Virus record (IMG/VR): IMGVR_UViG_3300042534_000747 | DNA length: 64,000 nt | Strand: one strand, 5' to 3' | Source: a virus | In this document: positions 1 through 64,000 of the stretch, one piece after another | Position numbering within the stretch: the stretch's first letter is position 1 | How the letters are laid out: each line of letters starts with the position of its first letter | Program-made: the position numbers and the translations under genes | Notes under the pieces: generated by a model | Database searches by the model: none | Told to the model about the DNA's origin: nothing | The model's input: only the letters and a program-made list of their open reading frames with translations

Positions 1-6
1 CCACAT

Positions 7-318
7 ATGATTGATGTTTTGAATGTGTATGATGGTGGTGAAACTGTTGCAATTGGAACTGATGAACAGGCAATTGAATGGTTGAAAAATGTAATTGATG
101 AATGGGATGATGAAATACTTGTTAGTGAATTGGAAAATTATAGAAAGGTAAGTTTGATTGATGTAATCAATGGAAATGGTGATTCATATAAGTATATTGA
201 TGGTGATATTTCTGAAAGAATTGAATGGATTGAAGGTGTACTTGATTATGAACAGAGGACTACAATTTTTGTAATTAATGAATATTTGGAAAAGCATTGT
301 CCTGAATATGAAAATTGA
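7..318 (+). CDS. Acidic hypothetical protein
   Basis: Open frame with composition like neighbours; first gene of a + strand run. Confidence 0.65.
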   Translation: MIDVLNVYDGGETVAIGTDEQAIEWLKNVIDEWDDEILVSELENYRKVSLIDVINGNGDSYKYIDGDISERIEWIEGVLDYEQRTTIFVINEYLEKHCPEYEN

Positions 319-332
319 ATAGGTGATGATAA

Positions 333-572
333 ATGGGAAATATGGGATATTGTAGATTTGAAAATACAGAAGATGATTTGTTGGATTGTTTTAATGCAAT
401 TCGTGAAAAGAATATTGAATCAGAAGAAGAGAGGGAAACTGCAAAGGAAATGTTGAAGGATATGGTGAGTTTTCTTATTGATGAAGGGATAATTAGTGAT
501 GAAGCAGGTAGAGGAACTGATGATAAGATTGATGAATTGATTGATTCATGTGGTGATGAAGAGGATGATTAG
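333..572 (+). CDS. Small acidic protein, N-terminal NMxYCRFENT motif (paralog of 52096..52335)
   Basis: AGGTGA RBS upstream; MGNMGYCRFENT vs MSNMSYCRFENT; motif recalled from phage hypothetical proteins. Confidence 0.8.
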   Translation: MGNMGYCRFENTEDDLLDCFNAIREKNIESEEERETAKEMLKDMVSFLIDEGIISDEAGRGTDDKIDELIDSCGDEEDD

Positions 573-771
573 GTATGAACCTCATGAAAGTTCGGTAGTT
601 AATTCTGCCGGACAATTTTTTGTTAACAAACGGAATTTTGGAAAAAAAGCTGAAATTTGGATTGATGAATTGAAAGTAAGTGAAGTTGAAATTGATAAAA
701 GCAAAATTTATGTTGGGAGAGATTTTGTAGGGAAAGAAGTTGAGATTTATTTTGTGAAACATTTGATGTAA
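565..771 (+). CDS. DUF2080/AbrB-like small DNA-binding protein (start re-assigned to ATG 565)
   Basis: Two copies of a G-x-x-(F/Y)-V-x-K/R-x-x-x-G-K-x-(A/V)-E-I pattern (FFVNKRNFGKKAEI; IYVGRDFVGKEVEI). Confidence 0.5.
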   Translation: MIRYEPHESSVVNSAGQFFVNKRNFGKKAEIWIDELKVSEVEIDKSKIYVGRDFVGKEVEIYFVKHLM

Positions 772-806
772 AAATCTTTATATAGTGTTGAAAGTATTTT
801 ACTTTA

Positions 807-1205
807 ATGAAAAATGATTTTAAGGAGAAAAGATTTAAAAATTATGTTCATGAATATGTTAATTATAAAAATATTTTTTTAAGAAGGCAATTTGTGAATA
901 GGCAAAGAATGGTTAGTATTTTTGAAATGATGAAGTTGTGGGGATTTGAAGAGCAATATGTAAAGATGTTGAAGAGTATTGATTCAAAAATGAAGAAAGG
1001 TGAATACTGTATTGTTGAAAATTCAAATGATAGAGTGTTTGCACCACAAATGTATGAAACGCATATGTATAACTTGCATAGTAAAAAAATATTAACTTAT
1101 ACAATTTTCAAGAATGTTAAAATTGGAAATAGAAATGTTGATATTGAGCAAAGTAGAGGATTAATTAATTTCAATGGGAAGAAAATTAAATTTGTGAATA
1201 AATAA
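807..1205 (+). CDS. Basic hypothetical protein
   Basis: TTTATATA promoter at ~777; 132-aa open frame. Confidence 0.65.
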   Translation: MKNDFKEKRFKNYVHEYVNYKNIFLRRQFVNRQRMVSIFEMMKLWGFEEQYVKMLKSIDSKMKKGEYCIVENSNDRVFAPQMYETHMYNLHSKKILTYTIFKNVKIGNRNVDIEQSRGLINFNGKKIKFVNK

Positions 1206-1219
1206 TGAAGGTGTAAAAT

Positions 1220-1453
1220 ATGAAAAATGAATCAGAATATGTGAAAGGTAAAGAGGTAGTTGCTTTTAATCAAAGTAATTATCCAGTGATGGTTGAAGTA
1301 TTTGAAGTTAATGATGATTATGTTAAGTTTGCTTCAAATTTGAGCAAGAAGGTTATTACAAGCAGTGTAAAATATGGAACTGAAGATAGACCTTATTTTA
1401 TGCATCATGGAGAAAAGTATTATTTAGATGAATGTATGAGAGTTGGATTTTGA
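1220..1453 (+). CDS. Hypothetical protein
   Basis: AAGGTG RBS; open frame. Confidence 0.7.
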   Translation: MKNESEYVKGKEVVAFNQSNYPVMVEVFEVNDDYVKFASNLSKKVITSSVKYGTEDRPYFMHHGEKYYLDECMRVGF

Positions 1454-1455
1454 AT

Positions 1456-1481
1456 ATATGAAGAGAATTATTCCTCTTCAT
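1456..1481. terminator. Hairpin at convergent gene junction
   Basis: TATGAAGAG...CTCTTCATA inverted repeat between convergent stops. Confidence 0.5.
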
Positions 1482-1726
1482 ACACATTGAATATTTTGTG
1501 GTGGAGTAATTGTATCAATTGAAAAATCTTCTTTCATGTATTTATTCATTACTTCTTGGGTAATTGTGCTCATTATATGTTCTTTTATTTTTTCATTATT
1601 TGACATATGTGATTTTGCTAAAATTAAAATTGCATCATTTAAGTGACAATTGTTATCATTCATTATTTTGTGAAGTACCCATAGTGAGTATTCATCAAGT
1701 GTTGTATGTATTCGCTTTTTGGTCAT
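1478..1726 (-). CDS. Possible ribbon-helix-helix DNA-binding protein (start re-assigned to MTKKRIH)
   Basis: KKRIHTTLDEYSLWVLHKI..NDAILIL fits an RHH pattern; GAGGGG RBS before ATG at 1726. Confidence 0.45.
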   Translation of the reverse strand: MTKKRIHTTLDEYSLWVLHKIMNDNNCHLNDAILILAKSHMSNNEKIKEHIMSTITQEVMNKYMKEDFSIDTITPPQNIQCV

Positions 1727-1817
1727 ATAAATCCCCTCTAATGTTCTGTGATTGCAATACATAGAAGGGTAGTCATTATATAAAAAGGTAATTAAAAATA
1801 TAGTTAAAAATATATTT

Positions 1818-2201
1818 CTAATGATTAAGGAATGTAAGGTTTTCGATGTCTGCATTTGAAAGGTCATTACCATACATGTAGTTGCCATTTTCATTGTAGT
1901 AATCTAATGACATGGTGTTTGCATCAATCTCTCTCAGTTCGCCATAATAGAGGACTTTATCAAGATGGAAAAGGGTATTTCCTAATTTATCTTCATAGCC
2001 TGTGCTAAAACGTGAATCTATTAGATTGAAATCATTCATAATCATTTCATCAATGTATTCTCTTATTGATTTATTGTTGTTTAAACCAAAGATAATTTCA
2101 TTGACTGTATGAATTGTGTAATGCATTATTTCAGACTTTGCATTTTTAAAAACAAAAAGAATTTCATTGTTTGCCATAATAAGTAAATGAATGGCAAACA
2201 A
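1818..2201 (-). CDS. Hypothetical protein
   Basis: 127-aa open frame in - strand run. Confidence 0.6.
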   Translation of the reverse strand: MFAIHLLIMANNEILFVFKNAKSEIMHYTIHTVNEIIFGLNNNKSIREYIDEMIMNDFNLIDSRFSTGYEDKLGNTLFHLDKVLYYGELREIDANTMSLDYYNENGNYMYGNDLSNADIENLTFLNH

Positions 2202-2229
2202 ATTATATAAAGGTTTGGTTAAAAAAGTA

Positions 2230-2445
2230 TTAAATTATTGAATATTGGACATTTTGTTCAAGTCCTGCATTCATTAATCTCATAAATCTTTCAGTTTCCC
2301 ATTCATCACCTGTTTCTATGTTCATTTCATAATCATCTTCAATATTATGAATGTATTGCCTTTCAACAGGGATGCCATTAGTGATTATTTTTTCAAGTTT
2401 CATATGATTTACAGTTTTAGACATTATTAATTTAACATTATCCAT
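2230..2445 (-). CDS. Hypothetical protein with TTGTAGGTGA leader
   Basis: Own TATA, dyad operator and RBS at 2452-2490. Confidence 0.7.
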   Translation of the reverse strand: MDNVKLIMSKTVNHMKLEKIITNGIPVERQYIHNIEDDYEMNIETGDEWETERFMRLMNAGLEQNVQYSII

Positions 2446-2451
2446 TATAAT

Positions 2452-2495
2452 TCACCTACAAGTTAATAATAGGTGTTAATGGTATATAAATGTTT
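2452..2495 (-). promoter_or_regulatory. Cassette promoter: BRE/TATA plus CACCTA-N11-TAGGTG dyad plus RBS
   Basis: Minus strand AAACATTTATATA then AACACCTA..TTGTAGGTGAA. Confidence 0.7.
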
Positions 2496-2509
2496 GCAAA
2501 AAAAGGAAA

Positions 2510-2773
2510 TTATTTGAAATTATAATAGGTTGAAATTGTGAATAGCATTATTGATAAAGTGAAAATTTCTAAATCAGATTTTAGGATTTCAGCAGGAATT
2601 GATTTTTGTTTTATTAGATGCAAGATGTAGATGTTGACTAAAACATATATGAAAAATAAGGCAGAAATTGCATTTTGAATTATTGCATGTTCTGAAGAAA
2701 AAGATGTAATTGCTAATATTAAGTAAAGAATAATGTTTGTTTTGTATAGATTTGATTTTGTGTATAATTTCAT
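2510..2773 (-). CDS. Small 3-TM membrane protein
   Basis: Three hydrophobic segments with charged loop before the last. Confidence 0.65.
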   Translation of the reverse strand: MKLYTKSNLYKTNIILYLILAITSFSSEHAIIQNAISALFFIYVLVNIYILHLIKQKSIPAEILKSDLEIFTLSIMLFTISTYYNFK

Positions 2774-2820
2774 AATTGTTTAATTCATTTTAAATATAAA
2801 AAGGTTGACAAATATAATTT

Positions 2821-3168
2821 TTATCTGCCAAATTCAAGGATTTGATTCATTATAGAAAAGAATGAATCCAATGATGATACATTAATTTCATCTTGCATTG
2901 AAAGAGAGCTGTAAATGATTCTTGAACCTGTTGAAAGCACTTCACATACTTCAATGATGTTACCATTGTATGTACGGACTGTGAATGTTGCATTCTGGGA
3001 TGAAATTTTCATTAAAGGCATACCTGAATCTATTTCAGCAGTTACATCATATGGGAGATTTTCATAAAGATAACCTTCTGTAAGGAGTGTTGCTGCAATA
3101 ATTGTATCTGTTGATATTTTCTTCATTTCTGCTTTTACGATATTGTTCATTATTTCTTTCATTGACAT
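2821..3168 (-). CDS. Hypothetical protein
   Basis: TGTAGGTG RBS at 3176-3183. Confidence 0.7.
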   Translation of the reverse strand: MSMKEIMNNIVKAEMKKISTDTIIAATLLTEGYLYENLPYDVTAEIDSGMPLMKISSQNATFTVRTYNGNIIEVCEVLSTGSRIIYSSLSMQDEINVSSLDSFFSIMNQILEFGR

Positions 3169-3178
3169 TTTAATGCAC

Positions 3179-3370
3179 CTACACTACATTTACATAGTTT
3201 CTGATTATCTGAAGTTTCTGAGTTGAAGTTGAATCTTCAGACCTTATTGCGTTCATCATTTCTTTTGCTTCATTGTGGAATCCTGCACATTTAAGAGAAT
3301 GGTATGCATTTCCTATCAATGTGAAAATATTTCCTTCACTTTCTACAAGTTTACATTCTGGTTTTGTCAT
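3179..3370 (-). CDS. Small conserved phage-type protein (KLV..xGNxFxLIG pattern)
   Basis: KPECKLVESEGNIFTLIGNAYHSLK resembles a widespread small phage family recalled from memory. Confidence 0.6.
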   Translation of the reverse strand: MTKPECKLVESEGNIFTLIGNAYHSLKCAGFHNEAKEMMNAIRSEDSTSTQKLQIIRNYVNVV

Positions 3371-3461
3371 AATTATTTCTCCTTATTCTTTATTATTATA
3401 ATCATTACTTTTATAAATAACATTCTATTTTTATACGATGTTTACTTAATGCCTATGAAAA

Positions 3462-3707
3462 TTAAAAATAAGTAACTTTTACAGGTGTTACTTTTGCATC
3501 AATTACTTTACATTTGATATTAGGGAAATTCTCTTTCATATAATCAATTGCCATATTGGGAGAGGTTTTGAATGTTAATGCCATGTTGCCTAATGTTTTG
3601 TCAGAGTAAGGGCATGGCAAGTTAGTATCAAATGTTATAGAATCCAATTGACCATTTTGTAAGAGAATTGTAACTTTTTTAATATCTATTTCCATATTTA
3701 TCACCAT
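3462..3707 (-). CDS. Hypothetical protein
   Basis: Coupled to upstream gene, GGTGA RBS. Confidence 0.65.
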   Translation of the reverse strand: MVINMEIDIKKVTILLQNGQLDSITFDTNLPCPYSDKTLGNMALTFKTSPNMAIDYMKENFPNIKCKVIDAKVTPVKVTYF

Positions 3708-3922
3708 ACATTTATTATAAGGGTTCTTGTTTTGAAACAGTTATCAGCTTCAACAATTCTGTAATCTGTTACATTACGAAGGATTTGACCTTCTTTTGCA
3801 AAACCATCATTAACATCAGTATCTATGAATGAGTTGCCAATTTTGAATGCAATACGCTTGACATTTTCTTCATGTCTACTACCATCTTTACAAATTATTA
3901 TAACTTTCTTGTCATTTGCCAT
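3701..3922 (-). CDS. Hypothetical protein with TTGTAGGTGA leader
   Basis: Own TATA and dyad at 3930-3970. Confidence 0.7.
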   Translation of the reverse strand: MANDKKVIIICKDGSRHEENVKRIAFKIGNSFIDTDVNDGFAKEGQILRNVTDYRIVEADNCFKTRTLIINVW

Positions 3923-4021
3923 AATTAATTCACCTACAATGGTATAGAAGGGTGTTAAAGTATATAAATGTTTGTTAAATTATGGTAAATTGGCTTCTTG
4001 TATAAAATTCATGATGTCACT

Positions 4022-4243
4022 TTAAATTATAAATTGATATATATTACTATTTAATTTAACTTTTACATGAAATATTTCATTACATTGTGAACATTTGTAA
4101 TATATATAATGCATTCTGTCTTCACGGTTATATTCAAAATTTATAAATTTAAAATTAATCATGTTTCTTTGAGGTTTTTTATTATGAAATCCACAATTGG
4201 AACATTTTAACATTTTTTTAATTTCTATTTGCATTATCATCAA
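4022..4243 (-). CDS. Zinc-ribbon protein
   Basis: CSNC and CSQC pairs. Confidence 0.6.
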   Translation of the reverse strand: MMIMQIEIKKMLKCSNCGFHNKKPQRNMINFKFINFEYNREDRMHYIYYKCSQCNEIFHVKVKLNSNIYQFII

Positions 4244-4281
4244 CTTGGTTTATTTTTAAGTCTTTCTATTAATGCAATGGT

Positions 4282-4746
4282 ATGTATTTATTGTATAAAA
4301 GGTTATTGAAAAAAAGGAAATTATTATATATAATGAATGTATTTACTATAATGCAGGTGAATAAAATGCAAGAATTAATGAGTAAAAGAATTAATGATTA
4401 TATAAATGATGAAATTAAAAATATGAAATGTACTATTAAAGGAATTTTTAATTTTGTGAATGATAATGGTGCTATAATAATTAACGATAAAGTTGCTGTT
4501 AAAAGTGATATGAATGATAAATGTGAAAATATTCTTATTGTGAATTATGGAATTACTAATTTTATTATTAAAATAGAAGTTCTTGAAAAAATGACTATTG
4601 TATACAATGGTAATTTTGGATTAAGAAATATTTATATTGAAGATGAATTTGTGGATAATAATATTGTTATTCTTGATGGATTTGTTGATGCGATTAATTT
4701 TGCTGAAAAAGAATGTAAAAAATCTGTATATTATTCAAAGGTTTGA
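4282..4746 (+). CDS. Hypothetical protein (true start probably ~4332-4367)
   Basis: Open frame; CAGGTGA RBS at ~4353. Confidence 0.6.
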   Translation: MYLLYKRLLKKRKLLYIMNVFTIMQVNKMQELMSKRINDYINDEIKNMKCTIKGIFNFVNDNGAIIINDKVAVKSDMNDKCENILIVNYGITNFIIKIEVLEKMTIVYNGNFGLRNIYIEDEFVDNNIVILDGFVDAINFAEKECKKSVYYSKV

Positions 4747-4750
4747 TTAT

Positions 4751-5206
4751 ATGAATGAAAATGATAGATTTAATCATAATTTCGATATTGCAAAAGTAAT
4801 TTTTGAAAACATGGGTTATGATATTAAAGGTTATAATCCTAATTGGACAATTGAAAATAATTTTAGTAATGTTGTCATTCAGATAGATGATATGTTCATG
4901 GAACGATTAGCATTAGGTTTTGGCGCAAATTGGAAACCAAAATTTAATTTGATTGAACATTATATGAAAATATATAATGATGCAAATGATTCAATTGCTC
5001 TTAATGAACATATGTGTAATTTTTTAGAAAATGAAGATATACCAGAATTTGAAAATAAAGATGATTTGAAAAATGAATTAATTATTGGAATGAAAGAAAC
5101 GATTGATAAAAAAGCAAAAATAATCAACAGGTCACGTAAAGCAATTGATTTTTTTAAAGATTACAAAGGAAGTTTCATAATAATTATGTCATATTTTAAA
5201 TATTAA
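4751..5206 (+). CDS. Hypothetical protein (start re-assigned to ATG 4751)
   Basis: Follows the upstream stop; the earlier start overlaps 4282..4746. Confidence 0.6.
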   Translation: MNENDRFNHNFDIAKVIFENMGYDIKGYNPNWTIENNFSNVVIQIDDMFMERLALGFGANWKPKFNLIEHYMKIYNDANDSIALNEHMCNFLENEDIPEFENKDDLKNELIIGMKETIDKKAKIINRSRKAIDFFKDYKGSFIIIMSYFKY

Positions 5207-5211
5207 AAAAG

Positions 5212-5550
5212 TTAAATTTTAAAATTGTTGGAAGTTGATTCTTTTTCATCATCATCAAAGTTTAAAATGATATCTTGATATGAAGGTATTTTTTCATTCT
5301 TGAATGATGAATTTATTTCTTTATTATCTTCATGTAGTTCTAACCATATTACATTTTTTATATGTTCATTTTTATTTTCATCAGAAATAATTACTACACT
5401 TGAAACATAATAAGGATTATTTGGAACTGTTTTTATAAAACCTACAATAACTCCTTTTGAAATAGGTTCAAGTGTAGTTAGACATTTATCATGTTTTTCA
5501 GTTGTTTTTACAATGTTGCCTTTTTCAAATTTTCTTATTTTTTTTATCAT
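5212..5550 (-). CDS. Hypothetical protein, possible SH3/KOW-like beta fold
   Basis: FEKGNIVKT..KGVIVG pattern. Confidence 0.55.
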   Translation of the reverse strand: MIKKIRKFEKGNIVKTTEKHDKCLTTLEPISKGVIVGFIKTVPNNPYYVSSVVIISDENKNEHIKNVIWLELHEDNKEINSSFKNEKIPSYQDIILNFDDDEKESTSNNFKI

Positions 5551-5551
5551 T

Positions 5552-5953
5552 TTAACACCTATAATTTCTAAGCCAATTTTCTAATCCTTCAGATTGAATT
5601 TCATTGAATAATTCTTCATCTTCTAATACATCAATACCTAAACTATAAGCCATTTTAGACCATTCTTTATATGGTTTTTTATTTGCAATTTTTTCTTGTT
5701 TTATTTTTGAAATTGTGGGAAGTAGATTTGTAAGGAATTTGTATAATCCTGTGTAACATTTTGATTCTATGTTCCATTCCCAAACTACGCCTTCAGATGT
5801 ACTATTGCAAGTTCCTGCACAACCTGTAATTACTCTAGTCCAACCTACCATATTGACAATTCTATCATCTTCAAGAATAGCAATCACTCCTATTTCAGAT
5901 TCTTCAAGTTCTTCAGGATAAATAGGTAAACCATATAGTGTTATTGGATTCAT
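5552..5953 (-). CDS. Hypothetical protein
   Basis: Open frame, overlapping start/stop with neighbour. Confidence 0.65.
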   Translation of the reverse strand: MNPITLYGLPIYPEELEESEIGVIAILEDDRIVNMVGWTRVITGCAGTCNSTSEGVVWEWNIESKCYTGLYKFLTNLLPTISKIKQEKIANKKPYKEWSKMAYSLGIDVLEDEELFNEIQSEGLENWLRNYRC

Positions 5954-6330
5954 GTTGCAATCTCTTCAAGTTCTTTTTCATGTTTTATTTTGATGAAAAA
6001 ACCATATTCATTTGATAAAAAATCAGAATAAAGTTTTTCAAATTGGAGAACGTTTTTTGTATGATTTTCTATGAATATTGGATGAACTATTGTTTTGTTT
6101 TTATTCATATAATTTAATAGTTGATTGGTATATTCATCTCTATATTTATTCAAAGATTTGATATTGTTGAAGATATTAAATAATTTGATAAATATGTACC
6201 TTTTACTATCACTTGAAATGCAATTTTCATATTCAGCTTTTAAAGATATGTATGATTGTCTTTCTTCACTCATTTGTCTCAAAATTGTATTATAATTTAC
6301 AATATAATGATTTAGTTCTTCATTTAACAT
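5950..6330 (-). CDS. Helical hypothetical protein, paralog of 6355..6714
   Basis: YTNQLLNYMNKNKTIV vs YGNELLNYINENENLI. Confidence 0.65.
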   Translation of the reverse strand: MLNEELNHYIVNYNTILRQMSEERQSYISLKAEYENCISSDSKRYIFIKLFNIFNNIKSLNKYRDEYTNQLLNYMNKNKTIVHPIFIENHTKNVLQFEKLYSDFLSNEYGFFIKIKHEKELEEIAT

Positions 6331-6354
6331 GTTTTTACCTCATATGTGAGTGTA

Positions 6355-6714
6355 TTAAATAATTCCATAAGTATATAAATATAAATGGTTTTCAGTTATG
6401 AATGAATTATAATCTGCAATTGCTTTATTGATTGTAGTTCTGTATTCTGTTGCAATTGATTCAGGGATTAGATTTTCATTTTCATTTATGTAATTTAGAA
6501 GTTCATTTCCATATTTCAATAGAAATTCGCCTTGATATTTGATAATAGAGTAATCTTTTATGAGAGAATGTATAAGATATCTTGGTGGATTAGTAAGATT
6601 ATAATTTGTTTTATCATGGATTTTTTTGCTTGTTAAAAAATTATTTATAGTGACTGTTATATCATCATTTATTGTATTGAAAATTTTTATATAATAATAT
6701 TCAAATTTGTTCAT
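6355..6714 (-). CDS. Helical hypothetical protein, paralog of 5950..6330
   Basis: Shared LLNYxNxN segment; AAAGGTGA RBS. Confidence 0.65.
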   Translation of the reverse strand: MNKFEYYYIKIFNTINDDITVTINNFLTSKKIHDKTNYNLTNPPRYLIHSLIKDYSIIKYQGEFLLKYGNELLNYINENENLIPESIATEYRTTINKAIADYNSFITENHLYLYTYGII

Positions 6715-6718
6715 TGTT

Positions 6719-7129
6719 TCACCTTTGTGTGTTTATGATTTTTGCAGTTTTGTGAAAAATTGTGTTATTGATTATTTTATTCCATTCTTTGATTGATAGT
6801 GGAAGTTCATGGTTTTTACTGTATAAGAATTTTTCTATTTGTGGATTGTCATAGAGTCCTTTGCATAGAATGTCATAGCTCTTCAAGATGGATTCTTGCC
6901 AATACTCATTAGGGTAATTAGTAAGTCCATAGGCAAATATCAAGGCTACATGCTTGCATCCAGACTTGCCCTTATAGAAATGTATTGTGTTCAGATGATT
7001 GCTTACAATGGCGGATTTTAAGCCAAATGCATACATTACAGCAGGGTTATCAGATTGGTCTACATCTACTTCAGGTGAAATATAGATGTTACAGGTTGAA
7101 CATTCATAATTTTCTAACATTATGAGCAC
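6719..7129 (-). CDS. Hypothetical protein
   Basis: 136-aa open frame. Confidence 0.6.
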   Translation of the reverse strand: MLIMLENYECSTCNIYISPEVDVDQSDNPAVMYAFGLKSAIVSNHLNTIHFYKGKSGCKHVALIFAYGLTNYPNEYWQESILKSYDILCKGLYDNPQIEKFLYSKNHELPLSIKEWNKIINNTIFHKTAKIINTQR

Positions 7130-7623
7130 CTGTAAGTAGATGTTTCAATTTCTTCAGAAATTTGATTTATTTCTTTGATTTTTTCACTTGCAAATATGTT
7201 ATATTTTGCAATGTAGTTTTTTATTATTTCATCAATGTAATAAGTGATGTTATCATAAGCTATATTTTTAAATGATTCTGTAAATGCATAATAAAATTCA
7301 TAAATATTTTCATAATACATGGTTTCATGCATTTTTGCAAGAAGTGAATATTTATCGAATTTAAGATAAATGTAATACAGTTCTGTGCCATCATAGATGA
7401 AATTATTTATTTTTTCATCATAAATTATTTTCAAATTTGCTTTTACAATAATTGTGAATTTTATGTTGTTATGGATGGTTGGAATTTCTTCAATTATTTG
7501 AGTTGTAGTAAAAGATGGTTTACCACATTTTAATAATTCAATTGATTCATCATTTTTTACATAATTCATGAATGCAAGATATGCAGACTGTTCAGGGTTG
7601 AATCTTGGGAATTTTGTTAGCAT
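7120..7623 (-). CDS. Hypothetical protein
   Basis: TAAATG coupling to upstream gene. Confidence 0.65.
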   Translation of the reverse strand: MLTKFPRFNPEQSAYLAFMNYVKNDESIELLKCGKPSFTTTQIIEEIPTIHNNIKFTIIVKANLKIIYDEKINNFIYDGTELYYIYLKFDKYSLLAKMHETMYYENIYEFYYAFTESFKNIAYDNITYYIDEIIKNYIAKYNIFASEKIKEINQISEEIETSTYRCS

Positions 7624-8085
7624 TTATAATCCCTTCTTCCAACATACAGTAAGCATTTGTTTGTTTTTGTGATATTCAGTTTCAAAAGAATCAAGTGTTT
7701 TTTCATTGATATTTTTTTCACTTAATAATTTGTGAGTGTAAATATAATCAAGGTTTTCTGATTCAATTATATGAAGTATTGAAAGTATATTATCCCTTAT
7801 CATTGAAACTATGTTTGGGGGTAGAAGTGAAAGAGTTCCATCTATGAAATCATCTCCATCTCTGAAACTGTATTTTTTTACTTCTGTATAATGAACTTTG
7901 TTTTCTATTCTAATTGTAAAAGTACCTTTATCATTTTTGAAAACAATAAGTGCATCAGCACCATATCTGAATACGTTTATTTCATTGGATTTGAATTTAT
8001 AGCCAATTACTTGAAATTTTTCATCAAATACTTTGCAATCTTCAAAAATGGAAATCATTTTATTTCTGAATTGATGGGTAAACAT
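7624..8085 (-). CDS. Divergent member of the P[YF]W-tail family (ends LTVCWKKGL)
   Basis: QFRNKMISIF, DGT..PNIVSMIRDNILSILHIIE and NLDYIYTH match family blocks. Confidence 0.65.
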   Translation of the reverse strand: MFTHQFRNKMISIFEDCKVFDEKFQVIGYKFKSNEINVFRYGADALIVFKNDKGTFTIRIENKVHYTEVKKYSFRDGDDFIDGTLSLLPPNIVSMIRDNILSILHIIESENLDYIYTHKLLSEKNINEKTLDSFETEYHKNKQMLTVCWKKGL

Positions 8086-8090
8086 TTTTT

Positions 8091-8135
8091 AACACCTACA
8101 AGGTAATAGTAGGTGTTCATAGTATAAATAAGTAT
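8091..8135 (-). promoter_or_regulatory. Cassette promoter with perfect AACACCTAC-N9-GTAGGTGTT dyad
   Basis: 9-bp perfect inverted repeat between TATA and RBS; 8097-8135 is identical (inverted) to 34726-34764. Confidence 0.75.
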
Positions 8136-8143
8136 TGAAAAAA

Positions 8144-8716
8144 TTAACAGAAAAAACCCTTTTTTATAGGGATGATTTCTGTAAAGTTGTAGTTTGAAAT
8201 TGCTTTCATCGTTGTTGTTATATTGCAATTATCGTTATTATGCCAAATTATAGTATTTGGTGATATAAAAGATGGAGTTATTTCTTTTGGTTTATTGATT
8301 ATACTTCTATTTTTAGTTGTTGAATTTGAAGTATAATATTTGGTATCTTTATTGAGAGTTACAGGGGTGTTATTGTATTGTCCTCTATATTTAATTCCAT
8401 TTATATTTATATACCATGTGCATATTTTGATGTATTTTTCCCTTTTTGACATTTGTTTATGTCTTGGGATAGCTAGTGTACTATCTAGCATGGCAGTTAG
8501 TAAATACCAGTCATTTAATTCATTATCTTTCTTTTTTAGAATTAATGAAATATTATATCTTTCCAATATTACTTTGATGGTGTTTACAAAATGATTTTCT
8601 TTAATTAATAATTCAGGCTTTAAATCATTTAGTTTGTATAATATTTCATCTATATCTCTTGCATTTAGACGTTGTTTGAATCTATGAATAGCATGTTCTG
8701 TTATTTCAATGTCCAT
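8144..8716 (-). CDS. Protein with N-terminal RelE/DUF4258-like (HAxxRxxxR) domain
   Basis: IEITEHAIHRFKQR..ISLILKK..WYLLTAM. Confidence 0.45.
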   Translation of the reverse strand: MDIEITEHAIHRFKQRLNARDIDEILYKLNDLKPELLIKENHFVNTIKVILERYNISLILKKKDNELNDWYLLTAMLDSTLAIPRHKQMSKREKYIKICTWYININGIKYRGQYNNTPVTLNKDTKYYTSNSTTKNRSIINKPKEITPSFISPNTIIWHNNDNCNITTTMKAISNYNFTEIIPIKKGFFC

Positions 8717-9217
8717 TTATACATCACCATTGATGAGTATTTTTACATCTTCTAGATTAATGAATTCTTTAAGTCTGTCAAATGTGAATCCATTTTCATA
8801 TTTATAATTCTGTGAAAACTTATTTTTGAAAATACATGCATTGTCCAAATCATAAAGGAAATAATTATATGCTTTTTTTGCAGAAGTGGCATTATATTCA
8901 TTTATTGATGTTATTAGAGTTTTATAGACAAAATCATCTCTATATGCTATTCGAGTTCCAAAAGGCATTAATTTGTTTTTGTTTACCATTGTTAAATTAA
9001 GATGGAATGTTTCATTGAGGTCTTTTAAGAAAATTTTATCAGGCAATGTCATTAAAGGTGTGAGTAGATTTGTTGTTAGATTAAGAAGGCAATATTTATC
9101 AGCAGCAGGAGTTGGATTTGATTCTTGCAAAAATTTATATTCATAATGGTTGTTTGAAAGAATGTCTCCTACTTGAATGGGTGTTTTTTCAGGTGAAAAA
9201 TATTCATTAAGATTCAT
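8717..9217 (-). CDS. Hypothetical protein
   Basis: Open frame coupled to neighbours. Confidence 0.65.
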   Translation of the reverse strand: MNLNEYFSPEKTPIQVGDILSNNHYEYKFLQESNPTPAADKYCLLNLTTNLLTPLMTLPDKIFLKDLNETFHLNLTMVNKNKLMPFGTRIAYRDDFVYKTLITSINEYNATSAKKAYNYFLYDLDNACIFKNKFSQNYKYENGFTFDRLKEFINLEDVKILINGDV

Positions 9218-9223
9218 TGTTCA

Positions 9224-9652
9224 TCACATCCAGTAGGGTTTTACTTTTTTATCAAGTGTTACATTATTCATAAATTTAATTAAGTCAGGATTTGGTTCTT
9301 TTTTGGATTTTGGGATGAAATAATAAAATGTTTTTTCATAACTAAGATGTGAAGTTTCAATTTCATTAATTACATTGAGAATTGTAGATTTAATTTCTTT
9401 TTTCATACTCTTTTTAATGTTTTTTGGTGTTCCTTCTACAGCTAATAAGCCTTCACGATACCAATATACAATCATATCAAGAGTTTTACCATTGAAAGCT
9501 ATTCCACAACTCATTTTTTCTGTTATTACAGCAATTTGATATTCATCAAAACACATTGCAATTTCAATTGTGCATTTTCCTTCAGTGGTTGAGTATTCAA
9601 TTTCTGTATAATCATTTGTTACTAATTTTGCCATTTGGTTTTTAAATTTCAT
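9224..9652 (-). CDS. P[YF]W-tail family protein (ends KPYWM)
   Basis: C-terminal motif and shared internal blocks. Confidence 0.75.
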   Translation of the reverse strand: MKFKNQMAKLVTNDYTEIEYSTTEGKCTIEIAMCFDEYQIAVITEKMSCGIAFNGKTLDMIVYWYREGLLAVEGTPKNIKKSMKKEIKSTILNVINEIETSHLSYEKTFYYFIPKSKKEPNPDLIKFMNNVTLDKKVKPYWM

Positions 9653-9653
9653 G

Positions 9654-9693
9654 TTAATTACTCCAATAAGGGATTATTTCAATTTTTATTCAT
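9654..9693 (-). pseudogene. Deletion scar of a P[YF]W-family gene (IIPYWSN* remnant)
   Basis: 9658-9681 is identical to 12505-12528, the 3' end of gene 12501..13118. Confidence 0.65.
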
Positions 9694-10109
9694 CATATCC
9701 AGTAGGGTTTTTCAGTATTGATTTCTTTATAGTTGTTTATATGAGTGGAATTTAAGCCATATAGAGCATCATGAAGGTCTGTTGATGATACAGTGTATGT
9801 ATTGTAGTCATTTTCAACTGAACTTATAATGGAAAGTATGTTTAGTTCAATTTTTGTGATTAGTTCATTTTTCAATTGGGTTGAATTTCCAGCAGCATTA
9901 TTTTTTGAATCTTCATACCAATATTGCATTATTTCAATATCTTTAGTTGAAAATTGAATACCATATGTTGTGTTATTTGATTTTGCAATAATAGATATTG
10001 AATATGGAAATTTATTAATTTTTAAACTTGTGTTTTCAGATTTGTATAAGCAAGCTTCACTTTTGTCATATTCAATTAATTTTCTAAGTTGTTCTTTAAA
10101 TTCATTCAT
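9693..10109 (-). CDS. P[YF]W-tail family protein (ends KPYWI)
   Basis: C-terminal motif and shared blocks. Confidence 0.75.
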   Translation of the reverse strand: MNEFKEQLRKLIEYDKSEACLYKSENTSLKINKFPYSISIIAKSNNTTYGIQFSTKDIEIMQYWYEDSKNNAAGNSTQLKNELITKIELNILSIISSVENDYNTYTVSSTDLHDALYGLNSTHINNYKEINTEKPYWI

Positions 10110-10114
10110 TGTTT

Positions 10115-10555
10115 TTACATCCAGTAGGGTTTAAGGTTATCTTCTTCTTCTTTAAAATCTTCTACAAATTTTTGTAAATGTATCTCGTCTGCTTCATCAT
10201 AATTAAATCTATAAAAATAATTGAATGTTGCATCATAGTATAGGTGCTTATTTTCAATTGCATTGAGGGTTTTTAAAATTGATTTTTTAATATGGTTTAT
10301 TACGGACTTTTTAAGATGTTCTTTACTGCCTTTGACTTCAATAGAAGTATGGTTAAACCAATATTTTGTTATTGTTTTAGTTTCGATATCAATTTCAACA
10401 CCATAATATATTGAATTGATTTTGGCATTAACTACAAAATTGATTGGATATTTAAGAATTTCAAAGCTGTAATCATCATAAGTAGTTTCATAATAAATGT
10501 GCTCATATCTATCATTTTCAATGAGTTTTAGCATTTGTTTTTTAAAATTTTTCAT
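10115..10555 (-). CDS. P[YF]W-tail family protein (ends KPYWM)
   Basis: C-terminal motif; own TATA upstream. Confidence 0.75.
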   Translation of the reverse strand: MKNFKKQMLKLIENDRYEHIYYETTYDDYSFEILKYPINFVVNAKINSIYYGVEIDIETKTITKYWFNHTSIEVKGSKEHLKKSVINHIKKSILKTLNAIENKHLYYDATFNYFYRFNYDEADEIHLQKFVEDFKEEEDNLKPYWM

Positions 10556-10627
10556 TTTTTACCTCATGTGTGAGTAATACAATATATGGTTATTCTAATA
10601 TTTAAATGTTTGTTAAAAAAGAAAAAA

Positions 10628-11086
10628 TTAATGGGATTCTATGGAGGTAATTGATTCATTTATTACATTTATAGAATTTTCAATATCATGTTTTTGTATT
10701 AAAAGTTTTTTTACTATGTCTTTTTTTACATTTTTTATGATATATTCAGTTGTTAAAAGATTGGCATGTGCATGATTTTCTACAAATATATTTTTTGAAT
10801 TATTGATTCTATAACTGAGTGAATATTCTCTAATTCCATTTGAATAGAATTCTTTTGTTTCAAAATTATATTTGTATGCAATTACCGATTCTATTAAAAT
10901 ATCGACAGACATATTACCGAATTGTTCAGTAAAAGTTATCATATTTTCATACATATACAATTGTTTTTTAAAGCCATTTATGAGAAAACTTAAAGTAAAT
11001 GAACTTATATGTTTATTTGCAATTTTTTCTTTTACAATTTTATCATAATCGCTATTTTCAAGTATTTCTTTAATTTCTGAATTCAT
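10628..11086 (-). CDS. Hypothetical protein, N-terminus like the P[YF]W family but without the tail
   Basis: MNSEIKEILENSDYD; TTGTAGGTGA leader and dyad. Confidence 0.7.
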   Translation of the reverse strand: MNSEIKEILENSDYDKIVKEKIANKHISSFTLSFLINGFKKQLYMYENMITFTEQFGNMSVDILIESVIAYKYNFETKEFYSNGIREYSLSYRINNSKNIFVENHAHANLLTTEYIIKNVKKDIVKKLLIQKHDIENSINVINESITSIESH

Positions 11087-11164
11087 TGTAATTCACCTAC
11101 AATGAAGTAGTAGGGTGTTATTGTATTTAAGTGTTTGTTAAAAAAAGGAAATTAAAAAGGTTGT

Positions 11165-11608
11165 TTAAATTACCCAATAAGGAATTATTGTGCTATGTTT
11201 TATTATGGAATTAGAATATGCTTGCATTGTGTTTTTAGTATCTTGATTGATGTCATTTGAACTAGAATATTCTAAAATAGTATCAACTATTTTGTTAACG
11301 TTAAGTCCATGAGTATCTATAAGATTTTTTGTATCAAGGATTATTTTTTCAATGAGAGAAATAATTTCAGGATTAATTAATGAAGGGTTTCCTTCAGCGT
11401 GAATAGGGTATTTTTGGCATTCTACTCTGATGTATTCAAGATTGTTTGACCAAATACTTACATAACATTTGTTTTCTTCAATTATTTCAATTGATTTGAA
11501 TGATGGAGAAAAATGTAATGTTTTAAATTGAAGAGAGGGATTTTCATTTATGAAGTATGTATGACTTTCTGACATTTTGTTAAATAAATTTATAATTTCT
11601 GAATTCAT
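11165..11608 (-). CDS. P[YF]W-tail family protein (ends IIPYWVI)
   Basis: C-terminal motif; EGNPSLINPEII block. Confidence 0.75.
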   Translation of the reverse strand: MNSEIINLFNKMSESHTYFINENPSLQFKTLHFSPSFKSIEIIEENKCYVSIWSNNLEYIRVECQKYPIHAEGNPSLINPEIISLIEKIILDTKNLIDTHGLNVNKIVDTILEYSSSNDINQDTKNTMQAYSNSIIKHSTIIPYWVI

Positions 11609-11679
11609 TTTGATTACCTGTAAGGTAGTAGTAGGTGTTTATGATATATAAATGATTGTAAAAAAAAGAATGAATGAAA

Positions 11680-11979
11680 TTAATATCCATAATAAATAAG
11701 TATCATTAAAAATATTAATGCAGATATTATGAAATTAATTAAATCAAAATTTGAAGATGGTATGTTATTTTCTGGTTTATTTTCTTTAGATTTAATTAAC
11801 ATAGCATTGTATGAAAAATCCATTCCTACTAATATGATATTTATTAGCATATAAATTGAAACAAGGATAATTGTAATTATTGGTAATATTTTAAAAGTAA
11901 AATTATTTATTAATATTACAAATGAAAAGATTATCAATATCAATGTTATTACTTGATTAAATGTTTTATAATAATTCAT
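11680..11979 (-). CDS. Small 3-TM membrane protein
   Basis: Hydrophobicity pattern. Confidence 0.65.
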   Translation of the reverse strand: MNYYKTFNQVITLILIIFSFVILINNFTFKILPIITIILVSIYMLINIILVGMDFSYNAMLIKSKENKPENNIPSSNFDLINFIISALIFLMILIYYGY

Positions 11980-12082
11980 TTTTTATACCTATTTTTATAT
12001 TGCCAATATAATGATATTATGTTAAAGTATTTAAGTATATTGATAAAAAGGAAATTATAATGTTTCATAATGGTATAAAAAA

Positions 12083-12499
12083 TTAAATCCAGAAAGGTGT
12101 TAGCTTTCCAGATTCTTTGAAGGATGATTCAAGGGTTTGGAGGTCTGTTTTGTTATTGAATCCATTTGCAAATTCAAGGGAGTGTTCATAATTGAGTGGT
12201 TCTTTTTCAATATGGTTGATTATTGAAAGGATTGACTTTTTAATCACTTTTAGGGATTTAGGATTATAGCATTCTGGTGAGCCAGTACCATTATATTCTA
12301 ATGTAGATATATCAAATGTTATTGTAATACCTGCTTCAGTGAACATTTCAAATGTTGTTTTTTCATTTGAAAATTTCCACATTGGATTATCATGTATATC
12401 ATAAACTCTCATATTATATTTTTTATCTTCAGATTGATAAGATATATCATCATATGGAGATTTTGATATGATGTCTGATATAATTTCATCAAATTTCAT
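12083..12499 (-). CDS. P[YF]W-tail family protein (ends LTPFWI)
   Basis: C-terminal motif and shared blocks. Confidence 0.75.
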   Translation of the reverse strand: MKFDEIISDIISKSPYDDISYQSEDKKYNMRVYDIHDNPMWKFSNEKTTFEMFTEAGITITFDISTLEYNGTGSPECYNPKSLKVIKKSILSIINHIEKEPLNYEHSLEFANGFNNKTDLQTLESSFKESGKLTPFWI

Positions 12500-12500
12500 T

Positions 12501-13118
12501 TTACTTACTCCAATAAGGGATTATTTCATTAATTTTTTTGTCATTGAGCATTGTTTCAATTTCTGAAATTTTGTCATTGATTATGGCATTGTCTTGTGAA
12601 TTATGAATAATGATAGCACGTTTTAAAGTTTTTACATGATGCATTATTGTTTCATCTTCAGGTACAATATCATTAAGCATTGATTCTATTACAGATTCAT
12701 ATTTTCTTATTAGTTCAGTATCAATTGATTTTTGAATATATACACATCTAGCTAAAAGACTAATTTTTGACATTATGGTTCTAATTGATACTATTCCATT
12801 TATATCTATGAGATTTTTAAATTCTGTAATTTTATCAAGTACATAATAATAAATTTCATCTGTGGTGAAGCATGTACTTCCTTCATAATATTTTCCATCT
12901 TTTATATAACGAATTTTTTGCACTTCATTGTTATGTATTAGTATTTCACATCCATAATCAGATTCATTATCAGCCATTTCAAAGCTAACCCAATCATTTT
13001 CTTGACCTGATACATAAGTGCTAAACCAACATTCATTGAAGCCTTTAATGTAATAGTGATAGCTTTCTTTTGTTATATTTGCAAGAGCTATAATTTCATC
13101 TAGTTTTTTATCATTCAT
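12501..13118 (-). CDS. P[YF]W-tail family protein, longer form (ends IIPYWSK)
   Basis: C-terminal motif; YYEGS block. Confidence 0.75.
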   Translation of the reverse strand: MNDKKLDEIIALANITKESYHYYIKGFNECWFSTYVSGQENDWVSFEMADNESDYGCEILIHNNEVQKIRYIKDGKYYEGSTCFTTDEIYYYVLDKITEFKNLIDINGIVSIRTIMSKISLLARCVYIQKSIDTELIRKYESVIESMLNDIVPEDETIMHHVKTLKRAIIIHNSQDNAIINDKISEIETMLNDKKINEIIPYWSK

Positions 13119-13122
13119 TTAA

Positions 13123-13560
13123 TCAAATCCAGAAGGGTATTAAACAATTATGTTTTTTGTATGTTTCTTCAAGTTCAAGAATTTTATCTGGTTGTTGATA
13201 AGCTTTTAGATATTCATATGTATGTGCAAAGTCAAGATTATTATTTGGATTTTCAAATATTTCAATTACTTCTAAGATTGAATTGATAATTTTTTCAATG
13301 TATTCAGGTTTAAAAGCATTCATAGTTCCTTCACTGCAATATGTTGACCAATCACAGTATTCAAAATTTTGCAATTCTCTATTTTTAATTGATACTGCAT
13401 ATTTTATTTTATCAATTTGCACTTCAATACGTGAATTATAACTAAATCGTATGTAGTAATCTTGATTCAATATTTTATAAGAAATGTAGTCATATTTTGA
13501 TTTTTCAAGTATGTTCAATATTCTTGTTTTGAATTGTTCAATGTTCATTATTTCACCCAA
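13123..13560 (-). CDS. P[YF]W-tail family protein (ends LIPFWI)
   Basis: C-terminal motif; SEGTMNAFKPEYI block. Confidence 0.75.
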   Translation of the reverse strand: MGEIMNIEQFKTRILNILEKSKYDYISYKILNQDYYIRFSYNSRIEVQIDKIKYAVSIKNRELQNFEYCDWSTYCSEGTMNAFKPEYIEKIINSILEVIEIFENPNNNLDFAHTYEYLKAYQQPDKILELEETYKKHNCLIPFWI

Positions 13561-14066
13561 TAAGGAATTATTTTTTTGTTAAGGTTTATATCATCAATTA
13601 GTGATTCTAATGTTTTTGAAAGTTTGTTATAATTTACAATTTGGCATTCTGTAAATTCATTAGTAATATTATTAATTTTGTTCCATGCAATAGTATAATT
13701 TATATCTGACATATCATGATTGATTCTTTTAAGAGTTTTACTAATGTTAATTTCTTCAGATTCAATGTTTAAAGTGGTTTTGATGATTGTTTCCATTATT
13801 TCTTTAATTACTATGGGATTACAAATATTATAATCACCTTCAAAATAAATATCATTTTGAATTATTCTTGCAATTGTAAAATTATTGTCTTTCATGTTTA
13901 AGGAACAATTTAATTCATTTGTTTTATCAACAATTTCAATGTATTTGGTATTGTCTTTAGAATAAGTTCCATAATAGATACCTGAATTTGAGTAATAATT
14001 GTATTCTGCATCTGTTTTGTCAAAAAGGTCACGTATTTTAGATTTTATTTCATTCATTAATTTCAC
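13548..14066 (-). CDS. P[YF]W-tail family protein (ends IIPYWVK)
   Basis: C-terminal motif; YFEGDYNICNPIVI block. Confidence 0.75.
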   Translation of the reverse strand: MKLMNEIKSKIRDLFDKTDAEYNYYSNSGIYYGTYSKDNTKYIEIVDKTNELNCSLNMKDNNFTIARIIQNDIYFEGDYNICNPIVIKEIMETIIKTTLNIESEEINISKTLKRINHDMSDINYTIAWNKINNITNEFTECQIVNYNKLSKTLESLIDDINLNKKIIPYWVK

Positions 14067-14109
14067 CTAAATGAGTATTTTACATTACAATAAATGGTAA
14101 GTATAGTAT

Positions 14110-14301
14110 TTAAATGTTTGCTAAATTTATACGTTCAAAATTATATTTGATTATATGGGATGTTCCTATGATAAATAAGTAAATGTATAAACATATAATT
14201 CCTAAATCTGTATTATTTGCCATTATTTGTGCAAGACCAATCAATCCTATTATAAATCCTATTAATTCATAAAAAAATAAAATAATTGTATATGTTTTCA
14301 T
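14110..14301 (-). CDS. Small 2-TM membrane protein
   Basis: Two hydrophobic segments. Confidence 0.6.
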   Translation of the reverse strand: MKTYTIILFFYELIGFIIGLIGLAQIMANNTDLGIICLYIYLFIIGTSHIIKYNFERINLANI

Positions 14302-14306
14302 TATTT

Positions 14307-14624
14307 TTACCTGTAATTTATAAAAACAAGTGTTATTGAATTTATTATGAATATAGTAAATGCAATTGTAAACTTTATTGAATCTTCAACTGTATAATTT
14401 AAATTTATATTTTTTATACTTTTTTGAGTATATTTTTTCATTAGACTATAATACAAAATTTCATCTGCTTTATACAAATACCATAATCCATAAATTAGAA
14501 AAATAATACTTGCAATTAAATGTATGTTAAAAGATATTTCGGTAACAAAATATCCTGCTATAAATGAAGATAAAAAATAAAATATTGCAGTTAAATGTTC
14601 TATAATTATTTTTTTAATATCCAT
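14307..14624 (-). CDS. Small 3-TM membrane protein
   Basis: Hydrophobicity pattern. Confidence 0.65.
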   Translation of the reverse strand: MDIKKIIIEHLTAIFYFLSSFIAGYFVTEISFNIHLIASIIFLIYGLWYLYKADEILYYSLMKKYTQKSIKNINLNYTVEDSIKFTIAFTIFIINSITLVFINYR

Positions 14625-14933
14625 TTAAATCACCATTAAAATGGTTAATATTGTAATTGATATGAAGCTAATTATTGCTAAAATTAATGTAATATAATCA
14701 TATAGTTGGCATTCTATGTTTATATCTTCAGTTTTTGATTTTTTATTAATTTCAATTGATTCTCTGAAGAAATAAAGAGATGCAAATATACATGCAAGCA
14801 AGGGTAGTAGAATGAATATTGAAGAATTATGTATGTAAATGTTAATGTATTCTATGACAGTTAGCATAAATAATGCAGAAATTAGTTTAGTTATTATTAT
14901 TTTATTCATTTTGTTCACCTGATAATGTTTCAA
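14625..14933 (-). CDS. Small 3-TM membrane protein (start probably at the MNK coupled to the upstream stop)
   Basis: Hydrophobicity pattern. Confidence 0.65.
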   Translation of the reverse strand: MKHYQVNKMNKIIITKLISALFMLTVIEYINIYIHNSSIFILLPLLACIFASLYFFRESIEINKKSKTEDINIECQLYDYITLILAIISFISITILTILMVI

Positions 14934-15147
14934 TTATATGTTTAGCAATTTGATTAGCTAATTTATCATAGATTTTTTGAGCTTGCTTTGAAGAGATTAA
15001 ATTTGAAAGTATCAATGTGTGGACTGCTTTTCTTTTATGTTCAATATCATCAATAAATTCATTTTTGTAATTCAAGTTAAGTTCATCCAATTGTTTTGAT
15101 AGTTTTGGAGAAAAATAGCCCATGTTTATACTGATTGTTTGTTCCAA
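14902..15147 (-). CDS. Small helical hypothetical protein
   Basis: Open frame in operon; ISINMGYFSPKLSKQL. Confidence 0.65.
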   Translation of the reverse strand: MEQTISINMGYFSPKLSKQLDELNLNYKNEFIDDIEHKRKAVHTLILSNLISSKQAQKIYDKLANQIAKHIIETLSGEQNE

Positions 15148-15152
15148 TTAAA

Positions 15153-15470
15153 TCATCCCATTATTAGAATTTTTATAAATACTAATCCAAATACAAATAT
15201 TATAGAAAATATGTATAAAATTGTTGTAGATTTATCTACTTTAATATCTTTAATTTCATAAGTTTCATCTAATTCAGCGTTCTTTTGTTCATATTTTATA
15301 TTAATATAACATATAATTGCTATAATTGCATATATTAATGAACTAAGGAAAAACAAAAATGGAATTAACAAATAAATATGTTCATTTTCAAATAAATCAT
15401 TTGATAAATAAGTACATATAAATAAATTTAATGAAAGCATTAAAGAAATTTTAAATAGACTGTTTTTCAT
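15153..15470 (-). CDS. Small 3-TM membrane protein
   Basis: Hydrophobicity pattern; own TATA. Confidence 0.65.
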   Translation of the reverse strand: MKNSLFKISLMLSLNLFICTYLSNDLFENEHIYLLIPFLFFLSSLIYAIIAIICYINIKYEQKNAELDETYEIKDIKVDKSTTILYIFSIIFVFGLVFIKILIMG

Positions 15471-15542
15471 TTATCATTACCTCATAAATTATATGTAATG
15501 GATGGTGTTGATAATATTTAAGTGTTTGGTAAAAAAGAAAAG

Positions 15543-15953
15543 TTAATTAAATGCTTCTTTATCAAGGAAAGATTTAATTTTCAAAGTTGAAATTAAATAT
15601 AATGGGAATAATATGTATACAATAATTATGTATGTAAGTGAAAATAATATTAACATTGTTAATATGAATATTCCACCAATAAGACATGATGTAATTGCCA
15701 CTTTTAAAAAATGTAATAGAATTTCAGATTTTATATATGGAGAAGTGGAATTTACAAAAATTGGTAATATTTCACCTTTTGTAATAAATAATCCTGTTAT
15801 AAATACAATAAGAGTAGTTATTATTTGATATTGTATTAGTCTTACTAATTTTTCAGGTAAAATAAAGATTTTTGAAATTAGCAATTTTATTATATCTCTA
15901 TTTGTTGGATTTGTTTTATTTAATTGTTTGCAACACCATGATTTGAAGGACAT
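15543..15953 (-). CDS. Membrane protein
   Basis: Two long hydrophobic segments; ACGGTGA RBS. Confidence 0.65.
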   Translation of the reverse strand: MSFKSWCCKQLNKTNPTNRDIIKLLISKIFILPEKLVRLIQYQIITTLIVFITGLFITKGEILPIFVNSTSPYIKSEILLHFLKVAITSCLIGGIFILTMLILFSLTYIIIVYILFPLYLISTLKIKSFLDKEAFN

Positions 15954-15966
15954 TTTATCACCGTTT

Positions 15967-16233
15967 TCAAAGTATTATAAAAACTATGTATAATGCTATA
16001 ATTGTTACAATAAAATCATTAAATAGTATAACAAGAGTGATTGTTCTGTTTACACGTTTAACATCTGTTAATTTTATTAAATTCATTAAATTGAGTATGA
16101 AACATGAGCCATATAAGAAAATAAATACATACATCATTATTTGAAAAGATTGCAACATTATTGCTGATTTTATAGTTATTGCTAAATACGCAATTGTTGA
16201 AAATACACTTAAATATATAGAATCGAATTTCAT
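15967..16233 (-). CDS. Small 3-TM membrane protein
   Basis: Hydrophobicity pattern; own TATA. Confidence 0.65.
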   Translation of the reverse strand: MKFDSIYLSVFSTIAYLAITIKSAIMLQSFQIMMYVFIFLYGSCFILNLMNLIKLTDVKRVNRTITLVILFNDFIVTIIALYIVFIIL

Positions 16234-16285
16234 AATATAATTGATGTTCTTTATAATATTTAAATGTTTGTGAAAAAAGGAAAAA

Positions 16286-16633
16286 TTAAATTAATTTAAT
16301 TAAAAATAGTGATAATGTTAATAGTCCAACTGACGTTAATAAAATTGTTATATCTCCTTTTATTATATTTATAGGTATTTCATTACACAATATAAGGGTT
16401 ATTGCAAAAATATTGAATAGAACTCCTAATAAATATAATGAAGATAGGAATATGATAACTAAATTATTTGTATAAAAAATATATGCCATTTTTATTAATG
16501 ACATGTAAATAAAAATATTGAAAATGTATAGATATTCTTTTTTGATTATATTATTGTAATTCATGAATTGCTCATAAAGATATATAATTATATATAAATA
16601 TATGCTTTTAGAAAATATCTTTGTTATCAACAA
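16286..16633 (-). CDS. Small membrane protein (true start likely downstream)
   Basis: Hydrophobic C-terminal two thirds. Confidence 0.5.
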   Translation of the reverse strand: MLITKIFSKSIYLYIIIYLYEQFMNYNNIIKKEYLYIFNIFIYMSLIKMAYIFYTNNLVIIFLSSLYLLGVLFNIFAITLILCNEIPINIIKGDITILLTSVGLLTLSLFLIKLI

Positions 16634-17258
16634 TATCCATTATTTTTGTTGGGTAATTATTCCAATTTATAATAGTTGCATTTGGTTTATATTTGTTTAT
16701 CCAGTCAAATAATTTATTTATTTGAGCAGTGGTTAATCTTCTATTAAATCCCCATGTAAGATAAAACCATTCACCATGTGATAATTTCATCCATCCTAGA
16801 CTTTCAATTGTCATTTCAGAATCATCTAATTTTATAATACCTTCAATATTTATTAATTCATCTAATATTTCATTTGCTAATGCTCTATGTTGCATTTTAT
16901 CACAAATGTAAACAACACCTGAAGGAGATACCCATGCATTATTAGAATTTGATGAAAAATTATTGTCAATAATGAATTCTACATTTTTATTCATTATATC
17001 ATTATAGTTATATGCAAGTTTTTTACCTAGATATGTTTCTACATTTTTCTTTAAAATATTAAATTCGATATTTGCATTTATCATATCTTTTATTGAAATT
17101 AATTCTTTAATGAATTCAATTTGATTTATGAAATCACTAGATAAAAGTGAACCATCTCTTAAATTTGGTTTTTCAACTAAAATATTTGCATAACTCATAA
17201 CTGATACATTTTCATCTAGTAAATCATCGATAAACATTATAATTTCTTCTTTTGTCAT
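16608..17258 (-). CDS. Hypothetical protein with WVSPSG..H..LGWMK motif
   Basis: Pattern recalled from uncharacterised phage proteins; TGTAGGT leader. Confidence 0.65.
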   Translation of the reverse strand: MTKEEIIMFIDDLLDENVSVMSYANILVEKPNLRDGSLLSSDFINQIEFIKELISIKDMINANIEFNILKKNVETYLGKKLAYNYNDIMNKNVEFIIDNNFSSNSNNAWVSPSGVVYICDKMQHRALANEILDELINIEGIIKLDDSEMTIESLGWMKLSHGEWFYLTWGFNRRLTTAQINKLFDWINKYKPNATIINWNNYPTKIMDIVDNKDIF

Positions 17259-17362
17259 TAATTTATACCTACATTACAGTAATTAGTTGTTATTATATTT
17301 AAATGTTTGCTAAAATTGGCATTATGACTTATAAAATAAAAATATAAGTAAAAAAGATAATA

Positions 17363-17435
17363 CGCCTACAACAGGGCTTGAACCTGTGACATCCTGATTA
17401 ACAGTCAGGCACTCTACCAACTGAGTTATGTAAGC
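17363..17435 (-). tRNA. trnN: tRNA-Asn(GTT), CCA not encoded
   Basis: Cloverleaf GCTTACA..CTGACT-GTT-AATCAGG..GGTTCAAGCCC..TGTAGGC-G. Confidence 0.95.
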
Positions 17436-17443
17436 ATCTTGAA

Positions 17444-17516
17444 AGCTCTTGAAGGGATTTGAACCCTCGATTTGTGGTTTACAAAACCACCGCTATAGCC
17501 ACTAAGCTACAAGAGC
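17444..17516 (-). tRNA. trnT: tRNA-Thr(TGT), CCA not encoded
   Basis: GCTCTTG acceptor, GTGGT-TT-TGT-AA-ACCAC anticodon arm, GGTTCAAATCC. Confidence 0.95.
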
Positions 17517-17525
17517 ATATTTGAA

Positions 17526-17599
17526 ATTCCCTTCATACTTGCAAATTCAATATTGGGAGATTGGATAATATACATACGATACTGCAAATATGAAGGAAT
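17526..17599 (-). ncRNA. tRNA-sized hairpin inside the tRNA operon
   Basis: 17-bp stem (one bulge, one G-U on the - strand), 39-nt loop, between tRNA-Gly and tRNA-Thr. Confidence 0.45.
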
Positions 17600-17669
17600 G
17601 CATAATAAGGGATTTGAACCCCTGCTAAATGGTTGGAAACCACTTATGCTACCATTACATCAATTATGC
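17599..17669 (-). tRNA. trnG: tRNA-Gly(TCC), CCA not encoded
   Basis: GCATAAT acceptor, AGTGG-TT-TCC-AA-CCATT, GGTTCAAATCC. Confidence 0.93.
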
Positions 17670-17676
17670 AAATTTA

Positions 17677-17750
17677 CGCACCTGAAGGGATTTGAACCCC
17701 TGACCACTGGATTAAAAGTCCAACGCTCTGCCTGACTGAGCCACAGGTGC
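17677..17750 (-). tRNA. trnK: tRNA-Lys(TTT), CCA not encoded
   Basis: GCACCTG acceptor, TTGGA-CT-TTT-AA-TCCAG, GGTTCAAATCC. Confidence 0.95.
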
Positions 17751-17757
17751 TTGTTGT

Positions 17758-18071
17758 TTGAGCAATACCATACATATACTTCATAGTATTTATAGTTAAT
17801 GGATGAGTGGTAGTTTTTAGTGTATTCCTATAGACTATGGGTACTATAAGCTAGCTATATATAGGCTTTTTTCTAATAAAGTGTAAGTAAAAATATGGGA
17901 TAAAATGATAGCAGTAGTCATTTTTTGATTGATTATTGGAAAATCTATTATTTAGACTGTTCACAATGTGAATAGGATGTGGGTGGAATCATTTTATATT
18001 TTTTTAATAGGTTAGACGTTTTTCATATAGGGATATACTGATGGTGAAAAAACAGATTTAGTTGTCAGTAG
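17758..18071. repeat. Copy A of a ~310 bp non-coding module upstream of the tRNA locus
   Basis: 57-bp (17823-17879) and 36-bp (18036-18071) blocks identical to 44705-44761 and 44906-44941; 30-bp block with one mismatch. Confidence 0.9.
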
Positions 18072-18129
18072 AAGGAATTATTATTTTTAAATAGATTTAA
18101 ATAATAGAACATACATTGGTTGTATTATT

Positions 18130-18510
18130 ATGATAGAACAAATTACAAAAATTGAAAAAGAAATATGTAATTCATTTTTGGCAATGGATTGTGAATTTGA
18201 AAAAGTAAATGAAATGTTGAAAAGTAAAAAAATAGATAATAATAATGTCTATGCTCATAGTTTGAGTGATACTTCATTTATGATAACACATAAAATGATG
18301 GAAGATTCAAGTGAAGATATTATTTTTATTGTACATGTGAATCCTACAAGAATTTTATTGATTGATACAAACAGGTATTATAGTGGGAAAAATACATATA
18401 TAAAAAATGCAATTTTCAGTAGTTGGTGGAATTTTACACCTACATTTGATACTTACTATGTAAGACATTTTTTAATAGCATTCAATATTGTGAAAAGTTT
18501 AGTTGAATAA
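18130..18510 (+). CDS. Hypothetical protein
   Basis: 126-aa open frame. Confidence 0.65.
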   Translation: MIEQITKIEKEICNSFLAMDCEFEKVNEMLKSKKIDNNNVYAHSLSDTSFMITHKMMEDSSEDIIFIVHVNPTRILLIDTNRYYSGKNTYIKNAIFSSWWNFTPTFDTYYVRHFLIAFNIVKSLVE

Positions 18511-18567
18511 TTTTATAATGAAACGTTTATATATACCGAAACACTATCTATCATTTGTAATATAATT

Positions 18568-18625
18568 AGTTTTCAGAAAATACTAACGATATAACTGCAA
18601 CTTATACTCCGTTTTTCTGAAAACT
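18568..18625 (+). ncRNA. Candidate hairpin sRNA
   Basis: Perfect 13-bp stem AGTTTTCAGAAAA/TTTTCTGAAAACT, TTTATATA ~30 bp upstream, T-tracts downstream. Confidence 0.4.
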
Positions 18626-18724
18626 TATTTTATATTTTAATGATTGTTTTTTTCTTTAAATGCTTTTTTATATCATAACAGTTGTTATTAGTATGCTTTT
18701 ATTGAAATTAAAGAGGAACGTATA

Positions 18725-19150
18725 ATGGTATCAAATATTGAAAGACTTGAAAAGTTATTGAGTGTTCTTGAAGTGATGGATATTTCATCTGAAAGTTTAT
18801 ATTATGCAAATCTAGATGATGTTACACATATTGCTTTTAACAAAGAAGTTGGTTTCTTATTGAAAGATTTAGGGTATGAAGCACATGAAACAAATCCTAG
18901 ATTTTTCTTACATGATGATATTAAAGTTTTAGTGAAAGCTAGAAAATTACTCAAAAATGTATTAGACAATGCTAAAATTAGAAGTAATATAGGAATTCGT
19001 AATGTAAAATTAGAAGTTATTAAATCTACATATCAATATCCTAGACAAGAAGATTTAATTTATCAATTTGATAATTTAGTAATTCAAGATTTAAAAATAT
19101 TGTTGAATTTCATACATGAATGGGATGAATTAGAAAATAATCTACAATAA
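18725..19150 (+). CDS. Hypothetical protein
   Basis: GAGGA RBS; 141-aa open frame. Confidence 0.7.
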   Translation: MVSNIERLEKLLSVLEVMDISSESLYYANLDDVTHIAFNKEVGFLLKDLGYEAHETNPRFFLHDDIKVLVKARKLLKNVLDNAKIRSNIGIRNVKLEVIKSTYQYPRQEDLIYQFDNLVIQDLKILLNFIHEWDELENNLQ

Positions 19151-19207
19151 TATTTTTATAATAGTAAATAGTATAGTAATTTGTGAAATTGAGGGGATTT
19201 TACGAAA

Positions 19208-19244
19208 GTAACATGTCTATATTAGGCATGTTACAATTCTTTTT
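19208..19244 (+). terminator. 12-bp hairpin followed by T-tract
   Basis: GTAACATGTCTA-TAT-TAGGCATGTTAC then AATTCTTTTT. Confidence 0.5.
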
Positions 19245-19510
19245 ACAAATGTATTTATATTATCGTGTATTAATAAATAGTGAAGATAGTTCAAAGATTT
19301 GATAAAAATCAACAATTCAGTAAATTGAGAACTTATTAGAATTGAACTATCTTCAACATGAATACTTTTATATATATCTTTTACTATTATGGAAGTAGAG
19401 ATAATTCGTAAATAAGAACATCTTGAATGTTCACTTGGAAACACACAAAATCGAATTATCTCTGACTCCTTTTAGATATGTTTATATATGATTAGTTACA
19501 TTAGTTAACT

Positions 19511-19590
19511 TGAAGATAATCCAGTTGGTTTATTATTAATTTATTTAAAAAATATAGTGTTATTAACTGGTTAGTTTTGGATTATCTTCA
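19511..19590 (+). ncRNA. Candidate hairpin sRNA
   Basis: Perfect 13-bp stem TGAAGATAATCCA/TGGATTATCTTCA starting ~23 nt after TTTATATA (19481-19488). Confidence 0.45.
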
Positions 19591-19698
19591 CCATACTCCT
19601 TATTTTAGCAAATGCTTATATATTATTAGTGTATAGTATTTGATTGTTAATAATTATGATATAGTCATACTGATTATATTTTATTAGGAAGTTATAAA

Positions 19699-20103
19699 AT
19701 GAAAGAAGATATTTTGAAAATATTTATAGAAAAAATGAATGAGTACAATGAGTTGGTAGATAAGTATAATGAAGATGCTGATGAATACAATGAGTTGGTA
19801 GATGAGTATAATGCATTTACTCATGAATTTAATGTAATGACAAGGGCTATGCAGGAATCATCAAGGGTGCAGAATAAATTGCAAATATATTTTGATGAAA
19901 CTGATAGATTAGGCAAGCCACTTTTGAAGATGGGAAAGGATATTGAATGTTATATTGATGATATGACATCTTTTATGAAAATGAATAAAAATGTAATTAC
20001 TGAAAGCAATCTTGAAGAATATAGAAATGTTAAAACATCGTTTATAGACTTTAAGAATTATTGTAATGTTAATAATGTAATTGTATATGGAATGTTGGCA
20101 TAG
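19699..20103 (+). CDS. Acidic coiled-coil protein with internal 14-aa repeat
   Basis: EYNELVDKYN/EYNELVDEYN. Confidence 0.7.
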   Translation: MKEDILKIFIEKMNEYNELVDKYNEDADEYNELVDEYNAFTHEFNVMTRAMQESSRVQNKLQIYFDETDRLGKPLLKMGKDIECYIDDMTSFMKMNKNVITESNLEEYRNVKTSFIDFKNYCNVNNVIVYGMLA

Positions 20104-20454
20104 GTGATTGAAATGGATGAAAACACAATTGAAAGGCAATTGATAGTATTTATTAGATTGGAAGAAATATTTTATGATGAAATTGATGCATTTTCAGATA
20201 ATTTGCAATATAATAATGTTGATGAAATAAATAAGGATATACAGGTTAAAATTGTGAATTTCCTTGTTGTATTGAATAATTTTAAAAAGTCAATTAATGA
20301 TATATTTGAAACAATGGATAATGGTGCAATTTTTGTAAATCTTGAAACTCATATTGATTTGAAAACAAAACTTAAAATGCACATGAATTCAATAGAAGAA
20401 GTTGAAAAGATGATAAATGATTTTTCTATAGAGCTAAATAATAAATTTCTTTAA
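20104..20454 (+). CDS. Acidic helical protein (start probably ATG 20113)
   Basis: AGGTGA RBS overlapping the upstream TAG. Confidence 0.7.
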   Translation: MIEMDENTIERQLIVFIRLEEIFYDEIDAFSDNLQYNNVDEINKDIQVKIVNFLVVLNNFKKSINDIFETMDNGAIFVNLETHIDLKTKLKMHMNSIEEVEKMINDFSIELNNKFL

Positions 20455-20457
20455 TGG

Positions 20458-20871
20458 ATGGTATTTATGTCTGATTTAGTTATAAAATTTGCAGAAATGA
20501 TTAAAATACATAATGATTTGCTTAAAATGGATAATGCAGTTACAGATGAATATAATATTAGGTTGAATGAATTAATGAATTATATATCTAATATCAATTT
20601 TGAAAATGTAGATGATGAATTCATGGTTGAATTTGTAGAAGAAAAAGATAAATTGATTGATAATGTTAAAGAGATTGCAGTTCATTTGTTGAATTCAAGT
20701 ACATCTTTGTATGAGCATGTTTTTAAAATGGTTGATTTTATGGTTGAGCATAAGGGTGAATTGTTCAATGGAGATGAATCGGCAATCAATGATTTTAGGA
20801 ATGTATTGGAATCTTATTCTAAAAGTATTGAAGTTGCTAAAAATGCAATTAATATGAATAGCAATGCTTAA
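20458..20871 (+). CDS. Acidic helical protein
   Basis: Open frame; heptad-like pattern. Confidence 0.7.
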   Translation: MVFMSDLVIKFAEMIKIHNDLLKMDNAVTDEYNIRLNELMNYISNINFENVDDEFMVEFVEEKDKLIDNVKEIAVHLLNSSTSLYEHVFKMVDFMVEHKGELFNGDESAINDFRNVLESYSKSIEVAKNAINMNSNA

Positions 20872-20925
20872 ATATCATTAGAGCCATTCATTATAATGTA
20901 ATATAATGAATAATTAATAAAGAAC

Positions 20926-21669
20926 ATGCAATTGTTTAGGCAATTGCTTTTTTTATATTATTTTGGATTGAACTTAAATATTAGAAGATACACTCATTGT
21001 ATTGCAAAAAACAAAACGAATAACGGTGAAGTAATGAAAGTTAACAATTCAATAAGCATTGAAAATAGTGAAATTAATGAAGAACAAGTTGTAATGAAAC
21101 TTGAAAAATTTGATATCAATGATATTAAAGATACTAGTATTCAAGAAATGAGTGAAATTTGCACAAATAATGCAGACCTTAATAAAGTAATTGTTGAAGG
21201 GAAAAATTCATTTATTAATTATGAAAATTGGAAACAGATTTATGATTATAAGGGCTTTGAATTTGAAATAGGTATGTTGTCTAGTTACAGAATTGTATTT
21301 AGAGAAAAGGAACAAGTTAATGTATTTAGATTGCCACATACAAGTTTCTTCTTTGTGAAGCCATCCTTTAATTTGAATAGATTAGCTCATTTTGTAGAAT
21401 ATTTATATTCTGGTGGATTTATTAGTGAAGATATGTATATGAAATTTAATGATTATACAGAAGAAGAATTAATTAATACTATTTTTGATAAAAAAGTATA
21501 TTTTGCTAAGTCTAATTATGATAAGGATGAAATTTCAAAGTTGCAAAATGTTATTAAAGATATAATTAGTGCAATTGATTATTTATCTGCTGAAGTTCCT
21601 CTTCAAATAGAAGAAGATATCACGAATTTGAGTGATAAGAAAAAGGAAATATTAGCTTTGTTCTGCTAA
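20926..21669 (+). CDS. Hypothetical protein (true start probably MKVNN after ACGGTGA)
   Basis: Long open frame. Confidence 0.65.
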   Translation: MQLFRQLLFLYYFGLNLNIRRYTHCIAKNKTNNGEVMKVNNSISIENSEINEEQVVMKLEKFDINDIKDTSIQEMSEICTNNADLNKVIVEGKNSFINYENWKQIYDYKGFEFEIGMLSSYRIVFREKEQVNVFRLPHTSFFFVKPSFNLNRLAHFVEYLYSGGFISEDMYMKFNDYTEEELINTIFDKKVYFAKSNYDKDEISKLQNVIKDIISAIDYLSAEVPLQIEEDITNLSDKKKEILALFC

Positions 21670-21709
21670 TTTTCTTTTTTAAAAAAATAAAAAATTAAAA
21701 AAATAAATT

Positions 21710-22030
21710 TTAATTCTGTTCTAAATTATTATATATTCCTTTCCAGTATGAATCTGGTCTAGGCATTCCAAAGTCATATCCTAGCATAATCATATCTGAA
21801 TCCTTATTAATTGCATATACCTTAAATGAATCTTCACATGGGATTACAGTTTTACTTTTTATAATTTCATCTTCATATTCAGGATTTATCAATACCACAT
21901 CTTCAATTGGTGTATCAATAAAATCTCCTGCAAGAATCATTTCTGATTTCATTGTTGTATAATTATGTTTTTGACTAAAAATTTCATAAACAATTATTCC
22001 AATTACTTTTTCTCTAAATATTTCTACCAT
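21710..22030 (-). CDS. Hypothetical protein
   Basis: GGAGA RBS; own TATA. Confidence 0.65.
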   Translation of the reverse strand: MVEIFREKVIGIIVYEIFSQKHNYTTMKSEMILAGDFIDTPIEDVVLINPEYEDEIIKSKTVIPCEDSFKVYAINKDSDMIMLGYDFGMPRPDSYWKGIYNNLEQN

Positions 22031-22167
22031 TTTGTATTCTCCATTAGTATTAACAATTCAACTAATGTAGTGGAATGTATATAAAGTTACTTGTTAATTC
22101 AAATTTATTTATAAAAATAACAAAATGATTTAAATAGGAGAAAAGACATTCATTTAGTAGTGATTTA

Positions 22168-22605
22168 ATGTATAAAAAAATATATGAGCAATTATTGTTT
22201 GATTATTTAGTGTTTGAAGATTATATGTATATTTCTAAGTATGATTTGTCAAATGTTAATTTGAATGAAGAAATTATGATTTCAAAAAATACTTCTATTA
22301 TTTTGGGATTGTTAAAAATTAATATTGGTCATAAATTGGTGAAAAATTCAGCTATTGCAAGTTGGGGATTTTTTGTTAAAGTTGGGGATATTATTAGAAA
22401 TGTAGATGTAATTGAAAATATGCATGAAGAGTTAATTGCACCTTGCTTTGAGTATGTTGAAATGATGGAAGATGCTACAGAATGCCAAATTGAAGATTAT
22501 GAAGATAAATTAGATGATGTTATTGTGGAATTTATGAGCAAATATTATAAAAAAATAGATAGTAAAGAAAATAATTATGAACTTAATTTTTTTGCAAATG
22601 AATGA
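22168..22605 (+). CDS. Acidic hypothetical protein
   Basis: Open frame; ATGAGATA-AT-TATCTCAT palindrome at the convergent stop. Confidence 0.65.
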   Translation: MYKKIYEQLLFDYLVFEDYMYISKYDLSNVNLNEEIMISKNTSIILGLLKINIGHKLVKNSAIASWGFFVKVGDIIRNVDVIENMHEELIAPCFEYVEMMEDATECQIEDYEDKLDDVIVEFMSKYYKKIDSKENNYELNFFANE

Positions 22606-22610
22606 GATAA

Positions 22611-23033
22611 TTATCTCATTACTTTTTTCATATGAATTCCTGTGAATTTTGTTAGATGGTTTAGATACATCTTGTTTATTGTAGGGATGTTATTAAAGGT
22701 TGAATTAGGCGTTTCACGGATGTAAATTATGTATGTTATATGTTCACCATCACCATTGAATATTTTATTCTCATAACGCTTTATTTTGAAGCCTTTTGAT
22801 TTTAGAATGCTGATGTATTTATTTGAAATTCTTCTTAGCAGTTTAATTTGCTCTTCATCAGTATTTTTTACACTTGGAAAATCAATACGTTCAATTTCAC
22901 GATAAATTAAATTGCCAAATAGCTTTAATGCATTTGGTTTATAGCATGATAAATAATAATCATTTAGCTCTGCATTTGTAAAGGTATCTATGGATTTACC
23001 TCTCCATGTATTGCTTCTTGCAAACTTTTCCAT
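22611..23033 (-). CDS. Basic hypothetical protein
   Basis: AAGGTG RBS; own TATA. Confidence 0.65.
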   Translation of the reverse strand: MEKFARSNTWRGKSIDTFTNAELNDYYLSCYKPNALKLFGNLIYREIERIDFPSVKNTDEEQIKLLRRISNKYISILKSKGFKIKRYENKIFNGDGEHITYIIYIRETPNSTFNNIPTINKMYLNHLTKFTGIHMKKVMR

Positions 23034-23175
23034 ACACCTTAATAGTATTTAAGATATATAAGGATTGTTGCTAAATTTAGAAAAGGTTTAAATACTAATG
23101 ATACTTTGCATTGTATTGCTAAAAAAGTAATAATACCCCTTTGTTTCCATTGGAGTAATATATTTATATATAAAA

Positions 23176-23457
23176 TTATCTCTCTTCATCTATTACTTTT
23201 CTAATTTCATAAAATACAGGATTTTTAAGAAATGCTTCATATTGTTCTAATTCTTTACCTGTTCTAATACAAAATTCGTGACCAAACATAAGATGCATAC
23301 CTAAATCTGAATCATCTTCAAATTGTTCATCACATAGTGTACATTTATAGATATTATCTTCAGAATCATCACATAGGCATTCTTCAAACATTAGATGCAT
23401 TGATAAATCATTATCATCTTCATAAATTTCATTGCATAATTTACATTTATAGCCCAT
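23176..23457 (-). CDS. Two C2H2-type zinc fingers
   Basis: CKLC..LSMHLMFEEC and CTLC..LGMHLMFGH. Confidence 0.65.
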   Translation of the reverse strand: MGYKCKLCNEIYEDDNDLSMHLMFEECLCDDSEDNIYKCTLCDEQFEDDSDLGMHLMFGHEFCIRTGKELEQYEAFLKNPVFYEIRKVIDEER

Positions 23458-23525
23458 AATATCACTTCAATATTTAGATTTACAACCACATTTTTCACAA
23501 AATTTCCAATTAATATTTCCAAGAA

Positions 23526-23735
23526 TCATTTTTTCACATCTTTGTATTTTAAAAATTTACTAAATAAATTATCTTCAGAATTAATTATCATGAAATCAAA
23601 TTCAGGATTTTGTTCAATAATTTCATCCATTAAAGCAATTTTATTTCTTGTTATTTCTGGTTTGAAAACATCATTAATATGTTCTTGTATTTTTGAATTT
23701 TTTATAAATTCCATGATTTTATCCATAGTATTCAC
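23526..23735 (-). CDS. Hypothetical protein (start probably MDKIM, TTGTAGGTGA leader)
   Basis: Promoter nearly identical to that at 11092-11150. Confidence 0.65.
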   Translation of the reverse strand: MNTMDKIMEFIKNSKIQEHINDVFKPEITRNKIALMDEIIEQNPEFDFMIINSEDNLFSKFLKYKDVKK

Positions 23736-23781
23736 CTACAATGAAGTAGTAGGGTTTCAAAGTATTTAAGTGTTTGTTAAA

Positions 23782-24141
23782 TTACTCATTTTCTAATAAA
23801 AATTCAATATTTTCAATTGCTAGAAAGAAATCTCTAATTAATCCAATTTTATAATCAGTGATATATTTTTCATCAAAAATTGCTTCTCCTTCATGAGTGA
23901 TGAGCAAGGGATTTGTTGAAAAATCAAATGTTGGATAATATAATGATTCTATTATTGTGGCATTAATGATTGTTTCTTTTATACCATTATAGCAATGTCT
24001 TTCATGAGAAAATGCCTTACATTCATCATCTTCAACAATTCCTTTTTCTTTTACAAGTTTTTCAATTCTTTTAAATGAGTTAATTTTAGATATAAATTCA
24101 TTTTGAATTTTCAAATTAATTTCATCAATAAATGTTGTCAT
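23782..24141 (-). CDS. Hypothetical protein
   Basis: Own TATA; open frame. Confidence 0.65.
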   Translation of the reverse strand: MTTFIDEINLKIQNEFISKINSFKRIEKLVKEKGIVEDDECKAFSHERHCYNGIKETIINATIIESLYYPTFDFSTNPLLITHEGEAIFDEKYITDYKIGLIRDFFLAIENIEFLLENE

Positions 24142-24292
24142 TATTTTTACTTCCGATTGTAAGAAATGACATTAATGATATTTAAGTGTTTGTTAAAAAA
24201 AGAAAAAAAGAAAATGGTAGATTTTATGGAGGTAGGTTTATGGAGGTATAAACATGCTATAATTGTTACTTGTTGTATTTAAAAGTATCTTT

Positions 24293-24523
24293 TTAGAAAT
24301 CAATATTACTTGATTGATATGTAATTGTTTTTGTGGTATAATTAAATCCAAATTTATTAATTGTAGAAATAATATCACTAATTGTTTGTGGCATACTCTT
24401 TATTGTTGATTCAATTGCATTTACTATATCATAATCATCAAATGAAAATGTATATACTTTGTTGTTATCAATTGCCTTTATTTTATTATTCATAAATTTT
24501 ACTTGTCTAATCATAATTATCAC
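24293..24523 (-). CDS. Hypothetical protein
   Basis: TAAGGTGA RBS; own TATA. Confidence 0.6.
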   Translation of the reverse strand: MIIMIRQVKFMNNKIKAIDNNKVYTFSFDDYDIVNAIESTIKSMPQTISDIISTINKFGFNYTTKTITYQSSNIDF

Positions 24524-24629
24524 CTTACAATGACATGAATGGTAGTCATATTATTTAAGTTTTGTTATTTTTTGTTATAGAATTATATTTAGTTAGGACT
24601 ATATAAAGTTAGTTGTAACGTATATGAAC

Positions 24630-24708
24630 AAAAAAAGTATTGACAAATGAAGGTTAAGTATCAAACGTTATCGTGCTTAGGAATTTTGATACTTAACCAA
24701 ATAATAAC
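24630..24708 (-). ncRNA. Candidate hairpin sRNA
   Basis: Perfect 14-bp stem (24652-24665/24685-24698), TTTATATA upstream on - strand, T-run downstream. Confidence 0.45.
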
Positions 24709-24750
24709 AATACATATAATGTATGTTATATTATATAAATGTTTTGTTGA

Positions 24751-25182
24751 TTAACATTCAACTGTTGTGAAGTAGAATAAATTGCTTCTTTTTAATTCAG
24801 GTTCAGGTTCTACTTCAATTTTGGTATATTTAGATATTACAGGTTCAATAATTTTAACTTTTTCAACTTCAATGGGTTTGGTATGTCTAGGTTCATTATT
24901 TTTAGGGTTTTGAATTGGAATATTAACTTTAACAACTTCAGTGAGTATTTCATCCTTCATTTTACATTGAGGACAATTAGTATTATAAACACGTTCTGTT
25001 TTTATGTAAGTTGTTAATTTAGGATTTTCATCTTTTGTTACAATTTTTAAAAATCCTCTTGATTCAAGACTAATAATGGTGATTCTAGAAATATTTACAT
25101 CAACTGATGATTTTGGTTTGTTAAACGAAAATTTTATCAATGCTTCTTTTTGAGCAGAAGTTAATGTTATTTGGTTTTTCAT
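24751..25182 (-). CDS. Possible winged-helix DNA-binding protein
   Basis: LTSAQKEALIKF..ISRITIISLESRGFLKIV. Confidence 0.5.
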   Translation of the reverse strand: MKNQITLTSAQKEALIKFSFNKPKSSVDVNISRITIISLESRGFLKIVTKDENPKLTTYIKTERVYNTNCPQCKMKDEILTEVVKVNIPIQNPKNNEPRHTKPIEVEKVKIIEPVISKYTKIEVEPEPELKRSNLFYFTTVEC

Positions 25183-25262
25183 GAAACTACACCGTTTTTA
25201 AATACAAGCCAATGTCTTGTATTAATAGTATATAAAGTTAATTGAGAATTAGAAATTATAAC

Positions 25263-25354
25263 TTATGATAAATTGGGTTCTACAGATTAGGAGTTCAAAA
25301 CAATACACGCAATATATCATTTTTTATTTTTTAATACATCCCAATTTATCATAA
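25263..25354. repeat. Perfect 15-bp inverted repeat with 62-nt loop
   Basis: TTATGATAAATTGGG/CCCAATTTATCATAA. Confidence 0.8.
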
Positions 25355-25416
25355 ATCATTAATTCGTTTTTTAATTCGTTTTTTAATTCGTTTTTTCTGT
25401 TGATGGTTATTTGCAT
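25324..25416 (-). CDS. Candidate 30-aa peptide with KNEL repeats
   Basis: MQITINRKNELKNELKNELMIYDKLGCIKK; TATA at ~25448-25455; encoded by 3x12-bp tandem repeat. Confidence 0.35.
   Translation of the reverse strand: MQITINRKNELKNELKNELMIYDKLGCIKK
25361..25396. repeat. Three perfect 12-bp tandem repeats (AATTCGTTTTTT)
   Basis: Direct reading. Confidence 0.9.
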
Positions 25417-25483
25417 CCTTCAACAATACATACAATGGGATGCATATTATTTAAAACTTTTGCTCAATTTGAATAAAAAGAGA

Positions 25484-26569
25484 TTATTTTCCCTTTTTAT
25501 TTTTAATTATTATGCCTAATGTAAGAATGAATATTAAAGAGCCTAATAAAATATATGATTTAATATCTTCCTGTTCTATTATTGCATTTGTATTAACATC
25601 TTCATTTAGGGATTCATTCACTGATTCATTCACTGATTCATTTTCTGTTTGGGTTATTGGAGTTGAGTCAGAGTCAGATGAAGTTTTAGGAATAACTATA
25701 AATTGTTGTAATGTAGGGTATGCATTTTCTTCTATCTTCCATGTATTGTCAAAATCCCAATCAGTGTAGGTTGTTATTGTTTGCATTTCAGATGTTGATT
25801 TTGGAGTTCCTGCATCTGTATCTGTGCATCCTGTGACTGTTGAATCATAGTAAGATGATGTAATTGTGTTTCCTACTAAAGTATATTCTTTTTCAACTGA
25901 ATAACCAATTAATCCATTAGTGCTTTTTCCATCATTAATACCATATGAATTAGTTACATTGGAATTTATCATGTAACCTACAAGACTACCTGTAACAAAA
26001 TCTCCATCAATTGTTACATTGGCATATGAATCTTCGATATTTAAATATCTTGCATTTCCTATTAATCCTCCACATGCGTTATTTTTAGATGTGACTTTAC
26101 CTGATGTAAAACATTGTGAAATATCACTATGTTCAATATGTCCTGCTATAATTCCTACATTATCATATCCTGTAATGTCTGCATTTGTTAATTGTAAATT
26201 AGTTATTGTAGCTCCTGTGGTTGTTCCAAACAAACCAACATTATTTTCAGTAGGTCTATTAATGTACAAGTTGCTAATTGTGTAGCCATTGCCATCAAAT
26301 GTACCTATGAAGTATTCACCTGCATCTTCACTTCCTATAGGGTTAAATCCTGCTCCTTCATTCCATGTTGAAGTTTCGGATGCATCTATGTTTACTGTTA
26401 GTATGAAGTTTCCGTCATGGTCATTATTTATGGCTTGTAATTTTTCTAAAGTATCTATTTCAATAGGTGAATCTGTAATATTGCCTAATAATAAATTACC
26501 TGAAAAAAGACAAATACCTAAAAATATAATTGCAATTATTGATATTTTGTCAATTTTTATATCTTTCAT
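25484..26569 (-). CDS. Membrane-anchored GLUG-motif surface protein
   Basis: Signal peptide; NNVGLFG, DNVGIIAG, CGGLIG, TGSLVG repeats; C-terminal TM plus basic tail. Confidence 0.8.
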   Translation of the reverse strand: MKDIKIDKISIIAIIFLGICLFSGNLLLGNITDSPIEIDTLEKLQAINNDHDGNFILTVNIDASETSTWNEGAGFNPIGSEDAGEYFIGTFDGNGYTISNLYINRPTENNVGLFGTTTGATITNLQLTNADITGYDNVGIIAGHIEHSDISQCFTSGKVTSKNNACGGLIGNARYLNIEDSYANVTIDGDFVTGSLVGYMINSNVTNSYGINDGKSTNGLIGYSVEKEYTLVGNTITSSYYDSTVTGCTDTDAGTPKSTSEMQTITTYTDWDFDNTWKIEENAYPTLQQFIVIPKTSSDSDSTPITQTENESVNESVNESLNEDVNTNAIIEQEDIKSYILLGSLIFILTLGIIIKNKKGK

Positions 26570-26626
26570 AATATATAATAAATTTTATAAGTATATAAAG
26601 GTTTTTGGAACAAAAAAGAAAAAAAG

Positions 26627-28243
26627 TTATTTATTTTGCCTTAAATAAATAAATGATAAAATTATTATGATGCAATATATAAATATGTTAATTATGACTT
26701 TATAGTTTAATTCAATATCATCAACTTCATCTTCAATGTCAGTTACAGGGGAAGCAGTTGTAAATTCAATTGATAATAAATTCACATCTTCTATTTCTAC
26801 ATTTTTTATTTCTTCTTCAGTGTATGCAGACATATCAAAGTAAAATATTATAAATGCTTCTCCATTTGAATTTACAGAACTTATTTTAACTTTATAATTT
26901 CCTGTTTCAGCATATGATTTTGTAATTTTGTCATTGATGTTGTAAGTTTCTGTAGTTCCATCTCCAAAGTCAATTATGTATTGTTTTATTGGAATTGAAC
27001 CTTCTGATGTTATTATGATGTTGAAGTCAATAGGGTCATAAATTTTTACATTGTAGGATTTCATTGATAATGAAAATTCTGAAGGGAGACTTTTTATTTC
27101 AATTGTTGAAATTATAGTTTGTTCATTACCTTTTGTATCAATTGCTTTTGTAGTTATGTAATATGTTCCTTCTTTAGTATATTTATATGTGATATCTCTG
27201 GATGTGTAAGTGTTGGTTGTTCCATCTCCGAAATCAACTATGTATTTGTCAATTGGATATGAGAATTTTTTCAATAATGAAATAGTTAATTTAATTTCAT
27301 CATTTGCAAATGCAGTTGTTGGAGCTTCAACATTGAATTCAAATACTTCATCATTTACATATATGACATTTTCAAAATCATAAATTGCATATATTATACC
27401 AATGGTTTCAATATTTTTAGGGACTTTTACACGTAATCTAAGGTCATGTTCTCCATTAGTATTGAATGTAAAAGGAATTGAGTTAATGTTGTATTTTGTT
27501 AATTGAATATTTTGTGCTACATCATCTACATATAAAGTGTATGTTACTGGTACTTCTCCTGCAAAATTAGTAGGAGCATTTACTTCTGTATATGATAGTG
27601 TAGTTGGAATGTTCACTGATGCTTCTGAAATTTCTAATTCGTAATTTACAATGCCTTTTGTCACTGTAAATTCTTTTGTAGTTGCTAATGTAGAATCATG
27701 GTATGATTTTATTAGATATCTGCCAAATGGTTGATTTGTGTCTATGGATAAAGTTGCCCATGCCCAATCACGATTAATTTTTACTGTGCCTGAATTATAA
27801 ATTAAAAGGTAAGTTGCAAGTGTATCATCATAGCGATAAATTTCATTTCTTATAGTATGGCTTTCAGGATTATAGAAAAACGAAGTTATTTTGATATTTT
27901 CATATTCAGCATAATTGTATCTTTCACCTGTAATAGTTATTTTAACTCCACTGGATGTACTCATACCACTGAAAGTATCACTACATATAATCATATCACT
28001 TTTTGCTGTTATAGAGCCAAATAGAAGGTTTTTGATATTATAGATTATAGTTTCAAAAAAATTTAAATCTGTATTTTCATCGATAGATAAAGTGAAATCA
28101 TCAGTAGAACCTAATACAGTAGAATTAGATGATTCACATGTGCCAATATTAATAGTTGCTATTAATAAAATTAAGATTAAAAAAATATTTGAAAATTTCA
28201 TTTTATCACCATTATTATATAGTGTATAATTATATTTTAACAC
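26627..28243 (-). CDS. Membrane-anchored PKD-domain surface protein (start probably MKFSN)
   Basis: Two DFGDGT PKD motifs; signal peptide; C-terminal TM. Confidence 0.8.
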   Translation of the reverse strand: MLKYNYTLYNNGDKMKFSNIFLILILLIATINIGTCESSNSTVLGSTDDFTLSIDENTDLNFFETIIYNIKNLLFGSITAKSDMIICSDTFSGMSTSSGVKITITGERYNYAEYENIKITSFFYNPESHTIRNEIYRYDDTLATYLLIYNSGTVKINRDWAWATLSIDTNQPFGRYLIKSYHDSTLATTKEFTVTKGIVNYELEISEASVNIPTTLSYTEVNAPTNFAGEVPVTYTLYVDDVAQNIQLTKYNINSIPFTFNTNGEHDLRLRVKVPKNIETIGIIYAIYDFENVIYVNDEVFEFNVEAPTTAFANDEIKLTISLLKKFSYPIDKYIVDFGDGTTNTYTSRDITYKYTKEGTYYITTKAIDTKGNEQTIISTIEIKSLPSEFSLSMKSYNVKIYDPIDFNIIITSEGSIPIKQYIIDFGDGTTETYNINDKITKSYAETGNYKVKISSVNSNGEAFIIFYFDMSAYTEEEIKNVEIEDVNLLSIEFTTASPVTDIEDEVDDIELNYKVIINIFIYCIIIILSFIYLRQNK

Positions 28244-28276
28244 TATATAAAGATATGGTGAATATGTGAAATTTAA

Positions 28277-29638
28277 TTAACAATTTGGTTTATTGAAATT
28301 TATTTTTTCACTAAATGAATCAATTACTTCTTGATATTTTTTATTCATAGCAATTGCTTCATTCATTATTAATTCTTCATTGTTATAATTTTCTTGTTCA
28401 GAATCTATAACAGTTTTGATTTCTTGCATTTTGGTATTGCAATTTGTAATAATTTCTTCATTCATACTAATCATATCGTTATATTTAGATATTTCAGAAT
28501 TTATTGAATTTATTGCAATTTCAATTGCAGAAAGTGTATTCTCAACTGTAGAATCAAGAGCTATTGTATCACATTCAGTTTTTCCAAAATCAGCTTCAGG
28601 TACTTCAGGTATTTCTATTGCTTCAGGTTCAATAGGTTCAGGTACTTCTTTTTCAGCTTTAGCTACTGCTCTTTTTTCTGCTTTTTCAGCTTTAGCTTTT
28701 GCTTTTTCTTCAGCTTTAGCAATTTTCATTTCTTCAACTTTTTTTGCCTTAGCTTTTGCTTTTTCTTTTAATTGTTCAACTTTCTCTTCTTCAGCAGATT
28801 TTTTATATACACCTACAATTTTATAAGTTAGTTTTTTATAGGGGAATCTTTCTTGTATTGTCTTATGATGGATTGTTTTTTCTAGATTTGCATAATGATT
28901 AGCACATGTTTGCTTTGAATCACTATCAAGTTTCAGACTAATAAAATTTTTAAATAAATTCTTTTCTAAATGATAGTATCTTACATCTTTTTTTGTAACT
29001 TCGTTATAAACAGTGTATGTTCCAAAAACAGGATAATCATTGTAAACTAAATTGTCAAGAACTTGTTCTATTAGTTTTTCGTCACCTTTTTTGAAAATGT
29101 TTTCATTAATTACAATTTTAATGATATGTTCTAATGTTTGACCAGATGCAACCCACCCATTTTCACTGAAATATGCAATCATGTTATATTCTTCAACAAA
29201 CATGGTTGTTCTTTTAGATAAATAATTTTCATTTAGATAATATACATTTGTTCTATTATTGTTTTGCATTTCATTTAGCATATCTAGTGCATTTCTACCA
29301 TCTTGTGTGATGGCATAAAAATAAGAAAATTCACCTGTATACTTTTTTCTGGTTAAATAACCATGTTTACACATGTTTTTGAAAAAAGTATCAACTGAAC
29401 ATGATTTATTATTTAATACAAAATTACGTTGAATTATATCACTTTTTACATACTCAAATTCAGATGAATTGTCTTTCAAATAACTTAATAAATGATGTTC
29501 AGAGGAATTAGGGCGCATAAATCTTAAACAATATAAATTTTTTTCTATTATTAGAGATTTATTTGTTTTCAAAGTTATTTCTTTCATTGCATTCAGGTCT
29601 TTTTCAGTCAATATGACTCTATCTGATAGTTCTACCAT
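28277..29638 (-). CDS. Large protein with N-terminal winged-helix-like region, K/A/E-rich linker and C-terminal coiled coil
   Basis: KNMCKHGYLTRKK..YAITQDGRNAL; KAKAKAKK repeats; heptads. Confidence 0.55.
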   Translation of the reverse strand: MVELSDRVILTEKDLNAMKEITLKTNKSLIIEKNLYCLRFMRPNSSEHHLLSYLKDNSSEFEYVKSDIIQRNFVLNNKSCSVDTFFKNMCKHGYLTRKKYTGEFSYFYAITQDGRNALDMLNEMQNNNRTNVYYLNENYLSKRTTMFVEEYNMIAYFSENGWVASGQTLEHIIKIVINENIFKKGDEKLIEQVLDNLVYNDYPVFGTYTVYNEVTKKDVRYYHLEKNLFKNFISLKLDSDSKQTCANHYANLEKTIHHKTIQERFPYKKLTYKIVGVYKKSAEEEKVEQLKEKAKAKAKKVEEMKIAKAEEKAKAKAEKAEKRAVAKAEKEVPEPIEPEAIEIPEVPEADFGKTECDTIALDSTVENTLSAIEIAINSINSEISKYNDMISMNEEIITNCNTKMQEIKTVIDSEQENYNNEELIMNEAIAMNKKYQEVIDSFSEKINFNKPNC

Positions 29639-29932
29639 AGAGGTAAGTATATGTACTTTATACTATATAAATGATTATGAAAAAAGGATACTATATGAAT
29701 GTTTTTTGCAATATTGTTAATTGATTTATTATTCTTAAAATCAGATTGTTTTAAATATGATGAGTGTCATTGTATGAATTGTGATTTATATGGCTAAAGT
29801 ATATGACATGATACTTGAATATGAAAAATTGGATAAAGATATTGAAATGGCATGTATTGTAAAACAAATGAATAAAGAAGTGCAAACTCTTAAAAATAGA
29901 GTAAGTGTTCTTGAAATGAGAAGTGAAGTTTT

Positions 29933-30730
29933 ATGATTTATTATGTAGAAGGTTTAATGATGCAAAAATTAATTAAAGATATAAATAAATATTTTGATGA
30001 TATTTATGATAATATTGAAAAAGAAGGATGTTGTATTAATAAAAGTGACGTGAATGTTTTGCAGTTTGCATCTATTATGAAGAAGGATGAATCTATTATA
30101 TGTAAAATGTTTGGCAGTTGTGATTTTTTCAAGATTTCTAAAAATGATTATGGAGTGCAGATTGAGCATATTGGAAATGATTATGTAAATACTGTACTTT
30201 GTAAAAATGGAAAAATTTATGATGAAGAATGTTTTACATGTTGGTTTAATTCATTAAGTTTGGGATTTGCTGATTTGATTATTCATTTTGAAGATAAATA
30301 TGTCATGGATGTAGTTAGAGAAAAGAACATTGTTTTGTATGATTTTGAAAATGGCAATGTTGAAATAGAAGATTATTTTGTTAAAAGATTTGAAGAGATT
30401 GGGGAACAAGTTGATATTGTTAAAAATAAGGTTGAATGTATAGAGATTTATAATGAAAAAGTTGGCAATAAAGATAGTTTAATGTTGTCTGATGGTAGTA
30501 TTTTGCAATCTTATTATGAAGATATTGAAACTCCATATGGTGTTTATGTGGTTAATGGTTTTGCAATTGAAACTGTTTTGGGAATTTACAAGTATATAGA
30601 TAGTCCTGTTCAATGTATTGTGTATGAAAAGCATAATGATAAGATTAATGATGTGAAGGAAGATGTAATTTATGGATTTTTGGATTGTTTTGATGATAGT
30701 GAAAAATTTGTGAGTAGTTATAATGTGTGA
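29933..30730 (+). CDS. Acidic hypothetical protein
   Basis: 265-aa open frame. Confidence 0.7.
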   Translation: MIYYVEGLMMQKLIKDINKYFDDIYDNIEKEGCCINKSDVNVLQFASIMKKDESIICKMFGSCDFFKISKNDYGVQIEHIGNDYVNTVLCKNGKIYDEECFTCWFNSLSLGFADLIIHFEDKYVMDVVREKNIVLYDFENGNVEIEDYFVKRFEEIGEQVDIVKNKVECIEIYNEKVGNKDSLMLSDGSILQSYYEDIETPYGVYVVNGFAIETVLGIYKYIDSPVQCIVYEKHNDKINDVKEDVIYGFLDCFDDSEKFVSSYNV

Positions 30731-31202
30731 AATTATTGATGAGATTTTGATTTCTGTTTATAGTGAAATAGAAGGAGAATTTGAGCATGATGTAGATAAT
30801 TATGAAAGTAAACAATTTGTTAATGATTTCTATAATGCATTTAAATATTATTTGAGTTTGGAAAATGCAAATTTCATGATTAGTGGAGATAATGAAAATG
30901 TAAAAACAATGTTTAATTTTGATAAATATTGTTATATTTCATATGTTAAAGATGGAATTTGCTATGAAACAGATGAATTTATTATTGAGATTTATTTGAA
31001 AATGGGAAATGAAAGTTATTATAATCAATTTGATGATTTCAGGTGTGTGGTTAATGGATATGTGAAAGCCGTTGACAGTGGAAAATATGATGAAATTGTT
31101 TGTAGTATTAATTGTAATATTGGAGAGAATTGGTTAAATTTTGCATTGAAATATGATGGTGAAGAACATAGTAGGATTAGTCAATTGGATGTGAGAAATT
31201 AA
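30723..31202 (+). CDS. Probable member of the two-domain G..Y family
   Basis: DFYNAFKYY..NFMISGD resembles 42343..42999. Confidence 0.6.
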   Translation: MCEIIDEILISVYSEIEGEFEHDVDNYESKQFVNDFYNAFKYYLSLENANFMISGDNENVKTMFNFDKYCYISYVKDGICYETDEFIIEIYLKMGNESYYNQFDDFRCVVNGYVKAVDSGKYDEIVCSINCNIGENWLNFALKYDGEEHSRISQLDVRN

Positions 31203-31597
31203 TGGATTATTCAGTGTTGATACCATTGATAATTTTTTTGGCAACTATTTTGTTGAGTAATTTGAATGATTTGAATAGGGTAGTTTTTAGGTATAATGAT
31301 AAGTATTTTAGGTATAATGAATTGGTTATCAAGGCAAATGAAAAAGGTGCAATGAAGGATAAAGTAATTGTTAGAACAGTGAATGATAATCGTATTAATA
31401 ATGTAATTATTATTGTAGTGGTTTTTTATTCAGTGGCATTGTTTTTGTGTAGTTTGGATGAAGCAATTATGTTGATGTCTTTGTTGATTGCAGGTGGTAT
31501 ATTCATTAGTTATTTAGAATTTGTTAAAATTAATGATAAGATTAGTGAAGTTGAAAAAGAGATTTATAAATTGATGGAAAATTTTAATGTTTATTAA
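31202..31597 (+). CDS. Small 3-TM membrane protein
   Basis: Hydrophobicity pattern. Confidence 0.65.
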   Translation: MDYSVLIPLIIFLATILLSNLNDLNRVVFRYNDKYFRYNELVIKANEKGAMKDKVIVRTVNDNRINNVIIIVVVFYSVALFLCSLDEAIMLMSLLIAGGIFISYLEFVKINDKISEVEKEIYKLMENFNVY

Positions 31598-31610
31598 GGA
31601 TTTGTAAAAT

Positions 31611-31907
31611 ATGGTAAGTAAAAAAGTAACTAACAAGTATAGGGATTGGGTTTATGATTGCAATAGATATTTAATTTTGGCAAAAAGTCATTTGGAAGAT
31701 TCTGATGTAGTGATGGATGAAACATTTTTGGGAAATTATTTGAGCAATCTTGATTATTTTAAAGGTGTTGAAGTTGAAGGTATCAGGGATACTTTGACTA
31801 AAATTAAAAATGAAGATTGGGAAAATGTGACTGAAGAAATGATTGTGAAAGGGCAAGATGTTCTTTTTGAATTGTTGGAAAGCTTGAAATATAGAATGTT
31901 AAAGTAA
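31611..31907 (+). CDS. Hypothetical protein
   Basis: Open frame, RBS. Confidence 0.65.
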   Translation: MVSKKVTNKYRDWVYDCNRYLILAKSHLEDSDVVMDETFLGNYLSNLDYFKGVEVEGIRDTLTKIKNEDWENVTEEMIVKGQDVLFELLESLKYRMLK

Positions 31908-31962
31908 TTTCTTTTCTTTTTTTCAGTTAGTTTTATATAGCATGGATGCCATGTTATGAGTT

Positions 31963-32214
31963 ATGGAAATAAAAAATGTAACAACTGTATTCTTTTTTCC
32001 AACTTTGTTAGTAGGAATTTTGATTATTTTGAAGTTGGGTGAATTTTTAAATATTGATTGGATTGTGGTATTTGCACCATATTTATTTTATTTGGCAGTA
32101 GTTGCAGTACCTTTGACATTTACCTTGATAGCTCTTATTATTATAGCTATTGTAATTGTATTGGTGGGTATTTTGGCATTGATTGGATGGGTATTTACGT
32201 TGATATTGGGGTGA
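31963..32214 (+). CDS. Small hydrophobic membrane protein (LKL..DWxxVFAP pattern)
   Basis: Almost entirely hydrophobic; pattern recalled from small phage membrane proteins. Confidence 0.65.
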   Translation: MEIKNVTTVFFFPTLLVGILIILKLGEFLNIDWIVVFAPYLFYLAVVAVPLTFTLIALIIIAIVIVLVGILALIGWVFTLILG

Positions 32215-32218
32215 AATT

Positions 32219-32713
32219 GTGAAAATAATGGCATTTGGTAGTAAAAATAATAATGCAAAAAATTTGTATTATAAAGATGATTTTAATAGTATTTTTGATT
32301 TCTATTTAAAAATGATTGAAGATTATTATGAAGAAGTATATTTTATGGTGATGGATTCTGATGAAATTGTTTCTAGAATAATAGTTATTGATAATGGAAA
32401 AATGATAGGATTTAGAAAAGTTTTAGATGAATCATTGATGATTTTGAAAAGTGATTGTGAACGTAAATATGATAATTTATGTATTGTTGTAACTGGTTAT
32501 GATGAAATGCATGATAATTTAATTTCTGAAAAATTTTATGATTTTGAAAAAGCAATAAAGCATTATATGATATTAAAAAGTGAAATGTTTGATAGAGTTG
32601 TAATTAAAATTATGGATGAAAAATACAATTTTGTTTTTAATATTGAATGTGATAAGCAAACTGGAAATGAAACTTTTGGATTTAAAAAATTAGATAATGA
32701 ATTAGATTTTTAA
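32219..32713 (+). CDS. Two-domain G..Y family protein
   Basis: FGSKNNN and IVVTGYD..FEKAIKHY repeats. Confidence 0.7.
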   Translation: MKIMAFGSKNNNAKNLYYKDDFNSIFDFYLKMIEDYYEEVYFMVMDSDEIVSRIIVIDNGKMIGFRKVLDESLMILKSDCERKYDNLCIVVTGYDEMHDNLISEKFYDFEKAIKHYMILKSEMFDRVVIKIMDEKYNFVFNIECDKQTGNETFGFKKLDNELDF

Positions 32714-32724
32714 GGTGATAAAAA

Positions 32725-32997
32725 ATGGATTGTTTACATTGTGGTGATTGTTGTAAGAGAATGTCACCTATTACGAATGGTGAAGAACCATGTCCTAATC
32801 TGATTGAGTATAAAGGATTTTGGTTTTGTGGTGATTATGAAAATAGACCCTTTGAATGTGAAAATCATAATTTTGTAGCAAGATTTTGTCCTGTAGGATT
32901 AGATGTGTTGCAGGATAAGTTTAGAAGTGTGCAGGATGTTGGTTTTTGGATAGATAAAGCATATGAAATTACTAAAACAGGAGATTTTAAAAAATAA
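32725..32997 (+). CDS. YkgJ/FliB-type cysteine-cluster protein
   Basis: CLHCGDCC..PCPNL..CGDYENRPFEC. Confidence 0.8.
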   Translation: MDCLHCGDCCKRMSPITNGEEPCPNLIEYKGFWFCGDYENRPFECENHNFVARFCPVGLDVLQDKFRSVQDVGFWIDKAYEITKTGDFKK

Positions 32998-33189
32998 AAA
33001 TAATTATTTAATTTTTTTGAGATGGTCTTTTTCTGTTTGGATTTATTGTTGCAGGTTTTCTTTTACGAATTATATTTGTATTGATGGAAAAATGTGTATC
33101 AATCTCTGTGGGTTTTATTAGTTGAATCTGCATAGGTATAATAATGTATTTTATTATATATAAGTGTATGTTAAAAAAAGAAAAATGGG

Positions 33190-33495
33190 TTATTCTATGG
33201 TAATGGTATTTTGTAAATAGCCATTTGTCCATGTTAAAGCTCTATTAGATGGGGGATTGAGTTGAGATATGTCAATACTTTCGTTTGATGAGAATATTAG
33301 ACTAATAGTGTCATAGCACCATTGCTGTTCACTTTCATTGAATGACATGAATTCTGATTGCTTGTAGAATTGTTCAGTTGATACTATTGTTCCTGTATTG
33401 GTTGAAGTGTCTGTAGCAACCATCCCTATTATTCCAATGAATATTGAAGATAGCATAATAAATGCTAAAAATAAACTTATGTGTTTTGTTTTCAT
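33190..33495 (-). CDS. Small secreted protein
   Basis: N-terminal signal peptide. Confidence 0.6.
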   Translation of the reverse strand: MKTKHISLFLAFIMLSSIFIGIIGMVATDTSTNTGTIVSTEQFYKQSEFMSFNESEQQWCYDTISLIFSSNESIDISQLNPPSNRALTWTNGYLQNTITIE

Positions 33496-33600
33496 TTAAT
33501 CGTTCCATAGTAATGTTTAAGTGTATATAAATGTTTTGTTGAATTTTTAGTTAGTTTTATATATGATTAGTGCATTGTATGGTATTGTAGGTGTCAAATT

Positions 33601-34008
33601 ATGATGAATAGAGATGATTTTAAGTTTTTGGTTTGGAATGGAAATGAGTTTGAAAATGGTGAAGAAATTTTCCTTGATTATGAAGCATGTGATGAAGTTA
33701 GAATCATGGTCAATGGTTACTATTTGAATCGTGTAGGTGTAATTAGGTTTACTGGAAAGCAGGATTTTGAAGGTAAAGATATTTATGAAGATTTCATTGT
33801 AAGGTTGGATACTTTTAGAAATTCTGAAGAAAGTAGATTGTTTTTTGTTGTGAAGAAGGGTAATGATGGTAAGTGGATTTTGTGTAGAAGTCTGTATGAA
33901 GATAGAAATTTGAGTGAATATGTGAATAATTGTACTATTATTGGGAATAGGTTTGAGAATCCTGAATTGTATAATGAAATAGTTAATATAAATGAAATGA
34001 TTGAATGA
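33601..34008 (+). CDS. yopX: YopX family protein
   Basis: FKFLVW..FTGKQDFEGKDIYED..IIGNRFENPEL. Confidence 0.85.
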   Translation: MMNRDDFKFLVWNGNEFENGEEIFLDYEACDEVRIMVNGYYLNRVGVIRFTGKQDFEGKDIYEDFIVRLDTFRNSEESRLFFVVKKGNDGKWILCRSLYEDRNLSEYVNNCTIIGNRFENPELYNEIVNINEMIE

Positions 34009-34020
34009 ATATAAGGAGAA

Positions 34021-34713
34021 ATGAAAATGTTTGATATGTTTATATATTTAATTGAAAAATTGGAAAAGATGTATGGTAAGAATGAAAAAATAAATAATGA
34101 TAATATTGAAGAGGAAGAAATTGAATGTAAATTAGATTTTGATGAAAATGATTATAAAAATATAGAGAGGATTAGGGATTTATTAGTTATAATGGAATCC
34201 CATAAAATGAAACATTTTAAAGAATTATCATCTATTAAAGAATGTAAAAAAATTAATAAAGAATCATTTGATAAAATGGTTGAATATAATTATGATTATA
34301 AAAGAATTCGTGATTTAGGTGATAGCACTGTTTTAACTATTAAATGTTTGAAAGAAAAATGTAAATTTTTAGATAATGAAATACATGTAAATAAAGAAAA
34401 GATTAAAAATTTTGAAGAAAGTATAGATGTATCAATTAATAAAATATCTAAATTAGTAAATGATATTTTGGCAATTGAACAATTAAAATCAGTTAATTTT
34501 TGTAATATTAATTATATTATATATAAAAATGTAATAATATATGAAAATAGATATATTGGTCATGAATTTTTAGATAATGAATTAAAACATGAAATTCAAA
34601 AAGGAATGAATATTAGATTCTTAGATAAAAATATGGTTTTGTCTTTTAAATATTTTAATAATTATAGAATAAATATTGCAGAGGGCTACTATGATGGATA
34701 TCCAATTCTTTAA
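34021..34713 (+). CDS. Coiled-coil hypothetical protein
   Basis: GGAG RBS; heptad pattern. Confidence 0.65.
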   Translation: MKMFDMFIYLIEKLEKMYGKNEKINNDNIEEEEIECKLDFDENDYKNIERIRDLLVIMESHKMKHFKELSSIKECKKINKESFDKMVEYNYDYKRIRDLGDSTVLTIKCLKEKCKFLDNEIHVNKEKIKNFEESIDVSINKISKLVNDILAIEQLKSVNFCNINYIIYKNVIIYENRYIGHEFLDNELKHEIQKGMNIRFLDKNMVLSFKYFNNYRINIAEGYYDGYPIL

Positions 34714-34725
34714 TTCTTTTTTTAG

Positions 34726-34764
34726 ATACTTATTTATACTATGAACACCTACTATTACCTTGTA
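34726..34764 (+). promoter_or_regulatory. Cassette promoter identical to 8097-8135 (inverted)
   Basis: 39-bp exact match ATACTTATTTATACTATGAACACCTACTATTACCTTGTA. Confidence 0.8.
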
Positions 34765-34794
34765 AGTCGTGATTATGATAAGATTTTGGGGAAA

Positions 34795-35034
34795 ATGAAA
34801 ATGGAAAATGTGCCTTATGAATTAAAAATAAAAGAAATTGATGGTGTTGAAGAAGTAATTATTAATTGTGGTGTTTGTGGAAAAGATATGATTGTAACAC
34901 TTGATATAGATAGAGCAGAAAAATTACCAGATAAAAATGAAAATGATACTCAGATTTGTTATTTGAAAACTGTTGAAGAAAGTGAAGTTTTGGATGGGAA
35001 AATTGTTTGTATGGAATGTTTTGGAAGGGATTGA
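34795..35034 (+). CDS. Zinc-finger protein (start re-assigned to ATG 34795)
   Basis: CGVC and CMEC; the track start at 34741 lies inside the promoter. Confidence 0.6.
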   Translation: MKMENVPYELKIKEIDGVEEVIINCGVCGKDMIVTLDIDRAEKLPDKNENDTQICYLKTVEESEVLDGKIVCMECFGRD

Positions 35035-35405
35035 ATATGAGTGAAATGTATTTTGATAAGGAAGAAGATGCAGTATTGTATCTTATGAAGATTTTCAATG
35101 ATGGTGTGTATATTGGATGTGTTAAAACTCCTACTGAAGAAACTACATTGAAAGAATTTAAAAAATGGCAATATAGAAATTTAGTTAATATGATTGTGTT
35201 GAATAAAAGTTATATACCACAGATTTTTGAATATGGGAATGTGAATGAATTCTGGAAAATTCCAACTGATGATTTTGTTGATGAGTATCAAGATTTTAGG
35301 AAGTTATTGTTGCTTTTGTTGAATGCAAATTTGATTGATTTTTATGATTTTAAAAATTTGATTATTGAAAAATGTGTAAAGAAAGATAAATTATGTAGTT
35401 GTTAA
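35007..35405 (+). CDS. Hypothetical protein (start probably MSEM ~35037)
   Basis: Open frame. Confidence 0.6.
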   Translation: MYGMFWKGLNMSEMYFDKEEDAVLYLMKIFNDGVYIGCVKTPTEETTLKEFKKWQYRNLVNMIVLNKSYIPQIFEYGNVNEFWKIPTDDFVDEYQDFRKLLLLLLNANLIDFYDFKNLIIEKCVKKDKLCSC

Positions 35406-35481
35406 TGGGTGAATTCATCACTCATCTTTTCTAAAAATCTTTATATACTTTTAAATTTATTTATTGTAAAGGTGAAAATAA

Positions 35482-36009
35482 TTGAATACATATATAATTG
35501 AATTTATAGATTTGGTTGATTATGATAGTATACCTATAGTACAAGAATTTGATGCAGAAAATAATGCAAGTGCTAGATTAGGTTTTAAAAATATGTTTAA
35601 AAAACAAGGATTTATTGAAGGTAAAAATTATAAGATACAATCTATTAAAATTAAAAAGAATGTAATTCCTAAAATAAAAATTGAATATGTTAAACAGACA
35701 AAAAATGGATATAAAAGAGTTATATCAGATAATCCAATTAAACCATTTAAAACATTTATTAGTAGTAAAAGTAGAAATAAAGATTTAATTTATGTTGAAG
35801 TAGAAAATAAAGCAGGTGAAATTTTTGACATGTGTTCTATAATGGGTAAATGGAATGAAACATATGGTGAAACATATGCATATAATTTATTTTTACAACA
35901 GACATATTTAGCAGATTATTTTGAAATATTAAATCCTAATGAAATAGATATTTTAAAATTAAAAGAAGCACCTTTGAGAACTTCACCTTTAAGTGAACAA
36001 TATTTTTAA
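35482..36009 (+). CDS. Basic hypothetical protein
   Basis: AAAGGTGA RBS, TATA upstream. Confidence 0.65.
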   Translation: MNTYIIEFIDLVDYDSIPIVQEFDAENNASARLGFKNMFKKQGFIEGKNYKIQSIKIKKNVIPKIKIEYVKQTKNGYKRVISDNPIKPFKTFISSKSRNKDLIYVEVENKAGEIFDMCSIMGKWNETYGETYAYNLFLQQTYLADYFEILNPNEIDILKLKEAPLRTSPLSEQYF

Positions 36010-36027
36010 TAATTTGGAGTGAAATGA

Positions 36028-36294
36028 ATGGAAGAAGTATATGTAACATATCATCAAAATTTTTATCCAAATTCAGTGATAAATGTTTTTAAGAGTAAAG
36101 TGGCATTGAAAAAATGGTTAGATAAAGAAGGGTTTAGTTTTAAGCTTGATTTCTCTGATAAATGGGGTGGATATTTTGATGAATATGGGTTGGAAATATT
36201 TATAGAAATTAGACCACTGATAACTTCAAATGAAGTGACAAGTAAAATAGTAAATGATAAATTCTATAAAAAATTTTTGAATTATAAAATTTAA
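36028..36294 (+). CDS. Hypothetical protein
   Basis: GGAG RBS. Confidence 0.65.
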   Translation: MEEVYVTYHQNFYPNSVINVFKSKVALKKWLDKEGFSFKLDFSDKWGGYFDEYGLEIFIEIRPLITSNEVTSKIVNDKFYKKFLNYKI

Positions 36295-36306
36295 AAAGGT
36301 GTAAAA

Positions 36307-36519
36307 ATGACAAGAGAAGATTTACGATTTGAAGAATTAAATTCAACTGGAACTATGCATAGGCATTCAAGTCACCCTTATTGGCATCCTATTACAAGAA
36401 TGCATAAAGATGTAAAAACTCCAATGGGTAGAATTTTTGAAGATAGAAACAGAACTGAAAGAGCAAATAAAAAATCAAGTAAAATGATGATTGAACGTAG
36501 TAATAATTTTAGATATTAA
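36307..36519 (+). CDS. Small basic His/Arg-rich protein
   Basis: AAGGTG RBS. Confidence 0.6.
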   Translation: MTREDLRFEELNSTGTMHRHSSHPYWHPITRMHKDVKTPMGRIFEDRNRTERANKKSSKMMIERSNNFRY

Positions 36520-36538
36520 AATAGGAAATTGAATATAA

Positions 36539-37375
36539 ATGAAATTATCTGAAGTAAAAGGCATTGGTGAAGGTACTGAAAAAGATTTGAATAAAATAGG
36601 AATAATGGATATTGAACAATTTAGTAAAACTCCACATGAACAAATATTTTCATCTGGTGTTCCTTCTGGAAAATTGGCAATATTGTATAATTTCGTTGGG
36701 AATAAATGTACAGTTGAACAAGTTGATAATTTAAGAAATGGTATTAATAAAATAGCAGATGCAATTAAAAATGATAAATATATTGGTATGAAATTATGGA
36801 ATAGTCCACATGATACGAAATTATCAACTGTGATAACAATACATAACGGAAGAAATGGATTAGTGTATGAAGTTGGTGATATATCAAAATCACATGGTAA
36901 TTCTTTATATACAAAAGAACAACTTAAATCTTTAATCGAAAATCAAGATAAATATGAAAATATTAGAAAAGCAAATGATGAATTTGATAAAAAACAACAA
37001 GAAGAAGAAAATATTAAATTGTTGAAAAAAGAAGAAGAAGAACGTATTGAGAGAGAATTATATTTACTTGATGATTTTACTGCAAATAAAACATCAATGC
37101 AAAAAGGTAAGATTTTAAAAACTCTTAATGACCAAGTGCGTTATGAAAGTAAATTTACAAATTTCAAAAAAATGATTCACATGCTTGTAGTTGAAAGAGG
37201 TGCTAATCCAAAAATATTTGAACGTGATTATTCTGTAAAAAAATCTGATTATGGTGAAAAATTATCAAAACCAATAAAAGAATATCGTTTATGGTTTGGT
37301 GATGATGGTAATACTTTTGTCACAGTTAATAAAACACAATTTGAATATGCAGAATTTTTAGCAGATAAAAGGTGA
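36539..37375 (+). CDS. Protein with N-terminal helix-hairpin-helix DNA-binding motif
   Basis: LSEVKGIGEGTEKDLNKIGI. Confidence 0.7.
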   Translation: MKLSEVKGIGEGTEKDLNKIGIMDIEQFSKTPHEQIFSSGVPSGKLAILYNFVGNKCTVEQVDNLRNGINKIADAIKNDKYIGMKLWNSPHDTKLSTVITIHNGRNGLVYEVGDISKSHGNSLYTKEQLKSLIENQDKYENIRKANDEFDKKQQEEENIKLLKKEEEERIERELYLLDDFTANKTSMQKGKILKTLNDQVRYESKFTNFKKMIHMLVVERGANPKIFERDYSVKKSDYGEKLSKPIKEYRLWFGDDGNTFVTVNKTQFEYAEFLADKR

Positions 37376-37379
37376 AATA

Positions 37380-37934
37380 ATGAATGATGAAAAATGGCAA
37401 AAATATGAAATTGAAAGAAATAAGGCAGACTTATATGTAAGAACAGAAACAGAAAAATCTATAAAAATATTTGATAAGTATTTTTTAATTAAAAAAATGC
37501 CAAGAGAAAGTGATTTGTATGTTGTTTTAGTGTGTAAGCATTGTGGGAAGGAGTTTAAAGCTAAAACAATTAGTGGTTTTAGAAGTAGAACTTTAGCAAC
37601 TGCATTAAAACATATTAGGGAATTAAATACTAGAGATTGGATTGATATTTCGAGATTATATTTAGCAAATTATATTAAAGGTATTGTGCCTGTAGAACTT
37701 GAAAATTATTATGATTTTGTAAGTTTTGATGCTGATACTGGTATTAGATTAGAAACATATGGCAATACTACAATTAAAGGCATGGAAGGGCATGTTGGGA
37801 GTTATAAAAGAAGGTCTACTAATGGCAATGTGATTGTATATGCAATTGAGAGGGGTATAATGCCTACATTGGAACTAAGTAGAAATATTAAGAATTATGA
37901 TAAGTATCCTAAAGTAAAAGTTTTAAAATATTGA
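37380..37934 (+). CDS. Hypothetical protein with CxxC
   Basis: VCKHCGKEF; AGGTGA RBS. Confidence 0.65.
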   Translation: MNDEKWQKYEIERNKADLYVRTETEKSIKIFDKYFLIKKMPRESDLYVVLVCKHCGKEFKAKTISGFRSRTLATALKHIRELNTRDWIDISRLYLANYIKGIVPVELENYYDFVSFDADTGIRLETYGNTTIKGMEGHVGSYKRRSTNGNVIVYAIERGIMPTLELSRNIKNYDKYPKVKVLKY

Positions 37935-37947
37935 TTGAGATTTTTTC

Positions 37948-38355
37948 TCAATCGTAATTTCCTGATGCATTTTCTGACCTGAAGTATTTTTCCATTTCCC
38001 AACCAATAGCAACTTTTGTCTCATATGAAATTGGTGAAAGATAGCCTACTTCTTTTTTGTAATGTTGAATTACAAGAGGTACAAAATTGTTGGCTATTCC
38101 TTTGATTGCCATTGTGGAATCATAGTTTCCTTTTGCCATTTTCTTTTTGAAGAGTTTAATCCATTCATTCCATTTTTGCATAAGAGCATAATCATTTTCG
38201 CTATATAGGATTAGTTCTTTTGCATCTCCTAAATTAATGTTTAGGGTTTTGAGTTTTGCTTCAGCACTATAATCCATATTGGATATGAATTCATTGTTTT
38301 TGTTTAGTGCTCTTTCAATTGTTATTATTTTATCCATTTGATTCATTTTTATCAC
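37948..38355 (-). CDS. Conserved phage-type helical protein (AxELxLYxEND..KKxAKGxYD pattern)
   Basis: DAKELILYSEND..KKKMAKGNYD resembles a widespread phage hypothetical family recalled from memory. Confidence 0.6.
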   Translation of the reverse strand: MIKMNQMDKIITIERALNKNNEFISNMDYSAEAKLKTLNINLGDAKELILYSENDYALMQKWNEWIKLFKKKMAKGNYDSTMAIKGIANNFVPLVIQHYKKEVGYLSPISYETKVAIGWEMEKYFRSENASGNYD

Positions 38356-38626
38356 ATTAAAATTATTTTTTAAGTATATAAAGGTTTTTAGAAATGATGT
38401 AGTTCAATATTTATGTAATCACTTATAATTGTCAATACATCATAATCATCTTCAGTGTAATGATTTAGTTTGTAATTCATTTTGAGAATATCATGATATC
38501 TATTTGCATCAAAGAGAGATTTATATGCATTTTCTACAATTTGATACATTTTTTTACGGCACATGATATGTAATTGATGGGTGTTAACTTATATAAATGT
38601 ATTGTAAAAATAGAAAAGGGGAAGTG

Positions 38627-39112
38627 TTAGTTAGCACTTATGTTTTCAATATATACAATAAGTTCTAAATCTTTCTTTTCTTTATTAATTATATTTTCAT
38701 CACGAATTAATAATGCATAATCTTTTATTTCAAATATGTAGTTTTCATTAATGTTCAGATTATCTATTTGAATGTCAAATTTATCATTCATGTTTTCGCC
38801 ATATATTTCTACACCATCATATTCTAAATGACATGCAATATTGATGTTCTTTAAATCATTACTTCCATTGTTAGTAATATTTGTACTAAATGTTGTGTAT
38901 AGAGTGTTATTATTGTCAAATGATTCTATGTATTTGAATTCAGTGACTTCAATATTCAATCCATAATTATTGTTTTTCATTATTACATCTGTTGGGTAGT
39001 CGTTTGCAGTTACGTTGTCTGCATCAATATTGTTTACATTGTAACCTATAAGGGCAATTAGTAAAACAATTATGATGCCAATTCCAATATATATTTTTTT
39101 CATTTTAATCAT
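38627..39112 (-). CDS. Membrane-anchored extracellular beta-rich (Ig-like) protein
   Basis: N-terminal TM; ITNNGSNDLKNINI. Confidence 0.65.
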   Translation of the reverse strand: MIKMKKIYIGIGIIIVLLIALIGYNVNNIDADNVTANDYPTDVIMKNNNYGLNIEVTEFKYIESFDNNNTLYTTFSTNITNNGSNDLKNINIACHLEYDGVEIYGENMNDKFDIQIDNLNINENYIFEIKDYALLIRDENIINKEKKDLELIVYIENISAN

Positions 39113-39258
39113 ATTTAAATTATTTAAATGATAGTATATAAACTTTTACTGTAAATTTAAATAATTATTTGCAAAATTATAAAGATATATTTTAGAAAAG
39201 GTTAAATAATTTGAACGTGTGTATAAAATGGGAGTAGGGTAAATGTGGAGTGGGTTAA

Positions 39259-39284
39259 GAATTAGGGTGAAATATCCCTAATTC
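39259..39284. terminator. 9-bp hairpin at the 3' end of the - strand operon
   Basis: GAATTAGGG/CCCTAATTC. Confidence 0.5.
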
Positions 39285-39287
39285 ATT

Positions 39288-39707
39288 CTAATTATGACCA
39301 AATTCATTGCAAAATTCATATTTTTCAATAAAAGTATTACGTTTATTAATATGACGTTCTTTACCATTTTCATCTATTACTATATAATGAAATTTATTTT
39401 CTCTTATTATTTTAAGAATTTGACTTGTATGAAGGTTAATTGGATTTTTATATTTTATATAACCAATTATAGATTCATCAATCGGAATGCCGTTTGATGT
39501 GCAAAATTCCCAATTATCTTTAAAGTTTGTTTGTTCAATACAATGAATGAATCCATCATTAGACATCATTAAAATTTTGTTGTCATTACTTATAAATTTA
39601 TATATAATGTTATCGTTTTTATTTTTTATATATTTCATTTGAGCACCTTGCATTTTGAGCAGTAAGGGTATTGTGGGTATTTGTAGTTTTGATAGCATAT
39701 AGGGCAT
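39288..39707 (-). CDS. Hypothetical protein with two similar halves (start probably MKYIK)
   Basis: YIKNKN..FKDNWEFC and YIKYKN..FIEKYEFC. Confidence 0.55.
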   Translation of the reverse strand: MPYMLSKLQIPTIPLLLKMQGAQMKYIKNKNDNIIYKFISNDNKILMMSNDGFIHCIEQTNFKDNWEFCTSNGIPIDESIIGYIKYKNPINLHTSQILKIIRENKFHYIVIDENGKERHINKRNTFIEKYEFCNEFGHN

Positions 39708-40120
39708 AATTCTAAGCCTTTATGATGGGCGTAATGACATCTATTGCATAGGATTATGGTATCTGTCATTGAAATGTATTTTTGGGTTGTGAGGGTTATT
39801 TCTTCATAGATTTTTTGGTTAATGTTGTTCTGAATAGTGTATAAAGAATAGGCATTTTTTGCTTTTTCCTGTTGTTCTTTTGATAGGATTAATTTGTTGT
39901 TTATTAAGGGAATGTTATTCTTTTTTACATATTCAATTAAGAAATCATTAAGATATTTTTCATAGATTTTATGTTTTATATCTTCAGGAGTTTCATGTAA
40001 ATCTTCAGGATGGTGAATGCTAAGTTTTATTTTAGAATTGCACCATGCACATCTAGATTTAGGTGTGATTATGGAATCACGATTTTGTTTCCATTCTTTA
40101 GAGTTATGAATTTTAGCCAT
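39635..40120 (-). CDS. HNH-like zinc-binding nuclease-family protein
   Basis: WKQNR..CAWC..LSIHH..ILCNRCHYAHH plus C-terminal CxxC..CxxC. Confidence 0.55.
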   Translation of the reverse strand: MAKIHNSKEWKQNRDSIITPKSRCAWCNSKIKLSIHHPEDLHETPEDIKHKIYEKYLNDFLIEYVKKNNIPLINNKLILSKEQQEKAKNAYSLYTIQNNINQKIYEEITLTTQKYISMTDTIILCNRCHYAHHKGLELCPICYQNYKYPQYPYCSKCKVLK

Positions 40121-40280
40121 TGTTAGTATCTATTGCTCTTAGAGGGCAGTATGGTAAGCATTTTTTGCAATTGATGCAGTTTGAATTTATTATTGCTTTA
40201 CCATATATTTTAATTGCATTATGTGTGCAGATTGATATGCAAAATCCACACCCTACACACTTATTATTAATGTGAATCAT
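40113..40280 (-). CDS. 2x[4Fe-4S] ferredoxin, 55 aa (absent from ORF track)
   Basis: MIHINNKCVGCGFCISICTHNAIKIYGKAIINSNCINCKKCLPYCPLRAIDTNNG: two CxxCxxCxxxC motifs. Confidence 0.9.
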   Translation of the reverse strand: MIHINNKCVGCGFCISICTHNAIKIYGKAIINSNCINCKKCLPYCPLRAIDTNNG

Positions 40281-40289
40281 GATATTTTT

Positions 40290-40475
40290 TCAATTGTCAT
40301 TTTGAATCGCCTTATCTCTTGTATCTAGAATTACTCTTATTGGACAGTAGAAGATTTTGTCTTTATCAATTGGAGATTTTGAATTGAAAGGGCAATAATA
40401 ACATGTTAAATGATTATTGCAAAAATCTTCTAATGATTTAACTGTATTAAGGTCAATTTGGATAAAATTGCTCAT
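40290..40475 (-). CDS. Small Cys-rich protein
   Basis: FC..CYYCPF..CP. Confidence 0.55.
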   Translation of the reverse strand: MSNFIQIDLNTVKSLEDFCNNHLTCYYCPFNSKSPIDKDKIFYCPIRVILDTRDKAIQNDN

Positions 40476-40631
40476 TTAATATTCTTCCACCGTGAATTCG
40501 TTATCTAGGTCAATATCTGCTTGTGAAAGGATAATGTCTGAAAAATAATTATATGCTTTTTGTTCAGCTTCTTTTTCATTGTTTGCTTCTACAACTATTG
40601 AAATGTCAGTTTTTACTATATATTTAATCAT
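40476..40631 (-). CDS. 51-aa acidic protein (absent from ORF track)
   Basis: MIKYIVKTDISIVVEANNEKEAEQKA..; TATA upstream; coupled to downstream ATG. Confidence 0.6.
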   Translation of the reverse strand: MIKYIVKTDISIVVEANNEKEAEQKAYNYFSDIILSQADIDLDNEFTVEEY

Positions 40632-40738
40632 ATTTGGTTAATGGTGATTATAGTATATAAAACAATTGGTTTTTTAATTAGTTAAATTGGTATTTTTAAG
40701 TTAATTTTATATATGATTAATGCCTTTAGTTGCATTAG

Positions 40739-41263
40739 TTGATAATTATGATTTATGATAAAATGATGTACGAAAGATTCTATTTTAAGGTGTATGGTAC
40801 TAAAGTAACTATGGATGAATTTATTGCAAGTGGTATATATGAAAATATTGTAATGGAAACATTTTCAACATTTGATGAAATGGTAAATTTCTATTTGAAG
40901 CATATTGCTGATGGATGGAAAGGACTTAGTGTATTGATTGCAGGAAAAATGCCTTATGTAGAATCTACTGTAACATGGGGATTATTTGATACTGCAATTA
41001 CTTATACAAATTATGTTGAAGATAATGATGTTGAAAGAGTTGAATGTTATGATGTTGTGTTCAAGGTTATAGGGTATACTAATTCTGATGGTTTGAAGGG
41101 TGAAATTGATAAGGAATTTATAGATTTGGCAGATGCTTTTAGAGTTTATAAAAATTGTATAGATTGGGATGTAATTCATTTTGTAATTGAATTTACAAAT
41201 GATAAATTTAAAAATGTAATGTATCCAAATTTGAAACTTACAAGCTATTGTGAGAGAATATGA
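40739..41263 (+). CDS. Two-domain G..Y family protein
   Basis: FKVYGTK and FKVIGYT..ADAFRVYKNCIDW. Confidence 0.7.
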   Translation: MIIMIYDKMMYERFYFKVYGTKVTMDEFIASGIYENIVMETFSTFDEMVNFYLKHIADGWKGLSVLIAGKMPYVESTVTWGLFDTAITYTNYVEDNDVERVECYDVVFKVIGYTNSDGLKGEIDKEFIDLADAFRVYKNCIDWDVIHFVIEFTNDKFKNVMYPNLKLTSYCERI

Positions 41264-41324
41264 TTTTTAAGATACATTTAAGTATTATGAGAACTATTGG
41301 TTGTATTGTTAAAAGGTGATATAA

Positions 41325-41804
41325 ATGGTTAAAGGAGAGTTAATTGATTTTAAAAATTATACTATAAATATAACTGGTAGTAATGGTAATGAAGGTGCTG
41401 AGTTGCTTTATAAAATTAATGGAAATGATTCTATGAAGGCAATTAAGTTGTATAATGAATTGATTGATTGGAAGCATTCTTATTTGTCAATTGTTGGTAT
41501 TAAAGATACTAAGAAGGTAATGTTTTCAATAGAGGATGGTGAAATTGTAATTATTAGTTCAATTATGAAAAATGTTGGAGATTATAAAATTCCAATTGAA
41601 GAAATTAAATTTGATAATTATGGATTTGAAATTGCAAATAAAGGTGTAGTTAAAAATAAGGATTTTGGAAAAGATTTCAATTTTACAGTTGATAATTTTT
41701 TGAATGATGAAAATGCTCAATTGTTAATGTTTGCAGAAAATGAAAAATTTATTCTGATGATTGAAATAGCACCTGAAATTAGAATTAGGATGTTAGAAAG
41801 ATAA
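41325..41804 (+). CDS. Two-domain G..Y family protein
   Basis: INITGSN..MKAIKLYNELIDW. Confidence 0.7.
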   Translation: MVKGELIDFKNYTINITGSNGNEGAELLYKINGNDSMKAIKLYNELIDWKHSYLSIVGIKDTKKVMFSIEDGEIVIISSIMKNVGDYKIPIEEIKFDNYGFEIANKGVVKNKDFGKDFNFTVDNFLNDENAQLLMFAENEKFILMIEIAPEIRIRMLER

Positions 41805-41807
41805 AAA

Positions 41808-42338
41808 ATGGTGATTGATATGATTAATGATGAAGTTTATTTTAAGGATGCAAGATATAAGGTTTTTGGCAGTAAGAATGATAATGAAGATTCATATGTA
41901 ATGTGTGAAGATTTAGGAGAATCTTTTAGGCAATTCAAGAAGATTATTCATTGGAGAAAGAAAATGCTTGTAATGAGTGCATTTAATGGAGATTTAAGGT
42001 TATCTCTTTCAATTTCTAATAAGAATATTAAAATAAGAAATGTAAAAGTCAAAGATGTAAACATTGAATCAATGAGGAACAATGTTGAAGATTTGATTGC
42101 CATTGATAGTTTTAAATATATTATTAGTGGGAACAAGGATGATGTTAAGTTTTTTAAGACTTATGATAACAGATTCAATGTTGCAATGAATAAATATTTG
42201 GATTTGGTTGATGATGATTATAGAAATGTCACTTTCAAGATGATAGGTGTTAATAAGGAACATGGTGTCAGGACAACTATCACTTATGATGGTGTTATTG
42301 GAATTGTCAGTGATAAGATTAAGAGAATATCTGCATGA
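41808..42338 (+). CDS. Two-domain G..Y family protein
   Basis: YKVFGSKND and YIISGN..NVAMNKYLDL. Confidence 0.7.
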   Translation: MVIDMINDEVYFKDARYKVFGSKNDNEDSYVMCEDLGESFRQFKKIIHWRKKMLVMSAFNGDLRLSLSISNKNIKIRNVKVKDVNIESMRNNVEDLIAIDSFKYIISGNKDDVKFFKTYDNRFNVAMNKYLDLVDDDYRNVTFKMIGVNKEHGVRTTITYDGVIGIVSDKIKRISA

Positions 42339-42342
42339 ATAG

Positions 42343-42999
42343 GTGAATATCATGAGTATTGAAAAACAAATGAGAAGTGTCTTGAAATGTCATAGATGTG
42401 AATTTGAAGTATCATTTTGGGATACAGGTGTAATAAGTACTGAATATGGTTTTGATTATAAATGTATAAATTGTAATGATTATACTACCTCTGATATTAT
42501 TGAAAAAGAGTCAGTTATTAATTATATAGATGTTGAAGGAATTGAATTTGCAATTGATGCTATAGATGTTTATTGTAATAATGAATCAAGTGAAATATTT
42601 GAAAAAATATATTATGATTTTCATAATGCAATAAATGGTTATATGAAATGTGTACTTTCAGATTGGAAAGATAATAATTTTTCTATATATGCAGATGATA
42701 ATAAAAATTTCAAATCATGTTTTGGCAAAACAAATGATGAATGGTATATTGTCGTAATGGATAAAAATAAAAGAGAATTAAGATATTATTTTGATATGTG
42801 TATTGTTACTGGTATAAGTAAAGGACATGAATCTGTTTTGAGAGAAAAAAATATAAAAAATGCTTTAATGAGATATAATCAAATAAAAGATTGGGATTTT
42901 GTAGAATTTGTAATTAAAGGGCAGTATGGTAATCATATTATTGAGTTTATTTATAATAATATGGAAGATATGAAAGTGAAGTGTAGTAAGGTGGTTTAA
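42343..42999 (+). CDS. Zinc ribbon plus G..Y family domain
   Basis: CHRC/CINC; IVTGIS..KNALMRYNQIKDW. Confidence 0.7.
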   Translation: MNIMSIEKQMRSVLKCHRCEFEVSFWDTGVISTEYGFDYKCINCNDYTTSDIIEKESVINYIDVEGIEFAIDAIDVYCNNESSEIFEKIYYDFHNAINGYMKCVLSDWKDNNFSIYADDNKNFKSCFGKTNDEWYIVVMDKNKRELRYYFDMCIVTGISKGHESVLREKNIKNALMRYNQIKDWDFVEFVIKGQYGNHIIEFIYNNMEDMKVKCSKVV

Positions 43000-43013
43000 T
43001 GGAAATTGTTATA

Positions 43014-43050
43014 ATGAATTTCACAATTCATTAAATCTTTTTTTATAAGT
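43014..43050 (+). terminator. Hairpin plus T-tract
   Basis: AATGAATT-TCAC-AATTCATT then CTTTTTTT. Confidence 0.5.
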
Positions 43051-43082
43051 TGATATTTTTATTGTTGTAGATTGAGGTAATT

Positions 43083-43730
43083 ATGAAAAATGTGTATTAT
43101 TGTTGTGACATTTATGATTCTGGAAATGGTAATTATATTATAGCCAATGATGTTGATGAAGCAATATTTGAAATAAGCTTATATTTGTTCATGACGGATG
43201 AAAAAGATTTAAGAGCTATAAAGATAGGAGAAGTTGAAGATAATTGTGTGGAAGGGCTTTGTTATGACGAATTTTACTTATTGAAAGCTGATATAATAGA
43301 TGTATATCATGGTGAGTGTATTTATTGTAATTTATGGGGTAATATTAGAAAACGTAATGGTGAAATTGGATGTGGTGAATGTTTAGATAAAATTGAAGGA
43401 ATTATTAAGAAGAAGCTTTATTTAGGTTATGATAAGAATAAAATGTTTGAATGTATTTATGTAGTTGCAGAAAATTACAATGATGCAAAAAAATATGTAT
43501 GTAGTGAATTTTTTGATTCTAATTATGATGATTTGAGAATATTTAAGGCAAATGGTAAAGTTAATGATTTGGATAATGGAATCGTTAAAGATTGGAAGAT
43601 TTTGTTAGAAATGGATATAATTGATAATTATATTGGTAGTTGTCCTATATGTGAATCGATGGATTTGATTGAAAAATGGGATGGATTAATAGGTTGTATT
43701 ACATGTTTAGAAAATAAAGATATTATATAA
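43083..43730 (+). CDS. Internally duplicated protein with two CxxC..CxxC fingers
   Basis: Two ~105-aa repeats, each ending in C-x2-C..GC-x2-CL. Confidence 0.7.
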   Translation: MKNVYYCCDIYDSGNGNYIIANDVDEAIFEISLYLFMTDEKDLRAIKIGEVEDNCVEGLCYDEFYLLKADIIDVYHGECIYCNLWGNIRKRNGEIGCGECLDKIEGIIKKKLYLGYDKNKMFECIYVVAENYNDAKKYVCSEFFDSNYDDLRIFKANGKVNDLDNGIVKDWKILLEMDIIDNYIGSCPICESMDLIEKWDGLIGCITCLENKDII

Positions 43731-43840
43731 ATTATGTTCCTTTTTCATTTTTTATTTATCTACTTGTATATATAATTGTACATGTGGGGATATTGTTATA
43801 TTCAATTAAAACCTTAGCAGATTTTGTGTAGGTGTAAAAA

Positions 43841-44377
43841 ATGCAAAAAAATGTTAAGATTGTACTTGATTATTGTATTGAAAAACAATATTTATATAAT
43901 AATATAGAATTCGATGGATTGTCAGTTATGTTTAATCTTATGTATACGCATTTTCCTTGTTGTATTGATAAAACATCAATTTGGATGGAAAAAGCTTCAA
44001 TTGTTGCATTATTGTATAAATTTCCATTGAATAAAAATATATCAATTGATGAATTAAATCTTGATATGTCTATTAAAGATATTGAAGATATAAAAAATTC
44101 ATTAAAGATACTTTATTATGATGAAAATAATTCATACACGGATTATATTAATAATTTAATCAGTAAATGCATTGATTTAAAATGTATACCATTATTTGTT
44201 AAATTAGGTTATATAGATTATTATATTCAAACGTTAAAAATGAATAAAATTAATGAAGATGATATTGAATTAAAGAGGTACATTGAGACTAGGGAATTTT
44301 TAATTCAATTTAAAAGAGAAAATAATTGTAAAAATATACCACATCTTTATGAAAAAAATAAAGCTGTAAAACTATAA
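43841..44377 (+). CDS. Probable inactive SpoT/Mesh1-type HD-fold protein
   Basis: IVALLYKF..ISIDEL, SYTDYINNL and VKLGYIDY align by eye to IAALLHD..TLEDL, SYEDYIERI and VKLADxxHN. Confidence 0.5.
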   Translation: MQKNVKIVLDYCIEKQYLYNNIEFDGLSVMFNLMYTHFPCCIDKTSIWMEKASIVALLYKFPLNKNISIDELNLDMSIKDIEDIKNSLKILYYDENNSYTDYINNLISKCIDLKCIPLFVKLGYIDYYIQTLKMNKINEDDIELKRYIETREFLIQFKRENNCKNIPHLYEKNKAVKL

Positions 44378-44527
44378 TTATTTTTTCATTTTTTTCTTCA
44401 TTTTTGCAATTTTACTAATATTTGATTTATTGTGTTTTCTACCTATAATTTTAAATTTTCTTAATTTTTGAGATATATTAAGTGAACTAATTGATGTTTT
44501 TGACATAATTTTAACCTATGATTTTAG

Positions 44528-44611
44528 TGCGAAGGGTGTGATTTGAACACACGAATCCCTACGGAACAAGATTTTAAGTCTTGCGCATTTGACCAACTCT
44601 GCTACCCTCGC
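44528..44611 (-). tRNA. trnL: tRNA-Leu(TAA), long variable arm, CCA not encoded
   Basis: GCGAGGG acceptor, CAAGA-CT-TAA-AA-TCTTG, TGTTCAAATCA. Confidence 0.93.
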
Positions 44612-44639
44612 ATTGTGATTATCATTCAAGACATGATGC

Positions 44640-44941
44640 TTGAACAATACTATACATATGCTTTATAGTATAAATAGTTAACTGATAATTGAATAAATGA
44701 AAGTTATTCCTATAGACTATGGGTACTATAAGCTAGCTATATATAGGCTTTTTTCTAATAATGATTTTTTAAGAATCAGTATCTAGTGACTTATTTTAAT
44801 GATTATTATAGAATCTATTATTTAGAATGTTCACAATGTGATTCAATGACAATGGGAATCATTAGAAAAAATATAAAAAAGATAACTGTTTTTCACACAC
44901 CTATTTACTGATGGTGAAAAAACAGATTTAGTTGTCAGTAG
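44640..44941. repeat. Copy B of the ~310 bp tRNA-associated non-coding module
   Basis: Collinear identical blocks with 17758-18071. Confidence 0.9.
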
Positions 44942-44947
44942 GCATTA

Positions 44948-46561
44948 TTATTCAGATTTATCATCATTTAATAATTTTTTGAATTTTTCTCTTCTTTTAT
45001 GCACTAATTCAACCATCTGATTTACTCTTCTACAAGCATTTTCATACTCAACATCTATTTTAGCTTCTTCTCTTTGTTTTTCTGCTTTTTGTACAAGTGT
45101 TTCACCTTCTTCAATCTTTTTACCTATTCTTTTAAGATTATCCATTTCTTTTCTAATTTTAGTCATTTCTGAATCTTGATATGTAATAATTATATTCACT
45201 GTAAATTGCAATAATGGTAAACATTTATCAAAATAAAAATCTATTAACTTTATTTGCCACGGTATAAAATAGGCATCTTCCATTGCAGTTACTTTATGAC
45301 CCATCATATATTTTACATAATTTGGAGTATCTGTATTATTCATAAGAGTACTACCAAAATAAGCTCTCATTTTATGAGAACGTAAATCATTCCATTCATA
45401 TTCTTTTTTCAATTGACCTGTTTTTGCTGCCAATTTTTTATACATATGCATCATGCCATCCTGTGACATTTTTCTATATTTTTCATTTCTATCTTTTAAA
45501 AATTTTGCAGGTATTACAGTATTTACAAATAAAGATATATTTTTTGTTGAATCTTCATCAACTATATCTATATCATATCTTCTTTTTTGATATGCAACAT
45601 AACTATGATTTCCTTCATGTTGTCTAGGAGATGGAGTATTTCTATAAATTAAATATTTATCAATTGCTTCAACAGCTTCAGGACTGAAAAATGTAATGAA
45701 TTTTTTATTTGATTTTTTAGTTTTTTCTCTTAATAAAAATAACATACATATTGTTACATCAATTTCTTTTTCAGTTCCATCATCATTAATTACAGTTCTT
45801 TTAATTGTTTTTTTACTATTTTCATAATCATATATTGATAAATTACGTAAATCAATACCTGATATTCCTGAAGATGTTTGAGCTAAAATTACAGCTTTTT
45901 CTAAATAATCTGTATATTCTAATATGTCAATCATTTCATCTCTTGTATAGATATATTCATGTTTTGTCAATGATTCCCTATTTGGCAAATTTTTAATTAT
46001 TTTTTTAGGAAAAATTATACCAAAATGCTCATAAAATGATTTGATAGCTGATATTTTAGATATAATTGTATTAGGTGCAAATTCACGATGTTCAATTACA
46101 TTTTCATGTTTATCAGTTATATCATATCCCACATTTATTAATGCATCATAATAAGCTTCTATTCTTGCAACTGATAATTGCATTCTTGAAACTGGTAAAT
46201 TTGCTTTTAAATTAGCAACATTATTTTCATCAGTTAAAGCTTCTTTTATTAATTGTTCAGGTGTAATTTTATGGGTTAAACAGAATTGAACTATAGCTTC
46301 AAATTGTATATTAATTGTATTTTTTGGTTTATTTTTGAAAAAATCTTGTAAAACATAATTTTCTTTTAACACATCTCTATCAAGAGTGGTATCATTTTCA
46401 TCTTCAGGGTCAGGCACAAAATCCATATCTGTATTTAATATTTTCTCAAATAATGTAGTAGTTGTAGTTGCGCTAGGTTTATGATTAATGAATTTGTTTC
46501 TGTTCTTTTTGCTATTAGCTTTAGTTCTAAGGTTAGAATCATCTGACAAATAATCACCCAT
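44948..46561 (-). CDS. Tyrosine recombinase/integrase
   Basis: N-terminal SAM-like PNTIISKISAIKSFY; LRSHKMRAYF, MMGH, DAYF catalytic motifs. Confidence 0.9.
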   Translation of the reverse strand: MGDYLSDDSNLRTKANSKKNRNKFINHKPSATTTTTLFEKILNTDMDFVPDPEDENDTTLDRDVLKENYVLQDFFKNKPKNTINIQFEAIVQFCLTHKITPEQLIKEALTDENNVANLKANLPVSRMQLSVARIEAYYDALINVGYDITDKHENVIEHREFAPNTIISKISAIKSFYEHFGIIFPKKIIKNLPNRESLTKHEYIYTRDEMIDILEYTDYLEKAVILAQTSSGISGIDLRNLSIYDYENSKKTIKRTVINDDGTEKEIDVTICMLFLLREKTKKSNKKFITFFSPEAVEAIDKYLIYRNTPSPRQHEGNHSYVAYQKRRYDIDIVDEDSTKNISLFVNTVIPAKFLKDRNEKYRKMSQDGMMHMYKKLAAKTGQLKKEYEWNDLRSHKMRAYFGSTLMNNTDTPNYVKYMMGHKVTAMEDAYFIPWQIKLIDFYFDKCLPLLQFTVNIIITYQDSEMTKIRKEMDNLKRIGKKIEEGETLVQKAEKQREEAKIDVEYENACRRVNQMVELVHKRREKFKKLLNDDKSE

Positions 46562-46643
46562 TGGTTGAATTTGGTCACGGTATACATGTGTGTATATGGA
46601 GTTTAGATATTAATACGTTGCTATCATGCGAAAATACATGAAT

Positions 46644-46716
46644 CATTAAGTATATGTAGAGTTCTGTCTTTGAGTACCCATACGTATCTAGAGACAAGTC
46701 TCTACATATACTAATG
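46644..46716. ncRNA. Rod-like hairpin upstream of the integrase
   Basis: Perfect 13-bp AGTATATGTAGAG/CTCTACATATACT plus inner TGTCTTTG/TAGAGACA stem. Confidence 0.5.
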
Positions 46717-54632: not shown

Positions 54633-55630
54633 ACACCTACTACAAATATCTTTTCATTTCTTTGAACAACAAAGTGCTTATGAGTTATTTTTGGATACCA
54701 GAATGTACCTTTGTAATGTTCAATCTTCTTAAATATATCATGATAATTTACATGGAATATTGTTGTAAAATTCTTTTCATGAACCTGTGTTGTCAAAGAT
54801 GCATATGCCCTTCTTTTCTTTACAAAGTTTGTGACATATCCAAGATGCAGACAAAGTACTCTGTAGAATTCCTGAATGTCAATATCATTGTTGATATATG
54901 TAATCAATTCATTCTCAAAGTATGCATTGTTAGAGATATTCATGCCTTCAAAGAGCATTTCTAGTTCATTATGCTTAATGTGAAGCAATTCCCACTTTGG
55001 TTTAAATTCGTCTGTGAATTTTTCATAAATCCATTTGTTAGATTCTACAGGTAGAATTTTAATAGTTTGCTCCTTGAATGGATGTTCATCATCAATTGTC
55101 ATTTTTTCATTGACTGAATATTCATGTTCAACATTCAAAGAATTTACAATTTCAAGAAGAATTGCAAAATCTTCAATTGCCAATTCCATAGACTGATTAA
55201 TTTCAATCTTCTCTTCGTAATTCTTAAATCCTAGTGAAATAATCCATCCGATAAGCATAGCCTGAAGTTCACCTATTGAATTTTCACCATTATAGATGCC
55301 TGAATTCAAGATGTTAAATCCACCATGTGGAGTAATATCTTTAACCTTCTCTTCATGCCATTCATCTTCTGAATATTTCGTTCCACCAGTACCACATTTG
55401 ATGTATTTCAGTATCAATGAAGATTCAGGAGGGATGAAAAAATCATTCCATCTATTTTCAATAGTATAAAGTTCACCTTCATACTCTTCAAGATTCATTC
55501 CTGCAATCTTTTCATACATAATTTCTTTATTCATAGATATAACTGAAATTCTATCATTTCCAGTAAGTTCATCATAAAGTTTCCATCCCTTTTCAGTCAG
55601 GATTTTTGTTGATACATCAATACCTTTCAT
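54629..55630 (-). CDS. Free-standing intein-like protein (Hint plus LAGLIDADG) with catalytic residues substituted
   Basis: GIDVSTKILTEKGWK (block A), IGWIISLG and LFEGMNISN (degenerate LAGLIDADG), YKGTFWYPK..FVVQRNEKIFVVGV (blocks F/G); GGAG RBS. Confidence 0.8.
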   Translation of the reverse strand: MKGIDVSTKILTEKGWKLYDELTGNDRISVISMNKEIMYEKIAGMNLEEYEGELYTIENRWNDFFIPPESSLILKYIKCGTGGTKYSEDEWHEEKVKDITPHGGFNILNSGIYNGENSIGELQAMLIGWIISLGFKNYEEKIEINQSMELAIEDFAILLEIVNSLNVEHEYSVNEKMTIDDEHPFKEQTIKILPVESNKWIYEKFTDEFKPKWELLHIKHNELEMLFEGMNISNNAYFENELITYINNDIDIQEFYRVLCLHLGYVTNFVKKRRAYASLTTQVHEKNFTTIFHVNYHDIFKKIEHYKGTFWYPKITHKHFVVQRNEKIFVVGV

Positions 55631-55896
55631 TTTAATTAACTCCGTTTTCCACTAACCTTTTTGTATATTAATGATTAAATGTTATATCATTAGTATAATT
55701 TTTGTGTATACCATTAATCATATAACTGCAATATTACCTATAAACGTAATCATATATAAAGGTTTGCTTTTTTTCATAGTTATGGTTAAATAGTTTATAT
55801 CAATACAGATGACTTGTATAAAAAAATTAATTAAAAAAATACTTAAAAAATACTTAAAAAAATTAATAAACATAATGTAGATACTTACTTAGTAAA

Positions 55897-56553
55897 TTAT
55901 GTAAACACTGTATTAATGTAATTTTCAAAAGTTTTTGAATTATCAACATTGTATTTTTTATTCAAATAATTCATCATTTCTTTAGATAAATCATCATTTT
56001 TATCTTTTGCTGCCTTATCATCAGATAATTGAAATATGTAAACTAATGGATTTTCATGCATAACTTTAGTTAATTCGTGTGTTGTATATTCACCATATTC
56101 AACAAATTCAGTTGTGAAGTAAATACCCATATGATATTTAATTATTTCTTTTTCTTCATCTGTTAATTTGATAAATCTTTCTAAAATCTCAATACTATAT
56201 TTTCCATGACCTGAATTCAATTCTTTTGAATTGTAAGAGTATGTACCCATATATTCATCATACAAATTAGCTTTGCATATATCATGTAATAAACCACAGA
56301 TGATAATGGTATCTTTAAAAATATATCTGCCAAAATTGTACAATTTACAAAATTGATTAAATTCCCAATATACTTTATAATGATGAATTAATAAACCATG
56401 AAGTCTACTGTTATGAAATTTTGTACTAGCAGGTGCAGAAAAATAATTAGTTTTAGTTTTTATATATTCAATTAAATCTGACATCCCTTCTCTACATACA
56501 GATTCAAGTAGAGTTAAAACTTCAGCTTCTATTATTTTAATATCACAATACAT
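55897..56553 (-). CDS. HD-domain phosphohydrolase
   Basis: APASTKFH..GLLIH, GLLHDICK, GHG..S, IIKYHMG, final D. Confidence 0.88.
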   Translation of the reverse strand: MYCDIKIIEAEVLTLLESVCREGMSDLIEYIKTKTNYFSAPASTKFHNSRLHGLLIHHYKVYWEFNQFCKLYNFGRYIFKDTIIICGLLHDICKANLYDEYMGTYSYNSKELNSGHGKYSIEILERFIKLTDEEKEIIKYHMGIYFTTEFVEYGEYTTHELTKVMHENPLVYIFQLSDDKAAKDKNDDLSKEMMNYLNKKYNVDNSKTFENYINTVFT

Positions 56554-56640
56554 TTTTTAAACCTGAATTAACTATTGTAAGGATATATATAAAGGTTTAT
56601 ATAATTTTAAAAAAGAAAAATGTTAACACTAATAATAGTG

Positions 56641-56949
56641 TTACTTTTCCAAAATAAATAAATCATGTGGTGATACGCATTTGGTTATCATTCTTATGAT
56701 ATCTTTTGATGTTGTATCAATAAAAGCAGTTCCAGATTTTAAATTTTCAGCTATTTTAATGCTATTACTTTTAGAAATATCAATATTGTTCAATTTTATA
56801 ACAGTTGAACGTGAATGTGCAATAAAATCAATTGGTGGTTCTAAATCAAAAGTAGGCTCAATAATCATAGTATCACCTTCTCTATCAATTAGAGCAAGCA
56901 TTTCATCCTTTACTAAATAGTCTATATAATTATTTATTCTCATTTTCAT
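56641..56949 (-). CDS. Hypothetical protein
   Basis: Open frame. Confidence 0.6.
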   Translation of the reverse strand: MKMRINNYIDYLVKDEMLALIDREGDTMIIEPTFDLEPPIDFIAHSRSTVIKLNNIDISKSNSIKIAENLKSGTAFIDTTSKDIIRMITKCVSPHDLFILEK

Positions 56950-57249
56950 GTAATCAACCCTATCGTTTTTATGTGTATTTGATTTGATTTATATTAATTA
57001 TAATATTCCCATATTACGATTTATTATATACGGCAATAGTATATAATAGTAGCCTTTAAATTTTAAATAAGTTGTAATAAATTAACATAAATGTGTTTTA
57101 TTTTTGCACAACGACATTCATCACAACATACAATTAATGTACGTTTTACTATTTAAAACTATTGAATAATATGTACTGAATAATTAAAAGTTGTGTTCAG
57201 AAAAGATTTATATACAATTAAAAAATATTAATATCAAAGGTGAAAATAT

Positions 57250-57615
57250 ATGGTGTCAAATACAATGACAGGCAAAGAAATAGTAGATGGAAAGAAAAAG
57301 GGAAAAATGTTCAGTAGAACAATAACATGCCAACATGCATACAATGAAATTATGAAGAAGTTCAATGAAATTGAATTAACGGCAGAATATTGGCATAGAG
57401 GTAAGGATGTATTCTCAAAAAGAGATTATATGAGAGATGGAAGAAAGAAAGGTCAATTTAAATATGCAAGTTATGATAAAAAAACTGGTAAAGGTATCGG
57501 TAAGCCAATAAAACCACATGCAAATGAAATGCATATTTATGATAAACCAACTCAAACAAGACGTAGAGTTAGAGATTCAGATGGTGTAGAGCATCGTTAT
57601 AGAATGTGGGAATAA
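57250..57615 (+). CDS. Basic hypothetical protein
   Basis: AAGGTGA RBS; TTTATATA upstream. Confidence 0.7.
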   Translation: MVSNTMTGKEIVDGKKKGKMFSRTITCQHAYNEIMKKFNEIELTAEYWHRGKDVFSKRDYMRDGRKKGQFKYASYDKKTGKGIGKPIKPHANEMHIYDKPTQTRRRVRDSDGVEHRYRMWE

Positions 57616-57624
57616 TCCACACAT

Positions 57625-57855
57625 TCATTTTTCTGTGCAAATTTTGCAAATATCACAAACTCTTCTTTCTTTGTTAAAAATAATACATTCTTCTTCTAAA
57701 CATTGCTCTAAGCATTTAGCAATTTCGCATTTTTTACAATTACATAATCCTGTTTCTGTATCAATTAATATATTTACACTTTTAATAATAGTATTAATAG
57801 TTTTATTCCAATTTTCAACATCTATTGACATAATGTAGTGAATGGCATTCAACAT
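57625..57855 (-). CDS. Cys-rich small protein
   Basis: CNCKKC, CLEQC, CDICKIC. Confidence 0.55.
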   Translation of the reverse strand: MLNAIHYIMSIDVENWNKTINTIIKSVNILIDTETGLCNCKKCEIAKCLEQCLEEECIIFNKERRVCDICKICTEK

Positions 57856-57898
57856 ATATAAAAGTATGTTTTTTTAAAAAAGAAAAAATAAAATTATA

Positions 57899-58666
57899 TT
57901 AAATGTATATCTGAAAATGATTCAAATCATACATTGAAGTTAAGTCTTGAACTATTTTTTTCATAATAAATCTATGAATATCGCTTTTTGAATAAAACTT
58001 AATCATAGTATTATGTAAGTGATGATTCCTATTACATACATCAAATGAATCCCATGAATTAATCCATGAATCTGAATTATTCAATTTTAAAACGATTTCC
58101 TTATCATTTGATATTAATTTATCTAATATTAAATCTATTCCATATTCTGATTTAATTTTAAATAATATTCTATTAACATCTTCATAAATTAATTTTTCTT
58201 CTTCATCGGTAATTTTTATTATTCTAGGTTTTATCCATACAGATAATTCAAATACATTTTCATTTACTTTACGTCTGGATAAAATAAAATCAACATTCTC
58301 ATCATATCTAGTTCTAATTTTAATTATTAGTAATTTTTTTACTAATTCAACTGATTTTATAGTTTGATAATTAATACCATCGAACTTAATCCATCCATTA
58401 TTTTTAAAGAATTTAGGTTGAATAATTGTATTTACTTTATTTTCATCATTTATACAAATATTCAATACATCTTTAATGATATCATTAATTTCTTTCATAT
58501 AACAATCATAACATAATTCATCCATTGATTTTTTCATTTCAAGATGTGTTGTTGGATTATTATATATTTTATTAACATATTCATCTGCAAGCCATTTTTC
58601 AATATTTAAATCATTGCCACAACGTGAACAGCAATTGATTACAGAATTTAAATTCATTGTATTCAT
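57899..58666 (-). CDS. Hypothetical protein with N-terminal zinc finger
   Basis: CSRC..CYDC. Confidence 0.65.
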   Translation of the reverse strand: MNTMNLNSVINCCSRCGNDLNIEKWLADEYVNKIYNNPTTHLEMKKSMDELCYDCYMKEINDIIKDVLNICINDENKVNTIIQPKFFKNNGWIKFDGINYQTIKSVELVKKLLIIKIRTRYDENVDFILSRRKVNENVFELSVWIKPRIIKITDEEEKLIYEDVNRILFKIKSEYGIDLILDKLISNDKEIVLKLNNSDSWINSWDSFDVCNRNHHLHNTMIKFYSKSDIHRFIMKKIVQDLTSMYDLNHFQIYI

Positions 58667-59067
58667 TTGTTCAAATCCTTTCTTTCAACTGTTAATTTAT
58701 TCATCATTTCAGGAAATGCAACATTTTCCCACCACGTATTATGTTTAATGACTAAACTCATTAAATCATTAATATTGTTTGATTGTTCTTGTTGTAATTT
58801 TTTACCAATCTTCATTTTAAATATTTCTTTATCAATATATTGTAATGCACCTAGTAATGATGTGTAATAAGCACATGGAATAAATGTTTTATTTCCTAAT
58901 TCTTTTTTAGAGATAATAAAATTATATTTATTGGTTGAAAAATAAAATTTTCCTACTAAATGAATAGGATTTTTATTTACTCCTTCAACATCTTCAGTTT
59001 CTTCAGTTTCTTCTATTTCTTCCAATTCTTCATCAAATTCTTCTTCTAATTCCATTTCTTTATCCAT
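58663..59067 (-). CDS. Protein with acidic N-terminus
   Basis: EEEFDEELEEIEETEETED; AGGTGA RBS. Confidence 0.65.
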   Translation of the reverse strand: MDKEMELEEEFDEELEEIEETEETEDVEGVNKNPIHLVGKFYFSTNKYNFIISKKELGNKTFIPCAYYTSLLGALQYIDKEIFKMKIGKKLQQEQSNNINDLMSLVIKHNTWWENVAFPEMMNKLTVERKDLNK

Positions 59068-59079
59068 TTATTAATCACC

Positions 59080-59661
59080 TTAATCAAGACATACATAAGA
59101 ATCAATATTTGCTAACTTATTAAAAAAATTAAGTCTAGCATTACTATCGCCATTCATGAGTGTATATTTCACTTTATGAAAATCAAAAATTGATTTCATT
59201 TTTTCAAACATTAAATCTGAATCTTTAGCTTCGCCAAATCGTGTACCATCTTTTATAAAATCATGAACACGTTCTAGTAAAATGATTTCATCATATCTAT
59301 TAATCTCTTTTAAAAATTCATGATACATTGATGTTAAAACTGCAATATCATGTGAATCATAAATATCAATTTTATCCATGATATAAAAATATGATAAAAA
59401 TGTAGGTGAATCAGTCACCATTACATTTATTGCATCAGGGATAATATCTTCTTTATGTTTTTGATGATTTAGTACTCTAAATTGGTCTGAAGGGTCACGA
59501 ACTGACCATCCGTAATTAAATTCTTCTCTTATCCATTCTTGTACAAGCTCTACACTAATGTTATTTTCTTTGCAAAGTGTGAATATACCTGCTGCAAATG
59601 CAGATTTACCAGAGCATGAACCACCTGTTACAGCAATTTTATACATTTTATTTACATCCAC
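59080..59661 (-). CDS. AAA_28/NadR-type P-loop kinase
   Basis: IAVTGGSCSGKS, ELVQEWIRE, VTDSP. Confidence 0.85.
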   Translation of the reverse strand: MDVNKMYKIAVTGGSCSGKSAFAAGIFTLCKENNISVELVQEWIREEFNYGWSVRDPSDQFRVLNHQKHKEDIIPDAINVMVTDSPTFLSYFYIMDKIDIYDSHDIAVLTSMYHEFLKEINRYDEIILLERVHDFIKDGTRFGEAKDSDLMFEKMKSIFDFHKVKYTLMNGDSNARLNFFNKLANIDSYVCLD

Positions 59662-60421
59662 AGATGAAACCTTTTGTTGATGGCATCATTTTTGATTTTA
59701 ATGTAGGTTTTCTACATTTTGCACATTCTTCATATTTTAACAATTTATCTTTAATATTTTCATAATCATTGTTGTACATATGAACGTCATACCCATTAGC
59801 ATAAATATCAGTTAATTTAATATCTGAATTTGCATCTTTGAATGCTTTTTGAATGCCATATACAATACCTACTAAATTAGCAGGAAGTCCACCAAATGCA
59901 TCCCATGAACGATATGTAATATATAAAATAGCTTCAGTTTCATTAAGCAATTCAAGTTTATAAGCTATCCAACATGGTTGGTCTTGATATTTGGGAATAT
60001 GTGTTTCATTCTCCCACAGGACACCTACATGCCTTCTAGAACCCACTCTAAGCGATTCAATATTAGCTTTAACTGTATTGTATGCTTCAGCACCATATCT
60101 AAAAAGTTGCTTTGCATAACAATATTCAAACTTCTTTTTATCATCATCTGCAAGTGACATATACCAATCTGCATACTCTTCAGTGAGTTCATCTCTATAC
60201 TTATCAATGGTTTTATTGCCAAATGGACAAAGATGTTCATTAATTTGATTATTTATTATATCTTTAATATGAAATAATGCACAAACTCTTTTTGTTGGCG
60301 TTCCTTTATAATCAGGATAATGCATCACTCCCTCTTTATGTATGTTCCATAAAATTTGTAAATATGCATCTGATATTGATTCTGCTTCGATTTTAATAAT
60401 AGGTGGTCTTTCATTAGTCAT
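59648..60421 (-). CDS. thyA: Thymidylate synthase family (archaeal-type) with C-terminal Cys cluster
   Basis: SRRHVGVLW, DQPCW, YRSWDAFGGLPAN, VHMY. Confidence 0.8.
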   Translation of the reverse strand: MTNERPPIIKIEAESISDAYLQILWNIHKEGVMHYPDYKGTPTKRVCALFHIKDIINNQINEHLCPFGNKTIDKYRDELTEEYADWYMSLADDDKKKFEYCYAKQLFRYGAEAYNTVKANIESLRVGSRRHVGVLWENETHIPKYQDQPCWIAYKLELLNETEAILYITYRSWDAFGGLPANLVGIVYGIQKAFKDANSDIKLTDIYANGYDVHMYNNDYENIKDKLLKYEECAKCRKPTLKSKMMPSTKGFICGCK

Positions 60422-60432
60422 TTTTTAACTCC

Positions 60433-60750
60433 TTAATAAACATTATTATTCATTGAGTATATCATGTAAAAATTCACACATAAAATATATATCAATTTTA
60501 TTAAAATTGGTTTTTTAATATTCAATATTTTAATCGTATTCTTTTTAATATACAATGAAAAATTACCATTGAAATTATATACATATCTAATTAAAAATAC
60601 TAATATAAATTCAATTATTGGAAATGTTTGAAATGCATAATTTTGTATAAATACTATTATAAAGCCAAAATATGCAATATATTTTAAATATTGTATTATA
60701 TATTCAAATACAGGCATTTCCAACAAAGAATCGTTTTTAGTATTATCCAT
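60433..60750 (-). CDS. Membrane protein
   Basis: Hydrophobic segments. Confidence 0.6.
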   Translation of the reverse strand: MDNTKNDSLLEMPVFEYIIQYLKYIAYFGFIIVFIQNYAFQTFPIIEFILVFLIRYVYNFNGNFSLYIKKNTIKILNIKKPILIKLIYILCVNFYMIYSMNNNVY

Positions 60751-60755
60751 ATTAT

Positions 60756-61298
60756 TTATCTTCCAAAATTACTAATTACTTTTTTCATTTGAGCAAGTCT
60801 TTCTTCAATTGTTCCTGTAAGAGTGTAGTATTTAATATTGTTTTCATCAAGGAATTTCTTAATGTTTTTATCAACTTGTTCTCTTGTATCTGCTTTAAAT
60901 CTTCCATCTTCATCTATGAATGGGAATTCAATAGGAATATAGAAAATAATATTGTACAGATAAAGATTTTCTAATACCATACCTTTATACATATCAGGAT
61001 ATTTTACATCTTCAAGAAGTTCATAATATGCATAATTGTCAATTACAGTTCTATCAGTAATTATATTGTTAAAATCTACAGATAGTTCATGTAGTGTTTT
61101 TACATGATTGAGTAGATAAATGAATTGAAGTGTTTCATCTCCTTTAGCCCATGCATCTTTATATTGAGGATATTCAGCAATTAATGAACGAATTCCTTCA
61201 ATAAATTTAATATAATTATCATCTTTACAAAATTCTTCAATCAATGAAGTTTTTCCTGTGCAGTGAGCACCACATATTCCAATATTCATGTAATACAA
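60756..61298 (-). CDS. AAA_28/NadR-type P-loop kinase
   Basis: IGICGAHCTGKTSL, IITDRTVIDNYAY, DGR, GTIEERL. Confidence 0.88.
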   Translation of the reverse strand: MYYMNIGICGAHCTGKTSLIEEFCKDDNYIKFIEGIRSLIAEYPQYKDAWAKGDETLQFIYLLNHVKTLHELSVDFNNIITDRTVIDNYAYYELLEDVKYPDMYKGMVLENLYLYNIIFYIPIEFPFIDEDGRFKADTREQVDKNIKKFLDENNIKYYTLTGTIEERLAQMKKVISNFGR

Positions 61299-61407
61299 TC
61301 AATGTTCTTCATTATATTTAAATGTTATGTAAAAATGATATGGAGTAATTGTATTCTAAGCTAAATTATAAGAAGATTTATAAGTAATTAAATACATTGG
61401 TTCTACT

Positions 61408-61809
61408 ATGAAAAATAAAGATTTGTTTGAATCTACACAAAATAAAAAATATGAATTTACTAGTTTTTTGTATGATGTCAGATATATAATTTTGTTATAT
61501 ATTATCGGTGATATTTCATCAACTTATTATGCAATAAATATGCAATTTGGAACTGAAGGAAATGGTATTTTAAGTAGTTTATTTGAAACATATGGAATGA
61601 TAACAACATTAGTATTTTTGAAAACTATATTTGTACTAATATTATATACTGTATTTTTGTATAAGGATAATCATAAAAAAATCATAAAAGTGAATAATAA
61701 AAAAGTAACTGGATGGTATTTAATTAAAAACTATTTAATTATTTTAGGAATAATAATTTGTATGAATAATTTTTATGTCATTATTTATAATACATTTATA
61801 ATAAATTGA
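61408..61809 (+). CDS. DUF5658-like membrane protein
   Basis: IIGDISSTYYA..GTEGN..LVFLKT; three TM segments. Confidence 0.6.
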   Translation: MKNKDLFESTQNKKYEFTSFLYDVRYIILLYIIGDISSTYYAINMQFGTEGNGILSSLFETYGMITTLVFLKTIFVLILYTVFLYKDNHKKIIKVNNKKVTGWYLIKNYLIILGIIICMNNFYVIIYNTFIIN

Positions 61810-61838
61810 AAAATCATATTTTCATATGATTTCTTTTT

Positions 61839-62210
61839 TCAAACTACTGGTTGAGCTATATAGACATATTTAAAGAATATGATTATTGATGTATATATTA
61901 ATCCTACAATACCTAAAAACAAATATGGTATATTTTTTTGTAAATATGGAACTATTATAAATAATATTGATGATACTAAAAAGCATATAACTGTATAATC
62001 AGAATATGTTGACATATCAGCATTCCCACTCATCCAATATGATACACTTACACCTTTTGTTAAAAGACTAAAAAATACCATCAGAATACTACATACAAGT
62101 AACCATTCTCCTTTTCCCCAATTCAAAATAGGTTTCGCTTCCAATTTTTTAACAGTTTTTTCACTTTTTTTAACATATTTTTGAATAAAATGTTTTTTAT
62201 TTATAACCAT
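61839..62210 (-). CDS. Membrane protein
   Basis: Basic N-terminus and three TM segments. Confidence 0.65.
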   Translation of the reverse strand: MVINKKHFIQKYVKKSEKTVKKLEAKPILNWGKGEWLLVCSILMVFFSLLTKGVSVSYWMSGNADMSTYSDYTVICFLVSSILFIIVPYLQKNIPYLFLGIVGLIYTSIIIFFKYVYIAQPVV

Positions 62211-62267
62211 ATAATCACGTAAGTAATAAATAAATTTAAAAGTATATAAAGATTTTTAGAAAAGATA

Positions 62268-62612
62268 TTAAATGAATTTCTGAATATATAGTTTTACATT
62301 GTCATTAATTGAATAGCAATGGTCACATATTTTTATTTTACCATTTATAGCATCTTCTTTATTTTCATCAATATAATTTATTGGAATTGCAAAATCCAAT
62401 GGTTCTATATTAATTGCAAAATCCTGTAGTGCAGCAATCATTAATTTAACATTATCATTAAAAATTTGATAAAAAATAAAATAATAACCATTTAATTCTT
62501 TTTCTCTTTCAATTGCATCATCTAAATTGTTAAAATTAGGATTAAAATAATCATATGGTGTTAAATCCCATAAAATTTTATCACTTATTTCAAATAAATC
62601 TAATAGGTTCAT
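62268..62612 (-). CDS. Hypothetical protein, weak resemblance to DVU0772-like proteins
   Basis: ILWDLTP..YYFIF..YSINDNVKLYI. Confidence 0.45.
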   Translation of the reverse strand: MNLLDLFEISDKILWDLTPYDYFNPNFNNLDDAIEREKELNGYYFIFYQIFNDNVKLMIAALQDFAINIEPLDFAIPINYIDENKEDAINGKIKICDHCYSINDNVKLYIQKFI

Positions 62613-62673
62613 ACTGATAAATATAAAACTTATTAGTATATAAAATTAATTATAAAAAAAGAAAATAAGATAT

Positions 62674-64000
62674 TTACGTATCTTTTCTTGTATTGTAATA
62701 AATGAATACAACTACAATAAATGTTAATACACCTATTAATTCTTTTGCATAATCTCTTAATACATCATTAATAGTTGTAGAATCTATATTTTCAGATATA
62801 ACATCAACATCATTTGTTTCATTTATTTCATCAATTACTGGTGTATCATAATCATATGAACTACTTCCACCACTACTTGAACGAACTACAGGAGTCATTG
62901 CAACTGTATAAACTAAAGCAGAATTCATTGTTTCACTATCATCATTTATTGAATATAGGTTTAGTGTATATGTTCCAACATCTGTATAATCAAATGTAGT
63001 TGTCCAAACATTTCCTTCTATATTAGTAAGTGATACTAAATAAGTATCAACTGGTGTTGTAATTGACAATACTGCATTTGTTATTTCTGTGTCAAATTCA
63101 GTAGTTAATGTTACATCTGTACCTGTTGTTACTGATTCAGATGATAATTCTTCTGAAACAATTGTAACAGATTCTAATGGTGCTTCAGTTACTTCATATG
63201 TTAAAGCACTTTCAAATATTTCACTTTCACTATTAACTGCATAGTCACCTAATGTATATGTTCCAACATCTGTATAATCAAATGTTACTGACCATGTGTT
63301 TCCTACAGTATTACTCATAAATGCTGAATCACTGCCTAATGGTGTTGTGATTGAAATTGAAACATCATCTATTGCAGTATTAAAGGTGATGGTTAATGTT
63401 ACATCTGTTCCAGTAGTCACGGATTCTGATGATAATTCTTCTAAATTAAGAGCAATTGGTATATCAGTTACTTCATATGTTAAAGCACTTTCAAATATTT
63501 CACTACCACTATTAACAAAATAATTGCCTAATGTATATGTTCCAATATTATCATAGTCAAATGTTGCAACCCATGTATTTCCACCTGAATTACTCATAGG
63601 CAATTCATATGTAGTCACTGGTGTTGTGATTGAAATTGAAACATCATCTATTGCAGTATTAAAGGTGATGGTTAATGTTACATCTGTTCCAGTAGTCACG
63701 GATTCTGATGATAATTCTTCTAAATTAAGAGCAATTGGTATATCAGTTACTTCATATGTTAAAGCACTTTCAAATATTTCACTACCACTATTAACAAAAT
63801 AATTGCCTAATGTATATGTTCCAATATTATCATAGTCAAATGTTGCAACCCATGTATTTCCACCTGAATTACTCATAGGCAATTCATATGTAGTCACTGG
63901 TGTTGTGATTGAAATTGAAACATCATCTATTGCAGTATTAAAGGTGATGGTTAATGTTACATCTGTTCCAGTAGTCACGGATTCTGATGATAATTCTTCT
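62674..64000 (-). CDS. Large Thr/Ser-rich surface protein with tandem 93-aa Ig-like repeats and C-terminal TM; 5' end lies outside the window
   Basis: Frame open to 64000; repeats TTGTDVTLTITF..GTYTL..ALTYEV; SSSGGSSS linker; TM plus RKDT tail. Confidence 0.85.
   Translation of the reverse strand, partial: EELSSESVTTGTDVTLTITFNTAIDDVSISITTPVTTYELPMSNSGGNTWVATFDYDNIGTYTLGNYFVNSGSEIFESALTYEVTDIPIALNLEELSSESVTTGTDVTLTITFNTAIDDVSISITTPVTTYELPMSNSGGNTWVATFDYDNIGTYTLGNYFVNSGSEIFESALTYEVTDIPIALNLEELSSESVTTGTDVTLTITFNTAIDDVSISITTPLGSDSAFMSNTVGNTWSVTFDYTDVGTYTLGDYAVNSESEIFESALTYEVTEAPLESVTIVSEELSSESVTTGTDVTLTTEFDTEITNAVLSITTPVDTYLVSLTNIEGNVWTTTFDYTDVGTYTLNLYSINDDSETMNSALVYTVAMTPVVRSSSGGSSSYDYDTPVIDEINETNDVDVISENIDSTTINDVLRDYAKELIGVLTFIVVVFIYYNTRKDT
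63340..64000. repeat. Perfect 279-bp tandem repeat (at least 2.3 units visible)
   Basis: AAAGGTGATGG recurs at 63382, 63661, 63940 with identical intervening sequence. Confidence 0.9.

Follow-up and report, generated by a model that had tools for sequence, protein, structure and literature searches.

What keeps a run of small viral proteins, diverged almost to randomness over much of their surface, ending in the same residues, and what does that ending do? The question arises in the window, i.e. the whole 64,000-nucleotide stretch of DNA analysed here, in which 10 ORFs on the same strand, all (-), lie within 6.4 kb at positions 7624-14066. A preliminary description had reported a tandem family with a C-terminal P[YF]W motif, and its ORFs and C-terminal endings, from KPYWM to LTVCWKKGL, are all as written. 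The features of the array are as follows:

14107-14123, (-): BRE/TATA-type promoter TAGCAAACATTTAAATA for the unit from 14066 to 12083
13548-14066, (-): family member, IIPYWVK tail, leave-one-out E 4.5e-9; first of the four-gene unit
13123-13548, (-): family member, LIPFWI tail, leave-one-out E 1.3e-19
12501-13118, (-): probable member of 205 aa, IIPYWSK tail, E 0.096, domain 0.0047
12083-12499, (-): family member, LTPFWI tail, leave-one-out E 1.5e-17
11165-11608, (-): family member, IIPYWVI tail, leave-one-out E 2.3e-12
11094-11140, (-): promoter TAACAAACACTTAAATA and palindrome CCTACTA-N7-GTAGGTG, upstream of 10628-11086
10628-11086, (-): doubtful, degenerate member without the tail, missed by the leave-one-out HMM
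10599-10615, (-): promoter TAACAAACATTTAAATA for the unit starting at 10555
10115-10555, (-): family member, KPYWM tail, leave-one-out E 6.7e-24; first gene of the unit 10555 to 8144 and source of the protein modelled with AF2
9693-10109, (-): family member, KPYWI tail, leave-one-out E 1.1e-14
about 9654-9693, (-): deletion scar of a lost member, keeping a ninth P[YF]W tail
9224-9652, (-): family member, KPYWM tail, leave-one-out E 3.1e-17
8086-8143, (-): promoter and leader for the unit starting at 8085, with the palindrome at 8093-8113 (repeat family D1)
7624-8085, (-): family member, degenerate LTVCWKKGL tail, leave-one-out E 2.4e-9; first gene of the unit 8085 to 5212

We used leave-one-out HMMs to determine membership. 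Searched against the 203 ORFs of the window, they recovered 8 of the 10 array ORFs (E ~1e-9 to 1e-24) with no match outside the array, and pairwise phmmer connected the identical eight; judged on these sequence comparisons, the homology of the core members exceeds chance. The 205-residue protein (12501-13118) is marginal by sequence: it was the best non-core match, hhalign covers residues 8-82, and the usual N-terminal helix and six strands are followed by a larger, helical C-terminal half in which the alpha-2 motif is apparently repeated. The body of 10628-11086 has no recognisable homology to the family beyond its first 15 residues. The array, the largest paralog family in the window, is made up of eight firm members, one probable member, one doubtful member and one deletion scar; the preliminary description had not included the doubtful member. 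The proteins are stand-alone (138-205 aa) and soluble (GRAVY -0.26 to -0.73, pI 4.9-8.6). Their pairwise identity in the alignment is 11-32%, and the consensus from just 9-10 sequences, MxxFKxxIxxLxExxxYxxIxY ... EG ... IxxIxxxILxxINxIE ... PYW, reproduces the N-terminal helix, EG turn and amphipathic helix of the preliminary description. Searches of Pfam, PHROG, NCBIfam, PADLOC and PDB sequences gave no family match, and the profile, run against 1.84 billion representatives, retrieved the window's own 10 proteins and two repeat proteins lacking the motif, i.e. no relatives outside the window's proteins among 1.84e9 representatives and 5.8e9 clusters.

The array shows segmental duplication and deletion, and its birth-and-death dynamics are typical of arms-race families. 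The promoter, leader and first codons are common to 10628-11086 and 11165-11608, the duplication unit being ~522 nt (repeat families D2, D3 and D5). The scar reads ATGAAT and then, out of frame, the last 11 codons of the lost gene (KIEIIPYWSN, stop); its GGAG is the ribosome-binding site for 9224-9652, and positions 9644-9690 match 12491-12537 over 47 nt at 87% (repeat family D6). Two gene starts differ from the ORF limits: 13548-14066 probably begins at the ATG at 14057, which lies behind AGGTGA and gives 169 aa, and the ORF with the LIPFWI tail spans 13123-13560, its real start probably being the ATG at 13548, which is overlapped by the upstream stop codon (TAATG).

The tail is confined to the array. 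P[YF]W occurs in the last eight residues of 8 of the 203 window ORFs, all of them array members, and no ORF end elsewhere in the window carries it; as a DNA word, CCYTWYTGG is present 10 times where 1.2 would be expected, and nine of these sites lie in the array. The claim that the tail is also conserved as DNA held, with CATCCAGTAGGGTTT at 9227 and 10118 and 14 nt of CATCCAGTAGGGTTT at 9697 (repeat family D4), and its C-ending codons are indeed unusual (in the window 6% of Pro codons are CCC and 16% of Tyr codons are TAC). The rare CCC and TAC are common to three members; over all tails Pro is encoded by CCC four times, by CCT four times and never by CCA, and both Phe by TTC. Moreover, junctions of 26-47 nt are conserved at 87-92%, compared with 49-54% for the genes. 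Such conservation and codon bias would be expected if the tail were kept for nucleic-acid reasons, i.e. if TGG and the next codons gave the coupled gene its GG-rich ribosome-binding site, the peptide being a by-product; in keeping with this, the tight junctions place GGGTGA, GGAG or GGATGTGAT 5-10 nt from the ATG that follows, and it is exactly the Trp-codon region that the deletion scar retains. However, P[YF]W is also retained in 12083-12499, which closes its unit with a T-run and without a coupled gene downstream, and in 11165-11608, which stands alone with its own promoter and oligo-T terminator. Since the tail is kept where no gene follows, the constraint acts on the protein. In addition, the Tyr/Phe and CCC/CCT exchanges keep the peptide and not the DNA, and Pro and Tyr/Phe add nothing to a ribosome-binding site. 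A purely nucleic-acid explanation is therefore highly improbable, and such a role could be no more than an added layer at some junctions: the tail is under protein-level constraint, and part of its DNA conservation is nucleotide-level.

The AF2 model of the 10115-10555 protein (pLDDT 88.1, pTM 0.86; five models at 84.8-88.1) predicts a helix, a six-stranded meander and three helices. Within the strands, conserved hydrophobic columns facing inward (51, 53, 55 and 65) alternate with outward-facing ones of near-maximal entropy, which supports a single scaffold, common to the members, whose surface is highly variable. For the last six residues (L-K-P-Y-W-M) the mean pLDDT is ~86 following a linker at 67-74, and there is a beta bridge at residues 140-141. 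High confidence after a floppier linker, together with the bridge, suggests that the tail packs against the body; judged by pLDDT and DSSP of one model, it probably lies on the protein and does not hang free. The AF2 model of the 205-residue member was poor (52.8 overall, tail pLDDT <50), with N-terminal secondary structure as in the family. The preliminary description had envisaged variable bodies with a common docking tail. Its first half, a constant scaffold with a variable surface, stands, whereas the exposed docking peptide fits poorly with a tail modelled at ~86, and the predicted packing leans toward a buried PYW, the outcome that the description itself had set against its proposal.

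The main alternative to packing is an exposed tail, a short linear motif by which all paralogs would dock on one hub, each body supplying its own cargo or activity. Of the candidate hubs the sliding clamp is the best, as [ILV]-x-P-[YF]-W matches the h-x-x-aromatic-aromatic spacing of the PIP-box core and lies at the C-terminus, the usual site of archaeal PIP boxes. A hydrophobic residue stands three positions before the aromatic pair in eight of nine tails; the tail follows a linker of variable length (alignment gaps) and lower confidence (pLDDT 67-74); one, two or four residues follow the Trp, variation that a PIP-type motif tolerates; and there are copies with a degenerate tail or none, so a body can occur in the absence of the motif. 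On the other hand, free linear motifs usually have pLDDT values below 50-60, whereas this tail is modelled at ~86 with the 140-141 bridge, and no other window protein carries it. Clamp binding is further disfavoured by the lack of the PIP Gln in all members (E, D, H, S, I, H, N or K stands in its place) and by the Pro within the motif, an internal proline being atypical of PIP boxes. We consider docking of this kind possible, if rather unlikely. The tails resemble PIP-box tails in C-terminal position and in the spacing found in eight of nine, and differ from them in the missing Gln, the conserved internal Pro and the predicted order. The full PIP consensus, Q-x-x-[ILM]-x-x-[FY]-[FYW], was tried as a candidate and rejected for want of the Gln, though h-x-x-aromatic-aromatic is present in eight of nine tails.

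Docking to a protease had also been suggested earlier. An HbYX proteasome tail, which ends in hydrophobic-Tyr-X as its final three residues at a fixed distance from the C-terminus, fails on register, with one, two or four residues after the Trp. The HbYX candidate was rejected on the typical tails, in which Tyr/Phe is third to fourth from the end and one or two residues follow the Trp; in 7624-8085 four residues follow it and Cys replaces Tyr/Phe. A bolder form of the hub idea, in which P[YF]W is a new docking motif (e.g. a Gln-less, Pro-containing clamp-binding tail) plugging nine effector bodies into one machine of the host or the element, the modelled docking being an autoinhibited resting state, strikes us as unlikely; we know of no described counterpart of such an adaptor arsenal in archaeal viruses.

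We favour a birth-and-death family of scaffold-constant binding modules with a latch tail, expressed from one archaeal-type promoter class and having a putative host-interaction role, an explanation to which we give roughly even confidence. The family would be a lineage-specific multigene family, evolving by duplication and loss, on a ~200-kb AT-rich element that is probably archaeal. Each gene would encode a small soluble cytoplasmic protein with a predicted alpha/beta domain of two layers, in which an N-terminal helix leads into a six-stranded antiparallel meander, followed by a long amphipathic helix on one sheet face, giving a polo-box-like beta6-alpha core, and by two more helices. The constant part, the scaffold, comprises the sheet face buried in the predicted fold, helices 1 and 2 with the EG turn, and [ILV]-x-P-[YF]-W at the C-terminus; the solvent-exposed sheet face and C-terminal helices have diverged almost to randomness. 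Going by the model, the tail is most likely a hydrophobic latch that folds back on the domain or on a neighbouring subunit and closes the fold, a free docking peptide being less likely. By analogy, we infer that the members act as differently specific binding modules against host or competitor targets; as proposed earlier, they may serve anti-defence or host takeover.

Expression would come from one common class of strong BRE/TATA promoters. The common promoter TAACAAACAYTTAAATA has 11 sites against 0.8 expected, TTTAWATA lies 5' of 28 of 98 ORFs (6.6% expected) with a peak 30-50 nt before the start, and the palindrome CCTACTA-N7-GTAGGTG covers the expected transcription start and ribosome-binding site of 10628-11086. 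A block of small membrane-protein genes directly upstream (14.1-16.6 kb) uses the array's promoter class. This shared class, together with a short end tag common to soluble proteins that have otherwise diverged, would suit a tail acting as an address label, i.e. a packaging or export signal loading proteins into particles or vesicles for the next cell, as capsid-targeting or secretion tags do. Set against it are a tail predicted to be ordered and not free, and an array itself lacking structural-gene context; moreover, we know of no archaeal tag of P[YF]W form, and a 'PYW motif' is named in none of the 8.4 million papers covered. We regard an address label as quite improbable. The element carries tRNAs, an integrase, a resolvase and Thg1-like and ThyA-like genes, and is a large, very AT-rich virus-like element, probably archaeal.

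In kind, not as a homologous family, the array is a viral lineage-specific tandem multigene family. Tandem lineage-restricted families of viruses include the ASFV MGF, poxvirus host-range genes and the genome-end paralogs of archaeal rudiviruses and lipothrixviruses, among them AcrID1-type anti-CRISPRs. Like these, the array consists of same-strand tandem paralogs on a large virus-like element, with extreme divergence on a retained scaffold, gain and loss of copies and no cellular homologues; unlike these, it is known from one contig only, and it shows neither sequence relationship nor clear similarity of fold to them. In giant archaeal virus-like elements almost all genes are 'hypothetical proteins'. 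A confidently predicted fold, a sharply delimited motif at the C-terminus and evident gain and loss of copies by duplication and deletion make the array a tractable entry point to the dealings of element and host. If the tail is a docking motif it would reveal the hub that the element targets; if a latch, it would be a clean natural example of a constant scaffold bearing a hypervariable binding face. Coming from a single contig, the family is valuable as a well-defined candidate.

Tandem arrays of diverged small soluble immunity genes are typical of polymorphic toxin systems, and the array, with its tandem, diverged, small and soluble paralogs, could be read as one. The best Foldseek row is the Rhs-toxin immunity protein TriTu (7zhm_C, E 0.033), and the fold search also gives TipC2 (Z 3.7), but both matches are at noise level. 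In addition, Pfam and PHROGs found no toxin domain in the neighbours 5212 to 9217 and 16608-17258 and no toxin, Rhs, LXG or nuclease domain in the flanking ORFs, and several members have strong promoters of their own rather than trailing a toxin gene. An immunity array is very unlikely.

In the second-look fold search polo boxes, which are eukaryotic protein-binding modules, occupied all of the top 12 rows. The best match was PLK4 PB3 (5lhz_B, Z 6.0, rmsd 3.0 A, 74/76 residues; model residues 18-100, polo-box identity 5-10%), which lies under the tool's noise line of ~Z 8, so 'polo-box-like' may describe just a common topology. The model shares a six-stranded antiparallel meander crossed by one helix with the polo boxes (5lhz/5lhx, Cdc5, Plk1/2 PBD and the Plk4 cryptic polo box), but the array family lacks a kinase and has extra N- and C-terminal helices and the tail. 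No member had a Pfam hit to POLO_box (PF00659) at E up to 1, and convergence on a simple topology is the likeliest reason for the resemblance. The HEPN/RES N-terminal domain 1 (PF18870) matched 13548-14066 only, below the gathering threshold (17 bits against 27.4, E 6e-4 to 7e-3). VC0508 of the Vibrio cholerae VSP-II island (2w56; Z 5.5, 100 residues, 3.6 A), which to our knowledge has no known function, and p32/C1QBP (1p32; Z 3.9-4.0) also gave noise-level scores. Both share the arrangement of a helix, an antiparallel sheet and helices; p32, however, is strongly acidic and forms a trimeric ring, unlike the array proteins with their pI of 4.9-8.6.

The ORFs and tails listed in the preliminary description were all found as described, and the consensus it proposed was reproduced by MAFFT alignments (pairwise identity 11-32%), in which an N-terminal FKxxIxxL helix is followed by xIxY, an EG turn, an IxxIxxxILxxINxIE helix and the terminal PYW. 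Leave-one-out HMMs recovered eight members (E 2e-9 to 7e-24) and nothing else among the 203 window ORFs of at least 50 aa, and pairwise phmmer connected the same eight; no other paralog family in the window is as large. P[YF]W falls within the last eight residues of eight window ORFs, every one inside the array, and the corresponding DNA word CCYTWYTGG is found at 10 places where 1.2 would be expected; nine of these lie in the array and the tenth inside an unrelated small ORF. The ORFs of the array are as follows.

7624-8085, 9224-9652, 9693-10109, 10115-10555, 11165-11608, 12083-12499, 13123-13548 and 13548-14066, minus strand: the eight firm members
12501-13118, minus strand: probable member, 205 aa
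10628-11086, minus strand: doubtful ORF lacking the tail

The 205-aa protein was the top match outside this core, although only marginally (E 0.096, domain 0.0047), and hhalign spanned its residues 8-82. We regard it as a probable member because it ends in a PYW tail, lies inside a unit of four genes, follows the order helix, six strands, long helix in the AF2 model and seems to contain the alpha-2 motif twice. The tail-less ORF 10628-11086 has its promoter, leader and first codons in common with 11165-11608, within a duplication unit of ~522 nt; beyond these, HMM and hhalign comparisons detected no recognisable kinship. The same two methods gave no signal of hidden members among the neighbouring ORFs (8717-9217, 8144-8716, 7120-7623, 6719-7129, 16608-17258 and others).

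Searches of all members against Pfam, PHROGs, NCBIfam and PADLOC returned nothing above threshold and scattered single-member matches below it. One of these, a Pfam HEPN_RES_NTD1 match to residues 1-75 of 13548-14066 (17 bits, E 6e-4 to 7e-3, below the gathering score), was rejected as probably due to chance, being absent from the other nine proteins. No PDB sequence matched the family profile at E up to 1. When the profile was run against 1.84 billion representatives, standing for ~15 billion proteins, it returned only the ten proteins of the window and two unrelated repeat proteins, P0011 (Ala/Asp-rich) and P0012 (Thr/Ser-rich), which we consider spurious, since their scores are sums over repeats and both lack P[YF]W; a word-indexed homologue search agreed, yielding self-matches only. 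The database records of the family proteins belong to a 202,507-bp contig and, because the proteins of this contig are in the searched profile database, there is no further copy of the family elsewhere on it. The array had no blastn match in 50,697 phage records, and a literature search found "PYW motif" in 0 papers. The family is an orphan and a new instance of a familiar kind, the tandem multigene families that large viruses carry in a lineage-specific manner; it has a putative function in host interaction.

The tail is constrained at both the peptide and the nucleotide level, and the peptide constraint is primary. It is encoded by CCC or CCT, by TAC, TAT or TTC, and by TGG, i.e. the peptide is preserved across differing codons. 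At the tight junctions between genes, the downstream gene draws its GG-rich ribosome-binding site from the Trp codon and the bases following it: GGGTGA, GGAG or GGATGTGAT precedes the ATG at a distance of 5-10 nt. The DNA of the junctions is far more conserved than that of the genes, at 92% over 26 nt and 87% over 47 nt compared with 49-54% overall. The identity of the tail DNA that had been reported previously, 15 nt at 9227 and 10118 and 14 nt at 9697, was also confirmed. The genes 12083-12499 and 11165-11608 end their transcription units, with T-runs next, and keep the motif without any coupled gene, which rules out that the tail is purely a by-product of the ribosome-binding site. The tail codons prefer a pyrimidine at the third position: the Pro codon is CCC in 4/8 cases (6% usage) and CCT in 4/8, never CCA (0/8), although 44% of the window's Pro codons are CCA, and both tail Phe codons are TTC, the rarer one.

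We modeled 10115-10555 with AF2 from the ten-sequence alignment (pLDDT 88.1, pTM 0.86). The model consists of a helix at residues 2-13, six strands within residues 19-76, three helices at 83-102, 107-117 and 124-134, and then the tail. Alternate strand positions (e.g. 22, 51, 53, 55 and 65) are conserved as hydrophobic while those between them have near-maximal entropy, and these column statistics fit a two-layer sandwich; I89, I93, L94 and I100 of helix 2, together with G76 and W145, show little or no variation. The earlier adaptor proposal is only partly supported, namely as regards a scaffold that stays constant and bears a variable face. Foldseek found nothing at E 1e-3 or better in either the PDB (best E 0.033) or BFVD (best E 0.032), and the wide and second-look VIA-align searches found nothing at Z 8 or more. 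The best VIA-align matches were polo boxes at Z 5.7-6.0, below the noise line of the tool, including PLK4 PB3, for which 74/76 residues aligned at 3.0 A; VC0508 (Z 5.5) was likewise below that line. As the scores lie below the noise line, we term the core polo-box-like in topology and do not place it in the polo-box family. The ESM Atlas model of the same protein was poor (pLDDT 0.48) and provided no lead.

The other part of the adaptor proposal, an exposed tail that docks onto a common partner, is disfavoured by this model. A dangling terminal peptide normally has a pLDDT well under 60. In the model the successive ten-residue blocks have pLDDT values of 96, 88, 78, 67 and 74, followed by 86 for residues 141-146, and this rebound after a floppier linker indicates that L-K-P-Y-W-M is placed against the ordered body; DSSP assigns beta bridges at 135-136 and 140-141. 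The model therefore points, indirectly, towards a buried PYW, the outcome that the preliminary description had set against its own proposal. The model of the 205-aa member (pLDDT 52.8) was useful for secondary-structure order only and too poor to replicate the result. Across the family four of the six positions of L-K-P-Y-W-M are hydrophobic, and such a composition would sit uneasily with a tail that is always exposed on a soluble protein. The predicted packing could also represent an inter-subunit contact in an oligomer or the resting state of a releasable motif. Recognition of the HbYX, PDZ or SSB-tip type depends on a constant distance from the C-terminal carboxylate, and is ruled out here as 1, 2 or 4 residues follow the tail Trp. 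The core spacing of a PIP box (h-x-x-aromatic-aromatic) is satisfied by 8/9 family tails, but these lack the Gln and carry a Pro within the motif, so that they do not qualify as PIP boxes, and we consider it improbable that the tail works like one.

The array also retains traces of duplication and loss. The 40-nt gap at 9654-9692 contains ATGAAT and then, out of frame, the final 11 codons (KIEIIPYWSN, stop) of a member that has been lost. Over 47 nt this scar matches, at 87% identity, the boundary between 12501-13118 and 12083-12499, and the match takes in the MKF start of the gene that follows. Multi-gene units were thus duplicated and one copy was later deleted. What survives of that copy is the part with the GGAG of the next gene.

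Across the window, TTTAWATA lies within 80 nt upstream of 28/98 ORFs (6.6% expected), with a peak 30-50 nt before the start codon, and GGTG/GGAG-type motifs precede 36/98 starts (~7% expected). Together with the excess of the BRE plus TATA-like word TAACAAACAYTTAAATA (11 occurrences against 0.8 expected), these statistics fit promoters of the archaeal BRE/TATA type, short leaders and Shine-Dalgarno sites. Five transcription units contain the family members; they start at 14066, 11608, 11086, 10555 and 8085, and 4/5 of them are headed by the shared promoter word or something close to it. The promoter of the 8085 unit is a looser match and carries a palindrome. The palindrome CACCTAC-N7-GTAGGTG is present in three of the five units (imperfect at 11608), where it covers both the ribosome-binding site and the position at which transcription is expected to start. 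A perfect palindrome, CCTACTA-N7-GTAGGTG, was found at three sites, with 0 expected.

8093-8113, minus strand: perfect palindrome CCTACTA-N7-GTAGGTG
11094-11114, minus strand: the same palindrome
23733-23753, minus strand: the same palindrome
3961-24195, minus strand, with further sites at 33157 and 48799: TAACAAACAYTTAAATA sites, 10/11 of them on the minus strand

The perfect palindrome is located downstream of the TATA box and upstream of the start codon, with the ribosome-binding site as its 3' arm; it may be an operator where transcription begins or a hairpin in the leader. The minus-strand TAACAAACAYTTAAATA sites precede the P[YF]W units, small membrane-protein genes and ORFs 17258, 23735 and 24141. 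One promoter class extends over the array, the membrane-protein block upstream of it and several minus-strand cassettes (3.9-24.2 kb), which suggests that the TAACAAACAYTTAAATA-bearing genes are a candidate co-regulated, perhaps temporal, class.

Directly upstream of the array, 14110-16633 (minus strand) holds seven consecutive small ORFs (63-136 aa) with the appearance of 2-4-pass membrane proteins, several of which have the promoter class of the P[YF]W units; 16286-16633 is paralogous to 2510-2773. At the other end, the operon headed by member 7624-8085 includes an adjoining paralog pair, 5950-6330 and 6355-6714 (minus strand, phmmer E<1e-3), neither of which is matched by Pfam or PHROG. G+C is 21-29% across the whole window, which has five tRNA genes and also encodes a serine resolvase, PKD proteins and transglutaminase proteins, in addition to the following.

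44527-46561, minus strand: tyrosine integrase, 537 aa, upstream of a complete tRNA-Leu(UAA)
52913-53662: Thg1-like tRNA-His guanylyltransferase (E 1.5e-33)
55897-56553: HD-domain protein
59080-59661: AAA_28 kinase-like protein
59648-60421: thymidylate-synthase-like protein

The 3' half of the tRNA-Leu(UAA) had an exact match in 0 of 185,579 reference genomes, and no host attachment site was found among them. No relatives of the Thg1-like protein were found in IMG/VR. Together, the Thg1-like, HD, AAA_28 and thymidylate-synthase-like genes give the element a set for nucleotide and tRNA metabolism.
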